Positions 1 to 64,000 of a DNA stretch of 64,000 bases are shown here, in pieces. Location: NCBI GenBank assembly GCA_030704615.1, contig CM060733.1, forward strand, positions 55,800,001 through 55,864,000, written 5' to 3'. The notes below the pieces were generated by a model. The model searched no databases. It was given only the letters and a program-made list of their open reading frames with translations, and was not told the DNA's origin. The translations under genes were made by a program, and so were the position numbers. How positions within the stretch are numbered: the first letter of the stretch is position 1; each line of letters starts with the position of its first letter. The DNA is from Takakia lepidozioides. Lineage: Eukaryota; Plantae; Bryophyta.

Positions 1-1029
1 TCATCCTGTGAACTCGCAATTCACTAATCAGCATCTCTTTCTTACAATGGCAGTCTTCCAACGGTGACTGACAGGGATTCGTCGCTGCACATTTGATCCG
101 CCCTCCACTCTTTTGCACAGCCCACAAACGTTGGGAATGTGGTGTTAAACGTACCATTTTGGCAATTGTAGACCAATCAGACATAGAAAGCAGATAGTAA
201 TGACCGTTTGTATCATGTAGAATTGTATGAAAGAAGAATTAGATTGGATATGAGTGTTTGTGATTATGAAAGAAAGAAGACGGAATTATCATAGAATGTG
301 GATGGAGACATCGAGTAGAAGGATAGTTGAGTTTGGAGAGAACTGTTGAGGAATTTGGAGGGGTTTGAGAAGATCAGAGATCAACAGATTGGACCTCTAC
401 CAGGGATGTAGGACTGTGGACCTTGCAGATTCAGAGGTGGTGAGATGTTGCAGAGGGATTGATTGACTGTCACAAACATTCCAGGTATTATATTGAGCGA
501 TCTTCTTTAGCGAGGGCTTGAAAAGGAAGTGATCATATGTTACTGACGATGGGAGCTATATTGAGAGAATCCTCTAAATCTGGGCCAGTTCTCCAGAAAA
601 TTTGATAGTTGGGGGCAAGGACTTTTCTGGGGACATTGAGTAGTGGGCAGAGAGAAGACAATTCTGGCACCTGGGTCATTATGGGCTGTACTGTTGGTTC
701 ACTTCTCTGTGGTTCACAACTCACCAGCCTTTCGGCCTTCTCAAAAGAGGAAGTTGTCAGTATTAAATTCTTGGATGTAATTGCAGCTCCTGAAAGCACT
801 GTATGATGCTTTTAACAGAGTGCAGAGCAGTTCGGCCTAGATGCGGGCTTAATATTGCCTCCAGGGGCAAATGCAGGAGCGTTTGTCAGGTCAACCCGGT
901 TTATAGAGTGTTTTATGCTGCTGAACTAGCACATTTGTGGTGATGTCTAAGCCACTATCTTTTGGACGTGTGCTGAGGTGCAGATATTCTTGGAAAAAAG
1001 TTCTGATTTGAAGGCCACACCATTCAAGT

Positions 1030-4000
1030 ATGGCGAAGAGAGATCTGTCCTCCTCATGTGGAGAGGATCTTGATGAGGCCATTGATACTGCCACATCAAG
1101 GGCCTTGTGGGACCCTGCTGCAAGGACCCCCAATGCTCCTGCTAGTGGAACAGAAGATTTGCAACCAAGCAACAAAGCAGCCAGGGAACCCAGCGACATT
1201 GTTGTAGGGGAGGCCTGCAAGGCAGAAGCTCTGCTAAAAGTAGCAGGAGTGGCAGCAGCAGCCATCAGTATCCAACGTATGTATCGGGGCTATCGAACAC
1301 GACGTAAGCTTGCAGACACTGCAGTCATGGCGAAGAGATTTGGCTGGTATTCTTTTTCTTCCCAAACACTCCTGAGCATGCAAGTCTCTATGCTGGTTGT
1401 TCTGGGGAGATCCGGAATCCTTCTTCCTGGTGGCACCCAACCAACTTATTGTTATGGCCATCTGGTCGATTTTCAGAGTTGTATCCAATGTTGGGATTTG
1501 AATCTCCACGTTCTTCATTGATTGTTTTACTACGATGGATTCAACACAAGGCTTGCAACAAGAAAGATTCTACCGGTGCAGGTAGAATTGGATCTGGACA
1601 GGCTGGTGAACTTCCAGGAAAAACCATCAGGTTCAAAGAAGACCTAAGTGACTTGATAGTTGTATCACAGAGAGAAACTTCCAGAGAATTTGTAGCTGTT
1701 CCACTCCGGTCCACTGTTAAAACTAAGATCTGTCAAGACAGGATAGACACCACAAGCTCAAGTGACAAGGGGATACACTATTCAGTGGTATGACCTATAC
1801 AGAAGCCGCTGTCTCCACATGATTAACTCATACTGATGAGTCATGATGGCTGGGGAAACAGGTGGAATGTATTAGAAGCAGCAATGCTGCAACACAACAC
1901 TGCAGAATTCTATGCCTACAACAAAACCCAACATGCTGCTGAGCGCTGGGATCGCATGCAGAAAAAAGCTTCTAAGGTACCTTCCGTTTGTCTCATCTTC
2001 ACTCCAGGGGTCGAATTCAAGGTCTGCTAGCAAGTTGTTGGTGGTTCCTCATTTGGTAGAGCTCTTCATGGTCCATGAGCGTTCAACCAGTCTAGCCATG
2101 TGTATGACTGACTGTGTCACCACGAGATTTGCACCAGGCATATGTTTGGAAATGTAGCTAGTGGTCAGCAAAAATTTGGTCTTCCTTTTGGGACGGGCTG
2201 TGAGATTTCTTGTCTTTTGAGTAAGTGTAAACCTATCTGGAATCTGCTTGCATACCTGGCTCATATTCCCCTCACTATCTGAAAGTTTTGAACCGGAGGG
2301 AGTGCACATTATAGCAGATTATGATGCTGATTGAATGAACCTTTTTTTTAATTGTTTATTTTGCACAAATTCCTTGACTTCCTCTTACTCACAGTTGAAG
2401 TATGAAGTTTCCTAGCATAGATAATGCATTGCCAGTGTCAGTATTTCAGTGAGGGACAGGGGTTGTGGGCCACAGGTAGGAAGGGGCTTGTCTAAGCACA
2501 GCAAGGCCGTCAAGCTTGCACTTCAACACTGGCTTGAAGCTGTAAGCATCAACTCTTTTGTACCCCCATCTTTCTGATATTGTACTCTCTTCTTTCTCCC
2601 TTTTTCTGCGTATGGGTGTCTGTAAACTAGCAGGCAATATTAGCAGCGCTGTAATCATGATAGGCTCTCCACTAGGATGTCTGTGCCAAGCTTTAGATCA
2701 ACATTCAATAATTTACTGTTGGGCTGGTATTAATACCCTTGGGTTGGTACCGAATGCGACCTGTTTCCCTCCAATGTATGACATAACGAAAAATCACAAG
2801 GAACAGTCAATGAAACAATATGATTATCTTCTGCAGGATCTATGCCCACAAGGCTAGAGCAGTTCCCATCTCTACTTTGTCTCATGGACCTTTTGGGCCT
2901 ACTGCAAACATAATAAACTTCCTTATCTCTCTCTCTAAGTGGAAACAGAGCTATTATTCCTGTTCTAGTGCCGAGATCTGGGGCAGGTATTGCTGTTCTG
3001 TTAAAGACTCCCCATCCCTGACAGAGGCCCTTATCTTGAGGATCCAAAGTGCTTGTCAACTTTCGTGCATGAGGCTGATCCTTGAGATGTGAAGTGCTTG
3101 TACTATCTGATTTCTGATGGTCATTCTACTCCCTCCTGGATGTATTATCTCACTCTTTCTTTTCCTCTTCCTCTCAGCGTTTCTTCATTTTTCATTTTGC
3201 AGTATTGTTGTACTTCCATTAGTTTTATTGCAATACTAAGTGCATGGCTGTGCTTTACAAACACATATTCCTTTCTGTGGTCCTTTGTTGTTCTACTTGG
3301 GCCCTTTGGGCCTCCTGTGGATGTTTTCTTTCTTTCTCTTCTTCTATTCTCCTCCTGATTCATCTGCTTTGGTACCTGGGTAGGTTGATGCAAGACACAG
3401 ATATGGACACAACTTACGGTTTTACTATGAAATCTGGCTCAAGAGCCCAACTGAGGAACCCTTCTTCTATTGGTAAGCTGCATTTGGTGAATTCTCTGAT
3501 ACTCTCGTTGTGGTGTTTTTGCAACATCAACGCCCAAATAATTCCTCGCACTCTCACTGTACACTTTGAAGGCAATAGTGGTCCAGTCTGCTTGTAATCA
3601 TGTCATATGTTCACCCTTCGGTGCAGGTTGGATGTAGGCGGGGGCAGGGAGGTGGAAGTGGAGAAATGTTTGAGAAGCAAACTTCAGAAGGAAGTTATCA
3701 CATACCTTGGACCGGTATTGCTCCTGTTTCGTTTTGCATGGTCAGCATCAGGGGACAAATCTACGACAGTTCAAACACATCAGAATGAATGTTATCCTTC
3801 TGTTGACATACTTCTGATCAGGAATCAACAAAGAATCTTCTTCAACTGCCTGTGAAAGCAGGCAAACAGAACCTTTTTTCTAGAACAGGCTTCCTCATGG
3901 ATACTTGGATTGTTCTTAGGATCGTGTGGAATGTCAATTACTGTGATCTAGAAGAAGGATTTTACGGTTGCTCGTGAAGCATGCTTGGGAAGGGCTTCTG

Positions 4001-6360
4001 ACTGACACAGGAAATGACCATACAGGAAGAGAGGAAGCAGTATGAGGTGGTCATTAAAGGTGGCAAGCTTTTTTACAATCTCAGTGGTCAGCCTGTGCAC
4101 ACTGCCACCAACGACCGCTGGATCTTTGTTATGTGTCCTTCTGGAAAGTTATACGTCGCTCAGGTACTCAGAGGCCTCTCTAGTTAATAATGCTGTCTTC
4201 ATTCTTCCTATTATGTCCTCAGCATCTTGTACATTCCTCTCTTTTGGTCTATTTGCTGATCTCTGTGCTGGTCGATGCTGTTGGTAAGAAAATAGGGATC
4301 TTAGGATGTGATACTATAAATTTGTAGCTATCTGTATATGGAAGTTGTGCAGATCATATATGCCTTTTAGGCTTTTTTGATAATGCATTCAGTTTGAGTT
4401 GAGCAGAAGCGGAAGGGAAAGTTTCAACACTCGAGCTTCTTGGCTGGAGGTGCCACAACTGCTGCTGGCCGCCTCCTGGTAACCGATGGTGTTTTGGAGG
4501 TATACGTCTGCTGAATTCAGCCCTCTTTGTTGCTTGTGTGACAATTTATTTGAAATTAGAACTTGCTAATGTGGTAAGGTTAGTTTGCTACAGCTTTTAA
4601 GCTGCCATTTGAACTTTCCTTCGCACTTTGTTACATGCATGACAATCTAGCCCAGATTGATAGTCAGTTGTACAGTAAGGTTTGTTTGCTGTTGGTAAGC
4701 TGCATGTGTCAGGCAATAGGGGCCCAGGCACCTTCCTCTTGGCCGGCATGATTGAAGGAAGGTAGATATCCCATTGCTCATAATTGTTGGTGGAAGGACA
4801 AAGCAAGTGCTGTGATACCATCATAACTGGTGAAGCTATCTGCCTTGGTATTTTATTGTTTGGCTACAGCTAATGGAGGCGCACAGTGGGCACTACCGTC
4901 CAAGTCCGGAGAATTTCCGGACAATGATCCACATTCTGAGTAACCATGGGGCTGACCTGACTGTGGCCAAGGTATGCTTGCAAGCGTTTTGAGCTAGTGT
5001 GTGTTGCGTGTGTGTGGTCGACATGATGGAATGATGTCTGACGGCTTACATCCATATCTTGTGCATGTTTGTGCACAATGTCTCTACCCCCGCTTGCCTT
5101 TCCCCAGCTTTTCTTTCTCTTTCTTGAGGGCCCCACTCTCTTTCTTGTTCCATGCTTTCTCTTGTCCCATAAGCTCTTTGACCTTTCCACAAATGATATT
5201 AAGTATCATTTCTCTCTCTTTCTCTGCGCTCACTACTCTTACCTATTCAGAGACAGCCAATCCCTGACAGTAGTGTTCCATTATGATGTTGCATATCTAC
5301 ATAATGCTGTATTCTATTGGGAGACTTCTAAGGGCATTAAGGAGGCTTAGGGTGGGCTCGGGATAGAGACTGGTAGGTGGGACAACCTGCAACATGAGGA
5401 CTGCCTATGCCCCGCTTGCGCTGGTAACAACGGGGAAATCGAAAGTGAAGGACATTTCTTTCACTGTCCTTACTGTGAGATCTGTGGGAGATTCTTTTGT
5501 CTGTTCACCCTTAGACAATCGCTAGAACATTAGTTCTTATTCTTGGGTTCTGGTTTTGTTCCTCTCTCATGTTTTTCTTCCATTTTGTCCCATAAGCTCT
5601 ATGAGCTTTCCGCGGATGTTATAAAGCACCATTTCATTTCATTTCTCTCACTGAGGTCTTTCACTATGAGGATCAGAAATGCTTGGCAGCCTACCTGCAC
5701 AAGGCATTCACCCTTAGACAATCACTCGAACAATAGTTCTTATCTCTGACTCTGGTTTCCTGTTTTCTCTCATGTTTTTCTTTCCATTTTGTCCCATAAG
5801 CTCTATGAGCTTTCCGCGGACGTTATAAAGCACCATTTCATTTCATTTCATTTCTGTTCCATGATACCCAATCTCTCACAGAGGTCTTCCAGTACGTATT
5901 TTGGTGGGCCTCTGGCCTTCTTTCTTTCCACTGTCTATTCCGTGGAACCCAATCTCTCACTGAAGTCTTCCACTGTGAGGATCAGAAATGCTTGGCAGCT
6001 TACCTGCAGGAGGCCTTGACCCTTGGACAATCCCTTGAGCAGTAGTTGCTTTTGGGCTGTTTTTTGGCTCTGGTTTTGTTTCCTCTCTCTTGTTGTTTCC
6101 ATTTTGTCCCATAAACTCTTTGAGCTTTCCGCGGACGTTATAAAGTACCATTTCATTTCTTTGCGTTCTTGTTGAGGGCCCCACTTTCTTATTTATGAGC
6201 TTCCTGAGGGCGTTGCAAAGTTTTTCCTTTCTCAATCAAATTGGAGAGTGAAGTAATAAATTGACTAACAATCCCATGACTCTGACAGATTGAACTCGTA
6301 TCAGAAGAGGAGCTGCTCAAGAAAACCAAGTCCATAGGTGAAAATCACATGCCCACCTGA
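1030..6360 (+). CDS. IQM: IQ-domain-containing calmodulin-binding protein, IQM family (spliced)
   Basis: Exons deduced from GT-AG junctions and continuous frame: 1030-1346 (IQ motif [20 protein letters not shown]), 1862-1976, 2476-2541 ([16 protein letters not shown]), 3384-3472 ([20 protein letters not shown]), 3627-3714 (LDVGGGREV), 4026-4163 (WIFVM), 4407-4499 ([18 protein letters not shown]), 4870-4971 ([12 protein letters not shown]), 6289-6360. All are hallmark IQM motifs. Start codon and last exon are less certain. Confidence 0.88.
5095..6200. repeat. Degenerate tandem repeat inside the last IQM intron
   Basis: Core TTGTCCCATAAGCTCT(A/T)TGAGCTTTCCGCGGA(C/T)GTTATAAAG recurs near 5163 (diverged), 5585, 5788 and 6104; GAGGATCAGAAATGCTTGGCAGC recurs near 5668 and 5977. 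Confidence 0.8.
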
Positions 6361-7237
6361 AAGTACAGAGAAGGCTAGTGATAATTTATCACTGAACTTT
6401 GATGTTGCTATACTTCCAGAAAGGGTTGAAGAGGAACAAAGTAAGATGTATACTCTAGTAGAGGGAAGGTTAGAAGCAAGCCAGAGACCTAGAGAAGGAG
6501 GGACCTTGAATTTGCAGGGTTTTGTGCATGCCTCACACCTCTCATCAAAAGATAAATCAGAAGCTGAAGATCTAGGGAGGGCGATCTCAGCTATGGAACT
6601 GCAAAAACCAAGAAAGTCAGTGATGCAGGTCTTAGAAGCCAAGGAATACACAGTGATGTCACAATCTCAATCAAAGGACTAGCCAGAGACGCATATTAAG
6701 CAGAGCACTACAGATCTGGAAGCCAAGGAATCGAAGCAGGAGGCAAGGACAAATCAAGATTGACCGCCCATATCAGGCACTGCCACAAGGCCTGCATTTG
6801 GAACTAGCCAGGCTCAGTTTTCAGCATCTCAGGGAAAACTCACTTCACATGAGCTGATTTGGAAATTCTCACCGCTCTCTGTTCTGATGGAGTTGTCCCT
6901 TTATCAACGCTCCAAGGTGTTGCAGCAAGGCTTCCATGCCTGCTCAGAGACCCAGTTTATGGAGTAATTAGACACAATATGAGATAGATATTGCAGTGGA
7001 AATCCAGAAACCGCACGTAGAGATACTGTATCTGGTCCATTGAACATTTGGGTTTGAGTGTGCATAGTGTTCATATTGTCCAGGCTGTTACACAGAGGGA
7101 ATCTTCTTGATCTGGGATGAGGGAAACTGAAACTGAAGGGCCTCGACTATGTTTTCTTTCATCATCTTTGATTTGCAAATTCAGTGGAATATTGATGGAT
7201 CATGAATATATTCATGACTCCAGTTGTCATCTATACG

Positions 7238-7569
7238 TGTCATGCCCCGAGCATGCTCTGATCATCCCAGAGATGTCTGTATCTGGAAAGGACAAGGCTC
7301 CTTATCCGCCTCCATGAGGCCCAAACCTGCAATAGCAGGTCTGCCCAACATCAGTGGTTGAGCTCCCGAGTCCAACAAGACCCGCAGTGGCCGGTACCTC
7401 TTGCCTGCCGGTCCACTCAAAGAGAAAATGTCATCCTGGTTGTCTAACAAGACAACACCAGGTGTCACCATGGCGCGCTCAAAGGCTGGCTGCAGCTTGC
7501 CATGGCGCAGCCGTGACAGTCTTGACCCTCAAATCCGAGGACCCCTCTGCCACTATACCTTCCACTATC
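7238..7569 (-). mobile_element. Orphan ~330-bp fragment (protease region) of the DNMT-bearing Gypsy family
   Basis: Aligns by eye to 49326-49687 with scattered substitutions and one ~27-bp deletion; encodes RPLRVLLDSGAQPLMLGR. Confidence 0.92.
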
Positions 7570-7802
7570 AGGAGAAAATTTGTCAAATTTCAACTCAAAT
7601 ATTTAGTAGTTAACTAAGAATGTTTAATATTATAATAAAATCATAAACGGTAGCATTTCGCCAGGATGACTCAAAAATCAAAATGATTGAGTTTACGTTG
7701 GCAAAAAAAATCAATAATAATAATTTGAAAAACTAGGTTCACTGCCAGCAGTGGAAATATTCATTACCAAAATTCTTTCTCTGTTTTTTTTTAATGTGGA
7801 TA

Positions 7803-8040
7803 TTTTTTCCTTTTCTTTCTTTTTTATTTTTATTTTTAAAGGAAACCTGGGAGTGACAGCCCACATTTAGGAGGGGGAAAAATAACCCCCTTTCATTTAT
7901 GGGCCATGGAGGCACACAAGACTATAACATCCAGACAGAATGCCACGAACAATCCACACACAAAGCAGGGCAGCAGGTTTGAACCCCGAACACCAAGGCG
8001 TCACATTGTGCACTTATGCCCTGAGCTACCAGCTGATGTG
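7803..8040 (-). mobile_element. tRNA-derived SINE-like element
   Basis: Minus strand reads GGTAGCTCAGGGC (A-box-like) ... GGTTCAAACC (B-box), then ~130 nt of body and an A-rich tail (T-rich 7803-7837 on plus). Confidence 0.55.
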
Positions 8041-8507
8041 CTCCCTATTTTTCATTAAGAAACCAAAAAAATTGTCGATGGATAACAATTTATACAAGCG
8101 TAAATTATGGTGTCTCTTGACCCCGAAGGATTGCTGCCTTTCGACAGGAGGTGGACAGCTTTGTGTCGTAAATCGGTGGATTGAACCCACAAAGGTGGTA
8201 TGTGGCCATTACCACTGGACTACAATTTGGTTGTCATTGTAGATGTATGTCTTATGCAAAGAAGTAGGGGTAGTATTGTGCTCACGTAAGCACAAATCTA
8301 AAATAGTTTGAATGCATTGATTATGATAAACCCCTCCAATTTGATAGTCAAAAGCAACCAAGAATGATGCACAATTTGTTTTGGCTTTGTTCGGCCTTGC
8401 TTATCCCTGAACTCTGAAGTAGCATCTTGAAGATTTAGGATTGTGGATGTTTTTACATGCTCGCGGTAACATCAGTTGTTTGTTTATTGAAAAAAAGAAA
8501 AAAAGTA

Positions 8508-10497
8508 TGACACTCTCTATACTACTCTATTATAATCTATCACTATATTCACTCATTTCTACTCACTCTACTATTTAGCTATGGTCCTATTTGTTTTTGG
8601 GGCCCTAGAGGGAGCCCCCTAAATATTAATTAAAGTACTTACTATATATGTATAATAGTAAGGTGAGCACCTCCTTACATAGCCTTTGGAGGTGGCGGTG
8701 GAGACTTCCAGAAGAGGTGGTGGAGCCTTCCAGAAGACTTGGAGACTTCTAGAAGACCCCCATGTGTCCTATCCTACATAAATCATCCCACTATTTGACA
8801 TGTTCTCAATAATTGCACCCCCCAACAACTCTAATCTGAGCCCACCATTGGCTGCTCCAATGGTGCGCCTATTTCCTTACCTTCCGTATAAACATTGTAT
8901 CCCCCCTCTTTCTAGGTGTCCCTGGTCCCTACAGCCCGAGCCCACTTGTCTACTCAACATCCCCCCCTTTGCTCCGTGTCCTTCCCCTCCTTTTCCACTC
9001 GCTCCCACTTCATCCTGCCATCTTCTTACCGGCTAATATTTTCTGAATTGGCTACATATATGACTATTAAGTCAGTGTATTTGATAATTTGCTGATTATT
9101 TTTTCTAAGTCAAAGACGTCCAAATTCTTGGGGTTCAAGTGCCATAAGTCGATGCAATCCCATGATGCATCTCCTTCCACATAGCCCATGATGTCATGTT
9201 TCCTGACGTGTACTTTACATAGCCATCATGCATACTCATTCTTATCAGAGTACCGAATAAGGTCGTAAGTAGGGAATTCCAAAAAGGCCTTGATGTGAAA
9301 TGCATCGCAATTCACTTGATCACCCCCTAAAAGTGCGCAATTCAATTGAATTGCAAGGGCAATTCAATTGAACTAACCCTAATTTGCAATTCAATTGAAT
9401 TGTCAACTCGTAATTCAATTGAATTGCTGACTACAATTCAATTGAATTGTAATCTATAAATTTTTAACTTATTTTTGTATATAATATATAATATATATGT
9501 ACATGTATATATTCAAATTATATTTATACGCATATAAGAGTATAAGCTAAAAATACATGTTGCCCGTCTATTCTTGCTGGCCCTCTTTCTTGTGCCCTTG
9601 AGGAAATTGTGGAGTTGTGAAGCCACCCTCAGCCTCAGTGAGAAAGGGAGAGCCAGAGACGGAGACAAATCAGCAGTTTCCTGTGATTCACTGGCAAAAG
9701 AAACATGGCTGGCTCCGAAAAAAACAGACAAAATCAAACCTGACAATTGATGAAAGGCTTCCCCTGCATCACCATGTAGTCCCCTAACACTAGTATCTAG
9801 CCAAGGACAAAGAAAACAAAAAATATGTTCATCTTGAGAATTATCAAAAATTTCGATACCCTTACAAAGGTATCATGTTGAAGTTGGGATGTGTGTTCTA
9901 TATAAGTTTAATATATCAAACTCTTACACGTTGATACTCTTACATTGGTATCATGTTTGGTATATGTACATAGCCATATATTGGCACCAACATCCACAAA
10001 GAGAGACAATCCCGCTTTTACAAGCTCTTCGTGACTTCCTCTCTCTCTCTCTCTCTCCCTCTCCCTTAGGCTTATCTTGGGCTCAAGCCTTACCACGGGC
10101 AAAGGATTGACAGACGGACAGCAAGAATAGACGGGCAACATGTATTTTTAGCTTATAGTGTATGTATATATGTATAATTTAAATATATACATATATATTA
10201 TATACAGAAATAAGTTAAAAATTATAAATTTTCAATTCAATTGAATTGTAGTCAGCAATTCAATTCAATTGCCAACTAGCGATTCAATTGAATTGCTGAC
10301 TACAATTGAATTGAATTGTAATTTATAATTTTTAACTTATTTCTATATATAATATATAATATATACATATGTATATATTTAAATTATACATATATACATA
10401 CACAGGTATAAGCTAAAAATACATGTTGCCCATCTATTCTTGCTGTCCGTCTGTCAATCCTTTGCCCGTGGTAAGGCTTGAGCCCAAGATAAGCCTA

Positions 10498-10536
<39 letters not shown>

Positions 10537-12553
10537 CGAAGAGCTTGTAAAAGCGGGATTGTCTCTCTTTGTGGATGTTGGTGCCAATATATGGCTATGT
10601 ACATATACCAAACATGATACCAATGTAAGAGTATCAATGTGTAAGAGTTTGATATATTAAACTTATATAGAACACACATCCCAACTTCAACATGATACCT
10701 TTGTAAGGGTATCGAAATTTTTGATAATTCTCAAGATGAACATATTTTTTGTTTTCTTTGTCCTGGGCCAGATACTAGAGTTAGGGGACTACATGGTGAT
10801 GCAGGGGAAGCCTTTCATCAATTGTCAGGTTTGATTTTGTCTGTTTTTTTCGGAGCCAGCCATGTTTCTTTTGCCAATGAATCACAGGAAGCTGTTGATT
10901 TGTCTCCGTCTCTGGCTCTCCCTTTCTCACTGAGGCTGAGGGTGGCTCACAACTCCACAATTTCCTCAAGGGCACAAGAAAGAGGGCCAGCAAGAATAGA
11001 CGGGCAACATGTATTTTTAGCTTATACTCTTATATGTGTATAAATATAATTTGAATATATACATGTACATATATTATATACAAAAATAAGTTAAAAATTA
11101 TAGATTACAATTCAATTGAATTGTAGTCAGCAATTCAATTGAATTGCCAACTAGCGATTCAATTGAATTGTGAATTGGCAATTCAATTGAATTGTTGACT
11201 GCAATTCAATTGAATTACGAGTTGACAATTCAATTGAATTGCCAATTCGCAATTCAATTGAATCGTGTGCCGACAATTCAATTGAATTGCAAATTAGGGT
11301 TAGTTCAATTGAATTGCCCTTGCAATTCAATTGAATTGCGCACTTTTAGGGGGTGATCAAGTGAATTGCGATGCATTTCACATCAAGGCCTTTTTGGAAT
11401 TCCCTACGTAAGTCGTAAGCCATTTTCATTGTACACATCGTTGGCTTCTATCACACACATTGAATACAAGTATCTATCTTGCTGTAGATTGAGGTTGGGT
11501 AGCCTGTGAGCATGCTCATGCAAGCAACCTAGAATATTATATAGATTCCAAGAATATCATGAGAATATGCTATAGTGAAACGAAAATACTGTGTGTGAAA
11601 ACCTACTTCAAAATTTGTGCTCGTGCAAAATTGTCTTATTGATCTTTGATTTTTTCTTTTTGGTTTGTTTGTGTCGCTAGCGAAGCTCGTGCTCACACAA
11701 ATTTTGAAGTGGTTTCACTAGTGAAATACTGCATTTTTTGTTTTTTTTTTGTTTTGTTTTGGTTTATTTCGTCATTTTGCTCGCGTTAGCACAAATTTTG
11801 AAGCAGTTTCGCTAGCGAAATGCTTCTGTTTATAATATTATAATATTAAAAGTAGTGTTTCGCTATTAAATTTATGTTTTACAAAGGATTTTAGCTAAAA
11901 TATACTCATCATAGACCATGTAACTGACCCTATTGACGTAGCAACTTGTATTTTTGTTTGCAAACATATTATCCATATGCCTGTGGATCGTGCTCACGCT
12001 TGTTTTTTTCCCTTATTTCCTGCTCACACTCTGCTCAAGGGATACCAACCCCCCCACAACTTAATGTAGTGTACCATGGAGAAAATCTATATTGCATACA
12101 CACCTTTTTATATTGTACTGTTCATATTTAGAGTGCCATAGTACCACTCGGTTCTTTATCATCCTATTGGCTGTCCCTTACAAACAATTCTTCTACTCTC
12201 ATTTTATACTACTCCCTCCTACTTGATATAAAACCTCCGCCAAGTTGTAGCCCAACTTGGTTTTCGGCACATACCGCCTCTGGAGTGGTTGTGGGTTCAA
12301 TCCACGGATTGGTGTCTCAAAGGTGTCCACCTTTCCACCAGGAGGTAGTAGTTCTTTGAGATCCAGAGACACCATGTTTTATATTTCATTTGGACGATGT
12401 CAGCTTGTTGTTTTCTCTTCCGCTGCAACAATACATAGAGAAAAACATATAACACCAAGTAATTGAATTCGTTTCCATAGAGCCCACCCCCGAAAGGGGG
12501 CAGTACCCGCAAGGGGAAGAGACTCTTATTTACGCTCACTCAGGCAGGTGTCA
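8508..12553 (+). mobile_element. Possible solo LTR interrupted by nested insertions
   Basis: Termini TGACAC (8508) and GTGTCA (12553) form a 6-bp inverted repeat; TTCnAGAA repeats at 8706-8754; TATATAAA at ~12226. No clear 4-6 bp target-site duplication. Confidence 0.35.
9270..11406. mobile_element. Non-autonomous foldback-type TIR element (near-perfect 2.1-kb palindrome)
   Basis: Left end TAGGGAATTCCAAAAAGGCCTTGATGTGAAATGC is the exact reverse complement of the right end. The two ~1-kb arms mirror each other about ~10270. Flanked by direct repeat CGTAAG (9264-9269, 11407-11412). About 19 copies of palindromic CAATTCAATTGAATTG. Confidence 0.93.
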
Positions 12554-12771
12554 TATATATAATGCCGAGTAGTATTGACGGCCATGTATGAGAAAAAAAA
12601 ATTAAAAAAAATACATAGGTTTTTTTTTTTCCTTTAAAATTTTACCGAAGGATCATCCCAATAGAGCAATACCCTACTTGCTTGAAGCCTAGGTGAAAGA
12701 TAGAGCGACACATGGAAATTGTACTATTGTTTTTGTTAAATAACTCAATTTCAAAGAAAATTAAATTAAAT

Positions 12772-12803
<32 letters not shown>

Positions 12804-12849
12804 CAATTGCCTAGAGATTTTATTAATAGGAGGTAAGGAAAAAATTACC

Positions 12850-13600
12850 TTACAAGGCTATGAAGGCTTAAGATTAGATTCCACTCCGGAGGGGGGATCA
12901 GAGATTAAGACTCCCACCGATAGAATTCTATTAGCAAGTTTCCAGAGAAAGGAGGAGATCTTAGAGGATATGTTCGAGATATTAGCCCAAACCAGCTTCC
13001 AAATAGTGGGATGACTAGGCACATGAGCCCATTTTTTAGTCCATTCTACTTGAAAGGATTGTTTGGGCATCAGCAGAGAGTAGCCCATCTTGACAGTATA
13101 AGCGAAGAAATGATCATGATCTTTGGTCATCCAAGACCACTCCCCAGGGTCAAACTGCAAGTGTCTGATAGCAGCAGAGAGGAACCAATTGAAAGAGTCG
13201 GTGTAATGCTGCAGCTCTTCAAGCGGTCTGGGGTTAGATTTCCCAGAAGAGGAGCAAATGATTTTGATACCAAAGTAGTCTGAATTGATAGGGAGCGGTA
13301 AGGCCTCGGTCCAACCAAGGTGCCGTCTGTCTCATACTAAAGCAGACACCAGAAATGAAATTGGGGTCAGAGGAGACCGGCCCACCCATTTCCATTTCCT
13401 TAGACCTAGCCATTGCAACCATAAATCCCCAAAATTGGTGATAAATTATGATTAGGTGCTCTCTAAGTGCCTGTAAATCCTCAGGTGCCAACCTAGCCAA
13501 ATCGGAAGGACCATGTGACGAGGATTTGCGAGCAGGTCAGTCCAACATTTATGAAAGCTGCCAATGACGGTCTCCCATCCTTGGGAGACTCTCCTTATGG
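12850..13600 (-). mobile_element. Degenerate L1-type LINE fragment (zf-RVT region)
   Basis: ORF 12858-13160 contains IWKLVWANISNISSKISSFLWKLANRILSVG, matching the W..IW....P.KI..FLW....N.L pattern of the zinc-binding region after RT in plant L1 elements; frame is broken. Confidence 0.6.
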
Positions 13601-15138
13601 AAAAAATTATCCGCAACAAGTGCAGGTGCCAAATATATTCTATTTCAGATGTTGTTTTCTATTGTGATTATGATATATATGAAGCGGAAAACTTGTTGGA
13701 AATGTAAAATCATTTGAAAAAAAAGAAGGGGGACAAAGCCCTTTGTCATATTAAGAAAATCATGGAAAAAATAACCATGTTGGGAGGCCCTGAAGGCTTG
13801 CATCACTTGGTGATTGGGTAACACCCAGTCCAGACCTAGGGGAAGCTCTAACCAGGGCAGTAATCACTCTCTTCAGCGAACAGCAAGCTACGAACACTGC
13901 CAGTAAAATCATCTTCTCAATCTACTTGTTACACTTCATTTTGATTATTTATTAACTGATTGTCATACAGATATTTGGTAGAATCTTACATGATAAAACG
14001 AATTTTTTTCTAGCTACCTTGTTAATTAATAGTCAAGCTCAATAATTTTCATCTCTCAAATTTTTTCTCCCCCTTCCCTTGGGCGGTGTTCATGCAAAAG
14101 CCTTCACGGCACGGTTACTGTGAAAGAGGTTATTTTTTCCTCTCACTATCAAGGGGCCTGATTTGTGAGCTGACGGTCACTCCCAAATTGGAGGCACCCT
14201 GAAATTAGGAATGGCAAACTCAAAGCTCAGCTTAATTCGGTGCCGAATCGCCAGCGTTGATCTTCCCTGGTCTTTCCCACCACGCCTCAGTTTGGTCGGG
14301 TTGTTGTGAGGTTGCTTCCGACCTCCTAGCTCCGCTTTTGTCTCATGCCTCGTCTGTCGTTCTGTTGTTCCTCTCGGTGTCTGCGCTCTGGGTCTGCCCC
14401 ATTTGGAAGCCTAGCCTTCGGGGTCTCAGCGAGGTGATATTTTCCTCGCCCATGTAGGGTAATGTGATTCAACGGGGCCTGGCTGCCTTTCCGAAAAACA
14501 AATGAGGAAAAGGAACAGAAAGAGAGATATTTCACGGAGGAAGAGATGGTGGGGGCCACCGAGGGGGGAAGGGATGGTGCACGCTTTCCCGAGAGTCTCT
14601 TTCCCATGAAAGTAAAAAAGGTCTTGCAGTTTTTCGGGCGTCTGTGGACAAGATCTCTTTCCCGGTTTTGAGTGGGGTCGGCAGGGGGTCGCAGAGAGCG
14701 ATTGAATAAGCACAGAGAACACGAAAGAAGGCAGCTTTCTATTTCTTTCTCTGTTGTCTGTGTTTGTTCGTGTAGGCGAGCGAGAGATCGTAGGTGGGAC
14801 ATCATTGCAAATAAAGTGTGTATGTGAGAAAGGAGACGCAAAAGATATTTGGAGGGAGAGTGAGTTGAGACGCAAGCTGTGTTGTGATGTGTGCGGGACC
14901 GATGGGTGGATGATCAGGGCGTAATGGAGACTGCTGGATAGGGAAGGAGAAGGAGCGCATAAGGTTCCGTCCTCGTGGGTAACGCCCACAGCTCGGGTTG
15001 AGCGGGACTAGGAGCGAGAAAGTCAACTGTTGAGCCGCCCTCGCTTAAATCAGCCATCGATGGCTAGTTGCACGTCCAGTGCAACCGCTGCATTGAGTTT
15101 GCGCAGCAACATGACCTGTGAATCTCATGAATTGAAAC

Positions 15139-17982
15139 ATGAAGGGGAACCGTAACCGTCTCTATCCTGCCCCCATGGGCGGTCCTCCCACTGCTAGTGC
15201 AGGTGGGCCAAATGGCGCGGCCAATGGGGGCGATCACAGCGCTCAGCAGCAGCTCAGGCATGATCCGGGCGTGTCTATGGACTGGAGCGCTATGGAGCAA
15301 TCTATTCTAGATGATGGCCTCGCCAAGTACGCTCTCAAGCCTTTTTCCTCCTCCCCTCTATTTGTTGGTTCGTTTTCAATGTTTAGCAGGTGTTGCTTCC
15401 TCTTGTCTCTAATCTAGTGTCAAAAGACACTGACATGGAGAGAGAAGAAAAATAGAAGTTTGTTCTCTCTCCTGATGATCAAGAGACCCAAGTAGAGAAA
15501 GAGGTACCAAAAGAGAGATAGACTTTGAATGCTGTATGTGGCTTGAATGTGAGCGTGTGGCAGATATGCAAGTGAGACAAGCAGCATTTTGAAGTACATA
15601 AGAATTGCTGCCTTGCTGCCAGACAAGACTGTGCGTGATGTAGCCTTGCGATGCCACTGGAAGACTGTAAGGCCCCTCACTCCCTCATGAATTGATGGAT
15701 GATGATAACGGAGTTGTTTTGGTATTGTGCAATTGCGACTCTGATGAAGGATAAGCTTGGGAGTGTTTTGTTGCTAACCGGGTACAGATGCTTGATTCTG
15801 GTATGCACAGAAAAAGGAGAATGGCAGAAAGCATAAGGCAGATGAAAATGGAGCCAAGAAAAGCAAAGAGAAGAAGGTGTGAGCTGGTTGCATCTCCATT
15901 TTTTTGAGATTGCATGGTGTTTTGCAAGAAGAGCAAGAGGAAGTTGAATCTTGTGTACCCAGAGCTGGGTGGGCTGTACATAATTTCTGCTGTGGAGGTG
16001 CCTTCTTGCTGAACGTGTGGCCTGTTTTGAAGTGCCGGGGAAGGCCACTGTGTCTCACTCATTATTGTTAGTGATGTTGGTTCAATTCACACTCTTAAGG
16101 TCCTGTGTCCATGCGTTGGTAGAGGCAGAAAGGCAAGATTCCATTGAAGAAGATCCAGACTCAAATTCAAACCATGAAGGAGCGTTTTTTATTTGTTCAT
16201 AATCATCCAGTGAAGCTGAACCTAATTGCCTGTAAGAGTCCAAAGAGGAAGTTTGTTTGTCTGAGGACTTGAGAGTCCAGCATAGAAGTTGAAGTTGAAG
16301 TTGAAGTTGAGTTTTTGACCTTGTCAGGAGAAAGCTGAAGCTGCATCAAAGCAGTTGGCCCCTACGGTGGCGAGATCTGGGATGCCCATGTATACTCCCC
16401 CTCCACCACCCATTGATAATGACGATGGGATCTCCAATGAAGGTATTTTCACTACTATCTATTGTTTTCTCTAGATGATAATGAGGGTGTGGATGGATGT
16501 TTCCTTCAAAAAGGGATTGCCAGTGACCTTGACATGGACCTTGGCATCCTTTGCCTAGCAAGGGAGCGTCTTTGCTTTGGGTTCATGGCAAGCCTTATGC
16601 CCATCATATATGTGTATACGCTAGCAGGAAGGGTTTGGAAGAAGACTAAGAGAAACCTGTTGGAGAAGCTTGTTGTTAGAGAGCTTGTGTGGCGGTGAAC
16701 AGAGGAAGGTGGCTGGAGAGAGATAAGTTGGGATGTAAAGAACTGGAGGTGAAGAAAATTGTTCACCCTGTGTAATGGACATGACCCACCTTTCTTCTCT
16801 TGTGAAGAAGTTGGGTTGTGGAGTACTCCAGAGTTTGAGGGCTCGGAAAGCATGTAGTCAGAAAATCCAAGAATCTATGGATAAGAATTCACAATAAACA
16901 AAGATCACAGTAGAAAGCCAGGCCTAGGCAAGCTTCCTAGCATTTGGGTATGGAAAACGAAGTGCCTAGGTGCAACAGAGTTCACTCTCCCCACAGAACA
17001 TCTGAGCTCTGGTGGCACTCAGCGTCACAGATATGATCCGATAGCAACTTAATAATGTGTACAAAAAGCTCCAACATCGTAGAGAAAGAAGTAAATGTAG
17101 CTTATCTCTCTTAAAGAGGAGGACAACATATTCTCAAGAGAGGTTGGGGGTTGGTGCAGCAATAGGTGGCCCAACTGGGCAATTGTTTGAGCAAAATTCT
17201 CAAGTTATTGTACAAATTCGAGCCAATCTTGCAGCATGCCAGGTAATCAATTCACTTGTGTCTGTTCATTTGAAACGTAGGAAGCTGTACCTCATTGTAC
17301 TACTGTGCCAGCGAGTTCCAAATCAGTTGCAGTGTTGTATGTTGTTCCTTTGGGAGGGCAGCTTGGACTGATATATGAGCTGTGGCTCAATGGTGGGTTA
17401 AACAGCTACAGGGGAACACCGACTTGCTGGTTCGATTTCGTGACAACATATTGGCAATTTTGGATGGGTATACTACCTCTTCTTTTTCTTAGAAATTTGC
17501 TTGGCAGGGTCTTCATGCTTCATGTACTGTAATCAGTGACAAAGCATGGGTTTGTTAAGGTTGTGCTTTTGTACTCAATTGTCTTCTGTCAGAAACCCGC
17601 TTGATCAGAAAAATTCTAGTGACCTGTGGATCTTTCAGAAGATGTGCTGTGTAAAAGGTGAACGTGAACAACAGATTCACTATCTGGATTGCCCTTGACA
17701 CAAATTTTTGAAAGACACCTTTAGAAGTGGACGCCATTTTAGAATCAAGTCCTCCTTTTTGGGTTGGGAGTGACCTAAGGAGGGTCGAACCATGTTCTTT
17801 CTTGCTACTAAAGCTCTTGGCACTGACCTAATTTGGATGAATTCGGGTGACCATACAGGATGACAAATATGCCAGGCATTATGAGCCAAATGCCACCCCT
17901 CCCAGTGAAACTGAATGTGGAGTTAGCGGACAGCATTTTGCCAGAGTCCTTGCCTCCAACATCAGCACACTTGCAAGCATAA
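15139..17982 (+). CDS. DUF3755 / Myb-SANT-like domain protein (7 exons, apparently intact)
   Basis: Exons 15139-15326, 15564-15666, 15811-15876, 16328-16442, 17160-17242, 17406-17467, 17859-17982 splice in frame with GT-AG. Motifs: DWSAMEQSILDDGLAKY, YIRIAALLPDKTVRDVALRCHW, IGGPTGQLFEQN, RDNILAIL, MPGIMSQMPPLPVKLN. Confidence 0.92.
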
Positions 17983-18959
17983 CCTGCGATCGGGCTCCCG
18001 AATCTATTAGCATCTTTGGATTCTGTACAGAGCTTGCCTCTCCAGCTCACAACTGCGTTTCTCTAGTTCAAAGGAAGGTCGGGATGACGTACTTGGCTGA
18101 GGCTTTCTTTGGGCTGAATTCCTGCATTCAATTGCCAATGTCGGCTAAACCAACAACATGCATTTGACCAAAAGCTGCTTTGCAACTCATCAGTACATAC
18201 TCTTTGCGGCAATAGTTCTTTAAGAGACCAGATCAACTTCGGGAGTGCCCCAAGGGCGTCACTACCAAGGCGTAGTAAAGGAATAAAAGGCCCAGGCATC
18301 TCTTCTCCAAGAGGTAAGCTCCTGGTTGTAGGATCCATAATGTAGAGAGTGTCTTATTGTGGATCATTGTACATAAAAGAAAGAAAAGATGGGCAAGCTC
18401 TGTACAGGTGTCTGATTTGACCAACATCGGTAAGTGTTACTCCAGTCCCTCTAAATGCTACAGAGACAAATTTGGATGTGATACACAATCAAAGGAAGAC
18501 TTTTCCCTGGAAATTTTGAAGCAGCAAAGCTTGCGGAGTTCATGATTTCATGCAGTTCAGTGCTAATTCATGCTGTTCATGGAATGTTGTGCAAGAATGC
18601 ATGAAAGCTGCATTGGGACAGCTATGTGTGACAACCATGGTTCTCTGCATTCTGCCTTAGTCTTAATTTTCATTGTGTCTTTCCTGTCCTGCTTGATGTC
18701 ACAATTCAGTGAGAGTTTTCTAACTTCAAGGTAGAACGTGGAAGGGAGAATAAAACAGAATTGTTTGATCGAGTTCAAAGATGGAAGTTAACTGGCAACT
18801 CAAGGCGTTCACAAGTCATGCCCTGAGATGTTCCAGCTCGAGGAGTCGCTTGCCAAATCATACTGTTGGAGCAACCCTTGCTTTCTACAATATTTGTAGC
18901 CAACTCCCTCTAGAAACTCTGATATCTGCTGACTACTGCTCCTGCTTTCCTGCAGCAAA

Positions 18960-20100
18960 TCCTCATCCTCTTCATAGATGACATGGGGCTTCTTCGCCTG
19001 GCAATGAGAGCAAGCAAGTGGCAGCCTTCAACACACTTTACTCTCACACCTGAACATCAATTTTCAGTACTAAAATTGACTGATTCCTGGGCACTATGGA
19101 GTCTAAAGTTACCGAACGCACTGCTATGGGGACAATTGGTCTGGGTGAAATGCTAGCTGCGCTCCTGCTGGCAGACATTGCACTGTTGTCAAGTCTCCCA
19201 ATCACCTGCCTGCATTCATACATGTACTCATCAGAAACCTGCTCTATTCTTGTCAAGTTCCTAGCAGCCTTGAAAAGTATACTCATGAGTATTTGTTATT
19301 TGTTATCGAGTCCTTTCTGTCCACAAGAAGTGGGTAGTGGTTCACAATGCAGGAGGTTGAAATCTGGTGTACCCTCCTACTTGAGAAGTGGTCGGCTGGT
19401 TCTTCAGTAGTCTGCAGCTCTCTCTAGAAAAGAGGGTAGATCATTAATCCATTCATGTTCCGAGCCAAAGTCCAGAGAGCATACTCATAGCACCTGGGTC
19501 AATGAAGCCCTTAAAATCAGGACGACCCTATGGCAGTCGTACAAACAATTGGAACAGGAAGAGCTACAAAACCTTCCAATACTGCTCACCAGTACTACTC
19601 GTCTACACTAGTAGTTGACTTCATATGGCTCAGCCTTTTCCAACTTAGCAGCAGTGTGAGGAGACGATGCCAAACCTCATGCAAGTGATATTTCCTGGAG
19701 CATCAGAAACTGCTGCAAGGTAGAGAAGATTCTCAAAAACTGGCAGGAATGCAAGCACTTCCTACCCCATGGCTGCAGCGGCAAAGGCCACCATTCCCAC
19801 ATTGGCACCCACATTGACAACCCATGACCCGTCTTTGTTTGGGCCGTCAGGTCTCAACTTTTTCAGCAGGCTCTGCATTGATTGAGGGAACTCCCAGATT
19901 GTTCCCCCTTCATCACGTGAAAGCAGAGATAGCTGCCGTGATACAAGGTATAGTGCAAATATGCTCATTGTCAATGTGAATGTACAGCCCCAGGCTGAGA
20001 GTACGACTGGTTTTGTTTTTAGTGCCGTTGAAGGGTTCGAACACAAACAAGTAGAATTGGTGTGGCTTCTCCTCAAGTTAACAACAGCAGTACCCAGCCA
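18960..20100 (-). pseudogene. FkbM-family (Methyltransf_21) SAM-dependent methyltransferase pseudogene
   Basis: VVNVGANVGMVAFAAAAMG*EVLAFLPVFENL (in-frame TAG at ~19762) and VRSVTLDSIVPRNQSILVLKIDVQ match the FkbM motifs DVGANVG...AFEP and LKIDVQG. Has an internal stop and a deletion. Confidence 0.75.
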
Positions 20101-20429
20101 TGTTGATGTGTGGCAAGAAGCCTGTCCTCAAGCAGAAATGTGTGTTTGGAGTACTGAGGAGCTGTAAGGTGTATTATGTGAGTTTAATCTGAGGTTTTGT
20201 TTTCTTCCATGCAGGATGGCAGGGGTGGATATCACAATGTTTCGAGTTAAACATTTGCACCATGACCTCTTCTTTGCAAACAGGAGCAGGAGCGGGTCAG
20301 CGTGGACTTTTGTAGCACTTCTGGTGACGTGAGGGCGCTATGTAAGTAGGGACAACTGGAAGAGGTGCTTCACATTTTGAACAAACAGGGCATTTTGGCA
20401 GATCCCAATCCATGAGTCTGTCTCTTGTG

Positions 20430-22050
20430 GCATTGCATTAAGACCAATGACGTTGAACGGGGAAAGCACGTGCATGTCCACGCAAAGGGGATTCAAGCCA
20501 AAGTTATTTCTACTTAACACTCTTGTCAATGTGTATGCAATGTGTGGAGCATGATGGACGCAAGCCAAGGGTTTGACAAAATGATTATACGGGAGGTTTG
20601 TACATGGACTAAAATGGTCAGAGGATATGCGAGGTATGGGTGTGATAGGGAGGTTCTCGAGATGTACGAACGAAAGGCGTGATGCCTGACAAAATCACAT
20701 TTATTTGTGTTCTCGAGGCAAGTGTCATCCTAGGAGCCTTGGAAAAAGAGGTCTATGCTAACATCGTCAAAGCTGGATTGTGCAGATATCTTGCTGACAT
20801 GTATGCCAAATGTGGGAGCATAAAGGATGCACATAAAGTGTTTGACAATATGGCCGAGATGTGGTCTCATGGAATGCGATGATAGCAGGATACGCTCAGC
20901 AGGGTTGTGGAAAGGATGCTCTTGAAATGCATGAGCAAATGATGCATGAAGGGGTGATGCCTGACAAGGTCATAATCATTTGTGTTTTGAATGCATTTGC
21001 TGGTCTGGCATCCCTGGATGAAGGCAGACAGGTCCATGCTGCCATGATCAAAGCAGGAGTTGCACCAAATATCATTCTGGAGACTGCCCTTGGGGAGCAT
21101 AGAGAATGCACTTGAAGTGTTTGACAAAATGTCTGTACGAAATTTGGCGCATGCAATGCAATGATAGCTGGATTATGCTAGGCAAGGGTGTTGTGGTGAG
21201 GCTTTTGAGATGTACAAAGAAATGATGTGGGAAGGGGTGATGCCCGACAAAGTCTTTATTTGAGTTCTGAATGCGTAGGGCAGCCTGGCAACCCTGGAAA
21301 AGGCGAAAGAGCTTCATTTTGACATCATCAACTATATAATTGCCAGATATTATTTTGAACACTTCCCTTGCATCCGTTACAGGATATGCTGCGCATGGTT
21401 GTGGTTAGGGAGACTTTTGAGATGTATGAGCAAATGATGCAGGAGGGGTTCATGCTCAACAAGGTCACATTCATCGGTGTATTCAACGCATGTGCCAGCA
21501 TGGCAGAGCTGCAAAAGGGAAAAGAGGTCTACATCAGCATCCTTGAAGCTGGAATCACACTGGATATTAATTTGGACAATGCCCTTGTCAACATGTATGC
21601 CTAATGCAGGAGTGTAGATCATGCATGTCAAGGGTTCAATACTATGGTCGAACGAGGTGTGGTCTCATGGATTGCCATGATCACAGGATGTGCTGAGAAC
21701 GGCTGTGGCAGGGAGGCCCTGCAAATATTTGAAAAAATGCAACAGGAAGCCTTGAAGCCAGACGGTATCACCTCTGTCTTCTCGCTGCATGTAGCCATGT
21801 GGGCTTAGTGGATGAAGGCCATCACTACTTGGATTCCACGAGTCAAGATCATGCTCTCATGCCTACTGTAGAACATTATGTCTGCATGGTGGGTGGGCCT
21901 TGTTGGCTGTGGAGGCTGGTTGGATGAGGCAGAGGATCTCATTACAAACTGCCAATCAAACCAGGTGCTACAGTGTTAGGCACCTTGCTTGGAGCCTGAA
22001 GAATTCATGGCAATATGGATGTAGCAGAACATGCCTTCTCATGTGCAATT
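20430..22050 (+). pseudogene. PLS-class pentatricopeptide repeat (PPR) gene with E-domain, degenerate
   Basis: Repeated PPR motifs (DMYAKCGSIKDAHKVFDNM, VSWNAMIAGYAQQG, PDKITFICVL, NALVNMYA) and E-motif remnants (PTVEHYVCMV, LDEAEDL, RIHGNMDVAE), broken by many stops and frameshifts. Confidence 0.88.
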
Positions 22051-24296
22051 CAGACCCATTTGCAACAAATGAGTTCGCGGGTTTGAACATGAGGGAGATG
22101 AGGAGCAGGAAGATTTGAACAGAAACCTGTCAGCACAGAGCATAAGAGTCGAACCAGATGTGTGCAAAGATGGTGCAGAGTGTTTTTTGCTGGATTCCGT
22201 CAGTTTGTTAGTGGGTGTCCAGGTTACCCCAATGAGTCATGGCATTGTGATCGGCACCACCTTGTGATGTGCATTACTAACTTGCATAACTGCCCCCGGC
22301 GCTCCAACACTTCCCCTGTAGCAAAACATTTGATAATCCATAATTCCCCTTGCTAATCTTTGAAGCTTCTTGAAATCTTTTGGTTTCATGGTCCGTGCTT
22401 AAGAGTCCAATAAAATGCCAAGCCCCCAACACCTGAAACTAAAATTGTGTCATTGTCATTGGTAGCACATAGCATAGTGGAGCAGTTTTAGATTGAAAGA
22501 TAGTTAAAGTTACAGGGGGGGCTGGTCACCTGATCTGTACATTTCAGAACACAGATGGTCACGGTCGGATCCACGTACCTAGTAGATTCTAAAATGTCAG
22601 CTCCGGAATCTTAATAGCCCTTGAAGGTATCCCAGCGTCTTCTTCCACTCGTGGGAGCTCTTGTGACTCCTTCGTGCCCACTCCTCTGCTGCCAGCATCA
22701 TGGTGCGTGAATTCTTTCCAAAATCCATTCAAGCATCCTGCGCCTCATTCTTTCTGTTTGGTTTCTCTTTGTTCACAATCTCATCAAACGAAAAATGATT
22801 GCTCTGTTTAAGAGTCTAAAATGTTCCTGTATTTGTGTTGTGGTTGTTATTGTTGCTGTGAGTAATGTAGACTGAAAGTATCTGTGATTCCTTTGCTACA
22901 GTTATTTCTTGGGTCTGTGTCGCTCCTTTGAATTGAAGAATTTAGCACCTAAGTTGAAAGGGGCCAAAAGCAGGGGTTGGGCTTGTGCATAGCAGTGCAT
23001 GGGATGGATTCAGTGCAGAGGTTTTCGGGTTTGGGAGAATCGGAGTGTTTCTGTATCAATTTGTTGTTGTGGGCTAGGAAGTTGAAAGCACGATTCAGCA
23101 CACCCGGAAGAAAGAAAAGCGGAGGCAATGACGAGAGGTGCTGTGGGTTGCAGGTGCTTTGAGATGAAGATCCATTCTCCTGGACTGTTAGGGCGGGGGT
23201 GATGAGGAGCTCTCTGTCTTCTGTGTGGCTGCAATTCTTGTGCAGAAATGGATGAAGCTGTTGAAAGATATTCAGTCTATGGATGGTGCCATCACGATAA
23301 TGTGTTGTTTTTTCGCAGGTTGCTCCACATATCTTCGAAGTTGATGAAGCTTGTCCCTTGACTAGCTGTCAATGCTTAGAAAATTCGGCATCTTTTGCTG
23401 TACGACTGTCAGCCTGTGCTTTTGGACCATCTATTGCACATTTTAGTTTACCCGTTAGTATGTGCAGCCACTTTGAAGAAAGGGCTGGGAGGTGTGTGGC
23501 TACTATGTGCAACAAGGATGACTATTGTTCTCAGAATTTTGAGGCTGGAAAGCTTACTCACAAACATAGTGATTACATATGTTTCTGACATTGAATTTGG
23601 GTTCCTTATGTTCCTTGACCTGTGTCTACAGATTTCAATGACATGCACATGACTGTAAACGTCCTAGTTGTGTCCATACGGCAAGTTATTCTTGAAGCAA
23701 ATCCAAGCATGTGTAGGGGATTTTCAGATTTGGCTTTAATCCCTTGAAATTTTGATCTTAACTAGAGAGCCTAAGTCTTTTAGTCAACTCAAATTGCTAG
23801 AATGGCTTCTGAATTTACTGATGGGATTAATTCTGGTGGGATGTGTTTTTGATCTGGAAGGATCAGATGCTACTTGCCATTATGGTGTCAGTAATTCTCT
23901 TAAGGATGGTGGATGACCTTATTTGTCAACATGTCAATGTATTTGCCTATGTTCGAATGAACATTCGGCTGTTGGTAGCTTGAATTCCTGGATTATGGGG
24001 CAGCTTTTCACAGCTTGGTTGCCTTCATATCAAGTAGAGAGAGTTTTTGCAGCTTGCTAGATCATAATATGATATGCAAGCGCGAGGCTGATTCATAGTA
24101 CTTGCTACACCATTGCATTTGTTGCAGATCACATTTGTGGCAGCAAACTATATATTTGGAGGAGAGCCAGTGTTTTTCCTTCTGGTGAAAAATCGCCATA
24201 TTTCGACGAGGAAAATCGGTCAGCTACTTTTGTACAAAGGAATTATGGGGGGAAGGGGGTAAAAATGGAGGACAATCAATATATGAAGCCAGCCAG

Positions 24297-24335
24297 TTTG
24301 TTTGGTTTGTTTTGTTTTGTTTTGTTTTGTTTTGT
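24297..24335. repeat. (GTTTT)n microsatellite inside an unclassified interspersed repeat (~24165-24900)
   Basis: Directly visible pentanucleotide run. Confidence 0.85.
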
Positions 24336-24988
24336 AGCTTCTTTGGGATCTCCCAAACCGCGGGCCAGTGCGGGTGCTTGGTGCCGTTGGAAAGCCCTCA
24401 ATGAGGAGGGGTGCACCGGCTTGGTCTCATGATTTTTGGTGTGGGAGATATGGAATTCCAAGTCCTTTTGGTCTCCGGAAATTCGGGAAAATGGCAAAGT
24501 GGGCTTTCTTGGAGCAGTGATTGGCCCTTCATGTGGGAGATTTGGAATTTGAAATACTTGTGGTTATTGGAAATTTGCAAAAACATAGCAAAGTGGATAT
24601 ATCAATATATAAAGCCTCGAAAGGGGAGATTGCAAAAATAGCAAAGTGGGCTTTGGGATTGCCCTTGGACTTGGGTGACATTGGACATTGGAGGTTGCAC
24701 TTGGGTCTCTACATAGGAGACCCACATGGATGGATACGGAGGAGATTGCACATGGGCTTAGATTTCAATTCTTCACACATGGCCAAATGGCACAGGCTAC
24801 CCTAGATCTCCCAAACAGTGGAGTCTCTGGATACTTAGGGGATTGCACTTGGACATAGATGACATTGGACACTTGGGCCAATGGCACAAGCTACCCTAGT
24901 AGGAATAATGTAAGAACTTAATGGACGTTTGCGATCTGACGGTCCTTTCGCGGGATTGGGGCAGCCTGGGGTCCTCCGGTGGGGCCCC

Positions 24989-25309
24989 TGTCAAATCCTC
25001 CCCACCCCCTCTTACATCGGTTTCACTATTAAATACTTGAGAATGGTAAGGTGATAGCATTGCAGGCGACGAGGCACTGGTTTCGATACTTGATGGGAGG
25101 CTCTTGTATAAAATGGTTAGTCCATTTTATACTCAGCCAAACTTGGAATTAGTCAAATTTCGAGACCAAGCGTGAGTTACACCAACTCCGTTATGTGTAA
25201 CTCCGAGTGGAGTTACACACCTCGTTGTGTAACCCAGTGTAACCCCAACAGGAGTTTACACACCTTCAGTTCCATGTCACTTTCAAGAGAGGGTGGGGAA
25301 GATTTGACA
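24989..25309. mobile_element. MITE-like element with ~25-bp terminal inverted repeats, copy 1
   Basis: TGTCAAATCCTCCCCACCCCCTCTT ... AAGAGAGGGTGGGGAAGATTTGACA; internal GTGTAAC/GTTACAC motifs; a homologue lies at 41515-41952. Confidence 0.6.
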
Positions 25310-26778
25310 TGCCGGAAACTGGGGTACCATTCTGCCAGTGGATGCACCTGTGCATTCAGACTGGGATTTCCAGAAAACCGAAATGCTTTTTAGCATGTGG
25401 ACTGTAGTTCAGTGACCTCCAAGACAGCCTTAGCCTTTACTTGAGCAAACCAGTGCTTGCTTAAAACCATAGAGATCTCTGCCCAAAAAATTTGTCGCAG
25501 GCCAAGTGGGGAGTGTTGAAAGCAGTGCAGCTTTGCAAGCTCATGCAATCTTTTAGTCTGGGAAGAGAGAGAAATCAAAAGCCATAGAAACTTGCAACGT
25601 TTTGATGACTTCAATTAGGAGTGACACTAAGAGATTTTAGAAACAGTGATAGAGTGGTTAGACAGATGAGATGATCTCATGCGGCACTCATTGCTATTAT
25701 TTTTTCAATACATGTGTGTGTGTGTGTGTGTGTTCCTGTCACAAAGGTATGTGCTTCTTTGCGTTTTTTCTTCTTCTTTGAACCCTATGTCTATTGAATG
25801 CTCCCCATTTCACAATTTTCTTCTTGTTTTCTTATTACTGGCAATGGCATGTGGGTCAGATCTCAGACTTGAAATACAAGTTGAAGAAATGATGATCAAA
25901 ACACCAAGGCTCACCTTGGAAGTCAGGAAGGATAGACCTAAAAAACCGGTTGACTCGTTTTAAAAGCAAACCTAAATTATGATACAGCTTATCCTGATAG
26001 TATCACAAATGTGCATCTTCTTTCCAATCTTTTCTGAACTGAGGTGCCTAGAGAACAAAATGGAGTGAGGACTTCCCACTTCTCCAGCCTTTCTTCACCC
26101 TCATCTCTCATCTCATCTAACTTTGACTTGTGAAGGAGCCCACTTTGACAAATTTTTCAACATTTATAATTGGGATTGCATCCCTTCTCCAAAGACAGTG
26201 TCAAGGAAAGCCTCATAGAAGGAAGCTGCAGTATCTATGATACTAGACCCCACACAACCTGAACCAGCTTAGCCCTAATTGGACAAACTGATCAAGGGGC
26301 ACACTGAGAGCCCCACTTATCCTGACATTCAATCTGACTGAGCTATCTGTATGGCTGAATTACAATTTATCATCATTATCATCGCCTGGACAAAGCTAGA
26401 GCCAGTCCACCAAGACATCTGGCCTTATCTCTCTCTATCTATGTTGCTTTGGCCACAGCAAGCACAATTTCAGCCCCCATAGCAGCACATAGTCACTTTC
26501 GCTGCTATGCAAAGCTTCTGCCCAAAAGCCTACCTCAAGGGCTTTCAATTGTCTCTCTATCCGTCGATCCCTGACCTACCTCGCTACTCTGACTAAACTG
26601 GCAGCAATGTCTTTGCCAACAAGGCCACAAATAAGGTGATTCGAATCTCATCCCTCCCAACCCCCCTCCTAACCTTTCACTTTCTACGATCTCAAAGTCT
26701 TCAATGTATTAACCACAGTTGAAAGACAAAGCAAGTAAACACCCCACTTTGCATGCATGCCAAGCTTAACATGTAAAG

Positions 26779-27927
26779 CTAGGGTCCCCGGTATTTACCA
26801 AAGCAAAAGCAACCCTGAGGTTCATAGTCCGTTGGGATCATGCCACCACCCTTACTCGTATCGATGGCTTCCAACATCCGCACTACCTCAGTCATGGCAG
26901 CCCGCTTCTCAGGGTTACTATCCCAACATTTCTTCATCACATGTGCAAGAGCATGAGGACAACATTGTGGGATCTTTGGTCTCAAGTGTTGGAGTACCAC
27001 AGACGATGTCATCTCTGCAAAGCTGAGGTCAGGATATGGCATGTCACAACAGTAAATTTCCCAGAGACAAATACCAAAGCTGTAGACATCACACTTGCGA
27101 TTATACGGCTTTCCATCCAACACTTCAGGGGCCATGTATCCAAGAGTCCCTGTCTCCCCGGTCATATCCTTCGGATTTTGGGCTTCCACCCTAGCAACTC
27201 CAAAATCTGCAATTTTGACATTGCACTGTTTATCCAACAGCATGTTCTCTGTCTTCACGTCTCTGTGAGCAATTTTCTGTGAATGCAGATAATCGAGTCC
27301 CCTCGACATATCCAAGGCCAATTGGATCACTACCTTCAAGGAAAGCTTCCTCCTGCGGTTTCGATAAAGGTAATCCTTGAGGGTACCGCCTGGCAAGTAC
27401 TCCACCACCACACAACAAGCATTGTTGGGCACATGCAAAAAGCCATCGTCTCCTTCTACTGACGACGGGATTCGCAAATCTGAATTTCCCATCGAGGCTC
27501 CTATGAACTTCGTCACATTGGGATGCTCAAGCTTATGCCACACAGCCACCTCTTGCCTGAATGAAGTTCGAAGGTTGGCTACTTCAGCCTTGGTCATGGT
27601 GGCTTCCTCCCCCCAATCCAGCAATTTGACTGCCACATCTTGCCCCTCGTACACCCCTCTGTGCACCGTGCCATAGGTTCCATGTGCAATCACATTCTTG
27701 AGTAAGACTTTCCGAGGATCGATCTCCCAATCCAACACAGGACCACGAGGCTCCAGCGACTGCCTCTGCCTGCTCAACCGTCTCTCAAGCACAGCATCAA
27801 GATCTGCCAAGTTCACCAAATCTGCGCGCACCATGCTGCCCATATTCTTCACAGATTTCGGATTCTCCCCAACAGGTTTATCTTTCTCTTTCCCCTCTCC
27901 AGCCGGATTTTCTGACCCTGCTTCCAT
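26779..27927 (-). CDS. Raf-like MAPKKK (plant group C, ATMRK1/ATN1-like) Ser/Thr-Tyr kinase; coding region intronless
   Basis: Complete kinase domain: IAHGTYGTVHRG, VAVKLLDWGEE, EVAVWHKLEHPNVTKFIGA, HRDVKTENMLL, DFGVARVEAQNPKDMTGETGTLGYMAPE, C-terminal GCFCF. ATG at 27927 is preferred because a pyrimidine-rich CAG acceptor lies just upstream; the ORF extends to 27966. Confidence 0.93.
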   Translation of the reverse strand: MEAGSENPAGEGKEKDKPVGENPKSVKNMGSMVRADLVNLADLDAVLERRLSRQRQSLEPRGPVLDWEIDPRKVLLKNVIAHGTYGTVHRGVYEGQDVAVKLLDWGEEATMTKAEVANLRTSFRQEVAVWHKLEHPNVTKFIGASMGNSDLRIPSSVEGDDGFLHVPNNACCVVVEYLPGGTLKDYLYRNRRRKLSLKVVIQLALDMSRGLDYLHSQKIAHRDVKTENMLLDKQCNVKIADFGVARVEAQNPKDMTGETGTLGYMAPEVLDGKPYNRKCDVYSFGICLWEIYCCDMPYPDLSFAEMTSSVVLQHLRPKIPQCCPHALAHVMKKCWDSNPEKRAAMTEVVRMLEAIDTSKGGGMIPTDYEPQGCFCFGKYRGP

Positions 27928-29815
27928 GGTTCCCTGAACAAGGCCAGAGACGCACATCAGCACCATCTTCTGTGGATTGCTACGTATCTCACTCTGAATT
28001 GAAAATTGCCCTCCCCTATCCCTAATCTGTCTGTAAAAGATAGGCTGCTACTCCGTACGCGATGTCAGAGATTTGTTAGCAATACCATTCTAACTTGCTC
28101 GTATCCGAGATGTACAAGTCCTCCGCCTCAAGCTCCACAGAAACCACAAGAACCTGTCCAACCCACTTCCCAAAATCCTCCCTTTACTTGCCCCAAGAGC
28201 TCCCAGAGCAGAGCGCATGCAAGAGACAAAGGCGCAGGCAGAGGAGAGGAAAAAGCTGCAGTGGTGCAGAAGCGAAAACCTTGAATGGAACGGAACGAGC
28301 AAGGCAATATACCAAGGCGAGCCTAGGCAGGTGTCAGCTGACCAACCCCCCCGGAGGTTGCCACCTCCCTTTAACACGCCTACCTTTTTCTTTTCTTTTC
28401 TTTTTTTAACACCTTCTCTCAAAAAAGAAACACATTTTATTTTTGTAAAGTTATTTCAGAGCGGAATTCCAACTTTTATTCCCTTTTCCCTTCAATAATC
28501 TTCTGAATAAAGTCTTACCAGGGTCCTGCTCCCTGTTCATTTAAAAAACAACAAATCCCTTTTCCAATAATTTCTTTTTTCTTTTTTTTCGTTTTTGATT
28601 TTTTAACGGTTGCAATGGGTTTAATTTTTCCCTGTAATCAACTACCGTAGAGTCCTTCGATGTCCGGCGTTTATTAATTCAAATTTTGTTTATCTGAAAT
28701 ATTCAGAGAAGTAATGACCTCAATGTCGAACCGATAAAACAATTCTGATATACCCTAATTACCTCCCTAGAGGTAACTTAAATGTATGTGACCACCTTGC
28801 TTAAAAATTGTAAAAATCTAAATTTAGGTGCTGGACCTACTTTATCTGAAATAATTAAATATTCCAGCAATGCGACGGACAGCGAAGGACTCTACCGTAA
28901 ATGGCTTCATGCCCTTGGTGTAAGAAAAAAAAAACGGTTGCTTCGCCGAGTGTTTCAATCCTTAGAACAAAAAAAAATAAAAAACTAAAAAGCAAAAAGA
29001 CGAAAGGAAATGCAGAAGAAAATCCTAGGTTTGTTTGGAAGAAAAAGAAGGGCAAAAGTTGTCGTCAATTGTAACGGACTGACTCCCTTTGCAAATATGA
29101 CTTTCCGGGGCGCAGTTTCCCATCCCCGGACAGTTGTGGATAGCGACCTCGACACGTTCCAGGGCATATTCGCAATCCAAGCATGGGAAATTTTAGACAA
29201 TCTTACTCTCGGACTTTCCGGGAATTTCGACTAGACGAGTAAGCATTACTCGCGATCTCGAGCATTACTCTAAAATCCAGGAAAGAAGGTAAGATTGTTA
29301 GGTGCTACGTATAAGACGACGAGGACCATTCATTCGGGTTGCCAGCTTTTGTTTTGGTTTTTGTTTTTCTTGAGGATGAAGCCCGAAGCTTTTATAATTT
29401 TAAAGAACAATTAATTAAGTTAAATATTTATTTTTCAATTTGTAAGTTACGCCGGGGGAGATCAGGGGAGGGGGAGGAACGGCGTCCACGAACGGGGCTC
29501 CCGAGACACTTCCGGCATCGCATTCCGGCCGGCCCCGTAACGGAATCATGTACCCGAATCTGGGGCGGTGTGTACCTGTCAGTACATGAATAGTAACCTG
29601 GCACGTGTCCCATGTGTCAGACGACCGAAACTTTCTGGACGGATCAGCGGATGGACGAACAGGTACGACGAGAAGTCGACGAACGAAGATGGGGGCCAAA
29701 CGAGGGCCACATACAGTGAACCTGCAGAGCAGTATGCATCTCGCTGAGAGAGAAGAAAGCAGTAGACCTTTTTTAAGGGTTTATTGGTGTAAAGTATAAA
29801 GAAAGCGCTTGCCAA

Positions 29816-33301
<3,486 letters not shown>

Positions 33302-34121
33302 TTAGCTATAACATATGGGCATGCTCCATCTTTTCACTGTCTTGTCAGGGTGGTCAAGCATTTAGAATTTATTCCAATCCGTAAGTTCTATTCCAGACAA
33401 TGTAGCTCTTTCTACCTGGAAGAAAAATCAACTCGGAAATATGAGAGTTGTATTCTTGAGTTCCTTTGCTGTCTGTTGGTAAAGGTAGGCACAATTCAGG
33501 GTGTACACAAGCATTTTGATTGATTCAACTTTGAACCAATATAACTGTGTGCAAACTACATGAAACAACCATATACATGTGCCACCATTGGTAGATGAGC
33601 TACTACAGGTTTCTAATTCCTTCCGAACATGTCCCACGTCTGTTACCCCCTGGTGGCCATAGGTGAATGAGGGTGTCAGGAAGAGTCTCAACTGTAATCT
33701 TCTGGTGCAAGAGTGAAGAAGGCAGCAAGGAGCCAGCAAATTGAGAGAGAGAGACGGAGAGTCCTGCTGTACAAGAAGGCTGTTTATAATCAGCAGAACG
33801 CCTAGCTTTTTCAAACCTAATTCGGGCTACACAAAAGTGACGGAAGTCCATATGCCTCTGTCTTCACCGAGAGTCGAACTCAGGACCACATGGGGTGGTT
33901 CCTCTGATGATAGATCGTCCACAGGAACGAGGGTCGTTCATGTTTCGTTCGGGTTGGGGTTGTGAGGAAGGTCTGGGGTTGAAGAATGTGTGCGAGGGCC
34001 GCTTCGTGTCCAGGGATTTCGAGTCTGGGGTAGGTATTGATCGGGATTGAATATGTTGAGGAAATTCCTCCACAGCTGCAAAGGATCGAAGGGCCTGTGA
34101 AGGATTGAGGGGGTGGACAGT

Positions 34122-34871
34122 ATGACAGAGCATGAGCAGGAGCAGGAGATGGAGATAGAGGCGTTGCAAGCCATTTTGATGGACGATATTGAGGAATTGG
34201 AGAGCGGCGACAGCGGGCTGGGAACAAGTGCTCGTTGTTTCCAGATTACCATATCACCGAAGGATGATGATGAGGATGAGCCGACTGACATCCCAGTGCG
34301 ATTGGCTCTTGTGTTTGCGCACACTCCCACTTATCCTGATGAGCCTCCTCTTCTTAGTGTGCGCAGTTTACAAGGGGTGACAGTTGCGGATACCAAAGAG
34401 TTGCAGGAGAAACTGAAGCAGGAGGCAATGGAGAATGTAGGGATGTCCATGATGTACACTCTTGCGACGTCTGCCAAGGAATGGCTGCGGGAAAGATTCG
34501 GCCAAGACCGTGGCTCTTCTGATGTGGAGGATGATGACGAAGTAGCGAAGGAGGAGATTATTGAACCGCATGGAGAGGCCGTGACGATTGATACTTTTTT
34601 GGCTTGGAGAGAGCGGTTTGAAGCGGAGCAAGCACTCGAGCGGGCCAGGCTAATGCCAGAGGCTGCGCTGTTGGCTTCCAAAGAGAAGAGGCACAGTGGA
34701 AGGATGTGGTTTGAAGCGAAAGGTGGGAAGATTGTGCCTGAAGATGTGGATGAGGACGAAGACAAAGACCTTGACTTTGAGGATTTTGATGACGATGAAG
34801 ACCTTGATGAAGATGACATGCTTGAACACTATTTATTGGAAAAGAACGATAAGACTACCATGCCTGAGTGA
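34122..34871 (+). CDS. RWD domain-containing protein 1 (GIR2/RWDD1-like, DFRP2 family); coding region intronless
   Basis: MTEHEQEQEMEIEALQAIL, YPDEPP RWD motif, ENVGMSMMYTL, HGEAVTIDTFLAWRERFEAE, SGRMWF and an acidic tail. Confidence 0.92.
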   Translation: MTEHEQEQEMEIEALQAILMDDIEELESGDSGLGTSARCFQITISPKDDDEDEPTDIPVRLALVFAHTPTYPDEPPLLSVRSLQGVTVADTKELQEKLKQEAMENVGMSMMYTLATSAKEWLRERFGQDRGSSDVEDDDEVAKEEIIEPHGEAVTIDTFLAWRERFEAEQALERARLMPEAALLASKEKRHSGRMWFEAKGGKIVPEDVDEDEDKDLDFEDFDDDEDLDEDDMLEHYLLEKNDKTTMPE

Positions 34872-37689
34872 TTTGCGTGTGGGAGGTTGAGTTCTGGAGC
34901 ATCTATCACTGCACCGAAGAATGCAAGCCCATCGGTTTTTTTCTGTGTTTTCTGGTGAGCGATGGGCAGGCTGCGGCTTTGAATATCTTTGTTCTTAGGG
35001 GAAAACCTACCGTGAGTGAGTTACTTTTACACCGTCGAGAGACACAGCAATTCGCACTCCTCCCAAATGCATCTTGGAGGACAGTTGATTACGCCCGCTA
35101 TTATCTTTTGTACAGTAATTCATCCTTCCTTATTTGAGAAGGCTGCCCGATGTGTGCAGGATTATCTATCATTGGCTTGGACAGCAAGAGCCATGTGCAA
35201 ATATGTTCATGGCTTGAAAGTTTTTGTATTAGAGATGCGTAGTCAGAGTAGTCCCAAGAATGTAATCTTGGCTCATGTTGGAGAGAGAGGGAGAGAAGGA
35301 GAGAGAGAGATTGAAAGCAATAAGATTTATTCCGCCACAAAGGTCTGCAAGGGCCCAGTTAGAACAAACTGAAAGAGGGGGAGAGAGAGAAAGAGAACCA
35401 AGGCCTGCTGAGATACTTTGGAGTGTTTTCCACACTGTGGTGTGAAACTACACTGTTTGAAATCATGTGAAGTAGCCAGGGCTCTCTGATATAACCTTTG
35501 GAAATGGTAATTTCTGCTGGTTTGTGGCAGTACACAAATGTATGTTTGGCTCCATATTTCAAGATAGGAACAGAGATACTGCAATGGCAGAGGGGGCCCT
35601 GCCACTTGGATGGCCATCTAACACAGGACAAGGTACTCGTGGGCTTTGAAAAGCTTGCCTCCCACCAGGCATGAGGAATTCTGGATGTGCGAGGAGTGGC
35701 TACTAAGCTTTTACAGTATGCCTTGCAACCTGGTTGGATGTAGCAGTAATTGGGAAAGAAGGGACATCAGTAGCAAAATGTGAGCAGAATGGGGAACTCT
35801 TCCATTTGGCTTACCCTAACATTGTGATTGTTTCAAGAGAGACCCGTTCAGACTGTCTTTATGGGACAACATTGAAAGGCTCAAGGTAAGTATCTGCCAT
35901 TTTACATAAGTTTTCTGAACTCGGGTTCAGGGTTCTCTGAAGGAAGTTGATCAAAGAGAATGCTGGTTGTAGACAACTGTCAGGACTGTTTAAATGGGGC
36001 TCTCTGGAGTTCCAGCATCAACTTGTGTGCTCTCCTCTCTATTTGATGCCAACAACCCACATGCTCTGCCTGCTGTGGCTGGCATTAGTACCACCAAAGA
36101 TGGTCGTTGGGGCGAGATGTTGGTAGAGGCTTTAGCAAATTAGAAAACTTTAGGCTGACTATCTATACACAATCACTGCTCTTCAAACTAGTGCCACTTG
36201 TTTTGAATGGTGAAGACCACAACAATGTGCAGGTGGGCTCGGAGTTTGATCCAAACTGAGAGAAAGAAACTCACATACCCATTCAACTACATGCGCACTC
36301 CAGTACAAGGGTGTATTTCGCATATTTTCCAAATACCTAGAGAATTTATGTCACACGCTCGTGCAACAAAAACTGCATAAAAAACTATTCTCAACTGTTC
36401 ATGTTAGCACATATCAAAACAAACAAGGAAACATGTTACCCCTACTGGCATGGATTGTGCTCATGTTGCAATCACGCCCTATTGCTCACATGATACCGGG
36501 CCCTCTACATGGTAAGCACAAGAGAGGGTAGCGAGACGGGTCCATAGCGACAGCGTGCTGGGATACAATCGCCCAAATGCGAAGAGAGGCGCAGGGTTAG
36601 GGACCTCTGTTTACATTAAGTGTTTTTAGAGAACAGGGGGATTGTAGCCCTGATAACTTACATTTTGAGTTTCGTCCAAGGAACTTCGCATAGACAGACT
36701 TCATTTGGATGAGCTTAACCCTTAAATGACCACCAGGCCCAAAACGGGCCGTTTGGGGTCTTTGACAAATAATATCTTTTTCAAATTTTGGTGGATTTTG
36801 ATAAAATCTGCGCCATAGGATGGGGGTCGAAGTGGAGCGCTAAGATCCATTTTTTGATTAGGGGAATTCGCTGCTAGGGCAAAGTTAGGCTCTTCTGCAA
36901 GGACTGGGGTCTGAAGCTGCCAACTCACGACGTTCTTGTCCTCTCTCCCACGTGAATTAGTGCTTCGCGTGCGTTTTGTCTCTCTTGCGTGCATGCTTGT
37001 TGCAAGTTGCTGTTGTGTTGTGTGCAGGTTATTGTTAGCGCGCATTGCTGAGGTTCCTGTGAGTGGTTGTTGAGTGCACATTGGCTTGGTTTCATGTGTT
37101 GAAGGCATCAGGAGACATCCTTCATAGTATCTCTTATTACCGGCTGTGTGTGCGAGGGTAGGCTGAAAGGGAGAGCTGGGGAATGAAGTCAATACTGTGA
37201 GGGGCTCTATCGGTGGCTGTCAGTGCTTGTCTCCACACTTTGCTGCTGTGATGGGGTTTGGAGAGTCGCCTCCCCACCACCTAAACATCTACGTGTTGAG
37301 GCTGTTGTTATCGTTAAATGGCCGGCTCGCTCCTTGGGTGCATCTTCTGAGCAAGTGGATGTTCTACTGGGAGCGCTGAATGAGGATTACTTGTTGGCCT
37401 TGAAAAGGCCATCGCGCATTGTCTAGCTATCTTTCCCACAACCTGCATATTTCTGTTACATTTGGAGGACACTTGCGGAAATCTTGGGATGTTGAGAGGT
37501 CGAAAGAGAAGGGTCACCCTAGCGGCTTCACATCCGAGGTGAATGACGTGCTAAGAGGCTAAGTGTGGCCCGATTTTGGTAATTGGACAGTGATTATAGC
37601 TAGTAGGAGACTAGTAGCAGATCCAATCCCCTTGAAAATTCCCACTTGCGAAGCAATGACTGCGCCGATATAGCCATAGGCGGAAAAAA

Positions 37690-38333
37690 AAACAAAAAAA
37701 CAAAAAACTTTTATAATGCGACGCCTTGGGGGTCGCAGTTTAGGAGCCTTGGGCGTCGCTTTTGAGGTTTTCTTTGAATTTTGAATTTTGAAAAAAAAGA
37801 AGATCCACAAGCTTTAAAAAAAAGCAAGATTGCACATGATTCAAAAAATGGTGGGACACACACACTTGTCACGCAGTATTAAACCTAATCCTTGAACGTG
37901 TTTTTACAAGTAGCCGACACATATCGAGTTCCTAATTCATTCAACGTATTGTTAGATAAATTTGAACTCAAGACCTCTAGATTATACACATAGTAAGACA
38001 CTTAGCACTAACCAATATATCAAATATCAACTTAAACACAAACTCATGATTTAATTGTACGTAAGGTAGTTCATGCGAGCGCTCGGCGCGACCTCAAAGT
38101 GACACTCCTTGCGTCGCTCAAATATAAGCATGCTAGGGCATCGCTTTTCCTGCACCATCTACTGCAAAATCCAAAAAATGATCAAGTCATTTGTAGCGAT
38201 GCCTCAAGTATTGAGGCGTCGTTAAAAATGATTTCTCAAAAAAAAAAAACTCAAAAGTAACACCTAGGGCGTCCCTAAAAAAATGACTTATTAAAAAAAA
38301 AACTCAAATGCGACAACCTAGGTGCTTGACATT

Positions 38334-38365
<32 letters not shown>

Positions 38366-38560
38366 CCCCCTCCCCCGGGTGCTTGATGCGACGCCCTAGA
38401 CGTCGCACCAGGACCGACCCCCAGTTCGTCGCGGCCCAACTGCGACATTTCTTTTTAAATTTTTGTCCAATACGACACCCTGGGCATTGCAAGATGGGGA
38501 TGCGGCGGGGGCGTCGTACGGGAGAGGCACCTCGAGGAGGTAGGCGTCGCTAAACCCCCC
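37690..38560. repeat. Unclassified MITE-like repeat rich in GCGACGCC/GGCGTCGC and CCTAGG motifs
   Basis: Motifs recur in both orientations between poly-A/T tracts; no coding capacity. Confidence 0.45.
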
Positions 38561-38599
38561 ACCCCCACCCCCATTTTTGTTGTAGTGATCTTGGATAAT

Positions 38600-39300
38600 T
38601 TGACAAATTGGGTATGACCTATTAGTTGATAGACGCACAAAATGAGTTGTACGCGAGGTATTGCCAACCATTAAAACAGAATTTGTGTGGATGAGATGAT
38701 GGTCAAGTACAAAGAGAAGTATTCTAAACTACAACAGTACATGGCCAAGAAACCAGCGAAGTGAGGGATAATTGAAATTTGGTGCTTAGCCAATGCTAGA
38801 TCTAGGTGTGTGTAGAAGATGGAGGTGTATCTTGGAAAAGATGACGTGGTTGATTTGTCTCATGACATGGGGTATTATGTCGTGAATAGATTATTGTCTG
38901 GCTTCAAGGGCAATGATCATATTGTGACAACGGACAATTTTTTTTAAACTCCTCTGTTCTTCTATGATTTGGCTGCCCAAGGCATTTATACCAGCATTCG
39001 TACTGTCAAGACTATCCGCGTCGGATTTCCTACATGTTTGGATTTGGGGAAAGTGGAGAGAGGGGTAAGCTTGTATGGTGCATGCAGATATCTAACAAGA
39101 TTGTGACCGCCTTCTCTTGGTATGACAATAGGTGTGTTACCTTGTTGTCCACTATGGTGAGCCCCAATGCTGCGAACTGTTTCATACATCGGTGGCACAA
39201 TATTGCTGCTCATCGTCTTGTCGATCCATCCCCCATTGCGCAACACTACCACTGACACATGAAGGGGGTAATTACATATTGAACAGTGGAAGACCTATAA
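38600..39300 (+). mobile_element. Degenerate piggyBac-like transposase (DDE_Tnp_1_7) fragment
   Basis: Translation from ~38685: CVDEMMVKYKEKYSKLQQYMAKKPAK*G..IWCLA...MEVYLGK...VVNRLLSGFKGNDHIVTTDNFF*TP..F. This matches the piggyBac catalytic blocks (DE.M..F.G...QY...KP.K.G.K; H.V..DN.FTS). Confidence 0.82.
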
Positions 39301-41514
39301 TCGTGTAGCCTTACGACAGAAGAACCCTCTATTCCCGCAGACGTTTTTTGATGACATAAGAGGTCTAACTACAACCGTGTACCCTGAGATCATGATTGTA
39401 GACAATTCCTACAAGGGCAGGATGTTGCTCAATAGAGGAGGCCATGACCATCTGAATTAAATGAGTTGGAACATTTTTCATGTGATAGGGGCCCAATATG
39501 CAAGATAGAAACGATACTGCTCCAAAAGGATGTTCTGCTGACTTAACATCAGCAGGTGATTGAGGCAATGGTCATCTATCCCGAAGCCTGAGTAGAATGA
39601 TCAGATGCAGCTACGGCAAGCTGTGAAACATGCGCATAGGGTTTAGGATGAACATTGTAAAGAAAACTGGGAGTTTGACCATTTAGTGTATGCACAGGCG
39701 CATACAGTTTTAGGGAAGCTCTAGTCTCAGACATCAATGTGTTCATTTTGGGTATAAACAGGCGCATACAAGTTTTTTATGGCGAAATGAATCTCAGACA
39801 ACAGCCCTCAGTATGTTCAATTCGGGTATAAGCAAGCGCATACATATTTTCATGGCGAAATGAAACTCAGACAATTGCCCTTAGTGTATTCATTCTGGGT
39901 ATAAGCGGACTACAAGATGTGCTAGCCGGGCTTTCCGTTGCTCCGCACTGATCCTAGTGACGACTTCAGCGAACAATATCCAAGAAAATGTGATGGATTC
40001 AAAGTTCAACATGGTGTTCCTCTGGGGATGAAATGGCCTCGATAAGTTACGCTTGCTTGGCAAGATCAGTCTTCATGTTCTTACAAACATCTATATTCTA
40101 TCATAGAGTTCGTCGATGTGTATTTGTAATCTAATAATAGATCTCTATTTTTAGAGTATATATACAAAGAATGGAGAAGAAGCAAAAAGTTTGGAAATGA
40201 GTACTCATCATCACCTGTTAGCATTAAATCAAATCCATATACGACACCATGTTATGTAAATTGAAATATGTTCACCACAGAACCAAAATCATTTTAAAAA
40301 GTACTCATCATGAAAGCACAAGCGGAAGGGAGACGGCATACCAGCTGACCAGGGAAACCCCCTTTCACAAGGTAGTAACTCAACATGGTTTTATTTTTCT
40401 GTGTTTCTTGCTTACGAAGTTAAGATTTGTATTTTCTTGATTCTGACTATTCAGGCGAAAAATCATGGTTTAATTAGAGCTCATATATGGTCTCTAGGGA
40501 CATGCCCTTTTTACTGTTGTTGGCAAATTTACTTGTGTTTTCGCCGAAGCTAAATCATGAATAATAGCTTAATGTTAAATTGCAGAGATGACCGCTAGTT
40601 CGGAGCTGGTATAGCGTTAGACAACAATAGGGTCCATTAGTCTTCATCATTATTTTCGCTGCCGATACAACAATTAAAGAAAAACACACGACATTTTCAA
40701 AAAAAAAAAAAACATCCAATAAAAACAGACAAAACTTCTTCTTTTAACTACTTCCCAATATAAGCTCACAAAGTAGTTTTAGGTTCCCTTTTGTGAACCT
40801 ACATGACCTTTTGGTGGTTATTTTTTCCACTCGTTAATCTATTTCATGGCTCTGTTCCCCTTCCAAAAGAAAATAATAATCATGTAAACATAGGGGTAAC
40901 TGAAACCATACCTCCGAGAAGAGAGAGGCTCAGTAGATAGAGAGAGAGATCTAAGCATAAGTGCCACTTCTCATACTTCTTATTCATGAATAGACTCACG
41001 ACGGGTGTGATCCGGTACTGTTGGACCGGTATATGGGGGCAAGGCGGGGTATCAGCACGGGTAAGGGTATCGCAGCAGGGTACCAGCACAGTTATTTGAT
41101 TTCTTTCATAACCTCCAGTTCCGGTATTTATAAAATCTTAGAATCAAATAACCTCCAGTTTTTCTCATATATTTTCTATGGAAAGGACCACCGGTTTCCG
41201 ATGAATTATAAGAACCTCAAAGAACTGGCGATTTTCATCAAATATATGGTGGGTCTTTGATGAAACTTGACGGTTTTTAGGCTAGTTATTTCAAAACTAC
41301 GTAACTGGCAGTTATGAACTTTTGCCAGTTCTTTAATTTTTTGGGAACCACAGTTAATATATATCCATAACCTCCAAGGGTTTGCAGCTAAATCATAGAA
41401 CCTCCCAAGAGTGGTGGCTCAAGAAGTACCTCAGCTTCCTTATAATGCATCTCTGGTGTGGCAATTGAATATTTTGCTCCCTCTTGGGTTTGTAGGCAAG
41501 CATGTTCATCAACT

Positions 41515-41952
41515 TGTCAAATCCTCCCCACCCCCTCTTACTCCGGATTCATTATTAAATATACTATTAAATACTATAAAATGCTGGAGGTTATCAAATA
41601 GCGGTGAGTAGCCTGAGTACGATAAAGTGATGGCATTGTAGGTGGCGGGGTGCCAGGTCCAATTCTTGATGGGTGGGTGACTAGTGTAACTCCAACTAGT
41701 GTAATCTCGTGTCTAATCATGTGTAGTGTCAGTTTGTGTCTTGTGTAACTCATCTTAGTATATTTTATACTTCGTTAAATCTTGAGACCAAGTGTGAGTT
41801 ATACCGATTGGATTTACACTCCCTATCGTGCAGTAACTCTGAGCGGAACACTTCATCCCATCTAACCTAATGTCACCCCGATTAGAGTTACGCTCCTTTC
41901 AGTTCCCTTCAGTACCATGTCGCTCTTGAGAAGGGTTGGGAAAGATTTGATA
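41515..41952. mobile_element. MITE-like element, copy 2 (homologue of 24989-25309)
   Basis: Same left end TGTCAAATCCTCCCCACCCCCTCTT; diverged right end GAGAAGGGTTGGGAAAGATTTGATA; shared internal GTGTAACT motifs. Confidence 0.55.
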
Positions 41953-42349
41953 TGCCAATAACCACCCAAAGTTGATTGAGTATGTGCAATACCGTGCTTT
42001 TCCTCTGCTTTTCTTACCATTCTAATAGAGAGAGCACGTGTGCATTAAGTTCTTACATTATTCATGATATTCTTCAATATGTTTTAGTTTCTAGGGGACT
42101 GTTTGGAGTGTATTGATAAATGTATAGATAGACTAGTAAATTACTGTATTATGGGCATAGTGGTACCCTATAAACGCACCATCGCACTATATCTATGTGA
42201 AAACATAAAATCTCTATTACCAAGGTTTGTGCTCACAAGATACCAATCCCCCTCGGCGAAGGCCAACCTAAACTCAAACTCCTTCCCCGCGAACCAAGTA
42301 CCGTCAACAGTCCAAGTCCCCATATCCAAGTCTAGCCCGCCTCATGTGG

Positions 42350-42700
42350 TCATTGACCCCACGCTGAGTTTGAGCGGAACACAAAGTGACAGAACCTACC
42401 TTTGTTCGGGGCTGATGTCGGTAATAAGACTTACCTTGGAATAAAGAATTGATCCGGAGATATCCTCTAGAAATCCCTTCACCCAAGCATCAATCTGCTG
42501 TGGTTTGAGAGGGAGAGAAAAAATAAAATAAAAAAATAAAAAATCATATGACGTTATTTGCCATAGCCTTGCGGCCGTTGACCCCACGCCCAATTTGAGC
42601 AAAACACAAAAGGATAGAACCTACATTTGTCAAGGTTGGCTGACGTTGGTAGTAAGACTTACCTTGAAATAAACAATTGATCCATTCACACAAGCATCAT
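42350..42700. repeat. Short direct duplication at the LINE 3' end
   Basis: TTGACCCCACGC...AGAACCTAC...TAAGACTTACCTTG...AATTGATCC occurs at ~42352-42456 and ~42578-42684. Confidence 0.7.
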
Positions 42701-43739
42701 GAATTGGTTTTATCCAATAACTTAGCCCCAAAAGGGCCTGGGCTTTTGGCTCAGCCTCAAGACTCTCAAAGTTGGTAAACAGAGATATAGACACAATTCC
42801 CTTGATAGATTTAAGGAGAACGTCTCTCTGGTTAGAGAACCCCGGACAATGAATTAGAAAATGAATGTCTTCAGGTTGCCCACACAACGGGCAATTGCAC
42901 TCTCCCTTCCCTCTCTGCTTTTGTTTGCTGTTCAAAGGTAGGGCGCTTCCCCCCCCCCGAGTTTAAATTTCAGTCTAGATAGTGCCGAGAGTGGGTAGAC
43001 CCTTGAGGTCATCCATGATCTCTTCCCCCATGTCACGGACTAAAAACAAGTTTAGGGAAATTTTCTGCCTAACTTCATTTTCATCAGACAATATATTTCC
43101 TGGCAACAGACATGGTTTTGGACACTACACCTTTTAAGTCAGATTTATCCAGGGTCAAGACTTGTGGATTAAGATTCAGATCCTTGATAATCTCTTCTAC
43201 TCTCTATCTGATGTTGGACATATGTTGCATCTGACCCCACCATCTGACCTTGAATTCATCTATTCGGGAGCTTAAGGAAGGTATACCAAACTCACCCCGA
43301 ACAGCCACATTGGTTGTTTTGGAGCATGTTGACATGCACTCCTTAAGCATCCCCACTTGAATGGATTCTATAGACTTAGCTAGCTGGTTGGAGGTATCAA
43401 CCCATATTGCAGATGCGTACTCCAAGGCAGGTCTCATAACGCGACAAAGCATGGTATTCTTTGACCTCAGAGTTGATCCCTCTGCTCCCAATTACAATTC
43501 AAGGAAAACTCAACGCCCAGGTATGTGTAGGAAGGGAATCCACCGGAATCTCTTGGCTACCCCACTGCCACTTGAGATCACTTCCTCTCTCTCATCGGTT
43601 GTTGAATGCCACCACAACACATTTACTGCATGACGTTGTCTTCTAGCTCCCAAAGGTCACAATATCTCTTTGCGCAATCAATCAACTCCTGGAGGTTGGA
43701 AGGAGTCTCCCCTATGCCTGCGAAGTCATCCGCAAACAT

Positions 43740-43740
<1 letters not shown>
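42630..43740 (-). mobile_element. 5'-truncated non-LTR retrotransposon (LINE) remnant
   Basis: Minus strand: MFADDFAG (RT catalytic motif, ending ~43740), LQELID, MRPALEYASAIW...AVRGEFG (post-RT region), CPLCGQPEDIHFLIHCP (C-terminal zinc knuckle); frameshifted. Confidence 0.82.

Positions 43741-43744
<4 letters not shown>

Positions 43745-43777
<33 letters not shown>
43745..43777. repeat. (GA)n microsatellite at the LINE/LTR junction
   Basis: Directly visible. Confidence 0.9.
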
Positions 43778-43782
<5 letters not shown>

Positions 43783-43784
<2 letters not shown>

Positions 43785-44111
43785 TGATATTGGGATTTGC
43801 GGAAAGCCAGGAGGATGATGAGAAGTTGAGGGACTTAGGGCATCACCACATGAGCGGCACTGGAAGCAAACGCGAGACTATGATTGGTCACTTCATGTCA
43901 GTGCGGCACCATCACCTACCATACGAGAGGAACAATGTCGTGCGTTTACATATCGCTACACAACTACATCGCTGTCCAAAACCACACAACACATGTGCAC
44001 ACCACACACTAGTATACCACTAGTCCACCACTAGTCCAACCACTAGGCTACAACTAGTCAGTCACTAGGCTGCCACTATGCTGCCCACTATGGCAGTCAC
44101 TAGTCCACACA
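43783..44111 (-). repeat. 3' LTR (possibly partial) of the Gypsy element
   Basis: Minus strand: PPT-like AGCTAGGGGGGCGAT immediately followed by TGTGTGGACTAG at 44111; ends ...ATATCACA at 43783 (or ...TACA at 43779). Confidence 0.6.
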
Positions 44112-44371
44112 ATCGCCCCCCTAGCTGGTGCTTAGGTCCCTCTAAGTCCAGGTAGCCACAAGATGTGATAGTGACCATAGCTTCACTAAGTCCTCCACCA
44201 CTATCCCTACTACACTCAAACTCGATAGATCAAGAGGTCGGGTGCAAGAGTTGCCCCATCGTTAGTCGCCGTCTTGCAACCTGTGAACTTGAGCTTGGGA
44301 TCTCATGTATTGACTCCTATGAGCTTGGCCTCCCATGTCTTGTTAGCTGCCTCCAGTCATGTCCACTGCCA

Positions 44372-45720
44372 CTATCCCAAGCAGTGTGGACACAACCAAT
44401 CTCCGTCAGGAACCTTCTCAAGAGGTGGTGTCAAGCATCCCATATGCCAACCCCTTGAGCATCGATCACACACCAGCATGGTGGCTACCCCTTTGGCAGA
44501 CCCACAGAGCATGCACCTCAAACCTGCAGGTACCACTGCCAAGTTTGGATCAACTTTGCCATCGACATTGGGAAGGTGACATGGCGCACAATTACGCACA
44601 TGGTCCTTCCAAGTCATGCCATCCCGACCCTCAAAGATCAGGACCCCTGAGGGCAACACCTCTCGAACCCTCAGAATAACACGCCCTGCAGTAACATCCA
44701 GAGTCATAGGAGCAGTCTGCTGCAAATAAACATAGTCACCAGGGCTAAACCTCCGAACCCCAGGACGATATCCTCCACCACGTATAGTGGCATACCTCAA
44801 CGTATCACGGTGTTGTGCAATGGCAAGGTTCTCAAAAGCCATGGGCATGACTTTCTTGAACAACTCTGCACGCTGATCACATGCACGTACCCACACGTCC
44901 GGATCGTCAAGGTTAAGGACTTGAGCAGTGTCCCTACGAATGGCTGCAGGCAAATCCGGCTCTCAGCCAAAGAGAAGGAAATATGGTGAGAAGGAGGCAA
45001 GTGATGCTTGTTTGTTGAACGTGTAGCCCATGGCTAACCAAGGAACCTGAAGATCCCAATCTCCTAGGTGTCCCTTCTGCAAGCCATACTTGCGCAAACC
45101 CCTCTTCACCGTCTAAACAACTCTCTCTGCTAAGCCATCGGCCTCAGGATGATCCCAAGAAGTGGTGCGGTGGTCTATCAAGGCTTTATCACATAAAGCC
45201 TGAAAAACTCCCCCAAAAACTCTCTCCCTTGGTCTGTGAGTACCTCAGCTGGAGCACCAAATCGGCTAAGCACACAATCCAAGAATGCATACGCAGCCCC
45301 CTCACTAGCCTTGTCAGGCAATGGGACCAACTCAATCCACTTGGAGAAAGTGCTCCACCATCACCAACACATATCTGTGGTGGCGCATAGTCAGTGGCAA
45401 CGGTCCTGCGAAGTCAAGACTCCCCTGTAGCCTAATCCCATGATTGGTAAAGGATGCAACTGTGGTGTAGGGGCGTTGAATGAAGCACGCACCCTGTCAC
45501 ACACCATGCACCTAGCCACGAACTGTTGCACCTCTGTATGCATACCACGCCACCAATACTGCCCCTGCAGTAAACTGTGAGTGCGTCGCACTCCAAAATG
45601 CCCCAACTCCTCATGGGCATGCCGCACTAACCGTGCACACTGTGTGGGGTGAGGCATAATCCTCACCCGACCATCCTCCCACACTCGAAGTAGGTGTATC
45701 CCCTCCCACTTGAACCTCTT
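44372..45720 (-). pseudogene. Gypsy integrase with C-terminal PHD finger
   Basis: HHCC motif (HEELGHFG...CMVC), LDFAGP, LTDQG, HPEADGLAER catalytic blocks across frameshifts; C-terminus CMLC...LVCDRCSRGWHMGCLTPPLEKVPDGDWLCPHC (C4HC3). Confidence 0.92.
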
Positions 45721-45999
45721 GGCTCGTTGCAGGATCCGATCCCTCTCCCTGGCAGTCACAATGGCTGCCGTGTCTCCCGTGCGGAGGTAGTCCAACACAG
45801 CCGAATCCTCATGTATATCTCTGGCACCACCTAGCTCATCACTAGCCTCAGGGTCCTCAGACACTCCGTCTACAGTCATCCCTGTTGTAGGTCCAATCTG
45901 ACCTCCCGATGCCAAGATACACAAAAATACAGATGCGTGCCATCCCGGCACCATCTCCTCGTCCGTCTCACCATGCCACCGAGCTCCAGTGTCATCCTG

Positions 46000-47345
46000 C
46001 TGGCTCATGCATGGATTGCGACTCAATCCATCCGCATCCCGATTGACCAAACCGGTCGATGCACAACCTGAAAGTCATACTCCTGGAGTATAAGTGCCCA
46101 CCGTGCAAGCTTCCCCGTAAGCTTGTCTGACTCCATCAACCACTTGAGTGGCTGGTGATCCGTGACAAGGGTGAAAAGATTGTCGTATAGATAGCACCTG
46201 AAGTGTGCCACGGCCCACACTGCAGCTAAGCACTCTCCCTCATATGAGCTGTACTTAGCCTCTGCAGCGTTGTTCGAGCGGCTAGCGTAAGCCAATACGA
46301 ACTCTCTTCCCTCATCATCCACCTGTGTGAGCACCGCTCCAAGCCCCAGCATGCTCCAATCCGTATGCAGCTGAAAGGGACGCCCCCTGATAGGTCGTCT
46401 CAAGATAGGCGCCGAGGTCAACCTCGCCTTGAGCTCTTGAAAAGCTCGTTCCTGCTCATCTTCCCACTGCCACTCCTGGTCCACCTTGGTCAGCTTGGTT
46501 AGAGCCTTTGCAATGGTACTAAATCCCTTGACAAACCGTCTATAATAGTTTGCCAACCCCATGAAAGCTCGAACTCGGCTCACATCCGTGGGGCGTGGAA
46601 TTTGTGCAATGGCCTCTACCTTAGTCTCTGTACCCCCAATCCTCCAGGATATATCATGTGACCCAGATACTCAATCTGGTTGTGGAAAAACTTGCACTTC
46701 CCCGGATCCAACTTCAATCCGTGCGCTCTCAAGCGCTCCAATACCACCTGAAGGTGTCTCTCATGCTCCTCCATCGTAACACTAAAGATGATGTTCATCT
46801 ATGTAGCACCGAGCAAAGTCCACCCCTGCTAGAATCCTATCCATGACTCTCTGAAACTCTGCAGGAGCATTCTTAAGCCCAAATGGTAAGAACCGCCACT
46901 GATATAGGCAATCCTTGCCGTGCTCATTGATCCCCCAGAATGCCGCCTGCTTGTCCGCCTCCTTGATTGGCAACTGGTGATATCCGGATCGTAAATCCAA
47001 AGTGCTAAAGGCCTTAGCATGCCCGATGGCATCAAAGATCTCCTCTGGTGTTGGCATGGCATACTTATCGGACTTGGTCTGACGATTTACAGCCGGTAAT
47101 CACCGCACATACGTCTCTCCGTCCAATTGCCATAGACATCCTTCTTGGCTGGCATCACTGTGGCTGAAGCATACTCTCCACCAGAGAGCTCCACCAAACC
47201 TGCCTCCCAGAGATCTTGAGTCCTCATCTGAATCAAAGACCTCTCCATGTCACTGTATCTATAGGGTCTCCGAAAGATTGGCGTGTCAGTGGCCAACTCA
47301 ATACGGATCTCTTGACCCTTCAGTGCTCCCAAGTCCTTCAAACTG
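46000..47345 (-). pseudogene. Gypsy reverse transcriptase and RNase H
   Basis: RMCGDYR, FSTLDLRSGYHQL, LPFGLKNAPAEFQRVMD, CYID(D) broken by an indel, IEYLGHMI, VRAFMGLANYYRRFV, LHTDWS, YEGECLA, TDHQPLKWL, LARWAL, DADGLSR. Confidence 0.95.
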
Positions 47346-47799
47346 AAGGCAAAGCAATTCCTGTAAGCCCTCAGGAACCGCCGTATACGTCGTCTCTCTC
47401 CTCCGGTGACAATGGGTCCAATGTCAGGCTCCCAATTGTCCTCCGTAACTGCAACCTTAAGTCCAGTGGGCTTAGAGGTAGAGGACGCGTCCAGTGGTTG
47501 CTATGTTGCAACCTCTTGAGCAGTACTCCCTGCCTGCTCAGTCAATGACAAGGCCTCATCCTGCCCCATCATCTCATCCTTGAGGACCTCCTCAACCCGA
47601 GAAGAATCCCCAACCTCATCCATCACAGCCGCCTTGGCTGCCAACTCCCTCTGAACCTCGAGCACCTCCCACGTGTGCCATGGATGCATGCACCCCGTGG
47701 TCCTCACATGCTCGCCCCCACTCACTGCCTGTACCGTCTCGGTAGGCAGAGAGACCATTGAGGGAAGTGTACTCCGCACTCTGCGTTGCTCAGCCAGAG

Positions 47800-48750
47800 C
47801 CAAGCTGATAATCCAGGTCAAGCAATTGAGATCCATTGCTTGCCCCAACACTTGACGACGTGATGCCTCAGAAAGAGACGACACCGCCGTGGTACCAGTG
47901 GTAAAACCCATTGCCCGCTCACGCTCGTCAGCATTAGGCTCCACTAACTGCTGCAACTGAGCATCCCACAGGAGGCCAGGTCCACTATCCCGGAAAGCAT
48001 GCGATCCTGGGAAGCTGAGCAGTGTAGGTAATGCTGCTCGTGGTTGACCCACCTTGTTGACCACTGCCAAAGGCGAACGGTCATCGTGTCTCACACGCTG
48101 AGACTGCCTCCCTGTGTCCAAATGTTATCCACTGTGAGATGTGCTGGCCGCTGCACCCCATCAAATGCACGCTTGAGCAGTGCGGGTGGCATCAAGTTAG
48201 TCCACCATAGCCGTGGACGATGAGCCCGTGACCCCACTGTAGCTGCATCTAGCAACACTGCTGACCCAAGCCACGACCGGACTTGATGCACACTGGCCAT
48301 CACCCTGGCCCGAGAATCGCCCATCAGTGGCACATTCTCCAAGATGTATGCTGGAGATACAGCTTGATGAAGCTGCAAGTGGCGCAAAACCCGCACCATC
48401 TCCCAAAACAGACCCGACCTCGAGTCTCGCAATCCATTGCCATGCCCGGCTGATGAATGCCCTTGGCAGGGCCAACCTGCCACTACCAGATCAATGGAGC
48501 CAACCCGCTCCAAATCCTGCGCCCCCAGCAACGAAATGTCTGCTGGCAAGGCCTGCTGATATCCACGAATTGCAGACACCGACAACAACTCAGGGTACCG
48601 CTGCACCAACTGAGCAACATGGCGAAGTGAAACGCGTCGTGCAGTCTCATCCCTCTCCACATACAGGTAACGCCGAACTCGTACACCTGCTTGTAACACA
48701 GCAGCCAATCCGGTGCTGATCCCGCCAAACAAGTCCAGAAGACAAATGCC
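47800..48750 (-). pseudogene. C5 cytosine DNA methyltransferase domain (DNMT3-like) within the retrotransposon polyprotein
   Basis: Motif I LDLFGGISTG (48718-48738), II YVE, III ADI, IV DLVVAGWPCQ (48463-48477), GLFWEMVR, VI YILENV (48331-48339), VIII AHRPRLWWTN (48196-48219), IX ERERAMGF (47903-47926), X RRQVLGQAM (47834-47848). One 1-nt frameshift near 48120. Confidence 0.93.
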
Positions 48751-49109
48751 TTCATCCGGATACTGCCACACAATAGGTGTGGTGTCCAATGGAGACAATT
48801 GAGGTGGTCCTGGTGCAATCCCCACACTCTCCTCCTCTCCTGACGGTACAAAAGCCTCCACCCAGGCTTGTTGCACCCGTCGATCAGCATCCCGCTGCAA
48901 ATCCTTGCTCGTGCCCCACAATGGAGTCTGAGCAACCATGGTAGGCAACTCCGCCATACCATACATGTCATCCTGCTCTCCCGGAGGTGGTACATCCTCT
49001 GAATGAGCATTGCCCTCAAGCAACTCTCTAGGCCAACTCACTGCCGCTGTGAATGCTGCTAGTGTCGGCATCTTGCCTCGCTGGGCAACCGCAACTCCTC
49101 CTATGAACG

Positions 49110-49805
49110 TCACAGGGAGCTGCACACGCCGCCCTCCCCTGACTGCCATGCAGGCCTATAGGAAGCTGACTCCTCCCAAAAATCCAGGGTGAAGCCCATG
49201 GGGTACAACACTGCCCCACCAACCAGGACATCGTATGAGACCGCGTCTGTCACAATGGCCTTGGCTCGCATCACTGAGCCATCTGTAGGGTGATCTGGCC
49301 GTAGTCTGATAGCCAACTCATGCCATGTCATGCCGCGAGCCTGCTCCGATCCTCCCAGAGACGTCTGTATCTGGAAAGGACAAGGCTCCATATCCGCCTC
49401 CGTGAGGCCCAAGCCTGCAATAGCAGCTCTGCCCAGCATCAATGGCTGAGCTCCCGAGTCCAACAAGACCCGCAGTGGCCGGTACCTCTTGCCTGCCGGT
49501 CCACTCAAACAGAAAATGTCATCCTGGTTGTCTAACATGACAACTCCAGGTGTCACCATGGCGCGCTCAATGGCTGGCCTAGCTGGCAGCTCCATCAACC
49601 TGGCAGCTGCAGCTTGCCATGGCGCCGTCGTGGCAGTCTTGATCCTCAAATCCGAGGATCCCTCCGGCACTACACCTCCCACTATCTCCGCAGAAGATGA
49701 AGTAACCTCCCCACTCTCACAGAGTGTAGCTGCCAGCCTGAACACCTCAGCTGGTTTTACCCCCGCGTCGCAATCATGGTAGCCGAGAACAATGGAGCCT
49801 GGCAC
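49110..49805 (-). pseudogene. Retropepsin-like aspartic protease of the Gypsy element
   Basis: VLLDSGAQ catalytic motif and the downstream YDVLVG motif. Confidence 0.85.
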
Positions 49806-51672
49806 ACAAATGTGGCCGCTCCTAGCAGGACACTAGCTGCCGTAGCCTTGGCAATACTAGGTAGTGGTGCTACCCGTGTAGCTCTCCCCAATGGCATAGT
49901 AATTTCCGCCTCGGTAACCGTCAGACGAGAACTAGGTGCCATGGATGGCGTCGACACTGTCTCCGCTAATGTGAATGACTGAGGAAGCCTAGCCTGACGG
50001 CTTGCCTCCCTACGCTGTGGATCCAACTCCACCTCTGCACCTCGTGGCTCAGGAACTCGTGCTGCTCCTCGAGTCACGGCTGCAGCAGACTCCACCTGCA
50101 CTAGTGGTAGTGCTGCTCCACACATGAATCCCATGCCTCCCATATCTCCTCCCTCAGGAGCAGGAGGTGGACCATCCGGCCTTAGAGCCGGTACCACCTG
50201 AGCTGTAGCCATGGCAGCGAGCCTCTGCTCTAGCTGCTGAAGCCGGTTGGCCATGCCTTGGTCAACACCCTGACCTCCGCGTCCTTGGCCACGTTGAGCT
50301 TGCCCTTGGCCTGCACCTCGTGGCTGGCCACCTCGTCCTCTCTGGGCTGCTCCACCTCGCCCCCGGCCACCATTGTTCCCTTGGAACTGGCCTGGGCGCA
50401 ACTCAGGATGCAAACCATAACACTGGGCCTCTCCATGCCCGTGCTTGCCACAATGCCCACACTGCAACTGTGCAGGCTGTGCATGTGCCGACCCTTTGCC
50501 TCCCTCTGGGCAATCCTTCTTGACATGGGGTCCTCCACATGTCCAGCACACCACATCCGCCTGTTGTTGGCCAGCAAATGAAGGGAGAGACCCCTGCATC
50601 TGAGGTCCTCTCTGCCCTTCCCTGAGCTTCACCTGAGCCCCCTTGTTGCCTTGAGCACGTTGAGGTAGTGGTTGGCTAGGAGCACCACTACCCCGTGGTG
50701 TCTCCTTAGCAAATCCCACCGTGACCACTCGTTCCTCCACCATGTTGAGCTCTATCCGCTCTACCAGCAAAAACACATTTGCTAAGGTGGGTTGGGCCGC
50801 TTGTAAGAGAGTTGCATCCCGCACCCTTCTCCTCAGTTCCTTGTCCAATATCCCATACCAGAATTGGACTGCCTGAGCTTCCGTAACCCCTTGGGTTACA
50901 TTTATCAAGCGCCTCATGCGAGTGAAAGCCTCCCTCAAGCTCTCGGTCGGCTTCCGTTGGAACTCTTGCAAGCTCCGCAACTTCTCTGTCCTCACCCCTT
51001 GGTAGTTCCCTCTCTCAACTCTTCGAAGAACTCCACAACAAGGTTGAAGGCAGGCACGGGTGCTAGTGCTGGTGCGGTAGTGGCTTGGGTGGACGTCGTA
51101 GCTACTGTACCACCAGTCCCACTGCTGCTTGCTGAAGCTGCCGGTGCAGCGGCAGGTGTAGCCACTGCCCTCGTGGCTCTAGTGCCCCTAGTGATGGAGA
51201 CATAGTCGGGTGACCAGTACATCCTCCACTCCTCGATCTCAACCTCATGCCCCCGACTGAACTCATGGTAATCATCCATAGGTGGCCCCTCAAGGTGCTG
51301 AAATAGCCCCTTCCATGCCATGAAAGGCGTAAATAGTTGTGGATTGCACATTTGCTGCAAATCACACCAACTATCAAACTCTTGGATAAAATCATCCAAC
51401 TCGATGGTGCCCACCGCCCCAGAGTACCTTCGTGGCCCCTTGGTAGCTCCATACATCTCCTCCATTGTGTCCCACAACAATGGCAAAGAAACAACTTGCA
51501 CCGCCGGTATGAGTCCTCCTGATTCACAATCCGAATCAGAACCTTCCGTAGAAGACACAGGAGGTGAAGATGGCCTAAACTGCAGACCTCGTCTCGTGTA
51601 CCCACTAGTATCGCTAGTGCTCGAACCGGCACTGTCCCCAGCAACTAGTGGCACCTCCGTGTTGACACTCAA
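49757..51672 (-). pseudogene. Gag with two zinc knuckles (frameshift near 50995)
   Basis: LQEFQRKPTESLREAFTRM (retrotransposon gag motif), CWTCGGPHVKKDC, CGHCGKHGHGEAQC, RGG-rich nucleocapsid tail. Confidence 0.88.
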
Positions 51673-52379
51673 CCGGTCATGAACATGTCCCTAACCCCCT
51701 CTCCACAAGGTAACCGGGTAGAGAACCTGTTGCGGCTTATGGTTTGGAATACTAAGTTCCTAACATAGCCTACACCTGTACCTGCATCCACCGCAAGCAC
51801 TCCTATGGTTGGCTGGTCATCACCTCCAACCTCACCACAGGAGAAACAATGATGGTCTGGCTGGTCATCACCCCAGCCTCACCATCGACAGCATGCTCTA
51901 GGACTGGCTGGTGATCAAATCCGGACCAATCACCTATAAAAATAAGCGCCCACACAAAACTAGCATGGCGCACAGTCAAGCATGCAGGTATGGAGGGGAT
52001 CCAAACACAAGAAATCAGAACGACAACTCCCCCACACCAAAAACAACTCCACGGTGTTGCTCCTGCAAGGACACCCCAGCCCAAACCCGGACTGACTCTT
52101 GCCTCCACCTACGGAAAGGTCTTGGCCTAATGAGAGGGTGGAAACTACGAGGAAGAGAAGCTAAAGCAATGCCTAACCCCAGCATGCCCTCATCCCAACA
52201 CTCTTCCTCTCCTCTCTTCCCTCACTTGCATGACCATGGGAATATCATGAAGATACTCCTCAAACCACCCTCCACGAGCTTCAAAATTCGGCCTTCCAGA
52301 CCACATGCCAGTCCTTAGGCAGTCCACCAGTGCCTCCACGAGTCAGCACAGGCCGTCCACAGGTCAACACGGGCCACCA

Positions 52380-53550
52380 CAGACCAGCACAGGCCCACAC
52401 AGCTCACTGGTCACAGCCGTCACAGTCCCACAGGCCACTGGGCACAGCCTGTCACAGCCCGTCACAGCCCCACAGGCCACTGGGCACAGCCTGTCACAGC
52501 CCCTCACAGCCCCAAAGGCCACGGGCACAGCCTGTCACAGCCCCTCACAGCCCGTCACAGCCCCACGGGCCTCAGGCACGGCCTGACACAACCCCTCACA
52601 GCCCCTCACAGCCCCAAAGGCCTCAGGCACGGCCTGTCACAGCCCCTCACAGCCCCCAAGGCCACCGGCGTAGCCCGTCACAGGCCCTCACAGCCCGTCA
52701 CGACCCCGAAGGCCACCGGCACAGGCCCTCATAGCCTGTCACAGCCCCGAAGGCCACTGGCGCAGCCCGTCACAGCCCGTCACAGCCCTGAAGGCCACCG
52801 GCGCAGCCCAACACAGCCCCTCACAGCCCCAAAGGCCTCAGGCACGGCCTGACACAGCCCCTCACAGCCCGTCACAGCCCCAAAGGCCTCAGGCACGGCC
52901 TGACACAGCCCCTCACAGCCCGTCACAGCCCCAAAGGCCTCAGGCACGGCCTGTCACAGCCCCTCACAGCCCGTCACAGCCCCAAAGGCCTCAGGCACGG
53001 CCTGTCACAGCCCCTCACAGCCCATCACAGCCCCAAAGGCCATGGGCACAGCCCGTCACAGCCCGTCACAGCCCACAGGCCACTGGGCACAGCCTGTCAC
53101 AGCCCCGCACAGCCCGTCACAGCCCCACAGGCCACTGGGCACAGCCTGTCACAGCCCCGCACAACCCGTCACAGCCCCACAGGCCACTGGGCACAGTCTG
53201 TCACAGCCCCTCACAGCCCGTCACAGCCCCACAGGCCTCAAGCATGGCCTGACACAGCCCCTCACAGCCCCAAAGGCCTCAGGCACGGCCTGTCACAGCC
53301 CCTCACAGCCGTCACAGCCCCAAAGGCCTCAGGCACGGCCTGTCACAGCCCCTCACAACCCATCACAGCCAAAGCCTCAGGCACGGCCTGTCACAGCCCG
53401 TCACAGCCCCACAGGCCACTGGCACAGCTTGTCACAGCCCCACAGGCACACAGCTTGTCACCCCCGCACAGCCCCTCACAGCTCGCCACAGCCTGACACA
53501 GCCCGTCACAGCCCCACAGGCCACAGGGCACAGCCCGACACAGCCCCATC
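52380..53550. repeat. GC-rich minisatellite (11-bp CCCGTCACAGC-type units forming ~37-48-bp higher-order units) in the Gypsy 5' leader
   Basis: Dozens of (G/C)TCACAGCC units, e.g. CACAGCCCCAAAGGCCTCAGGCACGGCCTGTCACAGCCCCTCACAGCCCGT repeated 52820-53040. Confidence 0.95.
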
Positions 53551-53979
53551 CATGGCCGCTCTGGCAGTTTAGCCATTTCTCCAAGGGGTTTAGCCACGCC
53601 AAGCTAGGGTTTGTGTCTCTTGGACTCTAGGCTTCTTTCCACTGAGCTATGGCGGCTGTGAGGAAATCAACAAGGTATTCTTGCTCTTTCGGCTCCCACA
53701 CACCACCATAGTATCCCTAAGCCATGAGGTGGTTGCCACAAACCAAGCCTTCTTTCTCACTTAGCCTCCCCAAACACGCCACTAAACTCAATGGCAAACA
53801 ACCAAGCCCTGCTGGTTCCCAGCCCTTGTGAGCACTCATTCAAGCACTCTCCTTGGCCATAACATCTGTCTTAGAGCCTATTTCAGCCCCCTACACCTGC
53901 TGCTTCAAGAGTTGCGCTCCCTTCAAGCTTGAAGTTGAAACCGCAACTCACATAGGCCCTACAAGTGCTTTTCTTTCAC

Positions 53980-54400
53980 TCCAAGTGGAAACCAGCCCTA
54001 GACCTTCCGTTCTAGCTCTCTAAAGCTTGAAAACAAGAGCCTCAATGGGCTGAAGGCATGCTCCACACATGCCCCACTCTCACCATAAGAGAATCAGCTC
54101 CTTTGCTTCATTTCTTGCACCCACAAACCTGAAAATACAAGCTTCAGCAGGCTGAAAGCATGCTCCACATGCCCTACAGGGAAACCAGCCCCTTCCTTCC
54201 TTTCTTGCACTCCCACACCTGAAAGTGCAAGCCTTTACCAGGCTGATAGCATGCTCCACACATGCATTGCCCTCACATAAGGGAAGTCAGCCCTTCCCTC
54301 TTCTTTGCTTGCCTTCCAAGCTTGAAGATGGAAGCTTCAATGAGCTGAATACATGCTCCACACATGCAACCTCTTCACACAAGAGATATCAGCCCCCTAT
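53980..54400. repeat. Degenerate ~100-bp tandem repeat
   Basis: GCTGAA(N)(G/A)CATGCTCCACA recurs at ~54049, 54152, 54243 and 54343, each with a preceding CAGCCC...TTGC...TGAA block. Confidence 0.7.
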
Positions 54401-57400
54401 CTTGGCTCCTTGGCTCCTTGATGCTCTCTAAGACAAGACTAAGCACTCCACAGCCTTTGCCAAGCTCCTCAAACCCTAAGGCTTACATTTCCAGCCACAA
54501 GACACTTCTCTTGTGGTGCAAGAGCTCTTCTTCCAAGCTCTGAAACCCTAGGTGCACATTCCATGGCCTTGCCGCACCTCTTAGCTCCTGTTCCAGCCCT
54601 GCTCTTGCCATGACAAGAGCCCTCTCAATGCTGAAGCTCGAGATTGAAACCCAATCTCACCATACTCCACAAAGTGCACTGATTTGCCCCAAGCCAAATC
54701 AGCCCTTTCGCTTGGTCTTGCAATCCTTCACACAATGAAAGCTCGCATTCCCAAGTTCAGTTCTCAGCTTTGCCACCAAAGCCACTATAACCTGCTCTTG
54801 ACTGGTCCTCTTCCCAATCGTGCTTGCTCATGCATGTACACAATCTGAAACCATCAAGGTGCTCTGGAATTACCTGCAGCATGGTGCTTTCATCTCTGAA
54901 GCTGAAGATCGAATGCCAAGGTCTACCACCTCGTAACCCACATCGCCTCCGCTTCTAACAACCAAGAGCTCCACGGTGCTCCTTGCATAACAACTTGGTT
55001 TCTCTCATTCTCAAGCAAAAACCACAAGTGCCACAACTAACTCGTATCTGGCACTCACAGATACGAGCTCATCTTTCTCGAGTGATAAAGAAGAAGAATA
55101 CAAGCACGAGCTCACAAATCTGAAGCATAAACTCATGCATATATAACCTCATCACTCAAATACAAGTCAAGCCAAGTGCACCCCACGCCATGGGGAATCC
55201 ACACTACGGCGCCATAGCTAGGCGCGGTGAGGCTCAACTCGAGAAAGATGAGCCTCCCGCACTTGCCGTGAAGATAACCACTCCAGGGCCTAAATCTGCC
55301 TTGACCCCTGGATTGACACTTGGGCCAATCCCAAATGTCAATATGTAAAAACTAGCTATTTCCTAGCTAGTTTCACACTAGTGGCAAAATAACTTGACAA
55401 CAACCATCAACGCCAAAGAAAAGTATGGCTGACGTGGTGCGGACGTGGAGCCTCTCCGCGGAAGTCGGATTTCCAAGGACTACCGCCTGGAAATCCGAAA
55501 TGTTAGGGAATGTCTTTGCCGTGTTTCGATCCTTCCCGCCATGGAGCTCGTGATCTCTGTCGTTTACCATCTCTCTCGATCGTCGTTTCTTCTGTCCCTT
55601 CTTGTCTCCTTATGCACACTGGATTGCCGGTCGTGTGGTAGCCGTGTGGTGGTCGTGCTGACATGTAACTACGTTCTATTACTATCGCCCCTTATATTCC
55701 TAGCCAGGGACTTCCACGTCATTGCCTCTTGTTGTCGCTCGTGTGATAAGGCCCTTAGTCATTTTGGCAGGACTAAACTATAGCTCTTCCCCACAACGCA
55801 CGATCGAAACACATTGAATGACGGAAAATCATCCTGTGGCGTGTCAAACCTCCTTGACCATGCGTTGCATATTCAGCCACGTATGTCGATAGACCGATAT
55901 TGCACAGGGTAGATCATAGGCATCACAGATTAAGCGCAGCCTTCCATGTACCCGGCCCACCATTTAAGGGAGGAAACGGACAAAAATGGCCAGGTATGAT
56001 TCTGACTTCCATGCATGGGGTGGCAGGGCCCGGTCGTCGAGTTCCCGTGTCGGTAGCGTAGCCCGATAAAATGGGAAGAGAGCTCGTCCGCAGAGTACCG
56101 CGAATTGAACGCAACTCCACTTACCTGCCACGTCACTCGTACCTGCAGCACCCTGCAGTATAGTTGACCCTACCTTACTGTTACCTGCTTATGTGTTATT
56201 TCTCTGTAAATGTTATGGTTTTGATATTCCGCAAAAAAAATACATTAGAAACCATGTCAAGAGTGTTAAGTGGTTAATTGTTAGTTTATCCTACTCTTCA
56301 TAGTGTTAACGCACCTCCATACTAGTTAGATTCCATAAAGAGGCACCTCCATAGTAGTTAAATTCCATAAAGAGACGTCCCCAAAATAGAGCATCCATTC
56401 ATGCTCATCCAAAATAGAGCATCTATTCATCCATTCATGAGGTTCAAGCTGCCATCCACTCTCTTGTGAAGTGTTTAGCAATCCAGAAGGCAGTGTTTTC
56501 AGCTAGGCATTCTACTTCTCAACAAACCGACATTCTTTCATATTTCCAACCTAGTCAAAGATTAAATGTTATATTTCATTGGCATAACCGGGTTTACTGG
56601 CCTCTCATTTTAAGACAATAGGGTCTTCAATGGGCACGTGCGATGTGGCCGGTGGGCCCTGCGCACGGACGCCCGGCTCCCCCCACCCCACCCGCCGCTG
56701 CGCGCGGTGGCCCAGCCGGGGGCGCGGCTACAACAACCGCGCCCGCGCCCACTCCGCCCGCGCCCCCGTCCGCCGCGTTGCCAGTCCCCCATCCATGAGT
56801 CCGCTGCCCTCTAGTCTGCCCACCAGTCCGCTGACGGCGCAGGATCTCCACCGTCCGTTCCCATAACCCATCCGAGCCCTCCATTTTTAGGGCTGCGAAA
56901 ATTGCAATGATCTTGCCACCAAATCCTGGCCGCTCTCTTTTGACGTCTATTTGTTGTTCGATGTTGCGGTAGGCGTTTCCATGCACACAATTGTTCCTCT
57001 TTTGCGCGCGATGTTCATAATGATGATGAAGCGTGTGCTTGAACATGAGAGGACTGTCTCGGCACTACAGCCACCATCGTGCATATGCTTCCACTATTTT
57101 TGTCTTCTTGTTGTGCTTTCGGGAACCTTCGTTTTATGGTTTGGTTCTATGTCATAAATATGGGAATGCGGAAATCTGTCCTCGATAACATCCTCTGCTT
57201 GTGATCCGTCGTGATACGTATAGCCCCTTCGTACCGCATCCCTCATGAGAGCCTTCACAAGTTTAGTTCGTTAAAGGAACCCCATGGGTAACATGGGCGT
57301 GAAAATGGCGGAAGCGTATGCACATGAGGGCGTGTATTGCAAATTTCGTATTGGACAATGGGACTGTTTATGTGACCAAGTATAGCGGCTTGCATCCGTC

Positions 57401-58581
57401 ATGCATAAGTTGTGGAAAGGGTGGAGAATCTGAAGAAACCCAGCTTGTGATGGATCCACATGGTATTATATAAGGGATGGCAGCACAAAAAAGCAATTCG
57501 AGTCGTCACGGAATACCATTCAGTCATAAGGTCCTCAACTTGCTGAATGCAGATGTCTAAGCCACGACGGGAGTAGGTGCAGAATGCGGGAGTAGGTGTA
57601 GAATCGGTACATTGTCGCATTTGCCAGGAGACGGATCAGGTTGAGACAATTGCATCTGCAAATGCGCGTGGATGTTTGAGGTCCGTTGTGTCGCGAGTCT
57701 GTTCACAGTGGTTCCGCTGGCCTGTCAGTGCTCCGGATATTCCCCTTATCGCATGCATAACAGTCAGTTTGGAGGCGGTCTGCTGGAAGTCCGTCTGTTG
57801 GGATATCAGTCTGTTGCACTTGTGAATTTGTCAGTCTGTTGTGTCGGAAGTCTGTTGCAGTAAGTTTGTTCGACTTCTTATTTTCCCTCCGGTCAGTCTT
57901 TTGGCTTGTTCTCTCGCCAGTCTGGCGAAACGTCCGTCTGCTGGACAGTTCTCTTCTACGGATATCAGTCTGTTGGACTGTGCATACATCAGTATGTTGT
58001 GCCGCGAGTCTATTCGCAATGGGTATGTTCGACTTTCCTGTTCTCCCCTTATTCTCTTTCGTCTTCATTCCGCCCGCTTCTTTGCAAACCAGTTTGCTGA
58101 ACTGGAGGTGTGCTCGACAATCGTTCCCTAATGGATATCACTCTGTTCGCCTGGTACTTTGTCAGTCTGTTCTGCTGCCAGTTTCTTTGCAGTGTGTCCG
58201 CTGGCAGGGAAGTGCCTCCAATATGAAGCCGCTTTGCCTCGGCTTTCCCCTTTCTACTTCTACTTTCTTATCATGTTCCCTGTGTTGACTCCATTCTCTT
58301 CCCGCCTGTTTCTTTGCATTGTTTCATTTTCCTCTTTGCGTTTCCATCACCGTAACAAAAGACGGCCGTTCTTCCCCAGGTGTGGAGAGTCGCGGTGAGC
58401 CGCGAAGCGTCACAAACATGCTCGCCTTCGTAACAACTCGAAGTTCATCGGCTCAGTGAGGTTCTCACTTGCTATGGTGTTTCCATTCCATTCTGTGTCC
58501 TCTTCTTGCTTAGGGTGAGTCTTTTCATAGGACTTCTGTCTGTCGCTCATTGTCCTTGCACCCTCGTTTCATTCTGCAGCG

Positions 58582-59623
58582 ATGGAGGATGCTTGTGAAA
58601 AGGGTGGAGCGGACTGGGTGGATTTTGTGCACCAAACCAGACTGAAGAAGGAGCGAAGGTACTGGTACTCACCAGAGGAGTTTGATCATAAAATAGTGGA
58701 AGCATTTGTAGACCTCCGCGTTCGGAAGCCCAAAAACTCGAATTGGCAGAAGGACAAGCTCTTCTGTCCCTTCTGTGAAGAGGTTATCAAGGACAAAATC
58801 CTATTAAATCGGCATTGTGTTGACACGGGTTGCAAGGAGACTGTTGCAACGATTCCACGGGATTTCAAGCCTTGGCCGATACTGAAAGAAATATCGATTG
58901 TCAAAGAGGCCACAATGCGCATCCGCGGATCAGTGCTTGACCCCCGCACTTTGGAATTAGACGAAGTACACGCACGGTATGGTGTCCATTCTAGTGGCCC
59001 GTCAATGGAGGATTTGCAAGTGTATGGAACGCCGGACGCTGCCAGAAAACGTAAATTGAGTGATGGGGGCCCAAAAAAAGGAGAGGCAAAAAAAGGAGAA
59101 GGCTGCAAGGTCTGCTCGCGAGGCAAGGGCAAAATCCACGCAACAAACTGAACCCCGTCCAGGGCGGCAGACCCACACCATCAGTGCTGATACTGAAAGT
59201 GAATCTGCTCAGGGCGGGCAAACCATTATCCGGAATGATGACTTCGAAGGCCTGGAAGGGGTGACAAGTCCAGTGGACATTGACTTGCCTGACCAAACTG
59301 GGCAGCAGACTCACACAAATATCGTGACCCATGCCAGAGGTTTAGGGTCAAAACCAAAAACTCAACAGAGCACTGAAGGGCTAGTCTGCCCTGGCACATT
59401 GCGCCTCGTTGACTTTGGGTTTTTCCCACCAGAGTGCCCGCCAATTGGGGATCCAGACTTCTTCCGTTATTTCTACAGAGTTGCCCAGTCAGGTCCGCTA
59501 CGCACATTCATCCGACAGGCGGAACAGAATTGGTTGAACAACTTTGAAGATGAAGATGACGATGAAGAAGTAGAGGAGGTAATGGTCAGTTTGACCGCCC
59601 AGTCTGTTCTCTATGCTGTTTGA
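58582..59623 (+). pseudogene. Uncharacterised protein with a putative Zn-binding motif, frameshifted near 59070
   Basis: Preceded by a pyrimidine-rich CAG acceptor. Contains CPFC-x11-RHC-x4-C, a basic NLS-like RKRK and an acidic DEDDDEEVEE stretch; two overlapping ORFs 58582-59151 and 59060-59623. Confidence 0.45.
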
Positions 59624-60814
59624 GTCCATCATGGGGGTCACGTTGCCTATTCAGTCTGGTCAGTCCATTGCATTCTCTCCTCAGTCCGTTGGCTCACTCT
59701 CCTCGTCAGTTAGTCTATTTTATATTGTTGGATTACTTACTGAGTCCGTTTGTCAGTTTGCTAGTCCAGTCCACTGGTACAGTCTACTAGTTGGCTCCAC
59801 CTTACGTACGCACATTACGTCTGTCAGTCTACTGGTCTGTGAGTCCAGTCCGCTGCATGAGGTGAATATAGAGTCCATGTCCATATTCCTGACGCCCAAG
59901 TTCTCTGCTGTGTACCAGGATGAATGTGTTTATATTCGTAGGGCCCTTCAGGCTTGGCGGATACCTAGCAATGATGCTCCTTTACAAGCGACTCCGGTGC
60001 GTGCGGAAGTGGACCGCGTGCGGGAGTACATATTATTGAAGTATCATGGGTCATCTGTTGCTATAGCGGCATTACACATTCAAGACACGTCGGGGGGGAA
60101 TGCGTCTGGGACAGCCGAGTCTGCCATCCAGCAGACTCCCATCAGCAGGCCGTCATCCAGCAGACTCCCATTCAACAGCCTGTCATCCAGCAGACTCCAA
60201 TGGAGCAGACCCCCAACGAGCAGCCTGTCATCCTGCAGACTCCTCTCCAGGAGCCCATTATGCAGCCCATGCCAATGGGAAGACCTTCATCCAATAGACT
60301 GCGGACCAATAGACTGACAGCCAGCAGACAGCCTTTCTCCCACATAGCACAACGTTTTTTGTAGTTTGGCGATCGCCATCACCGGTAATTCGACCCGGAG
60401 CTGAAGACCTCACACTTCCCCGGCTTAGGGTGGGAGAAATTAATCCCCATTTGGATTGGCATAATGAGCTCCACCGGATTGTTGCGGACCGCTGGTGGTC
60501 ATTTGTACCCTTTCATTATTCCATGGAGTTTTATATTGAGAAAGCCAACCATATTCTGGAAGCCGCCTCTGCTGTTGGCATTGCAGGGATGCCTCGACGT
60601 GAGCCTGGTCGCGTGAGCGCGACTGCGCTCACGCCACATCACCTTGCACCAACGCCACATCACGGGGCTCACTCCACGTCATCGCGCTTGAAGGCCGCGT
60701 CACCACGCGCCAAGGAAGAAGTGGAGTGTATTCCCGCAGAAGAGCACCCTTTACTACGGAAACAAGCTGGACGACATAATAAAAGGACGTGATCATTCCC
60801 ACCTGAAAGCAATA

Positions 60815-61175
60815 GATGAATGAAGGATGGATGAATGTAGAGTGGATAATAAACAGATGGATGAGTGCGAAAAATGAAAGTAGATGGATGAATGTGGGAT
60901 GGGTAAGAGTAAAATGGATGAATGTATAATGGATGTTGAATAATGGAAAACATTCATGACTGGAGGATGCATGAATACACTGTAGATGAATGCACAATGT
61001 ATATGACATGAGTGTGGTAGGTTTGTGGGGTGGATTACAGAGTACAGTGGATGAATGTATAACGAATGTTGAATAAGAGAAAACATTCATGAATGGAGCA
61101 CGCATGAATACATAGTAGATGAATGCACAATGGATATGAGAAGAGTGAGTGGGGTTTGTGGGATGGATTCATACA
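60815..61175. repeat. ATGGATGAATG-rich low-complexity repeat with a ~125-bp duplication
   Basis: Directly visible; TGTTGAATAA..GAAAACATTCATGA occurs twice (~60934, ~61067). Confidence 0.8.
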
Positions 61176-61699
61176 TATTGCCATTTTAATGAAAGTGGAT
61201 TCTTTGATTTTTTTATTTTTTTTATTTTTTTTCTGCCGGAACAACTACAGTGGAGTAGGGGATTCAATGTTTTCCGAAGAGGATGAAACGGAACATTAAA
61301 AGAACAAAGTTCAGTCTGACTCAGAGTCAGTACAATGTCTAAGTCTAAGTATTTAAGAACTCCGGATCTACGCTGGCTACACCTGCGGCCGGTCAATAAA
61401 AAGTCAGGGGATAGAGACTCGGCCGCATGAAGTGCCATTGCTTCGGCATACACAGGAAGCAGAAAATTGGAAAGGGGGTTGTTGAAAACAGACTCGCCAC
61501 AAATGGGGGTATCTCCAGAAGATCCATCGCTGCCTTTCCTGCAAGTCACAGCCCGAAAAAAGTTATTACTGTAAATTTGATGTCCGAGAAATTGAGTACG
61601 GCTCCCAAAGTGGGTTTAGGACTTACTCACATGAAAAGTCGTTGTCGACCTGCTTATCCTCGGGATCGTCATCATTTCAGATTTGAATCCTCTCAGTCT

Positions 61700-62217
61700 G
61701 TGTGCCTGAAGTGGAGCCAGACAAAAGGGGGAGGAGCACTGTCTTGTAAAGGTGATCAGAATCACCCTCCATGCCAAAAAAGCTTCTTCCGCCTACCTTG
61801 CATGCATGGTAAGTTGCTCTTGCACCAGACATGAGGACATGAACAGGTTGGTGGGGGGGGGGGGATTTTAGAAGATAAAACTGGTGAAAGAAAATCAATT
61901 CGGAAGGGAGAGAACGAACCTGTGGACACAGAAAGATCGACCACCCGTGCAGAATGGTGGCTGCATGACTCCAGCAGTATCTGCATGAACGCTAGGGTTT
62001 TTTCCTTTGCACCTCTCCAGGGAGTGCCATCTGGTCTCTTGAGAGTCTGACTGGACTGCATGAAGTTGTACAAAATGTCATCGACATGCGGCTCATATGG
62101 GAGGTTGACGAAACAACCCTGGTCAGAAAATCTCAAAGCTGCGGACGGAGGATGGTGTCTTTGAGGTGCGAATCCTCCGCAGGCAGATCGCCTCGAACAT
62201 CCTCATCTGCCAAAGAC
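61700..62217 (-). pseudogene. Fragment resembling the SAM-binding half of a beta-class N4C/N6A DNA methyltransferase
   Basis: PWRGAKEKTLAFMQILLESCSHHSARVVDLSVSTG, then an intron-like gap, then ATYHACKVGGRSFFGMEGDSD. This parallels the N6_N4_Mtase C-terminal pattern HP..KP..L...LI...S..GD.VLDPF.GSGTT..AA...GR.FIG.E.D. The splice acceptor appears mutated (CAA rather than CAG); the catalytic DPPY/SPPY motif is not visible. Confidence 0.6.
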
Positions 62218-62494
62218 TGCAGGTTAGGGTGGTAAACACAAACTATAATGGAAGTTTGTACATTGGCTATTCAAAACACAGGCATACAACAATCTGTTTT
62301 GTCACTAATCTGTGATGATCGGTGTCGATCATTACAGATCCTTCTAGAGTGGAGTTGTAGATAATAGACCATCCCGACTATAGAGGAGGGAATCAGACGT
62401 CAGCACGTGTCACATCGCGATTTTGACACGTGGTTCCTCATATCAATTGACACGCGTCGCTGTTGGGGGGGGGGGGGGGTTGGGATTTAATTTA

Positions 62495-62531
<37 letters not shown>

Positions 62532-62639
62532 TTTGACCAACAGGGGACAGTGGCACATAATTAAATAACAAATTTTGAAATTATTTTCTTAGATAAAATA
62601 TTTATTCGCTCAGATACCAAAACACACCCTTGCGGGGAA

Positions 62640-63930
62640 GGAGAGTTTGCCTTAGTGCCTATGCTGAATTGAGTCTGCTACTCTCTGTAATCTAACAGGC
62701 ATTCACCTTTTTGCCTCTGTTGTCCCACCATTGACTGGGGTCAGAAAAGTTCATTCCACAGCTTCTCCTCATCTCTGTTATTTGTTTATGGATACTCTCC
62801 TATTGTCACTTTGGCAGTATCATGTTAAAGTCACTCCAAACTATCTACCATCTACCCATGACCATCTACCCATGCCCTTCGCTCAGATAAAAGTTGTTGG
62901 CTGAACGTAGAGATATAACTTTGGTCCTTCAGCTCTGCTCATATCCCGAGCCTATGCCGAACCTGGAATCTGGCTTGTAGCTATCCTTCCACAGGGAATC
63001 ATCGGTAATCTGGAGCTTAAAATCCGGCTCTCTTTTGGATGATCTGGACCCACACTCTATCCTTGCTCCTTCAACTATTCATGCCTCTGCACAGATCATG
63101 CTTATATCCTTGCATTGCTGTTAGCAGCTGACAATGACAGCCTACATTTTTTCCAACAAACACCCAACTCAACTTATCACACTAGTTCTTATTCTCAATT
63201 GCATCTGCTACTCTTTGTAATCCAACAAGCATTTACCTTTTTGCCTCGGTTGTCCCACCATTGACTGGGGTCAGAAAAATATTCATTCCACAGCTTCCCC
63301 TCATCTCCGTTAACTGTTTTTCGATATTTTCCTGTTGTGACATTGGCAATATCATGTCAAAGTCACTCCAAACTAGATTCACTCAACCAGCTAACTTGCA
63401 GACATTGAAATTTAGGGCCCGTTTTTATAAGAGGGAAAAACAGGGTGAAATGTGTTGAAGAAAGTGCCTTTATTAGCAGTGCCTGATTTTATCAATTGTG
63501 CCGCTACACCTGCGGCTTCCAGTTCACCATCTACCCATGCAGGTTTCTTATAGCTATTGATCCACATATAATCATAGGAAATCATGTGCTTGAAATCTGG
63601 CCCTCTTGGATGAATCTGGACCCATACTCTATCCCTGCTCTTTCAGCTATCACTGCTTCTGCACAAATCATGCATACTTCCTTGCCTTCCAGCTGATAAT
63701 GACAGCCTAGATTTGTTCTAGGAAACACCCAACTCAGCTTATCACACTAGTTCTTATGCTGAATTGCGTCTGCTCTCTATAATCTAACAGGCATTAACCT
63801 TTTTCCCTCGGTTGTCCCACCATTGACTGGGGTTGGAAAAGTATTCATTCCACAACTTCTCCTCGTCTCTGTGACCTGTTTCTAGATACTTTCCTGTTGT
63901 CACATTGGTAGTATCATGTCAAAGTTTAGA
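62640..63930. repeat. Tandem repeat of ~530-565 bp, about 2.3 copies
   Basis: GTTGTCCCACCATTGACTGGGG at ~62719, ~63249 and ~63811; AAACACCCAACTCA.CTTATCACACTAGTTCTTAT at ~63157 and ~63723. Confidence 0.88.
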
Positions 63931-64000
63931 TCGACATCTAGTACAATTCCAGCTTGGACGATGATACCACAAACCTCTTTGCTATTTTGCAGGGCTGCCA

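Follow-up and report, generated by a model that had tools for sequence, protein, structure and literature searches.

A DNMT3-like methyltransferase in the Gag-protease reading frame of a bryophyte Ty3/Gypsy retrotransposon family with split terminal repeats

The window, a 64,000-nt stretch of contig CM060733.1 from Takakia lepidozioides, contains at 43936-55399 (minus strand) what is, as judged from its sequence, a dead copy of about 11.5 kb belonging to a high-copy bryophyte Ty3/Gypsy family. The order of its parts on the minus strand is Gag-protease-DNMT3-like methyltransferase, an in-frame TAG, and RT-RNase H-integrase-PHD. The reading we prefer, at somewhat better than even chances, is that a Gag-PR-DNMT ORF1 followed by a leaky-stop ORF2 would yield a DNMT packaged at Gag level and likely to methylate new cDNA before integration.

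Domains and boundaries of the element

The following coding features and boundaries were recognized.

49760..51690, minus: Gag, 78% to the N-terminus of Marchantia P0004; two CCHC-type knuckles (50548-50510, 50461-50420), frameshift near 51010
49134..49520, minus: aspartic protease with LLDSGA at 49466-49449 (Pfam match below cut-off, E 0.009)
47774..48780, minus: DNMT3-like C5 cytosine methyltransferase with motifs I, IV, VI, VIII, IX and X (Pfam and PDB matches); frameshift near 48122
46056..47434, minus: reverse transcriptase and RNase H (Pfam); frameshifts near 47091, 46793, 46627 and 46051
44540..45640, minus: integrase with HHCC zinc finger at 45621-45499; core broken by frameshifts and stops
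44381..44515, minus: PHD finger at the integrase C-terminus; ORF2 ends at 44372
43932..43935 and 55400..55403, no strand: left and right copies, matching each other, of the target-site duplication ACAA
52411..53547, no strand: tandem array with 10/51/92-bp periods within a long 5′ leader; contig depth is high on either side

The original prediction had placed Gag-PR-DNMT-RT-RH-INT-PHD on one strand between 43783 and 51672. Each domain and motif it named was found in its place on the minus strand, and the span was corrected to 43936-55399 on the basis of ACAA at both ends and the fall in contig depth. Summed contig depth is about 1e6 within the element, drops to about 1e3 past 55399, and is 669 at 43902, outside the left end. 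The drop at 55399 also ruled out a 5′ end at 55663, which came from a chance TGACA|TGTA match to the 43783 end. In run X1, summed contig depth was level across the DNMT (0.90-1.22 M) and RT-RH (0.87-1.16 M); run X12, perhaps RNA and containing diverged copies, was left aside.

The Ty3/Gypsy assignment held. Protease, RT, RNase H and integrase are present with an RT of the Ty3 type, and the best PDB match of ORF2 from the related locus L044 was Ty3 Pol (E 3e-98); Pfam E values were 5e-14 for RVT_1, 2e-35 for RT_RNaseH, 1e-15 for Integrase_H2C2 and 7e-11 for PHD. The TG...CA ends with a 4-6 bp duplication that characterize Ty3/Gypsy elements were seen in the window element and in all seven loci having both ends, the duplication being 4 bp in each case (the second base is altered at the 5′ end in L027 and L029). 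The chromodomain that follows the integrase in chromoviruses (Tcn1, Chlamyvir) gave no Chromo Pfam match; its slot is occupied by the PHD finger.

Several frameshifts had been expected to leave the copy probably inactive, and we counted about 11, one of them inside the DNMT, in a copy that is dead. Because 8 of the 11 break points adjoin homopolymer runs of at least 3 (background 31%), some of the breaks may be assembly errors. The observed/expected CpG ratio of the element (0.53) equals that of the window (0.49) and of a kinase gene (0.51), and thus gives no sign of extra self-methylation.

The methyltransferase domain and its family

The claim of a full C5-MTase with intact motifs stood for the motifs, namely LDLFGGISTG at 48738-48709, GWPCQG at 48477-48460, LENV at 48342-48331, RPRLWWTN at 48219-48196, ERERAMGF at 47926-47903 and RQVLGQAM at 47857-47834 (all minus strand), and not for an unbroken domain, in view of the frameshift near 48122. 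The Pfam DNA_methylase profile matched with E 3.8e-13, and likeness to DNMT3 was confirmed by best PDB matches to DNMT3A/3B/3C (E 5e-10) vs. DRM (1.6e-5) and HhaI (3e-4). The unbroken domain of L003 gave a predicted structure with pLDDT 90.9 and DNMT3A as the best fold (TM 0.71). The catalytic Cys is kept in 311 of 312 aligned sequences and the motif VI Glu in 312 of 313; Atlas searches returned nothing other than DNA_methylase clusters.

Judged by dN/dS, the DNMT is under purifying selection as a trait of the family, contrary to neutral evolution: values were 0.14 (L043/L044), 0.12 (L044/L045) and 0.16 (both L003/L001 and L003/L007), and 0.06 for window/L007, a pair near saturation. The domain is less constrained than the RT (0.12-0.16 vs. 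0.05), and moss-type copies compared among themselves gave 0.5-0.6, as expected of decaying copies.

We found 56 relatives, including ones from Marchantia, Calypogeia, Sphagnum and Closterium, and also from chlorophytes. The DNMT lies in one ORF with RT and RNase H only in the Closterium-type and chlorophyte-type relatives, and the latter have it as a fusion with RNase H on one side and integrase on the other. The annotated genes of Marchantia polymorpha include unbroken Gag-PR-DNMT frames, 1278-1281 aa long. Trees of 64 elements built from the DNMT and from RT-RH agree on a group with the DNMT before the RT (support 0.993 and 1.0) and on its inner order; all homologue sets were gathered via the DNMT, so that DNMT-less sister lineages lie outside them, and the trees are without K. 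nitens elements, as no Klebsormidium-named protein was among the matches.

Such a locus could also have come from a single capture event, from a nested insertion, or from mis-assembly or contaminating algal DNA, and the homopolymer-associated breaks speak for mis-assembly. Yet 40+ loci show the same order, as do named bryophyte proteins; other copies carry the DNMT, and the target duplication is intact. A land-plant host had been claimed from the flanking genes, and the flanking RWD gene indeed groups with bryophytes: its best named matches are from Calypogeia (76%) and Marchantia (72%), and a 40-sequence tree places this one gene on the moss side of the bryophytes with support 0.97. As an account of the architecture these explanations, to which we give hardly any weight, are refuted on this comparison of loci.

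The stop codon, the split repeats and a proposed cycle

The stop, its context and the repeat features are as follows.

47495..47503, minus: in-frame stop separating ORF1 from ORF2, TAG with CAA CCA after it (CAR-YYA readthrough context)
55083..55399, minus: terminal repeat part A, 317 bp, starting TGTCA at 55399 (contig depth; relatives)
55067..55082, minus: predicted self-primer binding position, 16 nt, perfect complement of 55253-55238 inside A
44113..44122, minus: polypurine tract AGGGGGGCGA, immediately preceding B; the motif recurs in L036, L018, L046, L044 and L045
43936..44112, minus: terminal repeat part B, single copy, ending ...GCACGACA at 43936 (B end matches relatives)

The DNMT had been placed between protease and RT on the same strand. 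It is in frame with the RT, and the stop at 47503-47501 separates the two. Its conservation marks this stop as a feature of the family, not damage: CARYY (the CAR-YYA motif is defined in PMC2194720) follows it in 40 of 44 loci, which include many same or sister copies and so amount to about four deep lineages rather than 44 tests, and 3 further loci are one C-to-T change away. As a control, CARYY followed 15 of 579 premature stops. The exact CARYYA occurs in the window, L003, L043, L044 and L045, whose flanking linker sequences are unrelated, while loci of the large moss-type group read CAA CCC instead and carry an ATG two codons further along. The stop is missing from L056, and Closterium-type elements are one ORF. 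Gag-PR-DNMT proteins terminated 40-145 aa past the DNMT in 34 of 43 cases. RNA structure 3′ of the stop was weak (z -0.7 to -2.7, mononucleotide shuffles).

As the stop is conserved in 40 of the 44 loci, the DNMT is part of the Gag frame rather than of the integrase-PHD protein. The proposal of a self-contained reader-writer module thus fell, with the PHD ending the integrase on ORF2, the DNMT ending ORF1 and a conserved stop between them. The PHD more likely steers integration. The cDNA methylation, pre-silencing and changes in nearby chromatin that had been proposed with the module are at most conceivable: the related Klebsormidium domain produced no methylation in yeast, and the element has not lost extra CpG.

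ORF2 could alternatively be made via splicing, an internal promoter or re-initiation. The ATG at +7 in moss-type copies fits this, and in Tca2 local signals need not be what reads through an in-frame stop (PMC2194720). However, that ATG is missing in the window, L003, L043, L044 and L045, and both the frame and CAR-YY are retained over saturated synonymous divergence; we consider this route improbable, at about one chance in ten, and continue with readthrough.

A search for paired LTRs found none in the window copy, which, instead of the two identical full LTRs usual in Ty3/Gypsy, carries A at one end and B at the other. Relatives follow the plan A-coding-B, as in the window, or A-coding-B-A-B (L029, L036 and L051); both B|A and A|B junctions occur in host sequencing runs, and the B|A junction CACGACA-NN-TGTCA is conserved between moss-type loci and L044/L045. 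The plan A-B-A-coding-B, although permitted by a circle model, was not encountered among 18 A repeats upstream of coding sequence. Self-primers of 15-16 nt, differing in sequence, were found in three lineages (fold z -7.2, -4.2 and -3.8), and a self-primer of at least 10 nt in just 9 of 20 cases, these including decayed copies. No tRNA-type primer site was seen, nor any tRNA gene in the 64-kb window.

Domain order, the conserved stop and its context, the split repeats A and B, the 4-bp duplication and purifying selection were read from sequence. Known signals suggest that readthrough of the leaky stop (TMV/SIRE1 type) would produce RT-RNaseH-integrase-PHD, that the protease would free the DNMT, that reverse transcription would be self-primed as in Tf1, and that the PHD may be an integration-targeting domain. 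Carried on the Gag frame, the DNMT would be packaged in bulk at Gag level and would likely methylate cytosines, probably CG, of new cDNA before integration. On the anatomy of the repeats, the ordinary LTR would be B+A, starting after the polypurine tract and stopping before the primer site; integrase may cut the internal B|A junction to give A-coding-B, and an end-joined circle as substrate might give A-coding-B-A-B.

The DNMT might instead act in the nucleus in trans, methylating chromosomal copies (self-restraint) or host DNA rather than particle cDNA. Gag-level output exceeds the need of one cDNA, slowed transposition and accidental host methylation are among the options of de Mendoza et al. 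(PMC5890265), and in moss the host DNMT3 methylates CG and CHH sites de novo (PMC6453930). On the other hand, this DNMT lacks its own targeting domain, the chlorophyte-type fusion between RNase H and integrase points to a cDNA complex, and a benefit common to all copies would select weakly on each. We regard a nuclear role as unlikely, though the least so of the alternatives.

A role in integration is rather more doubtful. There the DNMT would bind or methylate the CG-containing B|A junction, and control circle cutting or shield the A-coding-B-A-B junction from re-cutting. The retention of CACGACA-NN-TGTCA from moss-type loci to L044/L045 agrees with it, as does the joint presence of split repeats and DNMT here and in KnitGypsy-Dnmt3 (PMC5890265). 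Such a role is, however, something we only infer; dinoflagellate DIRS elements and other LTR lineages acquired DNMTs separately, and the repeat ends delimited are those of loci from the moss type to L044/L045, short of the chlorophyte type. Methylation of cDNA before integration stays our preferred reading.

Tentatively, and with clearly less confidence, we can imagine a green-lineage-wide Gypsy clade, standing in Marchantia as mis-annotated host genes, that is self-priming and integrates through an att site within its own LTR, a route new for integrase elements. A leaky stop would have shifted its DNMT3 out of Pol and into the Gag frame, so that particles would be filled with methyltransferase and insertions would arrive already methylated; land plants would then owe some de novo methylation to a transposon.

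Meaning and comparison with known systems

Within the searchable literature, DNMT-bearing retrotransposons are so far described only from algae, and we found there no account of DNMT-Gypsy elements in land plants, nor of a readthrough stop or self-priming in them. Papers of 2025 and 2026 say "streptophytes", citing the 2018 work, and their trees may include bryophyte sequences; an opinion paper (PMC6338049) states that land plants such as tracheophytes lack these elements. What transposon-borne DNMTs do has been a standing question since 2018, as the organisms that carry them (dinoflagellates, Klebsormidium) are difficult experimental subjects. The unbroken frames annotated in Marchantia polymorpha, which is tractable and has methylation mutants, make the question testable. 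From the conserved leaky stop, DNMT is expected at capsid stoichiometry. The split repeats and self-priming likewise lead one to predict the integration route, which may also explain misses by LTR-pair finders. Such elements may inflate the number of DNMT3 genes counted in bryophyte and green-algal genomes.

Troyka elements (CG...CG ends, 3-bp duplication, animals only; PMC12440569) were ruled out by the TG...CA ends and the 4-bp duplication. An in-frame stop followed by CAR-YYA is shared with SIRE1 and TMV (PMC2194720, PMC2829016), but it lies between DNMT and RT here, between gag and pol in MuLV and Tca2, and between pol and env in SIRE1. With Tf1/Sushi and plant Tcn1 chromoviruses (PMC6317226) the family shares a stretch of at least 10 nt that follows the 5′ repeat and is complementary to it (predicted self-priming) and a chromatin reader at the integrase C-terminus, here a PHD and not a chromodomain; the available text of that paper has no match for PHD, methyltransferase or Marchantia. 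Unlike those elements, the present family adds split repeats and a DNMT.

Split-repeat elements of the DIRS order include Ngaro and PAT. The DIRS order (PMC5890265) has A-coding-B-A-B split direct repeats as well, whereas the present family has a DDE integrase and 4-bp target duplications, and no tyrosine recombinase was seen in it. SymbioDIRS-Dnmt3 and SymbioLINE-Dnmt (PMC5890265) are likewise retrotransposons bearing a C5 methyltransferase, differing by their tyrosine recombinase or LINE machinery; the former produced de novo CG methylation in yeast, and the latter has its DNMT in ORF1, as here. EpiLTRs (bioRxiv 10.64898/2026.05.21.726589) also carry a C5 methyltransferase, but one related to DNMT4, with DAM and a chromodomain.

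Closest in make-up is KnitGypsy-Dnmt3 of Klebsormidium nitens (PMC5890265), also Ty3/Gypsy, with an unrearranged DNMT3-like domain that has key residues and is under purifying selection. In yeast that domain produced no methylation, a result its authors call inconclusive. PHD, self-priming, readthrough and a 4-bp duplication have no mention in the accessible text of that paper, and PHD has no match in its supplements. Its A-coding-B-A-B plan is common to L029, L036 and L051, the window copy being A-coding-B. According to its authors the DNMT shares an ORF with RT and RNase H, whereas here it ends ORF1 at a conserved stop, in a family that is very abundant and has a land-plant host.

The element in the window

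The minus strand of the window carries a Ty3/Gypsy retrotransposon with a DNMT3-like cytosine methyltransferase (DNMT), in two reading frames, Gag-PR-DNMT (ORF1) and RT-RH-INT-PHD (ORF2).

Features of the element (window coordinates)
44372–51690, minus: Gag (two zinc knuckles), protease, C5 methyltransferase, RT, RNase H, integrase and PHD finger, in that order
47503–47495, minus: in-frame TAG CAA CCA separating DNMT and RT
near 51010, 49770, 49130, 48122: about four ORF1 frameshifts
near 47091, 46793, 46627, 46051, 45423, 45347, 45205: seven ORF2 frameshifts

Domain content and order agree with the original prediction, and all six of its methyltransferase motifs are present; its span (43783..51672) was corrected to 43936 and 55399, each end being flanked by ACAA. 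The leader is 3.4 kb long, including a 1.1-kb tandem array. Summed contig depth in host run X1 falls about a thousandfold beyond 55399 and also drops there in runs X5 and X6; at 43902 it is 669 vs. ~1e6 within the element. Depth is not copy number and was used solely for family abundance and evenness of coverage: the family (97,484 contigs in run X1) is very abundant in the host, with DNMT and RT covered evenly. The element is real, and an artefact is scarcely credible.

As predicted, this copy has several frameshifts (about 11) and, besides these, stops in the integrase, and as assembled it reads as dead. Homopolymer runs adjoin 8 of the 11 frameshifts (background 31%), so both decay and assembly error are possible. 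Beside the element, at 43204–43935, lie pieces resembling a non-LTR RT (FADD motif; no Pfam match), a GA microsatellite and the TGTGATA end of another repeat, into which the element was inserted. A second, internally deleted piece of the family lies at 7187–7569; it covers the protease region and matches 49326–49578 at 94% over 253 nt.

Elsewhere in the window, long inverted repeats are nested at 9266–11410 (446 nt at 98%, 162 nt at 96%) and a 24-bp unit recurs there; the arrangement resembles foldback or MITE-type elements. Repeats at 20855–21774, which resemble PLS-class PPR motifs, contain no ORF of at least 130 aa and are possibly a pseudogene. Another repeat family, of lower depth, occupies 56530–58000 and beyond, beginning near 56600. 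ORFs 58531–59151 and 59060–59623 had no Pfam match. A short frame at 61762–62202 (minus), with no Pfam or Atlas match, ends in VVDLSVSTGS, which resembles motif I of N4/N6 amino-methyltransferases.

Host and spread of the family

The RWD-domain gene at 34101–34871 (256 aa) clusters with bryophyte sequences and falls on their moss side, with a support of 0.97 from this one gene; like the protein kinase at 26779–28047 (422 aa), it is a single uninterrupted ORF. A DNMT search returned 56 proteins with up to 79% identity, from named sources Marchantia, Calypogeia, Sphagnum and Closterium, which speaks against a one-off capture or a family whose other copies lack the DNMT. A profile search returned 143 proteins and added Haematococcus, Chromochloris and Cymbomonas (among the best 120 of 143); 531 representatives (50% clustering) were found at E < 1e-30, not all of which need belong to the family. 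No named vascular plant was among the matches listed in the DNMT and profile searches, which is weak evidence.

Eighty metagenome loci (L numbers) were sorted by DNMT position into type A (DNMT ahead of RT or behind protease; most of L001–L058, L070, L073, L074) and type B (RT-RH-DNMT-INT-PHD; most of L059–L072). The DNMT and RT phylogenies originally proposed as a check were built from 64 elements with both domains (FastTree, midpoint root, so that the root does not fix the direction of the DNMT move). Type A formed one clade in both the DNMT (0.993) and RT-RH (1.0) trees with identical inner order, Closterium-type elements branching first. Because the trees agree, the DNMT has moved along with the element and shifted position once. 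Marchantia and Sphagnum-like elements group together, excluding the window's (0.74–0.87 for the enclosing clade); with RT identity of ~78–80% across bryophyte elements, this may reflect either ancient paralogues or horizontal transfer. Among related proteins (P numbers), P0051 has its DNMT within a DIRS-like RT region with a Dam-type domain (PF05869), and P0307/P0308 have the DNMT ahead of RT, with RNase H not matched.

The methyltransferase and the conserved stop

The DNMT3-like assignment held: among solved structures DNMT3A/B/C come nearest (E 5e-10), ahead of DRM and bacterial enzymes, and the AlphaFold model of the unbroken L003 DNMT (pLDDT 90.9) matches DNMT3A (TM 0.71). Neutral evolution was not borne out, dN/dS of the DNMT being 0.12–0.16 in the four type A pairs with dS < 2 that compare separate lineages or unbroken copies. 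Values were 0.05 for RT, 0.09–0.25 for protease and 0.5–0.6 for sister dead copies; between the window and most relatives synonymous sites are saturated. In a set chosen by profile, 311 of 312 aligned sequences retain the catalytic Cys and 312 of 313 the Glu of motif VI. In many type B proteins (e.g. P0281–P0341) and in Closterium P0037, the P ahead of this Cys is replaced by E, S or D (motif IV 'EC'), with the Cys itself kept.

The junction stop is followed by CARYY in 40 of the 44 loci with both sides of the junction, amounting to about four deep lineages; three deviate by one C-to-T and one has no stop. The same context follows 15 of 579 premature stops taken as control.

Contexts after the stop
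Window and L003: CAA CCA, fitting CAR-YYA exactly
L043/L044: CAG TTA, fitting exactly
L045: CAA TCA, fitting exactly
Sphagnum-like group: CAA CCC

In L044 a single stop divides the coding region into open frames of 1369 and 1047 codons. Of 43 Gag-PR-DNMT proteins, 34 terminate a short way beyond the DNMT. According to the accessible text of PMC2194720, CAR-YYA by itself directs readthrough in TMV. We infer that the DNMT would be made at Gag level, with a few per cent for RT and integrase-PHD; production of ORF2 without readthrough seems quite improbable. Since the conserved stop would put the DNMT at Gag level and the PHD behind readthrough, writer is parted from reader, contrary to the self-contained module originally proposed. 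The PHD resembles the CHD4, KDM5 PHD1, ATXR5 and BHC80 fingers, readers of unmethylated H3K4; an acidic residue ahead of its first Cys is absent in the bryophyte version and present in many type B versions, so that unmethylated H3K4 need not be its ligand.

We lean slightly towards a chain, taken as a whole, in which DNMT packaged in the particle would methylate new cDNA. Against DNMT activity stand the Klebsormidium domain, negative in yeast in a result called inconclusive in the available text, and the element itself, where no excess CpG loss was seen. Action of the DNMT in trans on chromosomes is rather unlikely.

Split repeats and known systems

The terminal repeat has two parts, A (55083–55399 in the window) and B (43936–44112). 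L029, L036 and L051 follow an A-coding-B-A-B plan, and L018, L027, L046 and the window A-coding-B; a 4-bp duplication occurs in 7/7 loci with both ends. Among loose ends in host runs, B|A junctions occur as well as A|B ones, and the polypurine tract directly precedes B. The working LTR would then be B+A, with integrase acting at the internal B|A junction. Cutting at both junctions, a one-repeat circle or later B-B recombination could each produce A-coding-B copies; without a 3′ A, which strand transfer requires, such copies would be dead ends. The B|A junction (CACGACA-NN-TGTCA) is retained as far as L044/L045; that the DNMT controls this CG-containing site, rather than methylating cDNA, is improbable.

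The 15–16 nt beyond A are complementary to a mid-A stretch, in a sequence that differs between the window, the Sphagnum-like group and L044. Complementarity reaches at least 10 nt in 9 of 20 cases, and predicted self-primer folds give z of -7.2, -3.8 and -4.2 for these three. These elements show what Neumann et al. (2019), in the available text, ask of self-priming.

Searches of openly accessible text turned up no description of land-plant elements of this kind, nor of their stop, PHD or self-priming. The closest known system, compared by its published description as available, is KnitGypsy-Dnmt3. It has in common with the element here the DNMT3 type, purifying selection and the repeat plan, but its DNMT is described in the RT frame, whereas here DNMT and RT are parted by a stop.

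What the first reader, a model, noticed from the sequence alone, without database searches (positions are those of the whole stretch)
44372..44520. PHD finger in place of the usual chromodomain at the integrase C-terminus
Seen: a complete C4HC3 finger, CMLC-x9-LVCDRC-x4-H-x2-C-LTPPLEKVPDGDWLCPHC, in frame with the integrase tail. Established: chromoviruses carry a chromodomain here that guides integration. This PHD has Gly, not Trp, two residues before the His, so it lacks the ING-type aromatic cage and resembles H3K4me0-reading PHDs (CHD4/BAZ2/KDM5-PHD1 type). Inference: it steers integration to chromatin lacking H3K4 methylation, the same mark state the DNMT3 ADD domain reads.
Basis: partly seen in the sequence, partly recalled or inferred. 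Interest (0 to 1): 0.7.

Follow-up and report, generated by a model that had tools for sequence, protein, structure and literature searches.

The report
PHD-tipped integrase of Gypsy-DNMT3 retrotransposon
A dead copy of a high-copy plant jumping gene ends its integrase with a real PHD zinc finger that most of its relatives share and that likely docks the insertion machinery on histone H3 tails, a known kind of add-on whose exact mark preference is untested.

Summary
The finger is real: a complete C4HC3 PHD (minus strand, 44515-44381; Pfam E 7e-11; predicted fold overlays solved PHDs at about 1 A), in frame with the integrase tail. It belongs to an 11.5-kb dead Ty3/gypsy copy (43936-55399, 4-bp target duplication) that also encodes a DNMT3-like methyltransferase; relatives show the split-repeat ends described for KnitGypsy-Dnmt3. 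The PHD is family-wide (106 of 120 tail homologues; 46 of 51 RT-ranked relatives that extend past the tail), shows purifying selection (pN<pS in 53 of 53 pairs, not independent), and never has the cage Trp. Two corrections. It is not shown to replace a chromodomain: no chromovirus feature was found. And this branch keeps the H3 Ala1/Arg2 contacts of KDM5-type fingers but lacks their acidic Lys4 residues (0 of 17 closest, 66 of 89 distant), so strict H3K4me0 reading is doubtful. One Closterium clade lacks the finger. PHD-bearing gypsy polyproteins are in print for Chlamydomonas, and this scan found the same thing three times on other genomes. Verdict: new member of a known kind; likely a histone-tail tether for integration; binding and targeting untested.

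The parts
44381..44515 (-). C4HC3 PHD finger, last domain of pol (stop at 44374-44372)
   Evidence: Pfam PF00628 E 6.8e-11; ligand positions; model and fold search
44516..44962 (-). Integrase tail: long helix, SH3-like beta domain without GPY/F motif, conserved CAPCHLP linker
   Evidence: 77% identity to closest integrase tails; model secondary structure; motif count
44963..45700 (-). Integrase H2C2 zinc-binding domain and catalytic core, broken by frameshifts and stops
   Evidence: Pfam Integrase_H2C2 1e-15; alignment to P0007
46056..47461 (-). Reverse transcriptase and RNase H, frameshifted
   Evidence: Pfam RVT_1 5e-14, RT_RNaseH 2e-35
47501..47503 (-). In-frame stop between the DNMT frame and RT, shared with relatives (possible read-through site)
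47765..48810 (-). DNMT3-like C5 cytosine methyltransferase, one frameshift near 48121
   Evidence: Pfam DNA_methylase 3.8e-13; best solved matches DNMT3A/B E 6e-10, DRM2 2e-5 to 4e-4
49131..49619 (-). Aspartic protease region
   Evidence: weak Pfam Asp_protease_2 E 0.009; alignment to P0124
49760..51465 (-). gag-like region
   Evidence: 47-78% identity to the N-terminal part of Marchantia P0124/P0126; no Pfam hit; called gag by position
52390..53550 (.). Tandem array of about 41-bp and 10-bp units in the 5' leader
55083..55399 (-). 5' terminal repeat part A; begins TGTCA; target duplication ACAA at 55400-55403
   Evidence: joints and loose ends; depth falls beyond
43936..44110 (-). 3' terminal repeat part B, preceded by a G-rich tract; target duplication ACAA at 43932-43935; this copy lacks the second A and B that sister copies carry

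Best explanation
This is a PHD zinc finger fused to the integrase C-terminus of a Gypsy-DNMT3-type retrotransposon, and in active copies it likely tethers the integration complex to nucleosomes by gripping the free N-terminus of histone H3. Shown: the fold, the fusion, its family-wide retention and selection, the absence of the methyl-lysine cage, and retention of the residues that bind H3 Ala1, Arg2 and Thr3 in KDM5A-PHD1. Inferred: that it binds H3; that protease cleavage leaves it on integrase; that binding biases insertion away from H3K4me3-rich gene starts. Because this branch lacks the acidic Lys4 residues, its discrimination against K4 methylation is predicted to be weaker than in classic H3K4me0 readers. 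This copy is dead.
For: Fold: rmsd 0.6-1.4 A over about 46-52 residues to DPF2/3, ATXR5, UHRF1, BAZ2A/B PHDs (PHD region pLDDT 92-97). By the gapless alignment with KDM5A-PHD1 and the residue roles in 10.1101/715474, L309, V330, P331, G333, W335 (Ala1/Thr3 pocket) and D312 (essential for Arg2) are all kept; in 106 complete family fingers D312-equivalent D 102, P331 P 92, W335 W/F 105, H-2 W 0. BAZ2A still binds when K4 is changed to Ala but not when R2 or T3 is (PMC5415848 table 2), so an A1-R2-T3 grip can work without the K4 contact. Selection: median pN 0.25 vs pS 0.67 in the finger, 0.20 vs 0.68 in the integrase tail. Precedent: Gypsy-7a_cRei has a PHD in Gag-Pol and inserts between genes 2.6 times more than chance (PMC9940879; the authors leave targeting versus selection open).
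Against: No binding or insertion-site data. The window finger has Val, Ala and Ala at the positions of KDM5A E305, D306, D292 and Ser at D315; acidic residue at E305 or D306 in 0 of 17 closest fingers, median net charge +2 against -5 in distant ones, and E305K strongly reduces H3 binding in KDM5A, so binding may be weak or absent. Five Closterium proteins cover the tail and end without a PHD, so the finger is dispensable in one clade. Some PHDs of this sequence class bind non-histone partners (PMC3241642).
Confidence: 0.55

Rival explanations
1. First reader's stricter case (a sub-case of the best explanation): a selective H3K4me0 reader that steers integration to chromatin lacking any K4 methylation.
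For: No cage Trp; top PDB matches are unmodified-H3 readers; distant members keep the acidic wall (66 of 89); several K4 contacts in KDM5A are main-chain.
Against: Acidic cluster before the first Cys, given as a defining feature in PMC3241642, is present in 2 of 17 closest fingers and absent here; acidic wall 0 of 17. KDM5A-PHD1 itself binds K4me1 nearly as well as K4me0.
Confidence: 0.25
2. The finger has a non-histone job in this branch: binding DNA, the nucleosome surface or a host protein, or stabilising the integrase C-terminus.
For: Shift from acidic to basic surface in the closest relatives; non-histone PHD partners exist; the Closterium clade ends instead in a short basic tail.
Against: Ala1 pocket and Arg2 Asp are kept, which a non-histone role would not obviously require.
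Confidence: 0.22
3. The PHD stands in for the ADD domain and guides the element's own DNMT3-like enzyme to H3K4-unmethylated chromatin.
For: DNMT and PHD travel together: 30 of 41 loci with at least 4.5 kb upstream have a DNMT hit (one of these lies downstream on the other strand); DNMT3-like by best match.
Against: RT, RNase H and integrase lie between the two; a conserved in-frame stop separates the DNMT frame from RT-INT-PHD in this branch; Closterium P0154 has the DNMT without the PHD. The published idea is self-methylation of the cDNA (PMC5890265 abstract).
Confidence: 0.12
4. A passenger domain with no current role.
For: This copy is dead; one clade lost it.
Against: pN<pS in 53 of 53 pairs with synonymous sites near saturation; kept in chlorophyte, Klebsormidium, Coleochaete, liverwort and moss members.
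Confidence: 0.04

Closest known systems
KnitGypsy-Dnmt3 of Klebsormidium nitens (PMC5890265), called Gypsy-DNMT3 of streptophytes in 10.64898/2026.05.21.726589
   Same: Gypsy domain order, intronless DNMT3-like gene within pol, DIRS-like split repeats; K. nitens proteins fall in the same RT clade, support 0.97, and two K. nitens proteins carry the integrase PHD.
   Different: Land-plant-type branch; in-frame stop between DNMT and RT whereas the paper has them in one ORF. The paper's text and its 3 held supplements do not mention a PHD; its Fig. 4c could not be seen. The two K. nitens PHD proteins have no DNMT hit, so they are not shown to be KnitGypsy-Dnmt3 itself.
Gypsy-7a_cRei and REM1 of Chlamydomonas reinhardtii
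   Same: Gypsy elements with a PHD finger, proposed to steer insertion (PMC9940879; PMC8557442 calls PHD a common accessory domain of C. reinhardtii TEs).
   Different: No DNMT listed for Gypsy-7a; position of its PHD not seen (figure legend only); relationship to this clade untested. REM1 paper not held; its PHD plus chromodomain on an antisense ORF is recalled.
Chromoviruses (REXdb, PMC6317226)
   Same: A histone-reader fold after the integrase SH3-like domain.
   Different: No chromodomain and no GPY/F motif in this family; split terminal repeats; DNMT.
KDM5A/B-PHD1, BAZ2A/B, ATXR5, DPF-PHD2 fingers
   Same: Best sequence and fold matches; Ala1 pocket and Arg2 Asp kept; no cage.
   Different: Acidic wall and N-terminal acidic residue missing in this branch.

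Membership tests
PHD finger (PF00628) | C4HC3 ligands with canonical spacing and Trp two before the seventh ligand | tested here: met
PHD finger (PF00628) | PHD fold | tested here: met
   predicted model, rmsd 0.6-1.4 A to solved PHDs
H3K4me3 readers (ING/BPTF type) | Invariant cage Trp | tested here: not met
   Gly here; W in 0 of 106 proteins and 0 of 70 loci; that this Trp sits two before the His is recalled
H3K4me0 readers (KDM5-PHD1/BAZ2/AIRE/BHC80 type) | No aromatic cage; Ala1 pocket; Arg2-binding Asp | tested here: met
H3K4me0 readers (KDM5-PHD1/BAZ2/AIRE/BHC80 type) | Acidic residues before the first Cys and/or acidic wall that engage unmodified Lys4 | tested here: not met
   absent in the window finger; 2 of 17 and 0 of 17 in closest relatives; 60 and 66 of 89 in distant ones
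H3K4me0 readers (KDM5-PHD1/BAZ2/AIRE/BHC80 type) | Measured binding to unmodified H3, lost on K4 methylation | not testable with these tools
   needs peptides or nucleosomes; no histone H3 sequence was available for a complex prediction
Chromovirus | Chromodomain at the integrase C-terminus | tested here: not met
   PF00385 in 0 of 120 listed tail homologues, 0 of 120 listed RT homologues, 0 of 24 and 0 of 43 rescanned; the one hit is a salmon outgroup protein
Chromovirus | GPY/F motif before the C-terminal reader (feature recalled) | tested here: not met
   0 of 106
Chromovirus | RT nests within chromovirus clades | tested here: inconclusive
   family is one clade (0.936) apart from six outgroup sequences, but no named chromovirus references were on hand and the root is arbitrary
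Gypsy-DNMT3 / KnitGypsy-Dnmt3 kind | Ty3/gypsy order PR-RT-RH-INT with a DDE integrase | tested here: met
Gypsy-DNMT3 / KnitGypsy-Dnmt3 kind | Intronless, unpermuted DNMT3-like domain within pol | tested here: met
   (best match, no DNMT tree built)
Gypsy-DNMT3 / KnitGypsy-Dnmt3 kind | DIRS-like split repeats A1-ORFs-B1-A2-B2 | tested here: met
   complete in 5 of 38 loci examined, B pair alone in 9 more; junctions in sister copies of this element; this copy keeps only A1 and one B
Gypsy-DNMT3 / KnitGypsy-Dnmt3 kind | DNMT in the same ORF as RT | tested here: inconclusive
   same frame but separated by a conserved stop in this branch; no stop in L072, L073
Phygy / Selgy non-chromoviruses (REXdb) | RT clade membership; Phygy NCGN target preference | not tested
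   no reference sequences; the four target duplications read (ACAA, CATA, AATC, ACCT) are not NCGN

The most novel reading that the evidence does not exclude
An ancient green-lineage clade of split-repeat gypsy elements pairs a DNMT3 writer with an integrase-borne PHD (plus a Tudor-like domain in algal members) that targets insertion by reading the H3 tail, a second histone-guided targeting system parallel to chromoviruses; the streptophyte branch rewired the finger from an acidic K4me0 reader to a basic reader with a different preference, and makes the integrase-PHD only by stop-codon read-through.
Probability: 0.25. Interest if true: 0.65.

Novelty: new member of a known kind. Interest (0 to 1): 0.36.

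Why it matters
If the finger reads H3, it shows retrotransposons recruited a second histone-reader fold for target choice, independently of chromodomains, and gives a small recombinant domain plus mappable insertions in liverwort and moss genomes with which to test it. The natural contrast between acidic, basic and PHD-less branches is a ready-made experiment. Practically, several Marchantia 'PHD-type domain' gene models are pieces of this element.

Tried and rejected
No whole genome is held. The deep representative search never ran, so no broad chromovirus reference set; the tree test is inconclusive. Viral contigs gave no relative (32 pattern matches, none confirmed). RNA: no RNA holder listed; three raw RNA runs laid 0 reads at about 1 in 100 sampling, which is no test; one guessed-RNA contig set matched sister copies only. 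REM1 paper not held. Paper searches for an integrase PHD in land-plant gypsy elements found no direct description; the library lacks most subscription journals, figures and bioRxiv supplements, and REXdb supplements were not read. Rejected: chance motif; host PHD gene fragment next to a transposon (fusion is family-wide); ING-type K4me3 reader; ordinary paired LTRs in the window (none found). The first frame check used an out-of-frame query and was redone.

Full report
Observation. On the minus strand the window reads CMLC-x9-LVCDRC-x4-H-x2-C-x14-CPHC, then two residues and a stop. Pfam gives PF00628 at E 6.8e-11 over the full model. An AlphaFold model of the 196-codon open frame (49 sequences, mean pLDDT 85) overlays solved PHDs of DPF2/3, ATXR5, UHRF1 and BAZ2A/B at 0.6-1.4 A. 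The finger shares its frame with the end of the integrase core and an SH3-like tail.

The element. Upstream lie integrase, RNase H, RT, a C5 methyltransferase, a protease and a gag-like region. The methyltransferase matches DNMT3A/B best (E 6e-10; DRM2 2e-5 or weaker). The element spans 43936-55399 with ACAA on both sides; contigs of DNA runs cover it deeply to these ends and fall off beyond (summed contig depth is not a copy number, X1 and X2 are one sample, and one may be the window's source). About 11 frame changes and several stops break this copy; at the break sites listed, sister copies differ from it, so the damage is private to this copy. Relatives have split ends A1-ORFs-B1-A2-B2: complete in 5 of 38 loci examined, the B pair alone in 9 more, with 4-bp target duplications readable in 3 of those 5. 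Sister copies of the window's element show both A/B junctions; this copy has only A1 and one B, from recombination or assembly collapse (inference). This layout and domain set match KnitGypsy-Dnmt3 (PMC5890265: passages, section 9 and a term search of 3 supplements).

The finger is a family trait. The tail search found 143 proteins and listed 120, with names from Marchantia, Calypogeia, Sphagnum, Klebsormidium, Coleochaete and chlorophytes; 106 of 120 have complete ligand spacing, and most of the other 14 are truncated or damaged fingers. That query held the PHD, so I also ranked by RT-RNase H alone (2050 hits, 120 listed): of 51 that run at least 50 residues past the integrase tail, 46 have the finger, one has a long-loop version, three a broken half and one a variant Cys/His stretch. 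That count dropped proteins ending sooner, among them five Closterium proteins that cover the tail and stop without a PHD, a natural loss. Of 80 metagenome loci, 70 align over at least five ligand positions; of eight with no PHD hit, six end at the contig edge. Many loci are duplicates, so these are not independent counts. Against 53 loci with one continuous alignment (27 left out), the finger has median pN 0.25 and pS 0.67, the integrase tail 0.20 and 0.68. An RT-RNase H tree of 143 sequences gives one family clade (0.936), a branch holding the streptophyte-named proteins (0.97, with K. nitens P0241), and the window beside Marchantia and Calypogeia sequences (FastTree, arbitrary root).

Not shown to be a chromovirus. 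No chromodomain occurs in any family protein listed or rescanned (one search had 43 of 95 intended), and no GP[YF] precedes any of 106 fingers. Descent from a chromovirus could not be tested without references. REXdb's text (PMC6317226, passages) has no 'homeodomain' or 'methyltransferase', and the listing shows 0 'phd'.

What it could read. The closest solved PHDs are CHD4, KDM5B/A-PHD1, PHF12, ATXR5, MLL3 and DPF. The alignment with KDM5A-PHD1 is gapless, so its residue roles (10.1101/715474, passages) can be carried over. Kept: L309, V330, P331, G333, W335 (Ala1 and Thr3) and D312 (Arg2, essential). Lost: D292, E305, D306, D315. Across the family the cage position is G 98, A 6, never W. An acidic residue at E305 or D306 occurs in 0 of the 17 closest complete fingers and 66 of 89 distant ones, with median net charge +2 and -5 (positions counted from the ligands, loops vary in length). 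In loci, D306 is acidic in 18 of 70, all one subfamily by eye. PMC3241642 (passages) names an acidic cluster before the first Cys as typical of unmodified-K4 readers; PMC5415848 (part 2 of 8) shows BAZ2A needs R2 and T3 but not K4. The simplest reading is an H3 N-terminal grip with weak or uncertain K4 discrimination in this branch.

Mechanism. Most likely (0.55) the finger stays on mature integrase and tethers the integration complex to H3 tails, disfavouring K4me3-rich gene starts. Fold, fusion, conservation and residue pattern are shown; binding, cleavage and targeting are inferred. The ADD analogy is weak: RT, RNase H and integrase lie between DNMT and PHD; 12 of 31 loci have a single in-frame stop between DNMT and RT in the context TA(G/A)CAA, as the window does, 7 more in-frame loci have it among extra stops, 2 have no stop, and 10 are frameshifted there; and Closterium P0154 has the DNMT without the PHD.

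What is known. DNMT3-bearing gypsy elements: PMC5890265, and preprint 10.64898/2026.05.21.726589 (part 1 of 5 and passages). PHD in a gypsy Gag-Pol with a targeting proposal: PMC9940879 (passages, section 13). PHD as a common algal TE accessory: PMC8557442 (passages). My searches found no description of the integrase-terminal PHD in land-plant elements, but figures and many journals are not held. This scan reached a like verdict on three other genomes; those notes are not independent evidence, and a sequence look-up and a place look-up returned nothing.

Verdict. Real, conserved, a new member of a known kind. Interest 0.36. The added points are the loss of the acidic K4 surface in this branch, the PHD-less Closterium clade and the conserved stop.

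Noticed in passing
window 47501-47503 (-); loci L005, L018, L020, L024, L037, L039: Conserved in-frame stop followed by CAA between DNMT and RT; the window and L024 fit the UAG-CARYYA read-through context (motif recalled), while most others have an ATG two codons on.
   Followed up: partly
L037, L039, L047, L062, L073; window ends: Integrase-type element (TG...CA ends, 4-bp target duplication) with DIRS-like split repeats; could reflect an unusual replication or integration intermediate.
   Followed up: partly
P0081, P0084, P0036, P0074 and other distant relatives: A conserved 100-350 residue extension after the PHD with weak PTM/DIR17-like Tudor hits (below cut-off); 83 of 106 fingers have a tail over 20 residues; the closest relatives end at the finger.
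   Followed up: partly
P0154, P0224, P0242, P0261, P0263 (Closterium): Clade lacks the PHD; some end in a short basic GP(M/V)TRA tail.
   Followed up: partly
P0034, P0051, P0096 versus window and P0025: DNMT lies between RNase H and integrase in distant members but before RT in this branch.
   Followed up: no
window 7187-7569: Second fragment of the same family (protease region), 85% identical to 49326-49686.
   Followed up: no
window 9266-11410: Large nested inverted repeat (arms up to 446 nt, 98%) with 24-bp AATTCAATTG units; foldback-element-like.
   Followed up: no
window 43400-43730 (-): Repetitive flank that looks by eye like the end of a LINE reverse transcriptase (motif recalled, not scanned).
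   Followed up: no
window 38600-39300 (+): Decayed frames that look by eye like a piggyBac-type transposase (recalled, not scanned).
   Followed up: no
window 26779-28047 (-), 34101-34871 (+), 20500-21800: Host-like genes: protein kinase and RWD domain (Pfam), and repeats that look PPR-like by eye.
   Followed up: no
clusters 4 and 6: Marchantia 'PHD-type domain-containing' gene models cluster with this integrase tail, and one family member is labelled as an uncultured cyanobacterium, likely a mis-binned contig.
   Followed up: no
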